Positions 1 through 32,000 of a DNA stretch of 32,000 bases are shown piece by piece. Position 1 is the stretch's first letter, and each line of letters starts with the position of its first letter. This stretch comes from Shewanella profunda (lineage in GTDB: Bacteria > Pseudomonadota > Gammaproteobacteria > Enterobacterales > Shewanellaceae). The position numbers and the translations under genes were made by a program. The notes below the pieces were generated by a model that had not been told where the DNA came from, made no database searches, and was given only the letters and a program-made list of their open reading frames with translations. The stretch lies in the NCBI RefSeq assembly GCF_023283765.1, contig NZ_JAKILG010000004.1:79513-111512 (forward strand). Direction: 5' to 3'.

Positions 1-232
1 CTGACGATTCTTGTTCATAACTGAAAAACTGCCGTTTGGCTTTGAAATAGCCCAGTTGCAATACTAAATGGGCTGCCACAGAAAACGTTCGGGTATTGTC
101 GAATAGCTCGCGCTCTTTAGCACTTAAGTCAAAATATAATCGACGATCATCATCTGAGAAATGAGGTAATCCAAACAGTTCATCTATTTCATCAGTTGAC
201 AAAATAGATAGCCGCCGAACATCATTTTTCAT
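1..232 (-). CDS. tnpA: Tn3-family transposase TnpA, about 77 N-terminal codons only (gene continues past the left edge)
   Basis: Absent from the ORF track because there is no stop in the window. The reverse complement from the ATG at 232-230 reads MKNDVRRLSILSTDEIDELFGLPHFSDDDRRLYFDLSAKERELFDNTRTFSVAAHLVLQLGYFKAKRQFF... This has the layout of the DUF4158 N-terminal domain of Tn3-family transposases (Tn3 TnpA from memory: LTTEQ..YGRF....LARYFHLDEADKEF....RLGIALQIGCVRFLG). Confidence 0.7.
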   Translation of the reverse strand, partial: MKNDVRRLSILSTDEIDELFGLPHFSDDDRRLYFDLSAKERELFDNTRTFSVAAHLVLQLGYFKAKRQFFSYEQESS

Positions 233-255
233 GGTGCCCTCCCTATTTCACTACA

Positions 256-567
256 TCAAATAATTTCCCGCTCCGCGAGATGTGCAAGTGGAACCATACT
301 TTTATGTAAGATCCCAAATACAACGAATTGATGCTCATGTTGGATGTAATAGATGACATGACTTGAATAAGGGAAGCTAAACACATTCATGCGTACCTCG
401 GGTCTATTTTTCCCAAGGGTGGGTGTTTCAGCCAGCAGTTGAATCGTTTGTCTAAGTCCTGATAAATAGGTCTTCGACTGAGTCGTTCCCCATTGGGCTA
501 ACGTAAAGCGGTGAATACCTATCAGATCAGATTGTGCATCGGGCGTTAAATGATAAGTTACCGGCAT
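256..567 (-). CDS. parE: ParE/RelE-superfamily type II toxin (103 aa)
   Basis: Small basic protein. Its ATG overlaps the stop of the upstream antitoxin-like gene by 1 nt (TAATG at 565-569). Size and sequence style (...HRFTLAQWG...YLSGLRQTIQLLAETP.LG..RPE......FPYSSHVIYY...) fit ParE-type toxins. Confidence 0.7.
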   Translation of the reverse strand: MPVTYHLTPDAQSDLIGIHRFTLAQWGTTQSKTYLSGLRQTIQLLAETPTLGKNRPEVRMNVFSFPYSSHVIYYIQHEHQFVVFGILHKSMVPLAHLAEREII

Positions 568-827
568 TAGTCATACTGCCCTGCGGCCAGCTCATCAAAA
601 AAGGTATTACCATCAACCAAATTGCCCATTTTGATGTCAGTTATGGCTTTCACCGCTTTGGATTGAAGCAAATGTAATTTTAGTGTCTCGATACTTTGGT
701 ATGCATCAGCTGAAATAACAACGGCCACAGGCTTGCCATTTTTATTAATTTGGATTGGAGCTTGTTGAGCTTTGAGCAACAAATCTCCAAAGTGAATTTT
801 TGCTTCATTGGCTGAAAGAGTGTTCAT
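567..827 (-). CDS. Phd/YefM-family antitoxin (86 aa)
   Basis: The N-terminus MNTLSANEAKIHFGDLLLKAQQAPIQINKNGKPVAVVISADAYQSI is the classic Phd/YefM fold signature (ea+..f..ll..v...pv.I.++G+p.aVl.s.e.Y). It is translationally coupled to the downstream toxin. Confidence 0.75.
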   Translation of the reverse strand: MNTLSANEAKIHFGDLLLKAQQAPIQINKNGKPVAVVISADAYQSIETLKLHLLQSKAVKAITDIKMGNLVDGNTFFDELAAGQYD

Positions 828-841
828 TTATCACCTTTAAA

Positions 842-857
842 CGAATCGTTCGATTCG
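842..857. promoter_or_regulatory. Perfect 7-bp inverted repeat (cgaatcg-tt-cgattcg), candidate operator of the TA/tnpA promoter
   Basis: Seen directly, 15 nt upstream of the antitoxin start codon. Type II TA operons are normally autoregulated through palindromes at this position. Confidence 0.35.
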
Positions 858-899
858 CTCAATTTACACCAGTTGGGCGATAAAAGTCAAAAATGCACC

Positions 900-975
900 T
901 TATCAAAAAGTATACTATTTGATAGCTCTGGTTATTACCTATCAAAACTACTATCATAAGTGCATTATCAAAACC
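900..975. promoter_or_regulatory. res-like resolution site (repeated TATCAAAA half-sites)
   Basis: TTATCAAAAAGTATACTATTTGATAG (900-925) is an imperfect palindrome with a central TA. Two further direct TATCAAAAC copies lie at about 939-947 and 966-974. The site lies between the divergent tnpA side and tnpR, as in Tn3-family res sites. Confidence 0.5.
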
Positions 976-996
976 TTTAAAGAGATATGGTAATTT

Positions 997-1575
997 ATGT
1001 CCAAAGTTGGTTATGCTCGAGTGAGTTCCACGGGTCAAAGCTTAGAAGTGCAACTCAGAAAATTACATAGAGCTGAGTGCAATAAGATATATCAAGAAAA
1101 ACGCAGTGGGAGGACGGCTGAACGGTCTGAATTTCAATCTTGCATGAGTTATTTACGTGAAGGGGATACCCTAGTGGTAACCCGACTCGATCGTCTTGCT
1201 CGCTCAGTCGTCCACTTAGCCCAGATTGCTTCGCGTTTTCAAAGAGAAGGCATTGATTTGCTCGTTATCGATCAGAATATTGATACGAGCACTTCGACTG
1301 GGAGACTCATGTTCAATATGTTGGCTGCTATTGCTGAGTTTGAAAATGACTTGCGGACAGAGAGACAAGCTGAAGGTATTGTAAAAGCACATGAAAATGG
1401 CGTTAAATTTGGTAGACCTGTAAAACTGACAGACACCTTAAAACAAGCGATTTATGATAAAAGAGCTGAGGGGGCCACTATTGGTCAGCTTGCAAAGGAG
1501 TATCACCTTGGAGAAGCTACTATTTATCGGGCAATTAATTCAGTTAAACAATCAATTGTTTCCCCTACTCGATAG
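997..1575 (+). CDS. tnpR: Serine recombinase / resolvase (192 aa)
   Basis: The N-terminus MSKVGYARVSSTGQSLEVQ contains the catalytic Ser motif (YARVSS..Q). Also present are TLVVTRLDRLARS, the GRLMFNMLAAIAEFE.DL..ER core, and a C-terminal HTH (ATIGQLAKEYHLGEATIYRAI). Confidence 0.92.
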   Translation: MSKVGYARVSSTGQSLEVQLRKLHRAECNKIYQEKRSGRTAERSEFQSCMSYLREGDTLVVTRLDRLARSVVHLAQIASRFQREGIDLLVIDQNIDTSTSTGRLMFNMLAAIAEFENDLRTERQAEGIVKAHENGVKFGRPVKLTDTLKQAIYDKRAEGATIGQLAKEYHLGEATIYRAINSVKQSIVSPTR

Positions 1576-1685
1576 ATGTTGAAGCGTTACAAGGTGATGG
1601 AAAGACAAAACGTGATTGATACTGACATTATATGTATTGACGTTTCAAATTAGCCTTACTGTATTAACGCAACATCAAAGTATGA

Positions 1686-2516
1686 TTAATTTCCCTTATC
1701 TAAAAAGCGCATTCCTGCTTTTAAACCTTGCCGATATCCGAGGTCAAGTTTTTCTTGTGATCGGGTAAATCGACCTACAGGGAAAGACTTAGGTGGGTAT
1801 ATTACGCGAATTTTGCAGCCAATAGGTGGAGAATCAATAAAAGCCAATGTACGATTATAATGTATATGACGATTAAGCATTGCTTGATACAGTGCAGGGT
1901 ATCTTTTAGCGAGAGATGTTAGCCAGCGTAACGTATGTGCTGATTTTTTTCGATATCCATATGGCCTTGATAACACGACTGTTATGTCTCTTGCTCCTTG
2001 CCTATAAGCAAATTCAACCGGAATTGAATCAGCAATTCCACCATCTGTCATTGGTATATTGTCTACAATAGGGTAGTCACGATAGGCCAGTGGAATGGCA
2101 CAAGAAGCAATAATAGCCGCATGGTTGAGATTTTGGTCAATCATCTTATAGTAGTGAGCTTTACCTGATATTACACTCGTTGTGACCACCCAAAGAGGAA
2201 TGAAAAGGTGGTTATTCAGCGGTTCACTATGATAAGACTCACGCCATAACCATTCCACATCACATAAGTGTCCACCTTTGAAAAAACGCGTTAAGTTGAT
2301 GAAGTTATCGCTGGTAGCATAATGTTTAATTATTTTCTCACTCCGACCTAATCGCTTATTTAAATATCCCACTAAATTCGTTGAACCTGCTGAAACACCA
2401 ACACTGAAATCAAAATCGTAGTAATTGTAAGCGATTAAAGTATCAAGTACTCCTGCCGCAAAAATGCCACGCATGGCTCCACCTTCGACAACTAATGCTT
2501 TTATTTTATCTCCCAT
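1686..2516 (-). CDS. Patatin-like phospholipase (276 aa from ATG 2516; ORF track gives 2537)
   Basis: Oxyanion motif VVEGGAMRG, nucleophile elbow GVSAGS (GxSxG) and catalytic Asp motif TDGGIAD (DGG). The ATG at 2516 is preceded by GGGAGGA and lies 2 nt after the stop of the upstream gene. Confidence 0.85.
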   Translation of the reverse strand: MGDKIKALVVEGGAMRGIFAAGVLDTLIAYNYYDFDFSVGVSAGSTNLVGYLNKRLGRSEKIIKHYATSDNFINLTRFFKGGHLCDVEWLWRESYHSEPLNNHLFIPLWVVTTSVISGKAHYYKMIDQNLNHAAIIASCAIPLAYRDYPIVDNIPMTDGGIADSIPVEFAYRQGARDITVVLSRPYGYRKKSAHTLRWLTSLAKRYPALYQAMLNRHIHYNRTLAFIDSPPIGCKIRVIYPPKSFPVGRFTRSQEKLDLGYRQGLKAGMRFLDKGN

Positions 2517-2518
2517 TT

Positions 2519-3175
2519 TCAATGTCCTCCCACACAATAACTGAGATTTTCATGAAACGATTCAATGAATACGTAAGCAAATATACCATGTGCGAGTCTT
2601 ATTTGAGACCGTTGTTGTTCTAAAACGATATTAAATCCATAGTTCTGAAGAAGATAGAGCAATATAGACTCACCTTTTGTACCACTGTCACCAATATAAT
2701 AGGTTAATATTATTTCTTTCCTTTTAAATAGTAAATTGTGCATTTGGTCTTTATGAATGCCAACAAAACCTAACGATAAAACATTTGGAGATTCTGATGC
2801 ACTAAATTCAATCTCATCTTCATGCTCAGTTTTAATTACAAATTGGTAACGTACCAAGTCTAAAAGAAAACCATTCAAACGCTCAAATGGTGTTTGACCG
2901 TGCAATTTTGAGTTGTGATGATAAATGTCTCGATAACGATTCAGCCTTTGATTCCAACGGACTTCAAACCCATTTTTATCAGGTGAAAATGCATTATAAA
3001 AATGCTTTAACCCTGATAGAGATATTTTTCTTTCACGCCTTAACCTTTTGAATTCCTTAATTATAAAGTCGCTGAATTTATTATTACTTCTGTTTGGGAA
3101 AGTAATTTTATTAAGAAATCGCTTAAGCTCTATATTTAACATATAGTGGTAAAGCTCTATATCCTGTTCGTTCAT
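2519..3175 (-). CDS. Hypothetical protein (218 aa), first gene of the patatin operon
   Basis: Long ORF in a very AT-rich region, translationally coupled to the patatin gene (TGA-AA-ATG). I recognise no motif. Confidence 0.55.
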   Translation of the reverse strand: MNEQDIELYHYMLNIELKRFLNKITFPNRSNNKFSDFIIKEFKRLRRERKISLSGLKHFYNAFSPDKNGFEVRWNQRLNRYRDIYHHNSKLHGQTPFERLNGFLLDLVRYQFVIKTEHEDEIEFSASESPNVLSLGFVGIHKDQMHNLLFKRKEIILTYYIGDSGTKGESILLYLLQNYGFNIVLEQQRSQIRLAHGIFAYVFIESFHENLSYCVGGH

Positions 3176-3665
3176 CGATACCCTTTAATAAAATAAAAGC
3201 TATTAAATATCTAATGAAGATAAGTGAAATGGTAAAATTCAAGTGCACGCATACCAGCATCACTTATTTCACTAATAATCGAAATAAGTTAATACTCAGA
3301 GGTTCTGAGCTGATATGGCGGTAGTTTACATTGGCTTAAATATACTCACGTTGATTTATGATGATTAATTATATCACCATTTGATAATATGTAAACAACA
3401 TGACTTATGCATCAAAGTGCCTCAGCTGAATTTACACAAAAAAAATAATATCATGAAAAGTTCTGTTTTTATTGAAACATAAAAAAATCGTCAATATTTT
3501 TAGTCTCCTCTTGAATTAACACTATTTTACATATTTCTGAATAACGGATGATGCCAAATCTTTAGTAAATAAAATGCAGGCCTCTGAATATATTAATACA
3601 ACAATTAACGCATCACATAATTCCATTGCACTGAACTAAAGTGTCTTAGCCTAACATTAATATTT

Positions 3666-4019
3666 CTATGAACAGTTAATGCAGCGAGTCACGGTAGGAT
3701 CAAACATAAGCCGATTCAAATCGATATCTTCACCACAGACAAAACAGCTGCCATATTCATCGCTATTTATGCGTAATAATGCACCTTCAATAACTTGTAA
3801 CTGATGCTGCTTGCGTCTCGCCGTTTCTAATTCCATTTGCTGTCCTTGCAATGCATCTATACGTGAAAGGCGTCCGAGCCGTGATTGATCAAGTTCGACA
3901 ACTTGCACATCACTCGTTTGTGCTGCAATCTGCGCTAACAAACTTTCCAGCATTTGCTGTAACTGTAAATGCAGTTGTTGCTTTAGCTGCTCGTTCATTT
4001 CACCTCCAAACTTAAGCAT
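3666..4019 (-). CDS. DksA/TraR-family C4 zinc-finger protein
   Basis: Coiled-coil N-terminus followed by CFVCGEDI...(17 aa)...CINC, the DksA/TraR CxxC-x17-CxxC finger. An alternative start at 3998 (MNEQL...) lies behind GGAGGTG. Confidence 0.75.
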   Translation of the reverse strand: MLKFGGEMNEQLKQQLHLQLQQMLESLLAQIAAQTSDVQVVELDQSRLGRLSRIDALQGQQMELETARRKQHQLQVIEGALLRINSDEYGSCFVCGEDIDLNRLMFDPTVTRCINCS

Positions 4020-4041
4020 CAGAACCTATCTCTATTACTAT

Positions 4042-4074
4042 GCACTAATCAGCGTCTTAGATACTGATTAGTGC
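4042..4074. other. Perfect 11-bp stem hairpin (gcactaatcag / ctgattagtgc, 11-nt loop) between the usp and dksA-like genes
   Basis: Seen directly. No T-run follows on the minus strand, so it is an attenuator/processing or protein-binding site rather than a canonical terminator. Confidence 0.3.
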
Positions 4075-4088
4075 AATATCAATAGCTG

Positions 4089-4943
4089 TTAGCGCAATAA
4101 TAATAATGGGATATGGCTTTTACTGATCATCCTTGTGGTATTGCTCCCCACAAAGAACTCCCTTATCCGCGAATGGCCGTAGGCTCCCATCACCATAAGG
4201 TCAATCTGATGCTCGGCTTGATAGGCTGAAAGTGCGGTTTGCACCTCCCCTTGGCAGGCTGCTGTGACCACGTTGAAGTTTGCTTCGTGGAGAACATCTG
4301 CGACTAAGGTTAATTCAGCCGTAGCGTGTGATTTGTTGTCAGACACCATGACCAAATGACACTCAAGCCCCATGAGTAGCGGGCTACTAGCAACGCGATT
4401 AAGCGCTTTTTTCGCCGTTAGGCTGCCATCATAGGCGATCATAAATCGCTTTGGCGTTTGAAATTCTGCCATCACCACTAAAATAGGTTGTTTGAGTGTG
4501 CGGATCACACTTTCAAGGTGGCTGCCAATGGACTGAGACTGATCTTGATGTTGCTCACCTTGACGTCCCATCACTACCAGTCTGGCCTTGCATTCTTGTT
4601 CTAACAAGGTTTCAACCAAGTCGCCATGGCGCTGCAAGGTTTCAACCACGACAGAAGGCTTTTTCTCTGCAAGGCGAGTTCGCGCGTCTTGCAACATATA
4701 TTTGCCCTGCTCAAGAGCCAGTTTGCCACGGCGTTCTTCAAGCTCAACCATTTCACTGAGTAAGTGCTCCCGCGTCCCGAGACCGATATTTCCCGACAGA
4801 TTTGACTCTGTTGGATATGCAGACTTGTCTAATACATGCAATAACGTCACTGGCGCATCAAGTTGATTTGCAGCCCAGCCACTGGCATCACATACGGCAG
4901 GTGTCACATTTGAACCGTCAATACAGGCAATCACATTTGTCAT
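4089..4943 (-). CDS. Universal stress protein, tandem Usp domains (284 aa)
   Basis: Two Usp-like halves. Each begins with I.A.DGS / IAYDGS and ends with the G..G......F.GS....... motif (VMGRQG..., VMGAYGHSRIREFFVGSNTTRMISKSHIPLLLLR). Confidence 0.85.
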   Translation of the reverse strand: MTNVIACIDGSNVTPAVCDASGWAANQLDAPVTLLHVLDKSAYPTESNLSGNIGLGTREHLLSEMVELEERRGKLALEQGKYMLQDARTRLAEKKPSVVVETLQRHGDLVETLLEQECKARLVVMGRQGEQHQDQSQSIGSHLESVIRTLKQPILVVMAEFQTPKRFMIAYDGSLTAKKALNRVASSPLLMGLECHLVMVSDNKSHATAELTLVADVLHEANFNVVTAACQGEVQTALSAYQAEHQIDLMVMGAYGHSRIREFFVGSNTTRMISKSHIPLLLLR

Positions 4944-4977
4944 CGTTTTATTCCTTTTTTGTTGTGTTGCTAATGGC

Positions 4978-6468
4978 TTAGTGACCAGACATCATTTTTT
5001 CGACTTCTTCTGGCTTATCATGCACCCCAAATTTATCGACTATGGTGGCACTGGCTTCATTTAGGCCAATCAACTCTACTTCAGTCCCCTCACGGCGGAA
5101 TTTAATCACTACCTTGTCCAGCGCCGATACCGCCGTAATATCCCAAAAATGCGCTTGAGATAAGTCGATAGTCACTTTATCAACCACTTCCCTAAAATCG
5201 AATGAATTACTGAACTTATCTGCCGAGGCAAAAAAGACTTGCCCAATAACCTGATAATGGCGACCCGTGTCGACAGCAGTCGTTGCACTCTTAACCACCA
5301 TAAAACGGCCCACTTTATTAGCAAAAAACAGAGACGCGAGTAATACCCCTACAAATACCCCAATCGCTAGGTTATGGGTAGCGACCACCACCACAACCGT
5401 CGCCACCATCACAAAGTTGGTCGACATAGGGTGATGCTTAAGGTTACGAATGGAATCCCAAGAGAATGTACCGATAGCCACCATGATCATCACAGCAACC
5501 AGTGCCGCCATCGGAATAAGTTTTAACCATTCACCTAAAAACACCACCATCACCAATAGATAAACACCTGCGGCGAAGGATGATAAACGTCCGCGACCGC
5601 CAGATTTAATGTTGATGATCGACTGACCAATCATGGCACAACCTGCCATACCACCCATTAAACCCGCGCCAATATTAGCAATACCTTGGCCCTTACACTC
5701 GCGGTTCTTATCGCTTTGGGTATCGGTTAAATCATCAACTATGGTGGCGGTCATCATGGATTCTAACAAACCCACCACGGCAAGGCCGGCCGAGTAAGGG
5801 AAGATGATCATCAGGGTTTCAAGGGTCAAGGGCACTTCAGGCCAGAGGAAAATAGGCAAAGTATCAGGTAGTTGCCCCATATCGCCAACCGTACGGATAT
5901 CGACACCCATATAAACCGCAAACACAGTTAACGCTATGATACAGACTAACGGTGAAGGTAAAGATTTACCAATCACAGGAATGAGTGGGAACAAGTAAAT
6001 GATACCAAGGCCAGCTGCCGTCATCGCATACACATGCCAAGTCACATCGGTAAGCTCAGGCAATTGAGCCATAAAGATAAGGATCGCTAGCGCATTCACA
6101 AAGCCCGTCACCACAGAGCGGGACACAAACCGCATCAAGCTGCCGAGTTTTAAGTAACCCGCAGCAATTTGCAGAACACCGGTTAAGAGGGTTGCCGCAA
6201 GTAAATACTCGAGGCCATGTTCCTTCACTAAGGTCACCATCAACAGCGCCATAGCACCCGTTGCGGCAGAGATCATGCCAGGACGGCCACCGGTAAACGC
6301 GATGACCACTGCGATACAGAATGAAGCATACAGGCCGACCTTAGGATCGACACCTGCAATAATAGAAAAAGCAATCGCCTCAGGGATTAACGCCAGCGCT
6401 ACTACAATACCGGCTAACAGATCTCCGCGTATATTGGAGAACCACTCTTTTTTTATGGTTTGTATCAT
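4978..6468 (-). CDS. SulP-family inorganic anion transporter with C-terminal STAS domain (496 aa from ATG 6468; ORF track extends to 6558)
   Basis: The N-terminus ...[27 protein letters not shown] is the SulP signature. The protein is polytopic and hydrophobic throughout, with a C-terminal STAS-like segment ([13 protein letters not shown]...[24 protein letters not shown]...G.EVELIGLN). Confidence 0.9.
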
Positions 6469-6934
6469 GTTACTCACTCTGATTAAAATTAAATCAATAA
6501 CAAAAGCTAACGCTAGCCATATACACAGACGTGCAAAGACAAGAGCTTTTATCGTCAACGTGACGAATCAATATTAGATTTATGGAGGTACAACAAAAGC
6601 TACCGAAGGGTAGATACTACGAACGGATCTGAGCGATCCAAAATGAAGGGGGTTAAACTAATGCGGCTTAAAGCTCATTACAGAAATTATCCTTACAACA
6701 GGTAAAATGAGTAAAATTTTGATTTTTGGCTATATACAGAAACACAATATAGAGTTAGGTAAGGATACCGTTCAGGTCGTTGAAAGTCAAAGGACCAAAA
6801 TCAGATTAACTATGATCCGGTAAGCTGTAACGACTTAAATTCAGTGTTAATGAGCGTAACCAGATAAATTCCACATTAAAAACAAAAAAAACAGTGGCTT
6901 AATTTAGCTCAAGAGCTTAGTTATAAAGCTAACT

Positions 6935-7141
6935 TTACATTTTCGGCGCGTTGGGCAAATTTAGCCAATCTGCTATCCGGTACACTCCAAATTGGCCGCC
7001 ATACCCGTTTTTGTAGAACGAAACTGGCTCTACTCCTGGCTTAGGCTTCATCCGAAATTCGTCCCTGAGCCGTCCTTTTGAAAAGCACCTATCGGCTTTC
7101 ATGGCTTCGGCTCTGGCAAGTTCGAGTTCTTCATCATTCAT
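6935..7141 (-). CDS. Hypothetical small protein (68 aa), last gene of the integrase operon
   Basis: The ORF starts 4 nt after the integrase stop. No motif recognised. Confidence 0.45.
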   Translation of the reverse strand: MNDEELELARAEAMKADRCFSKGRLRDEFRMKPKPGVEPVSFYKNGYGGQFGVYRIADWLNLPNAPKM

Positions 7142-7145
7142 GCTG

Positions 7146-8198
7146 TTAATCCGCTATATCGAGGCGTTGGCTTGCTCTCTTCAAGCGCTCATCGCCGCGC
7201 CTGTCATATTTCTGGGTAGTTGCAATGCTTGAGTGGCCCATTGCGTCCTTCACGGTCACAATATCCTCACCGTTATCCAGCATCGAGGAGGCAAAGGTGC
7301 GTCGCAGGTCATGGGGCGCAAACTTCTCCAGACCGGCTTCTACTCTTCTGGTCTCCAAGATGTGGTAGATGGCCTGATCCGACATCCGCTCTCCAGTCAC
7401 ATCATCAAACCGCCTGATCCTCGGGAATAAAGGCCCTTCATGCGTTCCTCGAACCTCTTCAACCCACTTATCCAGTCTTTTCCATGCGCCACCAGGCACA
7501 TACGCCATTCTCTCTTTGTTGCCCTTGCCAAGGACCTTGAGAGCGCGGTCCTTGTAGATCATGCTTCCCATGTCCAGCGCAACGATTTCCGAACGGCGCA
7601 AGCCACACCCGAGGAGCACCCCGAGAATGGCCGCATCCCGAAGCCCTTTGGCGCTTGAATCACTTTCACATGTGAAAAAGAGGCTGCGAATCTCATGGCG
7701 TTCAAGTGCGCGCCCTTTTGGGAGTCGAGATCCTCGTACTGAACGGACTTGCTTAATGTGCTGGTAGCTGTCCGTATCAATTTGCTTCATCGTCCAGGCT
7801 TCATGAGCCACCCCTTTGAGCGCTGAAAGGTAGGTGTTGATCGTTGCCGGTGCCTTCCCTGCATCCCCCAGCATTTCCAGCACCGCCAATATGTGGTGCC
7901 GCCTCATTGAGCTCCATGCACAGTCACGAAGGTTCTGAAACCCGATCATCTTGGCGACAATGTTGAGGAATGAACTCATGGTCTGCCTGCTTCGCTTTGA
8001 CCCGAGGCTCACCAGATAGGCGACGGCAGGGTTGTCCTGGATGTTCCGGAGCGAGCTCGATGACGGCAACAGTTCACCGCGAATGGTTTGTTCTGCCGGA
8101 ACATTTACTTTCGCATGTGAAACTAGCTCATCTTTGTCGTTGTTCGTGTCGTGCAAAGTTACCTCCTGAGCCCGACCGCAACGAGAAGCAAGTCCCAT
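7146..8198 (-). CDS. Tyrosine recombinase / phage-type integrase
   Basis: Catalytic set visible: GCGLRRSE (Arg), LGKGNKER (Lys), HDLRRTFAS (His-x-x-Arg), GHSSIATTQKYD (His...Tyr). A TTG at 8156 directly behind AGGAGG, 1 nt after the upstream stop, may be the true start. Confidence 0.9.
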   Translation of the reverse strand: MGLASRCGRAQEVTLHDTNNDKDELVSHAKVNVPAEQTIRGELLPSSSSLRNIQDNPAVAYLVSLGSKRSRQTMSSFLNIVAKMIGFQNLRDCAWSSMRRHHILAVLEMLGDAGKAPATINTYLSALKGVAHEAWTMKQIDTDSYQHIKQVRSVRGSRLPKGRALERHEIRSLFFTCESDSSAKGLRDAAILGVLLGCGLRRSEIVALDMGSMIYKDRALKVLGKGNKERMAYVPGGAWKRLDKWVEEVRGTHEGPLFPRIRRFDDVTGERMSDQAIYHILETRRVEAGLEKFAPHDLRRTFASSMLDNGEDIVTVKDAMGHSSIATTQKYDRRGDERLKRASQRLDIAD

Positions 8199-8689
8199 AT
8201 CTTGAGGTGAAGAGGCACCTCCTTCTCTATATGTTGCGTTTCATAGCTTTGTATCAACGATTCAAACTTGGTTGGATTGCACAGCAATTCGTAAACTGTC
8301 CGGTTGGGCTTGGTGATCGGCTTATTCGGAGTAAATCCATGTTTGTTCTGGAGGTACAGTGCTACCGCGCCACTTCTGGATTCTCCGTAATAGCAATGAA
8401 CGAAGATCTGATCGATACCGCTACCAACCAATCCATCCAGGAAGGTGGACAGCTTTTCAGCCTGTGATGAGTCAATGTAGGAGGCGTAATTCATCCGGAA
8501 CGCTGCCTTCATGGTGTGGATAGTGTTCTCGGAATAGCCGCCATCATAGAAGCTATCGCGGTACAACTGCTCCCACGGTCCGAGAGAGGCAGGGGACTTG
8601 TCTGGGTCAGTTATGGAGATCATGGCCGCACCGGCAACGGGCTCCAGCCTTTCGGCCTCTGACTGGCTGATAAAGGTGACTTTTTTCAT
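8159..8689 (-). CDS. Cys-based phosphatase-like protein (CX5R motif), 176 aa
   Basis: VHCYYGESRSGAVALYL matches the HCxxGxxR(S/T) P-loop of protein-tyrosine/dual-specificity phosphatases. The upstream ISITDPD segment resembles small predicted PTPs. Confidence 0.55.
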   Translation of the reverse strand: MKKVTFISQSEAERLEPVAGAAMISITDPDKSPASLGPWEQLYRDSFYDGGYSENTIHTMKAAFRMNYASYIDSSQAEKLSTFLDGLVGSGIDQIFVHCYYGESRSGAVALYLQNKHGFTPNKPITKPNRTVYELLCNPTKFESLIQSYETQHIEKEVPLHLKIWDLLLVAVGLRR

Positions 8690-8698
8690 CGGGATTTC

Positions 8699-8992
8699 CT
8701 ACATCATGCGACGAGCACAAGGATGAGAAGCCATAAGCTCACGGGCCTGGCGCTCACCTTCATCAGTACCGACCGGAGCAGTGGTATAGACTCCACCATG
8801 CCTCAGGTCAACTATGTTGCTTCGGCAGCACTGACCGACGTTCTGCACCTTGCTGTCTGCATCCAACCCACCAAATGTGTGGCAAGGCCCAGTAAACGGC
8901 TTTTTGCACACAGAGCATCGGTTGCTGTTCTTGTTGATGACTCTCGCCAACACCTTTTCAAATTTGTTTTTGTTTAACATCAGGTTCTCCAC
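8699..8992 (-). CDS. Hypothetical Cys-rich small protein (97 aa)
   Basis: The ORF is packed 9 nt upstream of the phosphatase-like gene. It contains CSVC...C...CC..., possibly metal binding. Confidence 0.45.
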   Translation of the reverse strand: MENLMLNKNKFEKVLARVINKNSNRCSVCKKPFTGPCHTFGGLDADSKVQNVGQCCRSNIVDLRHGGVYTTAPVGTDEGERQARELMASHPCARRMM

Positions 8993-8998
8993 TCAGGG

Positions 8999-9319
8999 TT
9001 ACTGGTCGAGCATCCCAGCCAAGGCGGTCTGCTGGCCTTCGCTACAAGGTGCAAATCCGGCAAAAGCACCGGCATTAACCTTGAGCTCATCAAAGCGTCC
9101 ATCGGTGTCCCGGTAGTACACCTTACGTTTTCCAATTCCACCTTCGAGGTTTGCGGCCAACCAGGCGACCACTGCATCAGCATCGTTCGTAACTGAGGCT
9201 CCCTGATCCAGATCGATAAGTACCAGGTGGATGTCCGTCTGGAGTGCCACCTCGAAGGTAGCTCTTACGTCAAAAATCACTGATCGCGCTCCTTGTAAAA
9301 AGTGGGTACTCGGCACCAC
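8999..9319 (-). CDS. Hypothetical protein (up to 106 aa), first gene of the integrase operon
   Basis: The ORF lies 6 nt upstream of the next gene. No motif recognised and the start is uncertain. Confidence 0.45.
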   Translation of the reverse strand: MVPSTHFLQGARSVIFDVRATFEVALQTDIHLVLIDLDQGASVTNDADAVVAWLAANLEGGIGKRKVYYRDTDGRFDELKVNAGAFAGFAPCSEGQQTALAGMLDQ

Positions 9320-9402
9320 CTATCCTATTCCAAAAATCCTACTTTTTCAAAGATACATTTTAATAAGTAGAATAAACCACGCAGACTTTACGATTATTTA
9401 CT

Positions 9403-9419
9403 GTAATTATCATAATTAC
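9403..9419. promoter_or_regulatory. Perfect 8-bp inverted repeat gtaattat-c-ataattac in a divergent promoter region
   Basis: Seen directly in the 219-bp AT-rich spacer between the divergent genes at 9319 (-) and 9539 (+). It is flanked by direct tacgat(t/a)att repeats at about 9389-9397 and 9424-9432. Confidence 0.35.
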
Positions 9420-9538
9420 GGTAATACGATAATTTTACAGGTTACGACAAAACGGTATAATGTCGCGCTGGAACATACTTGCGAGGGATCGGCTTAACAG
9501 CGATAGTGGATACATAATGTGCAGGTGCGAGAAATAAT

Positions 9539-10141
9539 ATGTATAAGAGCCTTGAAGATCTGATGGCGGGTATTTACGAGATGGCCGCGCCAGATGGCAT
9601 CATCTGTAACGAGGTTTCCAAATTCCTTGCGGCCAACCAAGTCAAGCCGGAAGACATAAGCTCTGGGATCTGGTTTTTCCTGTGGCTTAAATCAGCTCCC
9701 AAGGATGCGAAGCCAATCCAAAAAGAAATCCCCGGATTTGGAGTCGTTCTCAACATGCCGACTTATGGCGGAACGCTCAACGAAGCAATCACAGGGTTGA
9801 TCGAGAACGAGTGCCGTCAAATACAACTCGCTGAGGGACACCCTAGCCTTGAGGCTTGGGTTGAATCGGTATTAGCTGGTCGAGATGACGGAGAGGAAAA
9901 TGAAGCTGCGGCCAATATCGTGGACCTGCTTAATGGGTGTCACGACCTACTGGATACAGCAATTATCAATTACCTTTTTAAGGTGGGAAAAATCAACGAG
10001 CAAGAGATTTTGTCGCTTATCTATTATGGAGAGCTATGTGACCACTCTCTTGTCGGTACGCCTTTTTCAACGTTACATATCCCGAGTGAAAATAACGTCC
10101 ACGAACGTAACATCATCCCCATTAAAAAAGGAGCCAGTTAG
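9539..10141 (+). CDS. Hypothetical acidic protein (200 aa)
   Basis: Long ORF with an ATG start that ends inside a strong terminator hairpin. No motif recognised. Confidence 0.55.
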   Translation: MYKSLEDLMAGIYEMAAPDGIICNEVSKFLAANQVKPEDISSGIWFFLWLKSAPKDAKPIQKEIPGFGVVLNMPTYGGTLNEAITGLIENECRQIQLAEGHPSLEAWVESVLAGRDDGEENEAAANIVDLLNGCHDLLDTAIINYLFKVGKINEQEILSLIYYGELCDHSLVGTPFSTLHIPSENNVHERNIIPIKKGAS

Positions 10142-10151
10142 GCTCCTTTTT
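10130..10151. terminator. Bidirectional rho-independent terminator
   Basis: aaaaaa-GGAGCC-agtta-GGCTCC-ttttt lies between the convergent genes 9539..10141 (+) and 10157..10609 (-). Confidence 0.65.
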
Positions 10152-10156
10152 ATTAT

Positions 10157-10609
10157 TCAAGGTTTGCTCTGCGAAACCACCTCATCCCACGTATGCAAAA
10201 CCTTCGATAGGTGCTGATGCTTTCGGGTGAAGTCTTTATCATCCAGGAGTGCTTTAAATGGCGCGTTCAGGTCACTGCATTTGACGTTCTTGCCGATCAC
10301 AGACAGGGTATCCTGGAGTGATCCACCAGCAGCATCCAGCCCCATTCTATCGACGGTCTCACTACTCACCATTGCCTGGACAACATTGGTGAATGCCTTT
10401 GAGTTGAGCTGCTCAACACTCAGGGCCGTATTGCATTTTTGCTCAACCGCTTGCTTATACTGGATGGTGTACTTAGCAGTGATCGGTGACATGGTGTTCA
10501 TCGCAAGTATGTATGCGTCCACCTCACTGGTCGGTAATGTCGCGGCGTAGACTGACGAGCCAGATGCGGCTACGGCCATTATCAAAGTTATTACCTTCTT
10601 ATTCTTCAT
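10157..10609 (-). CDS. Hypothetical exported protein (150 aa)
   Basis: N-terminal Sec signal MKNKKVITLIMAVAASGSSVYA|A. A good RBS (AAAGGGGA) lies upstream. Confidence 0.6.
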   Translation of the reverse strand: MKNKKVITLIMAVAASGSSVYAATLPTSEVDAYILAMNTMSPITAKYTIQYKQAVEQKCNTALSVEQLNSKAFTNVVQAMVSSETVDRMGLDAAGGSLQDTLSVIGKNVKCSDLNAPFKALLDDKDFTRKHQHLSKVLHTWDEVVSQSKP

Positions 10610-10693
10610 TTCTCTGAAATTCCCCTTTTAAAATATGGAGCTACAACTCATTTGTACCAATTATAATACTATTGATTTCCAAAAGTATCTCTC

Positions 10694-10838
10694 AGGACCA
10701 ACACCAGCATTATCAGGTGCCACTCACTTGTTGCCATTTCCCTTGTCATGAAAACTACCTACAACAACAAGAATTATGCTAGAAATGGTCAATGCCACCC
10801 CTAAAAACGCACCTATTTTCACATACAGGGTTATCTTT
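10694..10838 (-). pseudogene. 3' half of a second copy of the 75-aa membrane-protein gene (paralogue of 19031..19258), cut off by the pdu insertion
   Basis: Near-identical by eye to 19008-19145 (ccaac.ccagcattatcaggtgc.actcacttgttgccatt.cccttgtcatgaaaactacctacaacaacaagaattatgct.gaaatggtcaatgccacccctaaaaacgc.cctatttt.acatacagg). Similarity stops at 10838. Confidence 0.75.
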
Positions 10839-10999
10839 AAAGCTCAGGCAAGAAAATGTGATGTAGCACAATTTACAACGATTTTAAAAAGAGTATAATT
10901 TTCATATGATATAGTCACGAATGTAATGGATTTATCTTTGTGAAAAACCAAGAATAACTAACGGATTACAACTTTTATTGCCAGGTAAAAAAATGAGAA

Positions 11000-11324
11000 A
11001 CGCCCACGATATACTTGACAATATTGTATATGATTTTGCCAATGCGCTACTGACCTCGATATTCCGACAGCGTCAGCGAGATCCGTTGCCGTTGCGCAGC
11101 AGGTTAAACCCGGAATATCTCTGCATCAGTTTCATTATCAGGAAAAACCTGATGATGAAACTGCAGATGCGGGTAGCCAACAGACAGGTGAAACAAAACA
11201 GGCTGTCGCCATATCAGCAAAATTACTGGTGACATGCAAAATCTGTGGAGATCCTTCATGTCCGCGACATAAGGGCCAGCCACGCAGTAGATGTATTCAC
11301 AATCAGAAATCGGTATTGAGGTAA
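11000..11324 (+). pseudogene. pduK: pduK-like shell-protein remnant (C-terminal tail only; BMC domain missing; frameshifted)
   Basis: The frame ending at TAA 11322-11324 reads ...AISAKLLVTCKICGDPSCPRHKGQPRSRCIHNQKSVLR. This matches the C-terminal Cys motif I remember for PduK (C.LC.DP.CPRQKGEPR..C). That frame is closed by a TGA at 11031-11033, and the upstream part continues in another frame (ORF 10978..11232). Confidence 0.5.
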
Positions 11325-11328
11325 ATCA

Positions 11329-11964
11329 ATGGATCACGATCTGATCACAAAACTGACCGGTCAGGTAATTGCGCAGATGCGGCAACGAACGATTCCGCTG
11401 GGTATATCAAACCGGCATGTTCATTTGTCGGCAAAAGATTACCAGAGTCTGTTTCCCGGACAGACTCTGAAAATTAAAAAGCCCCTTGGTCAGCCCGGGC
11501 AATTTGCGGCAGAGCAGACCGTTTCCTTAATCGGTCCAAGAGGTCAGTTGAAAAACGTACGGATACTGGGGCCGTTGCGGGGACAAACACAGGTGGAAAT
11601 CTCGTACACCGATGCCAGGCAAATTGGCCTGACGGCGCCACTCCGCCTGTCAGGTGATCTGACCGGAAGTGTCTCTGTCACACTCAAAAGCGAGGCCGGA
11701 GAAATTAATCTCACCGAGGGAGTAATCATCGCTCGCAGACATATTCACATGTCGCCACTGGACGCTGCGATATTTGGCGTAACACAAGGAGAAACGGTGA
11801 AAGTCGGGATTGAGGGCACCGATCGAAAACTGATTTTTGATGATGTCTGTATCCGGGTTGCTGAGGATATGCGTCTTGAAATGCATATTGATACTGATGA
11901 AGCGAATGCTGCCGGTATTGATGGAGGCCAGGCAGTGGCAAGACTTCTCCTGACAAAACGCTAA
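11329..11964 (+). CDS. pduL: Phosphate propanoyltransferase PduL (211 aa)
   Basis: Duplicated PduL motifs GISNRHVHLS and IARRHIHMS, plus RLEMHIDTDEANAAG. Close to Salmonella PduL as I recall it. The N-terminal amphipathic helix MDHDLITKLTGQVIAQMRQR resembles an encapsulation peptide. Confidence 0.9.
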   Translation: MDHDLITKLTGQVIAQMRQRTIPLGISNRHVHLSAKDYQSLFPGQTLKIKKPLGQPGQFAAEQTVSLIGPRGQLKNVRILGPLRGQTQVEISYTDARQIGLTAPLRLSGDLTGSVSVTLKSEAGEINLTEGVIIARRHIHMSPLDAAIFGVTQGETVKVGIEGTDRKLIFDDVCIRVAEDMRLEMHIDTDEANAAGIDGGQAVARLLLTKR

Positions 11965-11971
11965 TGCAGGT

Positions 11972-12457
11972 GTGCCTATGCTGGACATGATCGTCTCAAG
12001 GGTCATTACACTTTTACAGGGAAGGGAAAGCCGGAGTTTACGGGTGACCCAGGCCGAGCTGGCGGCAGGCTTATCAAAAACGGTTTATTTGCATAATGCA
12101 CAACTGATATTGCCCTTACCTGATCTGGCTTTTATTCAGAGTCTGGTTGCCTATGATCACCACCACCCGGCAGTGTCGACTGTCCTGGAAGCATGGGCAT
12201 ATGGCGTAAGGTTACACCTTCAGATCCACCAGCAATTACTGACCGCACTGCCACTGCGAGAGTTACGCCGCCTTCCGGTCACACTCACTGACCATATGAG
12301 TACACCGGTGAAACTGGCAGCTGCAGCTGGCCTCAGCTATGCCAGCGTTATTCACTGGCGCGATTGCTGGGTTTTACTGGAAAAGCAGACGCTGATTACC
12401 GCCCTCGCTCGGGAAGTAATGGAAAGACAGAACATCAAACTAATATGGCAGGAGTAA
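11972..12457 (+). CDS. pduM: PduM-like microcompartment protein (about 160 aa; ATG at 11978 likely the start)
   Basis: Position between pduL and pduN, the size, and the C-terminal ...[20 protein letters not shown] resemble PduM (recalled ...VTALAQDAVG.RNVQLIKQE). Confidence 0.55.
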
Positions 12458-12461
12458 CGCA

Positions 12462-12740
12462 ATGCAACTGGCGAAAGTCGTAGGGTCAGTGGTGTCGACG
12501 CAAAAATCTGCATCCCTGACAGGTAAAAAATTGATGGTCGTTACTTTAGTTAATCTGGACGGCTCCACACCGCATTTCCAGGAAAACACCCAGGAGGTTG
12601 CTGTGGATTCTATGGGAGCAGGCGAAGGAGAGCTGGTTCTGGTCAGCCGTGGCTCTTCAGCCAGAAAGATCTTTCCGGAACCAAATCAGGCCATTGATCT
12701 GGCCATCGTCGGCATCGTCGATACCATCGATCGGTTTTAG
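12462..12740 (+). CDS. pduN: BMC vertex pentamer protein, EutN/CcmL/PduN family (92 aa)
   Basis: [27 protein letters not shown]....[22 protein letters not shown]......[13 protein letters not shown] is the canonical EutN/PduN pattern. Confidence 0.88.
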
Positions 12741-12772
12741 CCTCGGTCGGCTGTTACAGGAGAAACAGAGCT

Positions 12773-13288
12773 ATGCCAGAACAGGATATAGCATCCCTTA
12801 TCAGAGAGCATCGCATATTGCTGGAGGAGGCCGTCGGCGAAGTTATCCGCCAGTACCCTCAGTCACTTTCGCCATCGGAAAACTTCAGTAAGCACATTTT
12901 CAGTTCAGAGCAGTTGAAAAACATTATCGATACTGTTACTGTTCTGGCGGAGGCGTGGCAGCAAAGCGCCATGGTAGTTATCACCTTGTGTGACGAAAAA
13001 GGCGAATGTGTTCTGACTTACCGCATGCCGGGTGCATCGGCAGAAGATATTGCTGTCGCCGAGCTTGCGGCCGAAGCCGCGGTACGTTTCGCTAAAGATA
13101 ATAAACAGATCATTGACCCCACACCACATAACGTCATTGGCGGGATTGATACCTCCCGCGGAGGTTGTGTCGTGAATTGTGCGGGAAAAGTGATCGGTGG
13201 GGTCGGAATTAGCGGCGCATCCGCTGAAAAAAATCATCTTATTGCATTACGGGCTGTCGACAGCCTTAAATCAGGGAGTCAAAAATGA
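12773..13288 (+). CDS. DUF336 / GlcG-like heme-binding-fold protein (equivalent to the PduO C-terminal domain only), 171 aa
   Basis: ...VVITLCDEKGECVLTYRMPGA......AE.AAEAAVRF......GG......GKVIGGVGISGASAEKNHLIA matches the DUF336 pattern. No adenosyltransferase domain is present. The N-terminal helix resembles an encapsulation peptide. Confidence 0.75.
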   Translation: MPEQDIASLIREHRILLEEAVGEVIRQYPQSLSPSENFSKHIFSSEQLKNIIDTVTVLAEAWQQSAMVVITLCDEKGECVLTYRMPGASAEDIAVAELAAEAAVRFAKDNKQIIDPTPHNVIGGIDTSRGGCVVNCAGKVIGGVGISGASAEKNHLIALRAVDSLKSGSQK

Positions 13289-14679
13289 ATACCACTGAAC
13301 TGGAGAATATGAACCGCAATATTCTTGCTGATAATCTGAAAGGGACCGCTACTGCCCCTGGAAACATTCAGCACACTATCTTCGCTCGTGTGGAAGATGC
13401 TATCACTGCCAGCTACGATGCCTATAAAAAATACATGGCAGAACCTCTGGCACTTCGAACCAGGATCATTACAGCCCTGAAGGAAGAGCTGGCACCCTGG
13501 ATCAAAGAGATGTCCGAACGCGCCGCAGAAGAAACCGGCATGGGTAATGCACCCGACAAAATCAGTAAAAACACTGCGGCACTGAATAATACTCCGGGGA
13601 TTGAGGATTTGACCACAAGCGCCCTGACTGGTGATGGTGGCATGGTTTTATTCGAACTATCTCCCTTCGGAGTCATTGGCGCTATCGCCCCCAGCACCAA
13701 TCCGACCGCAACTATCATTAACAACACCATCAGTATGCTGGCCGCTGGTAATGCTGTCTACTTCAGCCCCCATCCTGGCGCAAAGAAGGTATCTTTGTGG
13801 CTTATTGAAAAAATCGAAGACATCATTTATCGGGTAAGCGGGATCCGGAATCTGGTTACCACCGTCGCAGAGCCCACCTTTGACGCCACTCGCGAAATGA
13901 TGTCAGATCCGCGCATTGCTCTGCTTGTGGTTACAGGCGGCCCGGCAATTGTCAATATGGCCATGAAAACCGGTAAAAAAGTTATCGGTGCCGGCCCAGG
14001 TAACCCCCCTGTACTGGTGGATGAAACTGCCTGTCCGGTCAAAGCTGCCAAAGATATCGTTGATGGTGCCTCTTTCGATCATAACGTCCTTTGCACCGCC
14101 GAAAAATGCGTCATCGTGGTCGATAGCATCGCCGATCGCCTCGTAGAAAATATGCAGAAAAACGATGCCTTTCTGGTAAAAACACCCGGTGATATTGCCA
14201 GACTGCGCCAGGTCGTTATCAATGACAAAGGAGAAGCAAACAAGAAACTGGTAGGCAAAAGCCCGGCAGTGATCCTGCAGGCTGCTGATCTGAACACATC
14301 AACGGCACCGCGACTGATTATTGTGGAAGTGGAGCAGGACGATCCGCTGGTGATGGTCGAACAATTGATGCCGGTTCTGCCTGTTGTGCGGGTCAGGGAT
14401 TTTGAGACAGGGCTGGCACTGGCGCTGAAAGTGGAAAACGATCAGCACCATACAGCCATAATGCATTCGCAGAATGTTTCCCGTCTGAACCTGGCTGCGA
14501 AGACCATGCAGACTTCAATATTTGTGAAAAATGGCCCTTCCTATGCCGGACTGGGCATAGGTGCCGAGGGTTTTACCACCCTTACTATTGCGACACCCAC
14601 TGGCGAAGGGACAACATCAGCACGGAGCTTCGCCCGTAAACGCCGTTGTGTGCTGACCAATGGATTTTCCATCCGCTAA
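13285..14679 (+). CDS. pduP: CoA-acylating propionaldehyde dehydrogenase, PduP/EutE family (464 aa)
   Basis: The N-terminus MNTTELENMNRNILADNL resembles the PduP encapsulation peptide (MNTSELETLIRTILSEQL). Aldehyde dehydrogenase core with the catalytic-Cys context FDHNVLCTAEK. The start overlaps the previous stop (ATGA). Confidence 0.9.
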   Translation: MNTTELENMNRNILADNLKGTATAPGNIQHTIFARVEDAITASYDAYKKYMAEPLALRTRIITALKEELAPWIKEMSERAAEETGMGNAPDKISKNTAALNNTPGIEDLTTSALTGDGGMVLFELSPFGVIGAIAPSTNPTATIINNTISMLAAGNAVYFSPHPGAKKVSLWLIEKIEDIIYRVSGIRNLVTTVAEPTFDATREMMSDPRIALLVVTGGPAIVNMAMKTGKKVIGAGPGNPPVLVDETACPVKAAKDIVDGASFDHNVLCTAEKCVIVVDSIADRLVENMQKNDAFLVKTPGDIARLRQVVINDKGEANKKLVGKSPAVILQAADLNTSTAPRLIIVEVEQDDPLVMVEQLMPVLPVVRVRDFETGLALALKVENDQHHTAIMHSQNVSRLNLAAKTMQTSIFVKNGPSYAGLGIGAEGFTTLTIATPTGEGTTSARSFARKRRCVLTNGFSIR

Positions 14680-14694
14680 GTGGAGGATGTGAAG

Positions 14695-15807
14695 ATGTCC
14701 CTGTTCACGGTAAAAACGCGGGTATATAGCGGAGCCGACAGTTTAACCTGGCTCAGAACGCTCCACGGTAAAAAGATCTGGATTGTCTGCGATGGTTTTC
14801 TGGCTGGCAGCCCCAATCTGAAAATGGTCACCGACAATATCCACGAGGACAACACTGTCGGTCTGTTTAGCGATATCATCCCCGATCCGCCTGTCGCTAC
14901 AGTGGCGGCTGGTATTGAGGCTATGAGTGCGATACAGCCGGATGTAGTGATCGGTTTCGGCGGTGGGTCGGCACTGGATTCAGCAAAGGCGATAATTTTC
15001 TTTGGCCGCAAGCTTGGCATTATGGTTGAGAACTTCGTTGCAATCCCCACTACCAGTGGTACGGGTTCTGAAGTCACCAGCGCCAGTGTTATCAGCGATC
15101 CGGCCAGCAGAATAAAATACCCGTTGTTTGATGACAGTCTTTACCCTGATATAGCGCTTCTTGAACCGCGACTGGTGCTAAGCGTACCACCGGCAGTAAC
15201 AGCCAATACCGGGCTTGACGTACTGACGCATGCACTTGAGGCATATGTGGCCAAAGGCGCAACGGACTTTACTGATGCACTGGCAGAAAAAGCAGCACAA
15301 CTGGTCATCAGTTTCCTGCCCGTCGTATATCGGGACGGTAATGAACTGGAAGCTCGAACCCGGATGCATAATGCTTCCACGCTGGCCGGTATCGCCTTCA
15401 GCCAGGCCGGGCTGGGAATGAACCATGCCATTGCTCATCAACTGGGTGGTCAACTGCACATACCCCATGGACTTGCCAACGCGCTGTTGCTGTGCCACGT
15501 GATCCGGTTCAACAGTCGTGATTTAGCCGTTCGTGCAAAATATGCACGGTTAAGTAAACTGTGTGGCCTGGCAAACTTCCAGTCGGCGGATGAGTATTGT
15601 GTCGCGAGTCTAATCACCCATCTGCACAATCTCATGAAGCAGGTTAATGTCGCAGACAACCTTAGCGCATTAAACATCACTCGCGAACAGGTAACGACTG
15701 CTGAAAATGCCATGATTACAGCCGCTTTACAAGATGCCTGTCTATCCACCAATCCGGTAACCGTATCGGATACGGATATACGTGCTATTCTTAGAGCGAT
15801 TATATAG
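14695..15807 (+). CDS. pduQ: Iron-containing alcohol dehydrogenase, PduQ/EutG family (370 aa from ATG 14695; ORF track starts at GTG 14680)
   Basis: GFGGGSALDSAKA glycine-rich NAD motif. His-rich metal site ...THALEAY...GMNHAIAHQLGGQLHIPHGLANA. GGAGGA lies 7 nt before the ATG at 14695. Confidence 0.88.
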   Translation: MSLFTVKTRVYSGADSLTWLRTLHGKKIWIVCDGFLAGSPNLKMVTDNIHEDNTVGLFSDIIPDPPVATVAAGIEAMSAIQPDVVIGFGGGSALDSAKAIIFFGRKLGIMVENFVAIPTTSGTGSEVTSASVISDPASRIKYPLFDDSLYPDIALLEPRLVLSVPPAVTANTGLDVLTHALEAYVAKGATDFTDALAEKAAQLVISFLPVVYRDGNELEARTRMHNASTLAGIAFSQAGLGMNHAIAHQLGGQLHIPHGLANALLLCHVIRFNSRDLAVRAKYARLSKLCGLANFQSADEYCVASLITHLHNLMKQVNVADNLSALNITREQVTTAENAMITAALQDACLSTNPVTVSDTDIRAILRAII

Positions 15808-15826
15808 AGTCAGGATCAGAAAATTT

Positions 15827-15876
15827 AAGCCGGAAAAAACTGTTAAGTTACGTGATTTTTTCCGGCTTCTTTTTTA
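15827..15876 (+). terminator. Rho-independent terminator after pduQ
   Basis: aagccggaaaaaa ... ttttttccggctt forms a 13-bp stem, followed by cttttttaa. Confidence 0.8.
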
Positions 15877-16017
15877 ATTTTCAATCCCCCGAACATGTTA
15901 TATAAATCATATCCGTTTCCTGGATACTGGATTACCATTACAGAATAATCCCCTTTAAATCAATCCAACCAAATGATGGTCATTCAATGAAAATGACTCA
16001 GATCAAGAAATTAATAC

Positions 16018-16222
16018 TTTTCTTTTAGTAGAAAGTAATCTACCGCCCCCATAATGAACGCACTTACTAATACAGCTAATCCTATGTTCATTAACGTTCG
16101 CTGCACCCTTTCAACCTTTGTCAGGTTCCGCATAAATGCCTCTCAAAACCACTTGGCCGCTGGTGTCGGTTAGCCACAACCGGCACCAGCATCACCCTCC
16201 TTATGTCCGGAGAAGAACCTCA
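16018..16222 (-). pseudogene. 5' half of the split 75-aa gene copy plus an rhs core scar and the 3' tip of a 99-aa-type gene (duplicate of 19143-19348)
   Basis: Near-identical by eye to 19143-19348 (cttttagtagaaagtaatctaccgcccccataatgaacgcactta.taatacagctaatcctatgttcattaacgttcgctgcaccctttcaa.ctttgtcagg...aaaccacttggccgctgg...ccacaaccggcaccagcatcaccc...ccggagaagaacctcat). Confidence 0.75.
16146..16174 (-). repeat. rhs core scar (about 29 nt, encodes ..DTSGQVV)
   Basis: aaaccacttggccgctggtgtcggttagc. Compare the main rhs at 21897-21925, aaaccacttggccgcttgcatcggtcagc. Confidence 0.7.
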
Positions 16223-16570
16223 TTACTTCTGCTTATTCTTAACACTAGATCCGCAGTTCGGGCACTTTAGATTCTTTGAGAAAATCACACCAATGACGAT
16301 ATTAATCTTGGATGAAAATAATTTTTTATCTCCCCTAGCTCGATGGAAGTAAGTTGAGCCACATGAAGTGCATCTTATAATCAAAGACATTACTGCGGTT
16401 GGTATCGAAGCAAACAACAAACACTGAACAAAAATATAAATTGTATCGTTGGTAACGCTGGTTAATCCCAGCTCGTAAAAAAGGCCAAGCACTAAAATAG
16501 AAAGCGCGATACCCCACGAAATAATTACCCCTACCGCTGTCAGCCTTATAGCCAAAGATTTTACTATCAT
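16223..16570 (-). CDS. Putative immunity protein of orphan rhs-CT 16574..17458; membrane protein with a C-terminal zinc ribbon (115 aa)
   Basis: Starts 3 nt after the orphan toxin stop. Two or three hydrophobic helices, then CTSCG...CPNCG. Confidence 0.55.
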   Translation of the reverse strand: MIVKSLAIRLTAVGVIISWGIALSILVLGLFYELGLTSVTNDTIYIFVQCLLFASIPTAVMSLIIRCTSCGSTYFHRARGDKKLFSSKINIVIGVIFSKNLKCPNCGSSVKNKQK

Positions 16571-16573
16571 TAT

Positions 16574-17458
16574 CTATTCACTCCTGAGATCGCTTATAAA
16601 TTTTTTCCAAAGATCGCCATACCAAGGCGCAAAAGTTTCTCCTGCTGCTGCCCCAACTCCTTCCCCAACAGCTCCCAAGGCATTTGTCGGTGCTAAGGAG
16701 AATCCCGGATAATCAAGCGGTTTTCCTATAATGTTTCGAGGTATGTAAGGACGCATCAATAAATTACCTAACTTACCCGCAGTAAACGCACCACCTATAG
16801 ATGCCCCTATTACGGCAGAATAATTTATATTTTCAAAAGGACTTTCCTTTGTTGTACAGGATGATTTGCTGTTGTAGATCCTTTCGGTGTTTCCGATTAC
16901 CTGGCCTAAGTAACTTGCAGAGGCGTTATTAGCCATAATGCCTAACACACCGCTTCCAAAGGGGCTAAATACACCCACGGCTGCACCTACAAGTCCACCT
17001 TTTAGCGCTCCCATCCATCCTCCTGTGATATAACCACCAACAGCACCTGATAGGCCTCCGTAGATGGCACCAGCACACCACGGGCATTCCCCAGTAAGGT
17101 CGAATAGAGAATATGGGTTGTTTTCTACATAGGCATAAGTGTTAATCCCACCAGCCAGCCCAATCGGGTCGCTGGTAATGTACCGCCCAGTCGCTGGGTC
17201 GTAGTAACGCCGCCAGTTGTAGTGAAGCCCGGTCTCCGCGTCGTAATACTGCCCTGGGAACCGCAGGTTGAAGGCTGGCCCTTGGGTGGTGACGCTGGCC
17301 TTACCGAACGGGCTGTAGCTCGCCTTCCAAACCACTTGGCCGCTTGCATCGGTCAGCGCCTTCGGGGTGCCAAGGTGGTCAACGTGGACGTGATAGGTCT
17401 GTCCTGATTGCACAAAGGCCAGAGGAGTGCCGCCGAGCCAGATGTATTCCGCCAGCAC
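16574..17458 (-). CDS. Orphan Rhs C-terminal fragment: 124 aa of conserved core plus a 170-aa glycine-zipper toxin domain
   Basis: (V)[53 protein letters not shown]...[34 protein letters not shown]...NPYSLFDLTGE matches aa about 1130-1254 of the main Rhs. Nucleotide identity to 21655-22030 is obvious by eye. There is no ATG; the first codon is the in-frame GTG of the core. Confidence 0.85.
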   Translation of the reverse strand: MLAEYIWLGGTPLAFVQSGQTYHVHVDHLGTPKALTDASGQVVWKASYSPFGKASVTTQGPAFNLRFPGQYYDAETGLHYNWRRYYDPATGRYITSDPIGLAGGINTYAYVENNPYSLFDLTGECPWCAGAIYGGLSGAVGGYITGGWMGALKGGLVGAAVGVFSPFGSGVLGIMANNASASYLGQVIGNTERIYNSKSSCTTKESPFENINYSAVIGASIGGAFTAGKLGNLLMRPYIPRNIIGKPLDYPGFSLAPTNALGAVGEGVGAAAGETFAPWYGDLWKKFISDLRSE

Positions 17459-17472
17459 GTCTCCTGTTCACG

Positions 17473-17865
17473 CTATTCTGCAACCTTTTCTAGCCACAAA
17501 ACTGCATTTTTGCGTAGTTCCCTCACCTCTTTATCAAACTCAAGAGAGAATAAATTTCCATCAACAACCCATACGTCAACTTCAAATGTCACTCCGTCAG
17601 CAAAACCTTTTAATCGGCACAACCTCTCTTCTCCCCGAGACGCGAATTTATCTTTTCTGCTCATATCAACACTCAATCCTGAGATTTTATAAAAACATAT
17701 TTCCTCATCACCTCGATGCCTTTGAACATAATTTATCTCTCTTATTTGCGACTGGAGAATGCCTCCATTTTTCTTGCCTAACACTCGTTTCATTTCGCCA
17801 AAAAGGCTTACTTCAAACGCTGTATATTTTGGGAAAAGCCAGTTGAAAAGATGTCTGATTTGCAT
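17473..17865 (-). CDS. Putative cytoplasmic immunity protein of orphan rhs-CT 17867..18679 (130 aa from ATG 17865)
   Basis: The ATG lies 1 nt after the toxin stop (TAA-A-ATG). Soluble, with no hydrophobic segments. Positional inference only. Confidence 0.5.
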   Translation of the reverse strand: MQIRHLFNWLFPKYTAFEVSLFGEMKRVLGKKNGGILQSQIREINYVQRHRGDEEICFYKISGLSVDMSRKDKFASRGEERLCRLKGFADGVTFEVDVWVVDGNLFSLEFDKEVRELRKNAVLWLEKVAE

Positions 17866-17866
17866 T

Positions 17867-18679
17867 TTATTCTCCACATCCACAATTACTGTTGTCAGAA
17901 GTTACACCATCATAGATGCGACCCCCAATTAATCCACTACCAGGAATCCACCCAGGAGTTCTAAGCACTTGTTGGGAAACTGTATTCATCATAGGGTTAG
18001 ATGCTTTCCATGTTCTACTCATAAATTTGTAGCGGTAAGCATCGGTCAAAGCGTGTGTTTCCTTTGAAACAAAATTTCCGTTAAATCTTGACTTAACGAA
18101 ACCGCCCAAATATTTATCGACATTTGGCCTATAATGCTTGTTTGTGGTTTTGCCACTTACACTAAATTTTCTGATGTATCTATCTGGAATCCAGTGAGAC
18201 CACTCTTTTCCTGGTAATTTTCTAAATGCTTTACTAAACAACCCTCCACCCAAGGCCGACAAACCTACGTCAACCCAATTTACACATTTAAAGTTGCCGC
18301 CATTTTGATAAAGCTGCCACGCCAGATCCGCTCCAGCAAAAACCAATCCCCAAGCAAACTCTCCTGTCGGGTCGGTATTGGACATAGGGTTTCCATGCAC
18401 ATACCCGTAGGTGTTTACCCCATCAAACAGGCCGAGAGGGTCACTGGTGATGTACCGCCCGGTGTTCGGGTCGTAGTAGCGTCGCCAGTTGTAATGGAGT
18501 CCTGTCTCCGCGTCGAAATACTGCCCTGGGAACCGCAGGTTGAAAGTCAGCCCCTGGGTGGTGATGCTGGCTTTGCCAAAGGGGCTGTAGCTCGCCTTCC
18601 AAACCACTTGGACGCTGGCGTCGGTCAGCGCCTTCGGGGTGCCCAGGTGATATAATTTTCTTTCCTGACGCCTCACCAT
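17867..18679 (-). CDS. Orphan Rhs C-terminal fragment: about 97 aa of core plus a 163-aa toxin domain of unrecognised family
   Basis: [97 protein letters not shown], then a unique sequence ending ...[10 protein letters not shown]. It has acquired its own ATG ([10 protein letters not shown]) at the homology break. Confidence 0.85.
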
Positions 18680-18928
18680 TTATTTAGTGTTATCGGCATT
18701 GTTTTTTCTAAACGACTTGATCGCCTTTCTTTGCCGGATGCTCTTAATGGACTCGTGTACTCCTAATGCAAAGCATGTTATACCCCACACCGATAGCATC
18801 ATTAGAAGCACAAACTCTGATTCTGGTTTTCCAAGCAGTCTATATGCAGCGTAAGATAACGCTCCTGTCGCGATCCCTATGAGCGGAATTCCAACCAAAT
18901 AAATAGAAAGTTCTGCTTTGTATGTCAT
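18680..18928 (-). CDS. Small membrane protein (82 aa from ATG 18928), stand-alone immunity-like gene
   Basis: Two hydrophobic helices. GGAGAG RBS before MTYKAELSIY. Sits in the rhs orphan array behind a short rhs scar (18987-18999). Confidence 0.5.
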   Translation of the reverse strand: MTYKAELSIYLVGIPLIGIATGALSYAAYRLLGKPESEFVLLMMLSVWGITCFALGVHESIKSIRQRKAIKSFRKNNADNTK

Positions 18929-19030
18929 ATTTACTCTCCGTTCCCACGAGAACCCTCCTTCCGGGTCCATATAGCTTCATGGAGTACCGCTGGCATCGGC
19001 GGGGCCAACGCCAGCATTATCAGGTGCAAC

Positions 19031-19258
19031 TCACTTGTTGCCATTCCCCTTGTCATGAAAACTACCTACAACAACAAGAATTATGCTGGAAATGGTCAAT
19101 GCCACCCCTAAAAACGCCCCTATTTTTACATACAGGATTATTTTTTCTTTTAGTAGAAAGTAATCTACCGCCCCCATAATGAACGCACTTACCAATACAG
19201 CTAATCCTATGTTCATTAACGTTCGCTGCACCCTTTCAATCTTTGTCAGGTTTTGCAT
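19031..19258 (-). CDS. Small membrane protein (75 aa), stand-alone immunity-like gene; intact copy of the gene split at 10838/16018
   Basis: Two hydrophobic helices. Preceded by the rhs scar at 19271-19299. Confidence 0.5.
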   Translation of the reverse strand: MQNLTKIERVQRTLMNIGLAVLVSAFIMGAVDYFLLKEKIILYVKIGAFLGVALTISSIILVVVGSFHDKGNGNK

Positions 19259-19270
19259 AAATACCTCTCA

Positions 19271-19299
19271 AAACCACTTGGCCGCTGGCATCGGTCAGC
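19271..19299 (-). repeat. rhs core scar (29 nt)
   Basis: aaaccacttggccgctggcatcggtcagc differs at one position from the main rhs at 21897-21925. Confidence 0.75.
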
Positions 19300-19325
19300 C
19301 ACAACCGGCACCAGCATCACCCGCT

Positions 19326-19625
19326 TTATGTTCCGGAGAAGAACCTCATCACTTCCGCTGGGTAATGGAATAGGTGCCCCCCTTTATCGAAGAACAGAAA
19401 CCATACAGAGAAAGATATAGCAAAGACTCCTACGCCAACAATCTCAAAAACATTTCTACCAATACGATGAATGTCAGTTCCTTTGTCATACTTTATCTTC
19501 TTATGCTTTATTACCCCTGCGATTCCTACGTAAATAAAATTAACCCCAAGAGGGATAAGAATCACAACAACTCCAGTGAAGTAGGCTGTATAAAGAAAGA
19601 AATCTACCCAGTTATTGATTTCCAA
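19326..19625 (-). CDS. Small membrane protein (99 aa, TTG start), paralogue of 20444..20743
   Basis: (L)EINNWVDFFLYTAYFTGVVVILIP...FSVWFLFFDKGGHLFHYPAEVMRFFSGT aligns end to end with MEINSWFDFIIYTIYFFGVVVIILP...FSVWYLFFAKGGNLFLYPSEVMRFFSGG. The start codon is TTG where the paralogue has ATG. Confidence 0.5.
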   Translation of the reverse strand: MEINNWVDFFLYTAYFTGVVVILIPLGVNFIYVGIAGVIKHKKIKYDKGTDIHRIGRNVFEIVGVGVFAISFSVWFLFFDKGGHLFHYPAEVMRFFSGT

Positions 19626-19690
19626 AAGCTGTACCTCCTTCCATCCCTATTCCTACGTTTAAGCTGGCTTGAAATTTTCCGCATCATTTC

Positions 19691-19936
19691 TTACCGCCGT
19701 TTACTTCGGCAGAACTCGATTAAGGACATAGTTGAACCTATTACCCCAATCACGGCACCTATCGCCAAAAAACCCCAAAACACCATTTCATTTTGCTGGT
19801 TCGTTTGATGCAATCCTAAAATCAATGCCAATTTTTGACCGCCATAGCCCACAACCCACCCTATCAACACAGATCCAAATAAGAACGGGAAGTAAATAGT
19901 TCCCAAAAACCACATCCAACGTTTATAAGTTTTCAT
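19691..19936 (-). CDS. Small membrane protein (81 aa from ATG 19936), stand-alone immunity-like gene
   Basis: Hydrophobic helices. The upstream in-frame extension (..SSQKVWKA) is an rhs core scar at 19944-19970. Confidence 0.5.
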   Translation of the reverse strand: MKTYKRWMWFLGTIYFPFLFGSVLIGWVVGYGGQKLALILGLHQTNQQNEMVFWGFLAIGAVIGVIGSTMSLIEFCRSKRR

Positions 19937-19999
19937 CAAAATCGCCTTCCAAACCTTTTGGCTGCTGGCGTTGAAATGCCCAACGCCAGCAGGGTTCAC

Positions 20000-20266
20000 T
20001 TACTTAAAATGTTCAGGAATCATCTTGATTTGTTCTTCCGCATCCCAATTTTTGGGTTTATCACTAGGCTCTAACCATTCGCATCCACTAGAGAGCCAGC
20101 CGCCTCTTAGAGCTCGTACATTTTCGAGCGTGGTATCGCCATAACCGAACTCCACTCCACAGCATGAACATATTTCGTATGTAGGTGTTTTATCATCTTC
20201 GCCCCAAGGTGGATCTTCGTGGAAAAGACCGCATACTCTACAGTGATGTTTAATTTTACTGGTCAT
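20000..20266 (-). CDS. Small Cys-rich (zinc-ribbon-like) protein, 88 aa from ATG 20266; probable orphan immunity protein
   Basis: MTSKIKHHCRVCGLFHEDPPWGEDDKTPTYEICSCCGVEFGYGD... has two CxxC pairs. GGAG lies 8 nt before the ATG. The ORF-track version (to 20395) fuses it in frame to an rhs scar. Confidence 0.5.
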   Translation of the reverse strand: MTSKIKHHCRVCGLFHEDPPWGEDDKTPTYEICSCCGVEFGYGDTTLENVRALRGGWLSSGCEWLEPSDKPKNWDAEEQIKMIPEHFK

Positions 20267-20317
20267 AGAAATACTCCAATGGTGTTTTGTATTTGTTGGG
20301 CTCACATTTACCTTGGA

Positions 20318-20417
20318 GAACCGCAGGTTGAAGGTTGGCCCCTGGGTGGTGATGCTTGCTTTGCCAAAGGGGCTGTAGCTCACCTTCCAAACCACTTGGC
20401 CGCTGACGTCGGCTGGG
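20318..20417 (-). pseudogene. rhs core remnant (encodes ..[32 protein letters not shown]), truncated on both sides
   Basis: Strong nucleotide similarity to the main rhs at 21826-21925. It breaks off where the core would continue with PGQYYDAETG. Confidence 0.8.
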
Positions 20418-20443
20418 CCAACGCCAGAGCCTGATCCACACTA

Positions 20444-20743
20444 TCAGCCGCCTGAAAAAAATCTCATTACCTCTGACGGATAAAGAAACAGATTTCCACC
20501 TTTGGCAAAAAACAGATACCAAACAGAAAAAACCACAGAAAAAATACCTGCAACGCACACTTCAAATCTATTTCTTGCAGAGAAATACTTGTAGTGCTTT
20601 ATTTCGTATCTCGGGGTTCTCATTTTTATTAGGTTCTTCAATGTTAACCAAAGAAAAATAGCCCCTACAGGTAGGATAATCACCACCACCCCAAAAAAAT
20701 AAATTGTGTATATAATAAAATCGAACCAACTATTGATTTCCAT
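20444..20743 (-). CDS. Small membrane protein (99 aa), stand-alone immunity-like gene
   Basis: Paralogue of 19326..19625, with an ATG start and three hydrophobic segments. Confidence 0.55.
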   Translation of the reverse strand: MEINSWFDFIIYTIYFFGVVVIILPVGAIFLWLTLKNLIKMRTPRYEIKHYKYFSARNRFEVCVAGIFSVVFSVWYLFFAKGGNLFLYPSEVMRFFSGG

Positions 20744-20855
20744 AAACAGTCCCCAGAGCTACATCGGCCAATAACTCGCCATCGAGGCCGTAAACATAGA
20801 GCACATCTACGCCACCAGCAGGCTTAACCGCTGGTGGCAATATTTCAAGCCGTTC

Positions 20856-21206
20856 TCAATACTGCCTTTTCTTAAAGTAGCCAAGCCTTCTCAGACGAGA
20901 TAAGAAATTCTTTTTGAAATACAGCCCACCCGGCAATGCTGCTAAAACAAAAAGCACCATAAAATAAACTGCATAAACCACATTAGAATTAAAAGCTTCA
21001 CGCCACCCATTGATAAACACGGGGGCAATAAATAACGGTGCAACCAATACACACGCAAACAACACGTAAACAATACCCCCCCCCACATATTTAGCAAAGG
21101 CACCGGACCTACCCAGGAAAAATAGAGTTTTCCCATAAACAACGAACCCTACTAATAAAAGACCTGATACAACAACAAAGTACATGGCCGTAACAATCCA
21201 CATCAT
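20856..21206 (-). CDS. Putative RhsI immunity protein of the main Rhs toxin; polytopic membrane protein (116 aa from ATG 21206)
   Basis: ATGATG begins 1 nt after the rhs stop (TAA-T-ATG-ATG at 21210-21201). Four hydrophobic helices. Confidence 0.65.
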   Translation of the reverse strand: MMWIVTAMYFVVVSGLLLVGFVVYGKTLFFLGRSGAFAKYVGGGIVYVLFACVLVAPLFIAPVFINGWREAFNSNVVYAVYFMVLFVLAALPGGLYFKKNFLSRLRRLGYFKKRQY

Positions 21207-21207
21207 A

Positions 21208-24200
21208 TTAAAACCCCTTACCAAATAATTCACCCGAGCCAACGGTAACACCTTCAACCACAGAGCCAACAGTATTTCCCGGAATTTTATTTATCCCTGA
21301 TGAACTTAATGGACGTCCAATGATTGTAAAGCGATAAGGGCTAATATAACGCCCTATTGTACTTCCTAGAGGTCCTCCTAAAGCCCCTCCCAGCGCAGCT
21401 CCAGCCACAGCGGAAAAATCATAATTACAGTAATCAGTAACATCCTTTCCTGAAACATATAGACCAGCACTTTGACCAAGCAGGCTGGCTATACCCGCAC
21501 CAGCCGCCGCTCCGGCAGAGTGTGCTCCAAATATATTAACGAAACCAACTAATGCACCAGTGCCAGCTCCAGCTAATGCGCCTTGCCACCCACCTGAAAT
21601 GTAGCCACCTATTCCCCCAGAGATCAGTCCATAGGCCGCACCCGCGAGCCCATATTCCCCAGTAGGATCAATTAGCCTTAAAGGGTTTGCGCGAACATAC
21701 CCATAGGTATCCACCCCATCGAACAGGCCAAGGCGGTCTGATTGTAAGTAACGGCCAAGTGCTGGGTCATAGTAGCGATGCCAGTTGTAATGGAGCCCGG
21801 TCTCCGCGTCGTAATACTGTCCTGGGAACCGCAAGTTGAAGGTCGGCCCCTGGGTGGTGATGCTGGCTTTACCAAAGGGGCTGTAGCTCGCCTTCCAAAC
21901 CACTTGGCCGCTTGCATCGGTCAGCGCCTTCGGGGTGCCCAGGTGATCGACGTGGACTTGGTAGGTCTGTCCTGACTGAACAAAGCCCAAGGGTGTCCCA
22001 TCGAGCCAGACATACTCCGCCAGCACGTCTCCAGTGGCCGCGTCCAGCTCCTCGATGAGGTTTCCTGCCAGGTCGTAAACCAGCAGCCGGGTATGCCCGT
22101 TTAGGGTCTTGGTTACACGCTGATCCAGGTGGTTGTATGTGTAGCTTACAGTCACTCCCGCGACCGTTGCGGCCACCAGCCGGTTCTGGCTGTCATAGGT
22201 GAAGGTATCCGCCCCCTGCTTCGTCAGGTTGCCATTGGCGTCATAGCTTCTGGAGGTTTGCCCGGCCTTCACCAGCCAGTTGTTCATGTAGTTGATGGTG
22301 TAGCTTTGGCTCAGGCCATCGGTCGTGATCGAGGTCCTGTTGCCGGTGGCGTCATAGCCATAGCCCAAAACGCCATAGAGCCCCTCAGCAGAGGTGATGC
22401 GGCCAACCGCGTCATAACCGAGTGACTGATTGACTGATGAGCTGAGATTGTCGTCTATGGCTGAAATCAACGAGTCTGGCGTGTACCGATAGACCAGCGA
22501 ATGCACCCTAGCAGCGTCGATGCCGGTGACACGGTAATCGAGATCCAGAGTGCGGCTTTCTGAAATGCCGTTCCCTCTGACCATACTGGTGACGGGGCCA
22601 AAGGGCGCTCGCTCAATCTGGCTTGCCAGGTTTGTTGTGGTGCCTGCTTGTGTCGTTGTCACCTCGATGACGTCACCGGCTGAGTCACGGGTGTAGGAGA
22701 CCTCACGGCCACTGGGATACGTGATCTTCGTGACGAGGCCTGCACCATCGTATTGGTACTGGGTAGTCAGGCTCTGCCCGTGGGTTTCCCAGGTTTCGTA
22801 AGCCAGCCATCCTTCGGGGGTGTAGCCAAATCTCCGGACACCGTTGCCATCATCGACTGAGGTCAAGCGGCCTATGCCGTATGGTGAGGTTGCTTCGTCA
22901 TACCCGTACAGAATTGGCGATTCGCCAGCGACATCGGTGGAGGTTTCGATGATCCGGTTCAGCGCGTCATAGCTGTAGCTTGTGGTTTGCCCCTTGGCCG
23001 TCTTGCGCGTTGCCACGTTACCGGCTTCGTCATAGGTAATGTCGGTGGTGCCGGTGTCCGGGCTCCGGACTTGAGTCACTTCTCCAAAGCCGTTGTAGCT
23101 GTAGTAGGTCAGGCGCGAACGAGGGTCTGAGACGCGGTAAACATCGCCGGTATCTTTGTAGAGTACCTGCGTGACCTTCCCAAGGGGGTCGGTCGTTTGC
23201 GTCCGGTGGTGGAAGCCGTCGTACTTGTAGGAGTGCGCGTTACCAGATGGACTGGTCTCCTGTATCAGGTTTGCCACCACATCGTAGGAAAACGATGACT
23301 GATTGCTATAGGCGTCGGAGACACTGGAGAGCCAGCCTATTTCGTTGAAGATCCGGTGCTCTATCCAACGGGTCTGGCCCAGCGCATCGAGCAGACGCTC
23401 TTCTACTGGGTTCCCGAGGTCATTGAGTTCAAGCTCGCGCCGGTTGCCCTGTCCATCTGTTTCCGCTACCAGCCGGTGGGCAGCGTCGTATTCATAGCTG
23501 ACAGTTGCACCATTTGGCTTGGTTAGCGAACTCAGAAGCCCCACAGCATCATAGTTGTAGGTCGTGGTGCCTTCTGGACCAGTGGAGCTGACAAGCCTTC
23601 CTCTGGCGTCATAGGTGAGGGTCTGAGTTACACCGTTGACCCCCTGAATGGTCCCGGCGCGACCGTTCGCGTCGTAGTCGCCAAACTGCGTCACCTGCCC
23701 CAGTGCGTTCGTTGTCCGGATCAGGTTGCCCTGGTCATCGTAGTCAAATGTCGTCACATCGCTGACGTCGGTGCGCGGACCATCAATCGAGGCCAACAGG
23801 CTGGGCTTTCCTGTACCAGCAGGGGCATAGGTGTAGGTCCATGTCCGGGAAGCGCCCGAGCTGCGATCAGTGACCTTGCGGCTTATCACCCGGAGATGAG
23901 TGTCGTAGGTGAGCTCAGTGATCCTTGTTGGTTCTGTGATTTTTGCCGGGAGCGACTTGGAAGGAAGCCAGTCGGTCGTAACCTTGCCCCCGTCCTGGTC
24001 TATCTGGGTGGTTTCCAATCCCCGGTCGTTATGGGTGAACGTGCGCTTCTGCCCAGCGCGGTCAGTAATGCTGGAGACGAGGCCTTTGCTGTCGTAGACG
24101 TAGGTTTCCTTGCCGCCCACAAAGCCAGTACACGGCGCACCCTCAACCACATCAGGCTTGAGCATCCCATTGTGGCGACTGTAGGTGTATCGCTGAACGT

Positions 24201-25416
24201 GGCCGAGGGCATTGGTGACAGAGACGCTTCCGTCAGCGTTGTAGCTTACCTGAGTCTTCTCTGCGCCTCCGGCGTGTTCGCTTAGAACCGCCCTCCCCTG
24301 AGCATCATATCCCCATGTGGCGAAACGGTTGCCGTTCTCGTCCACCAGCCCAGAGAGCAAACCAGGTGCGTTCGGGTCATCGTAGAGATAGCTGCGAGTC
24401 GTATTGTCCTGGTAGATCACTTCCGCCAGCTTGCCAGCGCTGTTGTACTGGTACTGAATACTGCCTCCAGCAGGATCGGTGACACTGACCATGCGGCCAT
24501 CCTGATACTGGAACTGGAGGGTGCGGCCAAAGCCGTCAGTGATCGAGGAGAGCTCTCCGTTCAGATAGCTCAGGGTGATGTGATTGCCGTTGGGCTTCTC
24601 GATGCCGGTCAGTCGTCCGGTTTCATCATAGGCCTCAACTACCCCGTCAGATTGTGTGTAGCGCCAGCCGGTAGCCTCTTTGGCTAAGGCGTCATCGGTT
24701 TTCCATGTTGGCACCCATCCAGAGGATGTTTCGTAGAAGGCGAGCTCCTGCCCTTCTGGTCGGTGCAGGACAACCATGTTCTCACCGTACTTCGAGGCGT
24801 TGACCTCGACGCTCCGCGAGTAGGTATGCCGCCAGCCGCCGATCTCTTCATCCGGAAGATGGCTGTTGTAGTACCTGGTGAAAGTGAGCGGGTCTGAACC
24901 GCCGCTTTGATAATCCAGCTCAGCCTGGAACTTGTTGCCGGTGCCGAGATGGATAGGGTTCCCCACACACATGGCTGTTGATGGTAAACCGAGGTCACGG
25001 TCAAGGAATGGCGTATTGTCCATCTCGCCCGGCAAGATGTAGGTTGACCGCCAGTATGCTCCACCAGTACAGGTTTCAGGGTCATAGCTTGCGGTCCCGC
25101 CAACGTACTTGAAGCAGATCCTGGAGGTGTAGCGGCCATCACCATATCCCTCGACCGGATACAGCTTTTCGCTGACGAACTCTCCGTACCCCTTCTCCTC
25201 TTCAATGCGGTAGCTCTTCATGAAGGAATGCGCGTCCATGATGGTGTTGAAGCGCATTGCATCTACTTCGGTGCTCACGGCCACAACCCGCCATTGTGCA
25301 AAAGCGATGCACGGCAAGGTTGCGAGCACCACCACGGCCAATGACCGCAGATTTCGCATCAGTGAAAGGGTAGGTCTCGATCTCATAAACAGCTCCAGTT
25401 GTTGCACTGGAGCCAT
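21208..25416 (-). CDS. Rhs-family (YD-repeat) polymorphic toxin, 1402 aa, with an N-terminal signal peptide and a 148-aa glycine-zipper C-terminal domain
   Basis: Many YD repeats (YDETGRL, YDAQGRA, YDANGRA, YDARGRL, YDAAHRL, YDALNRI, YDAVGRI, YDSQNRL). N-terminal plug region VGNPIHLGTGNKFQAELDY. Core end [57 protein letters not shown] at 21655 and above, then the CT at 21211-21654. The likely true start is MRSRP (25386) or MRNLRS (25359). Confidence 0.95.
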   Translation of the reverse strand: MAPVQQLELFMRSRPTLSLMRNLRSLAVVVLATLPCIAFAQWRVVAVSTEVDAMRFNTIMDAHSFMKSYRIEEEKGYGEFVSEKLYPVEGYGDGRYTSRICFKYVGGTASYDPETCTGGAYWRSTYILPGEMDNTPFLDRDLGLPSTAMCVGNPIHLGTGNKFQAELDYQSGGSDPLTFTRYYNSHLPDEEIGGWRHTYSRSVEVNASKYGENMVVLHRPEGQELAFYETSSGWVPTWKTDDALAKEATGWRYTQSDGVVEAYDETGRLTGIEKPNGNHITLSYLNGELSSITDGFGRTLQFQYQDGRMVSVTDPAGGSIQYQYNSAGKLAEVIYQDNTTRSYLYDDPNAPGLLSGLVDENGNRFATWGYDAQGRAVLSEHAGGAEKTQVSYNADGSVSVTNALGHVQRYTYSRHNGMLKPDVVEGAPCTGFVGGKETYVYDSKGLVSSITDRAGQKRTFTHNDRGLETTQIDQDGGKVTTDWLPSKSLPAKITEPTRITELTYDTHLRVISRKVTDRSSGASRTWTYTYAPAGTGKPSLLASIDGPRTDVSDVTTFDYDDQGNLIRTTNALGQVTQFGDYDANGRAGTIQGVNGVTQTLTYDARGRLVSSTGPEGTTTYNYDAVGLLSSLTKPNGATVSYEYDAAHRLVAETDGQGNRRELELNDLGNPVEERLLDALGQTRWIEHRIFNEIGWLSSVSDAYSNQSSFSYDVVANLIQETSPSGNAHSYKYDGFHHRTQTTDPLGKVTQVLYKDTGDVYRVSDPRSRLTYYSYNGFGEVTQVRSPDTGTTDITYDEAGNVATRKTAKGQTTSYSYDALNRIIETSTDVAGESPILYGYDEATSPYGIGRLTSVDDGNGVRRFGYTPEGWLAYETWETHGQSLTTQYQYDGAGLVTKITYPSGREVSYTRDSAGDVIEVTTTQAGTTTNLASQIERAPFGPVTSMVRGNGISESRTLDLDYRVTGIDAARVHSLVYRYTPDSLISAIDDNLSSSVNQSLGYDAVGRITSAEGLYGVLGYGYDATGNRTSITTDGLSQSYTINYMNNWLVKAGQTSRSYDANGNLTKQGADTFTYDSQNRLVAATVAGVTVSYTYNHLDQRVTKTLNGHTRLLVYDLAGNLIEELDAATGDVLAEYVWLDGTPLGFVQSGQTYQVHVDHLGTPKALTDASGQVVWKASYSPFGKASITTQGPTFNLRFPGQYYDAETGLHYNWHRYYDPALGRYLQSDRLGLFDGVDTYGYVRANPLRLIDPTGEYGLAGAAYGLISGGIGGYISGGWQGALAGAGTGALVGFVNIFGAHSAGAAAGAGIASLLGQSAGLYVSGKDVTDYCNYDFSAVAGAALGGALGGPLGSTIGRYISPYRFTIIGRPLSSSGINKIPGNTVGSVVEGVTVGSGELFGKGF

Positions 25417-25537
25417 TTTCAGGTAGGTGGGTCGTTTTCAGCGACTGTGTTTCTGCCCTTTTAGGGAATGAAGAGCAGCAAAGCTATGTTTGCGCTGATG
25501 GTGCAAAGTATGGTTGCAGGGTTGCAGGGTTGCGTTG

Positions 25538-26221
25538 TTAGACTTCGTTGTTCCGTCGCAGATTCTCAATGTGAGCTCGGTTAGTCCTCAAACCACGTTG
25601 AAGCCTGAGACTCTGGAGCCTCGCAGAGGCCTCTTCGACATCGAGCACCTTCTGTCCACTGGCAATCATGTCGTTAATGTAGTCCGCCGCTTTCCACCCG
25701 GAAGTGAAGAGAGCTGCTGGTTGTTCTTTGCTTGCCCACTCACATTCCCCGAGCATGACAACCAAGGAATGAATGTTTGCCAACCCGACGTTAGGAAGAA
25801 GAGCCTCGATAGCCTTCACATGCTTGTAGTTCTGACGAAACGGATTCTGGAACTTATAGGTGCTCTTGAAGATTTTCTGGGTCCACTGCTTATCCGATTC
25901 CTTGCCATAAATCCGGCCTTTATAGAACTTTGTCTCGACGACAAATATTCCGGTTGGAGCAATGACAATGTGGTCTACCTGCGTTGTATCCCCTTCTGAA
26001 ACCACCAGTGTGACATCATCCAAAACAACGCACTCCTGCCCACATCGGTTGTGCAGTATTTTTGATAACGCCCACTCTCCGAACCGCCCCTTGATGTTTC
26101 GTGAAAACATTCTTAGAAAAGACGCAGCGACCGCCACCGCGAAAAGCAGCCAGATTAAAGGTTGGCTTATCAATGAAGCCAGAACGCCCCCAAAGAGCTG
26201 GGAAATGAAGTTTTCAGGCAT
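25538..26221 (-). CDS. NERD (nuclease-related domain) protein with an N-terminal transmembrane helix (227 aa)
   Basis: KGRFGEWALSKIL...VVLDDVTL......TQVDHIVIAPTGIFVVETKFYKGRIYG....KQWTQ.......FQNPFRQNYKHVKAIEALL matches the NERD pattern (GxxGE ... D-H ... E-x-K ... W ... NP..Q). Hydrophobic segment LIWLLFAVAVAASFL near the N-terminus. GAGGT RBS. Confidence 0.85.
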   Translation of the reverse strand: MPENFISQLFGGVLASLISQPLIWLLFAVAVAASFLRMFSRNIKGRFGEWALSKILHNRCGQECVVLDDVTLVVSEGDTTQVDHIVIAPTGIFVVETKFYKGRIYGKESDKQWTQKIFKSTYKFQNPFRQNYKHVKAIEALLPNVGLANIHSLVVMLGECEWASKEQPAALFTSGWKAADYINDMIASGQKVLDVEEASARLQSLRLQRGLRTNRAHIENLRRNNEV

Positions 26222-26298
26222 CAGTTACCTCTCAAAGTTATTTTGTTCTCATAGAACCAAAATGGCCCTTGTTTAGAGCCATTTTGTTTATACGTATC

Positions 26299-28779
26299 TC
26301 AGTAAATTGGCCTTACCCTGGGATAGGATTCGATCACCCGCATAATTGGCCCCAGAAAGCCCTTGTACTCCGGCATCCTCAGCCTGCCATCCAAAACCAG
26401 TATGCGACGGTTTTTAGGCTGGTTCTCCAAGCGGATCAGGCGTCCAAGGCCTTGTTTGAAGCGGATAACCGTTTCCATGACTTCCATTGCCCCTTGCTTG
26501 CGGGAGCGAGCCAGACGTGCGTGGTAAGACAATGAACGGTTCAGGCCGAAAGGCAGCTTCGGAATGATGAGCGTGGCGATCACATTATCTTTCTCTGCGA
26601 TTTCCTCATCGCTCAGCCCAATATGCTTGCCGTTGATGTCAAGGCCGGTCCATGCGCCGCCCAATGCAAGCCATAACGGCTTTTCACCAGCTTTCAGAGC
26701 ATTCAGGTAGGCAACCTTCTGCGCTTCTGTCGTAACGTTCCCGTCAGCTTTGACTATTGGGTTATTGAGCCCCCCTAACCTGTCGTAAACGCCTCTCACA
26801 TCGGCAAATGATGTCATCAGGACCAGCGTCCCCCCCTCACCCTGGCCGTGAGCTATCACGATTTGCTCAGCAATGTTATCCAGCCAGGCGCTGTGCATTT
26901 TCTCTCGGCTCTCAGTGGTTTCATCGCTCTGCTTTCGTCCTACCGGAACAAAACGTTCAGCTTGTTCGAGGGCCAAAGGAGGCAGACAAATTTCATGAAC
27001 ATTGCTTTTCAGCCACGGCGGAGTGATAGGCGTATAGGTTTTGAGCCGACGTTCGGGGATAAACAAGTTGTTTGCGAAGTAACTGCATGTGAACCCCCCC
27101 ATTTTAGGGAAATACAATGTCGCACTGATACAGATGGCCGCAGAAACCTGCTGCCAAATTGTTCGCATATAAGGCTGGGTATTGATCTCACCAGAGATGA
27201 TTTGCGGATACCGTTTCACTGGGGAGAATGTCAGCCCAAAGTGGTAGTGAGGTGAGTCAGCCTTATCAATCGCATATTGAAGCGTTCTGATCTGGGCCTT
27301 CAAGGAACCAGGTAATTTCCGGTAGTTCTTGGTTGACTTAACGAGGTTGACAATACGGCTTAACGCATGGAAATACTCAACCCCAGGAGTCAGGGATACC
27401 TTACCAGCTTCTTTATCTTGATCATCCGCATTGATGATGATGCTGGCCTCCTTTTTTATGTCCTTCATCTTCCCGGCTGGAATGATCCCCGCGTTACTAT
27501 GGGACTCCAGTTCTTTGATGAAAGACCGGAACGAGAGGTTGTCACTGATCATTCGGGACGCGGTTTCCTCAAGAAGATGCGCTTCATCGACAAAGAGGAA
27601 CTGATACATAGGCAACAAACCAATGTCATTGTTCTGGTACACCTCCTTGGATAGAAGGTCTTCTCTTCTTTGTAGCTCGTCTATGTCTTCTTTCAAGATG
27701 CGCTTGGCCTCATCCGTCGCCTTACCCAGCGCCTCGATTCGAGATGATATATCCCGCTTGGTAGCCTTCAACTCGTCGGTCAAGTCATGCTCGCTCTGTG
27801 CGATCCTGATGCGTCGAGTTTTAGCATCTATGGCAAGCATTGCGTGGGTACAGAGCACGATTTCAGGGTAAACATCTTCTCGCACGAACTGACTTTTATA
27901 GGCCAGATACCCTGGGTCTTCGCTCGATGCGTCCACCCCCAGCACGACCTCAGACGTAGCAGCATTGGGGAAAAGGCTGACCAGCTCATCAAGCAAATAT
28001 GCGGGAGCGGCGTCGATTTCACGCTCTTGAAGCAGGCCGGTTTGCATCCATCGTTCGACAGCATGGAGGACTTCTTGAGGGATCTCGTCATCGGCCAGAT
28101 ACCGGCGCAGTTTGTCCACACTCACGAAGCTGTTTCTTCCCAACACAACCCTAAGCGGAACCATCTCCACACCAGCCGCCACCAGTCGCTCATAGGTCTT
28201 AGCCATCTGCTGGATGTTGCTTATGGTGTTTGTTGCGATAACAGAGCGCTGCCCTTTTGCAGCGGCGATCTGATTAGCACTGGCAAGGATGGTCAGCGTC
28301 TTACCTATCCCTGTTCCACCTTCGACCATGCCGATGCCCCCTTTGGCGAGGGTGTCATTTATCGCATCCGCCAAGATGAGCTGCTCCTTTCTTGGCCTCA
28401 TCGCAAGGGGATTCAGATAGACGTCCATCATGTGCTCACTTTCTTCCGAGGTAAGCTGGTGATTGACGTAGAGCTCCTTTTCGATCCCAGCGCTCAAAAT
28501 ATAAAAAAGCAGTAGCCCCTCAGGCTGTTTATGCTCTCGCATCAGCGTTCTTATTTTGGCGCTGACTTGCTGGGGGAACGTCAGGTTGTAGTGGAATGCG
28601 ACACTCCCCTCATCGCTCTGGGCATCCATCTTCGGCCCGAGTCCCCTCTCTATCGCATCGACGATGATTTTCTTCGCAACATCTGCGACTTTTTTTTGAT
28701 CATCCTTGCTAAGGATGTCTGCTGTGTTGTCAGGCAATAGCGCTTGGGCGAGCTGCTGCGGAATCTTAACCTTCGCCAT
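26299..28779 (-). CDS. dinG: DinG/XPD-type SF2 helicase, interpreted as CasDinG (Csf4) of a type IV-A CRISPR-Cas system (826 aa)
   Basis: Walker A GGTGIGKT at aa 154-161, DEAH box FVDEAHLLEE, C-terminal motif VI FKQGLGRLIR. No four-Cys Fe-S cluster between motifs I and II. An N-terminal domain of about 125 aa precedes the helicase core. Divergent from four RAMP/Csf-like genes. Confidence 0.8.
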   Translation of the reverse strand: MAKVKIPQQLAQALLPDNTADILSKDDQKKVADVAKKIIVDAIERGLGPKMDAQSDEGSVAFHYNLTFPQQVSAKIRTLMREHKQPEGLLLFYILSAGIEKELYVNHQLTSEESEHMMDVYLNPLAMRPRKEQLILADAINDTLAKGGIGMVEGGTGIGKTLTILASANQIAAAKGQRSVIATNTISNIQQMAKTYERLVAAGVEMVPLRVVLGRNSFVSVDKLRRYLADDEIPQEVLHAVERWMQTGLLQEREIDAAPAYLLDELVSLFPNAATSEVVLGVDASSEDPGYLAYKSQFVREDVYPEIVLCTHAMLAIDAKTRRIRIAQSEHDLTDELKATKRDISSRIEALGKATDEAKRILKEDIDELQRREDLLSKEVYQNNDIGLLPMYQFLFVDEAHLLEETASRMISDNLSFRSFIKELESHSNAGIIPAGKMKDIKKEASIIINADDQDKEAGKVSLTPGVEYFHALSRIVNLVKSTKNYRKLPGSLKAQIRTLQYAIDKADSPHYHFGLTFSPVKRYPQIISGEINTQPYMRTIWQQVSAAICISATLYFPKMGGFTCSYFANNLFIPERRLKTYTPITPPWLKSNVHEICLPPLALEQAERFVPVGRKQSDETTESREKMHSAWLDNIAEQIVIAHGQGEGGTLVLMTSFADVRGVYDRLGGLNNPIVKADGNVTTEAQKVAYLNALKAGEKPLWLALGGAWTGLDINGKHIGLSDEEIAEKDNVIATLIIPKLPFGLNRSLSYHARLARSRKQGAMEVMETVIRFKQGLGRLIRLENQPKNRRILVLDGRLRMPEYKGFLGPIMRVIESYPRVRPIY

Positions 28780-28796
28780 AATCTTTCCTCTACGAG

Positions 28797-28825
28797 TTGA
28801 CTTGGTAAAATCTTACTGATACGCT
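28797..28825 (+). promoter_or_regulatory. Candidate sigma-70 promoter for the csf operon (TTGACT-17 nt-TACGCT)
   Basis: Seen in the 78-bp divergent spacer between the dinG and csf5 starts, about 30 nt upstream of the GTG start and its AAGAGGAG RBS. Confidence 0.3.
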
Positions 28826-28857
28826 CTTTATAAGTCAAGAAAAGAGGAGCACCAGCG

Positions 28858-29559
28858 GTGAACCAATACATGCTCAAACTATGCCTCCCAAGAGGCATAA
28901 GCATTGGCCCCAACGAGCTGCGGGAGGCCACTGCGAAAGTCCTGAACGGTCAGGAGAACTGCCATCGTTTTTTTCACTATGACGAAAACGGCAAACCCTT
29001 AAATGAAAAGCCTGCCTACAGGTTTGTTGGTGGTAAAGGGTTCGTCGGCTTTGTCAGTGAACGGAGCGAGGAAGACATCAAGGACCTTATGTATCCGGTG
29101 CTCCAGGCCATACAAACACCCAAGTTGTTTTCAATGCTCAACGGCTTAATGCCGAAGGTGCAAATTCTGCAATTCGAGAAGAAGGCTTTTGTTACTCAGG
29201 AGCCTAACGTTTATCTCGTGTCGCGTTGTATCGACAAAAAGGAGCATCGGAAGGCGCTCGGTGAGGAAGGTCGTCTGACCGTGCTATTCAAAAGCATGTT
29301 GGCACAAGCGGTTAAGGAAGGAGTTCTTACAGCTCTTCCGGATGACCAGGACCTTCAACTTCAATTCGCTTCTGTACGTGATCTTGGGCTGGAAACCCAA
29401 TTCCAAAACCAGAACAAGAAGTGGATGCACATGATGCACGCTCAGTTTATTGCCAATATTGATCTCCAAGGTATTTGGCAAATGGGCGGCATGACATCTC
29501 GCGGCCACGGCCTCATTTTCAAGCAAAACAAAAAGGGGGTATTTCAATCATGCCTCTGA
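28858..29559 (+). CDS. csf5: Cas6-like RAMP protein, Csf5-type (233 aa, GTG start)
   Basis: The position (first gene, before csf1), the size, and the C-terminal glycine-rich loop GGMTSRGHGLIF are typical of Cas6-family RAMPs. AAGAGGAG RBS 8 nt before the GTG. Confidence 0.55.
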   Translation: MNQYMLKLCLPRGISIGPNELREATAKVLNGQENCHRFFHYDENGKPLNEKPAYRFVGGKGFVGFVSERSEEDIKDLMYPVLQAIQTPKLFSMLNGLMPKVQILQFEKKAFVTQEPNVYLVSRCIDKKEHRKALGEEGRLTVLFKSMLAQAVKEGVLTALPDDQDLQLQFASVRDLGLETQFQNQNKKWMHMMHAQFIANIDLQGIWQMGGMTSRGHGLIFKQNKKGVFQSCL

Positions 29560-30296
29560 CAGTTTCGCAAATGATTGCCAAGTATCACCCCATCAATATG
29601 GTCAGCAGCACTCATGCAGACCATGACTCACACTGCGGTATCTGCGGAGGTGCCATCAAAGCTGGTGATGCCTGTGACGAGATGGTGTTAACCAAAACCT
29701 TTACCAATCAAAATGATTTGGCTGACATGTCAGCACCATACCGTTGTGTTGGCTGCGCCTCTATCATGGCCGATGGCCGCTTCCAAATGCAGCTATCCAG
29801 TGTTGTTATCACACCGCAAGCCATTTACCCGTTTGCCAAAAAGGTTGATCGCGGCTTTTTCCTAATCAACCCGCCAGAGCCTCCTTTTGCGATGGTGATA
29901 GGAGTTAGCAAGCAGCAGCACGTTGTATGGCGCTCGCCCATAAACCTAAACAACAGACGGTTCCAGATCCAGCTTGGTGATGATCGCGTCGCTATACGCC
30001 ATTCGCGCTTAATGGACGCAGTGAACGCGGTCAAGTCCATACACACTTGTGATATTTCGGAAATCATCGGCAAAAAAAACAAAGTCAAGGAGAACGCCTC
30101 CCCCTTTACTTTTAGCGATATGAAGTCTGCTCGCTCAAGACAAAGTGAGTGGGCATGGTGGGCCTTGTTGCTACGCCAAGAAGGGAAGCATGACGCAGAG
30201 TTCAAAGTGCTGGACGAACTGACTGCTGATGAGGCATGGGCGCTCGATTTTTGCCTCGCTGACGATATAAAAAAACCTGAACCAATTTTGCTATAA
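29550..30296 (+). CDS. csf1: Csf1-like (Cas8-like) small 'large subunit' with an N-terminal zinc finger (248 aa from ATG 29550)
   Basis: HCGICGG...(about 35 aa)...RCVGCAS forms a treble-clef-type CxxC/CxxC pair near the N-terminus, as in Csf1. The ATG overlaps the csf5 stop (ATGCCTCTGA) behind AAGGGGG. The ORF-track start at 29475 is an in-frame upstream extension. Confidence 0.6.
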   Translation: MPLTVSQMIAKYHPINMVSSTHADHDSHCGICGGAIKAGDACDEMVLTKTFTNQNDLADMSAPYRCVGCASIMADGRFQMQLSSVVITPQAIYPFAKKVDRGFFLINPPEPPFAMVIGVSKQQHVVWRSPINLNNRRFQIQLGDDRVAIRHSRLMDAVNAVKSIHTCDISEIIGKKNKVKENASPFTFSDMKSARSRQSEWAWWALLLRQEGKHDAEFKVLDELTADEAWALDFCLADDIKKPEPILL

Positions 30297-30314
30297 CACC
30301 TGGAGACACATCGA

Positions 30315-31403
30315 ATGAACAGCATCAATATCGTTTTGACTACTACCTCTCCCTGGTATGTCGCTTATCCTGAAAATGAATCGAAAGAATTAAAAGGGGT
30401 ATCTCTGACGCAGAAGAAGTCTGTGTTTGGTCAGCAAGTTCCTTGTTATCTCGGTAACGGCCTCCGAGGCCAGTTCCGTCGTAGCATCGGTCAGTTGATC
30501 ATCGACTCCTTGCGTGGACGAGGAGAGACTATCCCTGCAAACGTGTTTATTGGCTTGCAAACGGGTTCCGCATCGGCTCAGCCGGATAAATCCATGAATA
30601 GCGTCGAAGAGCTGACTCGTTCCGCACAGCATGTTTACATGGGCTTGTTCGGTGGTGGGGCTCGGACATTACGCAGCCGCTATAGCGTATCGGACATCAC
30701 CCCTATTCTCCATTGCACTGTCGAGACAAATGAAATTGTCGCCCCCAAAGGGATGGTGGATGAGGTTCTGGACAGCCTCCACTACACCGTTAAAGAAGAT
30801 GGGAAAGAAACCCAGAAGATCATAGAAGGCTGGCAGTTGATCGAAAAACGCTGGTTCACTAAGGTTGACGACTTTGAACGCGGTAATGTCACCTTTGAAT
30901 TGCTTGATGCCATTGAAAACGGCACCGAAGCTGTATCTGAGTACCTCTCTGGCAATGCAGAAAACAGCAAGCAACGTAAAGCGGCAAAAAGCTCGGAAGG
31001 GAATGAAGTCGTTAAAAAAACATCTGTCGCCAACATGCTCGGTTTTGAGACCATCAAGACGGGCGTTAAGATGCACTTCCGAGTTGATTTCGATTCCACT
31101 GTTACGAAAGCACAGTTTGGTGCCCTTCTGTTGGCCCTTGAAGCCTGGGTGAACCGCAACTATGTCGGTGGCTGGGGCCGAACCAATTTTGGACGCTTCA
31201 AGATTGACGCCATCCGCATCGACTCTGACCGCTTTGAGATCTTTGAAAGCTATACCAGTGAAGCTCTCTACACTGAGGGGAAATTCACGCTTGCCAATAT
31301 GGCTGATGACATCAAATCCCATGTGGCGGCCTGCAAATCTGAGATCGAAGCAGTTGAGCGCGATGAGATCGTCAGCTACTTCACCAACCTGGTAAAGGCA
31401 TAA
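30315..31403 (+). CDS. csf2: Cas7-family RAMP backbone protein, Csf2-type (362 aa)
   Basis: The N-terminal strand INIVLTTTSPWYV, followed by GNGLRGQFRRSIG (the G..LRG..R motif of Cas7/Csm3-like RAMPs), and the C-terminal G-rich loop YVGGWGRTNFGRF. Confidence 0.65.
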   Translation: MNSINIVLTTTSPWYVAYPENESKELKGVSLTQKKSVFGQQVPCYLGNGLRGQFRRSIGQLIIDSLRGRGETIPANVFIGLQTGSASAQPDKSMNSVEELTRSAQHVYMGLFGGGARTLRSRYSVSDITPILHCTVETNEIVAPKGMVDEVLDSLHYTVKEDGKETQKIIEGWQLIEKRWFTKVDDFERGNVTFELLDAIENGTEAVSEYLSGNAENSKQRKAAKSSEGNEVVKKTSVANMLGFETIKTGVKMHFRVDFDSTVTKAQFGALLLALEAWVNRNYVGGWGRTNFGRFKIDAIRIDSDRFEIFESYTSEALYTEGKFTLANMADDIKSHVAACKSEIEAVERDEIVSYFTNLVKA

Positions 31404-31409
31404 GGTGAC

Positions 31410-32000
31410 ATGATGGAGCCGTTAAAAGTCACCTTTAAACTCGGGGGCATGATGGTCATGCCCTCTAACCCGATACACCTGGACGCTTTGATTGCTTATG
31501 CCGTCACACAAGAGCGTTTGCCAGAACTGGAGTTTGATCCTCAACCCATATCCTCATTGGCCGAGGAACTTCCCATCGAAAAGTACGAGCAGGATGGTGA
31601 CTGGTGCTGGAAGGCATCCGCCATCACCCCAAACAACGTGTTTGAACGCAGCTCTCGTCACTACACGCAGCGCATTGACGAAGACGCCTATGCAGAAGCC
31701 GCTAAAGGCGGCTTCATACAGTCAGGACGCAAACGCGGCGAATTGGAGAGAATGTCTCACGCGATCAAGATCGACACGTTACGAGGTAGCCAGCGCAATC
31801 TTCTCGGCTTTTACCGTACTGCGAGAGTCGATGAGTTAGTAGGCTATATTGTCGGGGATAAAGACCAGATCAGTTATTACCTCAAAGAGTCTGGGCTCAT
31901 CACTCACATTGGCCCTCGTCGTCGTCAAGGTCATGGGAAAATAGTGGATGTCATCATCGAAAGTGACCAAATGGCCCTTGAAAAATGGATGCTGCGGGTC
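31410..32000 (+). CDS. csf3: Cas5-family RAMP protein, Csf3-type; 197 codons, open at the window end
   Basis: Absent from the ORF track (no stop in the window). My translation is MMEPLKVTFKLGGMMVMPSNPIHLDALIAYAVTQ...THIGPRRRQGHGKIVDVIIESDQMALEKWMLRV. The N-terminal beta strand plus P.HLDAL(I/L)A motif and the late G-rich loop fit Csf3/Cas5. It starts 6 nt after the csf2 stop. Confidence 0.55.
   Translation, partial: MMEPLKVTFKLGGMMVMPSNPIHLDALIAYAVTQERLPELEFDPQPISSLAEELPIEKYEQDGDWCWKASAITPNNVFERSSRHYTQRIDEDAYAEAAKGGFIQSGRKRGELERMSHAIKIDTLRGSQRNLLGFYRTARVDELVGYIVGDKDQISYYLKESGLITHIGPRRRQGHGKIVDVIIESDQMALEKWMLRV

What the first reader, a model, noticed from the sequence alone, without database searches (positions are those of the whole stretch)
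26299..32000. Type IV-A-like CRISPR-Cas effector module (dinG divergent from csf5-csf1-csf2-csf3) with no array or adaptation genes in view
- **Sequence:** an 826-aa DEAH helicase (Walker A GGTGIGKT, VDEAH, QGLGRLIR, no Fe-S cysteines) faces four tightly coupled plus-strand genes.
- **The four genes:** a RAMP with a C-terminal G-rich loop (Cas6/Csf5-like), a 248-aa protein with an N-terminal CxxC...CxxC finger (Csf1-like), a 362-aa RAMP with GNGLRGQFRR (Cas7/Csf2-like) and a RAMP with P.HLDALIA and GPRRRQGHG (Cas5/Csf3-like).
- **Established knowledge:** this gene set defines type IV-A systems. They lack a nuclease and cas1/cas2, are usually borne on plasmids or ICEs, and act on competing mobile elements.
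- **Unusual points:** dinG is divergent and is followed by a NERD gene. The flank upstream of dinG contains no repeat array. The locus is embedded next to an Rhs toxin island rather than obvious plasmid functions.
- **Limit:** the array, if any, must lie beyond position 32000.
Basis: partly seen in the sequence, partly recalled or inferred. Interest (0 to 1): 0.78.

Follow-up and report, generated by a model that had tools for sequence, protein, structure and literature searches.

The report
Plasmid-borne type IV-A1 CRISPR-Cas module
This is an intact, already-annotated type IV-A1 CRISPR-Cas gene set (DinG helicase plus Csf5, Csf1, Csf2, Csf3) on an IncC-like conjugative plasmid of Shewanella; it is an ordinary member of a known family, and the arrays of its close relatives mostly target genomic islands that hijack IncC plasmids.

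Summary

- **Genes:** all five ORFs exist at the stated coordinates. Each passes NCBI's equivalog cut-off for Csf4/CasDinG, Csf5, Csf1, Csf2 or Csf3. Their best PADLOC models are subtype IV-A1.
- **Known status:** three of the four window Cas proteins looked up (DinG, Csf1, Csf2) are exact RefSeq entries from Shewanella profunda already named "type IV CRISPR-associated"; the identical Csf5 is filed the same way under Gammaproteobacteria. The NERD neighbour is also an exact S. profunda entry.
- **Function:** dN/dS against a 91%-identical Vibrio copy is 0.04-0.10, so the genes are under purifying selection.
- **Array:** none is in the window. In all 10 loci fetched that encode the identical Csf5, a 12-73-repeat array (28-nt repeat, 33-nt spacer) starts 103 bp after csf3. 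That predicts window position about 32211.
- **"Unusual" points are not unusual:** divergent dinG is documented. The Rhs gene is IncC plasmid backbone. NERD is a dispensable neighbour.
- **Targets in relatives:** of 208 pooled spacers, at least 12 match an SGI1-like island, 6 match an island at yicC, and 2 match replication genes (a phage-plasmid, a plasmid). Only 2 match the IncC backbone, and poorly. A C immediately 5' of the protospacer occurs in 18 of 22 cases.

Verdict: already known; low to moderate interest.

The parts
26299..28779 (-). csf4 / CasDinG: 826-aa type IV-A DEAH-box helicase, transcribed divergently from the csf operon
   Evidence: NCBIfam TIGR03117 cas_csf4 at 850.3 bits (cut-off 400), full length 1-821. 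PADLOC Csf4_1_IVA1 at 1020 bits. PDB CasDinG chains 8rfj_K, 8e2w_A and 7xex_A at E 1e-46 to 1e-38. Motifs and lack of an Fe-S Cys cluster. dN/dS 0.07 against pVPS91.
28780..28857 (.). 78-bp divergent intergenic region between dinG and csf5; presumed site of both promoters
   Evidence: One sigma-70-like match faces dinG (TTGACT-17-TAAGAT, 28838..28810, minus strand). This is a consensus match only, and the region as a whole has no more promoter-like matches than its shuffles. Sequence.
28858..29559 (+). csf5: Cas6-family crRNA endoribonuclease of the Csf5 type (233 aa, GTG start)
   Evidence: NCBIfam NF045575 cas6_csf5 at 229.6 bits (cut-off 150). PADLOC Cas6_2_IVA1 at 5e-81. PDB 6h9h Csf5 at 3.7e-8. 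The exact protein occurs on 65 contigs and is named Csf5.
29550..30296 (+). csf1: Cas8-like large subunit with an N-terminal CxxC...CxxC zinc finger (248 aa); its start overlaps the csf5 stop
   Evidence: NCBIfam TIGR03114 cas8u_csf1 at 253 bits (cut-off 140). PDB Csf1 chains 9n3y_A and 7xfz_A at 4e-16. CGIC at residue 29 and CVGC at residue 66.
30315..31403 (+). csf2: Cas7 backbone subunit (362 aa)
   Evidence: NCBIfam TIGR03115 cas7_csf2 at 372.5 bits (cut-off 130). PDB Csf2 chains 8rc3_A and 7xfz_C at 1e-16. dN/dS 0.10.
31410..32000 (+). csf3: Cas5 subunit, first 197 of about 232 codons; truncated by the window end
   Evidence: NCBIfam TIGR03116 cas5_csf3 at 236.7 bits (cut-off 140), model positions 1-191 of 223. 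PDB Csf3 chain 8rc3_F at 3e-9. Full length is 231-232 aa in relatives.
26259..32000 (.). Extent of the conserved, transferable module inside the window. The left boundary is 40 bp beyond the dinG stop. The right side continues past the window into the remaining ~108 nt of csf3, a 103-bp leader and the array.
   Evidence: Window 26259-32000 aligns at 98.9-99.4% with nine of the identical-Csf5 loci L018-L027 (95.4% with L026) and with L002, and at 91% with pVPS91. Flanks differ between these.
25538..26221 (-). NERD-domain gene: a neighbour, not a conserved component of the system
   Evidence: Pfam NERD at 2.3e-28. Present in most IncC-type relatives but absent from pVPS91 and Alcanivorax and from L019.

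Best explanation
[quoted passage not shown] It sits in a variable slot of an IncC-like conjugative plasmid of Shewanella profunda, between the backbone rhs gene and the backbone 241-aa ORF.

**Mechanism** (shown experimentally for homologous IV-A1 systems, inferred here):
1. The array just past the window is transcribed.
2. Csf5 cuts each repeat at the base of its conserved 6-bp hairpin.
3. Csf5, several Csf2 subunits, Csf3 and the zinc-finger subunit Csf1 assemble on the crRNA.
4. The complex reads a short PAM and forms an R-loop on double-stranded DNA.
5. It hands the displaced strand to CasDinG.
6. No nuclease is encoded, so the outcome is transcriptional silencing and blocked propagation of the target, not cleavage.
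7. New spacers must come from a host Cas1-Cas2 acting in trans, or from recombination with other arrays.

**Likely targets** (inferred from relatives; this plasmid's own spacers were not seen): other mobile elements that interact with the plasmid. Foremost are SGI1-family and yicC-integrated islands that hijack IncC plasmids. Replication genes of other plasmids and phage-plasmids are also hit.
For: **Identity.** Five equivalog-level profile hits, IV-A1 PADLOC models and PDB homologues for all five proteins.

**Integrity and selection.** There are no stops or frameshifts, and dN/dS is 0.04-0.10 against pVPS91 and 0.02-0.05 against Alcanivorax.

**No adaptation or nuclease genes.** None is in the window, and none is annotated on the complete 178.8-kb relative pN330-2.

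**Plasmid context.**
- Window 6966-10693 is 98.5% identical and window 21682-25258 is 93% identical to the IncC backbone.
- 1376 plasmid records share parts of the flank.
- In a standard IncC plasmid, rhs and the 241-aa ORF are 240 bp apart.

**Array.**
- It starts 103 bp after csf3 in all 10 loci with the identical Csf5.
- The repeat hairpin is kept in 96% of cells across 84 repeat variants.

**Targets.**
- At least 12 spacers hit an SGI1-like contig carrying UvrD-like, mpsA-like, traH, traG and traN genes.
- Six spacers hit an island with an integrase at the 3' end of yicC.
- One perfect hit lies in repA of phage-plasmid VP882, and one 31/33 hit lies in a plasmid replication-initiation gene (Vibrio alginolyticus; 30/32 in Pseudomonas syringae-group plasmids).
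- Position -1 is C in 18 of 22 protospacers.

**Literature.**
- Type IV-A components and the requirement for DinG: PMC8175902.
- R-loop formation and DinG recruitment: PMC11519345.
- IncC CRISPR spacers matching SGI1: bioRxiv 10.64898/2026.05.05.723028.
- yicC, trmE and dusA islands mobilised by IncC: PMC8409611.
Against: - The window ends inside csf3. The array of this particular plasmid, and hence its targets, were not seen.
- The source contig could not be retrieved.
- About 89% of the pooled spacers have no match in the collections searched.
- The two spacers that match the ordinary IncC backbone have non-consensus PAMs (G and A at -1) and a mismatch at position 4 or 1. Rival-IncC targeting is therefore weakly supported.
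- The yicC island was not shown to be IncC-mobilisable.
- No expression or activity data exist for this lineage. The solved IV-A1 complexes are only distantly related (PDB E-values 1e-9 to 1e-16 for the Csf subunits) and use a different Cas6.
Confidence: 0.88

Rival explanations
1. The locus is a degenerate or array-less remnant. The cas genes are present, but there is no cognate array on this replicon and no CRISPR function.
For: No array lies within the 32-kb window. Partial decay does occur in this lineage: pEc8791 lost dinG through most of csf3 to an IS1 and kept only the array, and split Csf1 fragments are on record.
Against: All five ORFs are intact and under strong purifying selection. 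All 10 loci fetched that encode the identical Csf5 have the array 103 bp after csf3, which is 211 bp beyond the window end.
Confidence: 0.04
2. The system works mainly as a crRNA-guided gene regulator of the plasmid or host (self-targeting CRISPRi, as described for one Pseudomonas oleovorans crRNA), not as interference against other elements.
For: Type IV-A1 represses transcription without cutting, and a natural self-targeting crRNA is documented in P. oleovorans (PMC11551745 abstract). Two spacers resemble IncC backbone genes, traG and a PAPS-reductase gene.
Against: pN330-2's own traG copy differs from the spacer at several positions, and the local BLAST of all its spacers found no PAPS-reductase protospacer on the plasmid itself. 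No spacer of pN330-2 matches its own plasmid well. Most identified targets are foreign islands and replicons with a consistent PAM.
Confidence: 0.06
3. It is primarily an anti-phage defence carried as plasmid cargo.
For: The module sits among defence-like genes (NERD, Rhs toxins; an Abi gene in pVPS91). One spacer matches Vibrio phage VP882 perfectly.
Against: That one hit is in the repA of a plasmid-like prophage. The other four phage-collection hits are short unannotated Salmonella and E. coli fragments. Matches to islands and plasmids outnumber phage matches by about 20 to 1.
Confidence: 0.05

Closest known systems
Type IV-A1 CRISPR-Cas of Pseudomonas aeruginosa and P. oleovorans (solved complexes 7xfz-7xg4, 9n3y, 8rc3, 8rfj)
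   Same: Same five-protein set: a CasDinG without Fe-S cysteines, a zinc-finger Csf1, Csf2, Csf3 and a Cas6. No cas1, cas2 or nuclease is encoded. It is carried on a mobile element, and the PAM lies 5' of the protospacer. The mechanism is presumed to be the same R-loop formation followed by DinG recruitment.
   Different: Only distant sequence similarity (phmmer E 1e-9 to 1e-16 for the Csf subunits). CasDinG here is 826 aa against 626-748 aa for the deposited chains. The Cas6 is of the Csf5 type. The literature says IV-A1/2 loci often carry Cas6f-like enzymes instead, but the Cas6 of the solved Pseudomonas complexes was not compared here. dinG is divergent.
Type IV-A system of Aromatoleum aromaticum (Csf5 structure 6h9h/6h9i)
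   Same: Its Csf5-type endoribonuclease is the only PDB match of the window's Cas6. It forms a Csf1-Csf2-Csf3-Csf5 crRNP (PMC8175902).
   Different: Low identity (E 3.7e-8). The host replicon differs. Gene order and crRNA handle length of that system were not checked here.
Type IV-A3 systems on Klebsiella IncHI1B/IncFIB plasmids
   Same: A plasmid-borne, DinG-dependent, nuclease-free system. It is used in conflicts between mobile elements and acquires spacers in trans from host type I systems (abstract of 10.1101/2023.06.23.546257).
   Different: IV-A3 has a Cas6e-type nuclease and a different Cas8-like protein. The window's proteins score best on IV-A1 models. The plasmid family differs (MOBH IncC/pAQU).
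CRISPR region of V. cholerae IncC plasmid pCNRVC180106 (bioRxiv 10.64898/2026.05.05.723028)
   Same: An array on an IncC plasmid with 27 spacers, six matching SGI1 genes. The relatives examined here show the same biology.
   Different: That record was not compared directly. The preprint's main text has no match to 'csf' or 'type IV' used for the CRISPR system, so it apparently does not type the cas genes.

Membership tests
Type IV-A CRISPR-Cas (definition in PMC8175902: csf1, csf2, csf3, cas6/csf5, dinG, CRISPR array) | csf1 (Cas8-like large subunit) | tested here: met
   TIGR03114 at 253 bits against a cut-off of 140. Zinc-finger CxxC pairs present.
Type IV-A CRISPR-Cas | csf2 (Cas7) | tested here: met
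   TIGR03115 at 372.5 bits against a cut-off of 130. PDB Csf2 hits.
Type IV-A CRISPR-Cas | csf3 (Cas5) | tested here: met
   TIGR03116 at 236.7 bits against a cut-off of 140, on the 197 residues available. The C-terminal ~35 residues lie outside the window.
Type IV-A CRISPR-Cas | Cas6-family endoribonuclease (csf5) | tested here: met
   NF045575 at 229.6 bits against a cut-off of 150. PDB 6h9h.
Type IV-A CRISPR-Cas | Subtype signature gene dinG/csf4 of the CasDinG kind, not housekeeping DinG | tested here: met
   TIGR03117 at 850 bits (cut-off 400). DinG, YoaA and Rad3 models score at most 95 bits with cut-offs of at least 247. No Fe-S Cys cluster.
Type IV-A CRISPR-Cas | Adjacent CRISPR array | not testable with these tools
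   The window ends inside csf3, and the source contig is not retrievable. In all 10 loci with the identical Csf5 the array starts 103 bp after csf3, and it also follows csf3 in pVPS91, pEc8791 and Alcanivorax.
Type IV-A CRISPR-Cas | No cas1/cas2 adaptation module and no effector nuclease in the locus | tested here: met
   No Cas family appears among the other window ORFs of at least ~100 aa that were scanned. Nothing is annotated on the complete relative pN330-2.
Variant IV-A1 (versus IV-A2 / IV-A3) | Csf1 present and proteins closest to IV-A1 profiles | tested here: met
   The best PADLOC models are Csf4_1_IVA1 (1020 bits) and Cas6_2_IVA1 (270 bits), and Csf1 is present. No formal phylogeny was made.
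Type IV-B | cysH-like gene and cas11, with no Cas6, DinG or array | tested here: not met
   DinG and Csf5 are present, and there is no cas11 or cysH-like gene in the operon.
IncC (IncA/C) or related MOBH conjugative plasmid as carrier | Backbone synteny (int, 3'-5' exonuclease, rhs ... toprim) and IncC replicon/MOBH relaxase | tested here: inconclusive
   Backbone segments in the window are 93-98.5% identical to IncC plasmids. Relatives are typed IncC / MOBH / MPF_F. The replicon and relaxase of the window's own 195.9-kb contig lie outside the window.

The most novel reading that the evidence does not exclude
In this IncC/pAQU plasmid lineage the type IV-A1 system may be mainly an anti-hyperparasite device. 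Under this reading, a conjugative plasmid uses nuclease-free CRISPR interference to silence the SGI1-family and yicC-integrated islands that hijack its transfer machinery and destabilise it. Its arrays would be built largely by exchange and concatenation of spacer blocks between plasmids. That would fit the 9-40 repeat variants per array, the shuffled shared blocks, and the internal copies of the terminal unit. Whether the window's own plasmid carries such spacers is unknown.
Probability: 0.45. Interest if true: 0.65.

Novelty: already known. Interest (0 to 1): 0.3.

Why it matters
The locus itself adds nothing new. It is a correctly recognisable type IV-A1 system whose exact proteins are already named in RefSeq.

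Its context is of some practical interest. IncC plasmids are major carriers of multidrug resistance, and SGI1-type islands parasitise them. A plasmid-borne CRISPR aimed at those islands would be a concrete, testable layer in that three-way conflict among host, plasmid and island. It could influence which resistance elements can coexist in a cell. One 2026 preprint has noted SGI1-matching spacers on one such plasmid. The pattern seen here across 13 arrays suggests it is general for the lineage.

Tried and rejected
- **Retrieving sequence past 32000.** An exact look-up of Csf2 gave only a 6.2-kb read-assembly contig that breaks before the array. An exact look-up of DinG found nothing on record. 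The single genome-contig scan returned only Alcanivorax nanhaiticus.
- **E. coli complete genomes.** They hold no copy of the module.
- **Rfam.** No match to the window (25000-32000) at gathering threshold, nor to the relatives' repeats at E up to 0.01.
- **Pfam copy held here.** Its models missed Csf5, Csf1, Csf2 and Csf3 (0 hits). NCBIfam and PADLOC were needed.
- **First PAM attempt.** Seven protospacers gave no consensus. A consensus (C at -1) appeared only with 22 protospacers.
- **Proteus protospacer.** I considered that the Proteus mirabilis protospacer lay in SGI1. It lies next to yicC beside HipA-like and Doc-like genes, judged from their N-terminal sequences only, so the element is unidentified.
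- **NERD as a component.** Considered and rejected, because it is absent in pVPS91, Alcanivorax and L019.
- **Promoter scan.** It gave no more sites than shuffles, so the divergent promoter is only presumed.
- **Structure prediction.** Not run, because sequence-level PDB matches already answered the question.
Full report
**1. Observation**

- an 826-aa ORF on the minus strand (26299..28779);
- four plus-strand ORFs: 28858..29559 (233 aa, GTG start), 29550..30296 (248 aa from the ATG), 30315..31403 (362 aa), and 31410 to the window end (197 codons).

The junctions are tight. csf5 and csf1 overlap by 10 nt. There are 18 nt between csf1 and csf2, and 6 nt between csf2 and csf3.

All quoted motifs are at the expected places. 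DinG has a single cysteine between Walker A and the DEAH box, so it has no Fe-S cluster. A NERD-domain gene follows dinG. No repeat array exists anywhere in the 32 kb.

**2. Identity**

The Pfam copy held here recognised only generic helicase domains and NERD. The NCBIfam equivalog models are unambiguous:

| Protein | Bits | Cut-off |
|---|---|---|
| Csf4/CasDinG | 850 | 400 |
| Csf5 | 230 | 150 |
| Csf1 | 253 | 140 |
| Csf2 | 372 | 130 |
| Csf3 (fragment) | 237 | 140 |

Housekeeping DinG and YoaA models reach only 57-95 bits against cut-offs of about 600-790. PADLOC's best models are the IV-A1 variants.

Every protein also finds solved type IV-A proteins by sequence:
- CasDinG chains 8rfj, 8e2w and 7xex;
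- Csf1, Csf2 and Csf3 of the P. aeruginosa and P. oleovorans complexes;
- Csf5 of 6h9h.

Similarity to those characterised systems is distant. This is therefore a separate lineage within IV-A1 that uses a Csf5-type Cas6.

**3. Source and status**

Three of the four window Cas proteins looked up (DinG, Csf1, Csf2), and the NERD protein, are exact matches to Shewanella profunda RefSeq entries on a 195,871-bp contig. They are already named as type IV CRISPR-associated proteins. The identical Csf5 is filed under Gammaproteobacteria with the same longest contig.

Relatives at 90% identity or more occur in Vibrio, Shewanella, Citrobacter, E. coli, Salmonella, Klebsiella and Providencia, on contigs of 130-196 kb.

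The module (window 26259-32000) compares with known plasmids as follows:
- 99.3% identical to Citrobacter freundii pN330-2, which is typed IncC, MOBH, MPF_F and conjugative;
- 91.4% identical to Vibrio parahaemolyticus pVPS91, a pAQU-type plasmid.

**4. Context**

The window's left flank is IncC backbone. The integrase region (6966-10693) is 98.5% identical to pMB4926_1, and rhs (21682-25258) is 93% identical. In total, 1376 plasmid records share parts of it.

In a standard IncC plasmid the rhs gene and the 241-aa backbone ORF are only 240 bp apart. Here that slot holds NERD, dinG, csf5-csf1-csf2-csf3 and, in relatives, the array. The "Rhs island" is therefore itself the plasmid context.

In pVPS91 the same module lies on the other side of rhs, next to an Abi gene. 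No transposase accompanies it. How it moves is not known.

NERD is missing in pVPS91 and Alcanivorax and in L019. Divergent dinG is noted in the literature.

**5. Function of the genes**

The five genes show dN/dS of 0.04-0.10 against pVPS91 and 0.02-0.05 against the Alcanivorax copy, with no stops.

No Cas1, Cas2, Cas3 or other nuclease is encoded in the window. None is annotated on the complete pN330-2.

**6. The array**

It cannot be seen in the window, and the source contig was not retrievable.

All 10 loci fetched that encode the identical Csf5 carry an array starting exactly 103 bp after the csf3 stop, with 12 to 73 repeats. Nine of them are 98.9-99.4% identical to the window module, and one is 95.4%. 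pVPS91, pEc8791 and Alcanivorax also have arrays there. Scaled to the window, csf3 should end near 32108 and the array should begin near 32211.

Array features:
- Repeats are 28 nt and spacers are 33 nt.
- The conserved frame is GTC.GCCCCG......CGGGGGTTAAAG.
- A 6-bp stem is kept in 96% of cells across 84 distinct repeat variants, with C-G, U-G and U-A at the closing pair.
- The hairpin followed by a short 3' segment, the degenerate distal repeat and the 5' PAM all fit transcription in the direction of the csf genes.

**7. Targets in relatives**

I pooled 208 distinct spacers from 13 arrays.

- **SGI1-like island:** at least 12 spacers match a Salmonella contig whose gene order is that of the SGI1 backbone: UvrD-like helicase, tyrosine-recombinase-like mpsA candidate, traH, traG, and traN at 1006 bits.
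- **yicC island:** six spacers match a small region of an E. coli island with a split integrase gene at the 3' end of yicC. The region is a DUF927 gene and its upstream sequence. One spacer matches DNA next to yicC in Proteus.
- **Replication genes:** one spacer matches repA of the plasmid-like Vibrio phage VP882 perfectly. One matches a plasmid replication-initiation gene, 31/33 in a Vibrio alginolyticus plasmid and 30/32 in Pseudomonas syringae-group plasmids.
- **IncC backbone:** only two spacers match the ordinary IncC backbone, in traG and a PAPS-reductase gene. Both have a seed-region mismatch and a non-consensus PAM. pN330-2's own traG copy is more diverged, and no PAPS-reductase protospacer was found on that plasmid.

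Across 22 protospacers the base immediately 5' is C in 18 cases. The expectation from equal base frequencies is about 5.5. This is in line with the 5'-TTC PAM reported for P. aeruginosa IV-A1.

Published work supports the link to IncC. SGI1 and the trmE, dusA and yicC islands are mobilised by IncC plasmids and interfere with them. A 2026 preprint reports six SGI1-matching spacers on one V. cholerae IncC plasmid.

About 89% of the spacers remain unmatched in the collections available.

**8. Mechanism**

The following steps are established for homologous IV-A1 systems and inferred here:
1. Csf5 processes the crRNA.
2. A Csf1-Csf2-Csf3-Csf5 complex assembles on it.
3. Csf1 and Csf3 recognise the PAM.
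4. An R-loop forms.
5. CasDinG is recruited to the non-target strand.
6. Interference and repression follow without a nuclease.

Gene content, selection and array structure are shown directly for this lineage. Activity is not shown.

**9. Verdict**

Its "unusual" features are ordinary for this plasmid lineage. The locus is an already-annotated member of a known family.

The more interesting material lies outside the window:
- the anti-island spacer content of the relatives' arrays;
- their unusually heterogeneous repeats;
- their mosaic structure.

Noticed in passing
L001 25913-30453 (pN330-2); also L018-L027 from 13354, L004 17975-19291, L005 8531-10569, L003 11866-12920: Repeats within a single array are unusually heterogeneous: 9-40 distinct 28-nt variants per array, and 84 variants among 135 repeats in four arrays. 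Variation is concentrated in the loop and the closing base pair, while the stem and the 3' TTAAAG stay fixed. Runs of neighbouring repeats share a variant.
   Followed up: partly
L001 26156-26244, 28903-28991, 29755-29843, 30365-30453: In the 75-repeat array of pN330-2, the terminal unit occurs four times. The unit is spacer GAACTGCCCAATTGCGGAAAGTCATGCAGCTTT plus the degenerate TTCTGCCCCGTATGA.CGGGGGTT.AA. repeat. The array looks like a concatenation of four arrays. Across 13 arrays, 97 of 208 spacers are shared in shuffled blocks, which suggests recombination between arrays.
   Followed up: partly
L005 7286-10569 (E. coli IncC plasmid pEc8791): An IS1 has removed dinG, csf5, csf1, csf2 and the 5' part of csf3. 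This leaves a 444-bp csf3 remnant and an orphan array of 34 repeats.
   Followed up: partly
window 26222-26298 compared with L018-L027 6645-7441: Most relatives have a 176-aa ORF of unknown function (no Pfam hit on record) between NERD and dinG. The window lacks it: only 77 bp separate the NERD start from the dinG stop. L019 lacks both NERD and this ORF.
   Followed up: no
L004 (pVPS91) 10625-26718: The same dinG-csf-array module sits in a different backbone position. An Abi-family gene lies on the dinG side, and the rhs gene with its cassettes lies beyond the array. The module has therefore moved between sites, yet no transposase or recombinase is attached to it.
   Followed up: no
L012 29614-29646 and 1333-1365 (IncC plasmid pPG010208): Two spacers match the common IncC backbone, in traG (about 900 plasmids) and in a PAPS-reductase gene. 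Both have a mismatch at spacer position 4 or 1 and lack the C at PAM position -1. They may be escaped or tolerated targets.
   Followed up: partly
window 11329-15807: A small metabolic cluster is inserted between IncC backbone genes and the Rhs cassettes. It encodes phosphate propanoyltransferase (PTAC), an HbpS-like protein, an aldehyde dehydrogenase and an Fe-alcohol dehydrogenase, a gene set reminiscent of pdu/eut clusters. It is not present in the IncC plasmids compared.
   Followed up: no
window 16223-21269: Downstream of the full-length 1402-aa Rhs gene (21208-25416) there is a series of orphan Rhs C-terminal toxin fragments (16574-17458, 17867-18679) and small ORFs that may encode immunity proteins. 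The C-terminal regions differ from those in pN330-2 and other IncC plasmids.
   Followed up: no
window 997-6558: This stretch encodes a serine resolvase, a patatin-like phospholipase with DUF6363, a tandem universal-stress protein and a SulP/STAS transporter. The segment is shared at about 92-93% with a Vibrio rumoiensis plasmid and with large Enterobacterales plasmids.
   Followed up: no
L029 8990-10254 and 12416-14798 (E. coli STEC639 record CP061233.1): An island at the 3' end of yicC carries a frameshifted integrase, AbiE, AlpA, a DUF927 gene and restriction-type cargo. At least six different spacers from several plasmids hit it, all within about 1.5 kb around the DUF927 gene. The island type was not identified.
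   Followed up: partly
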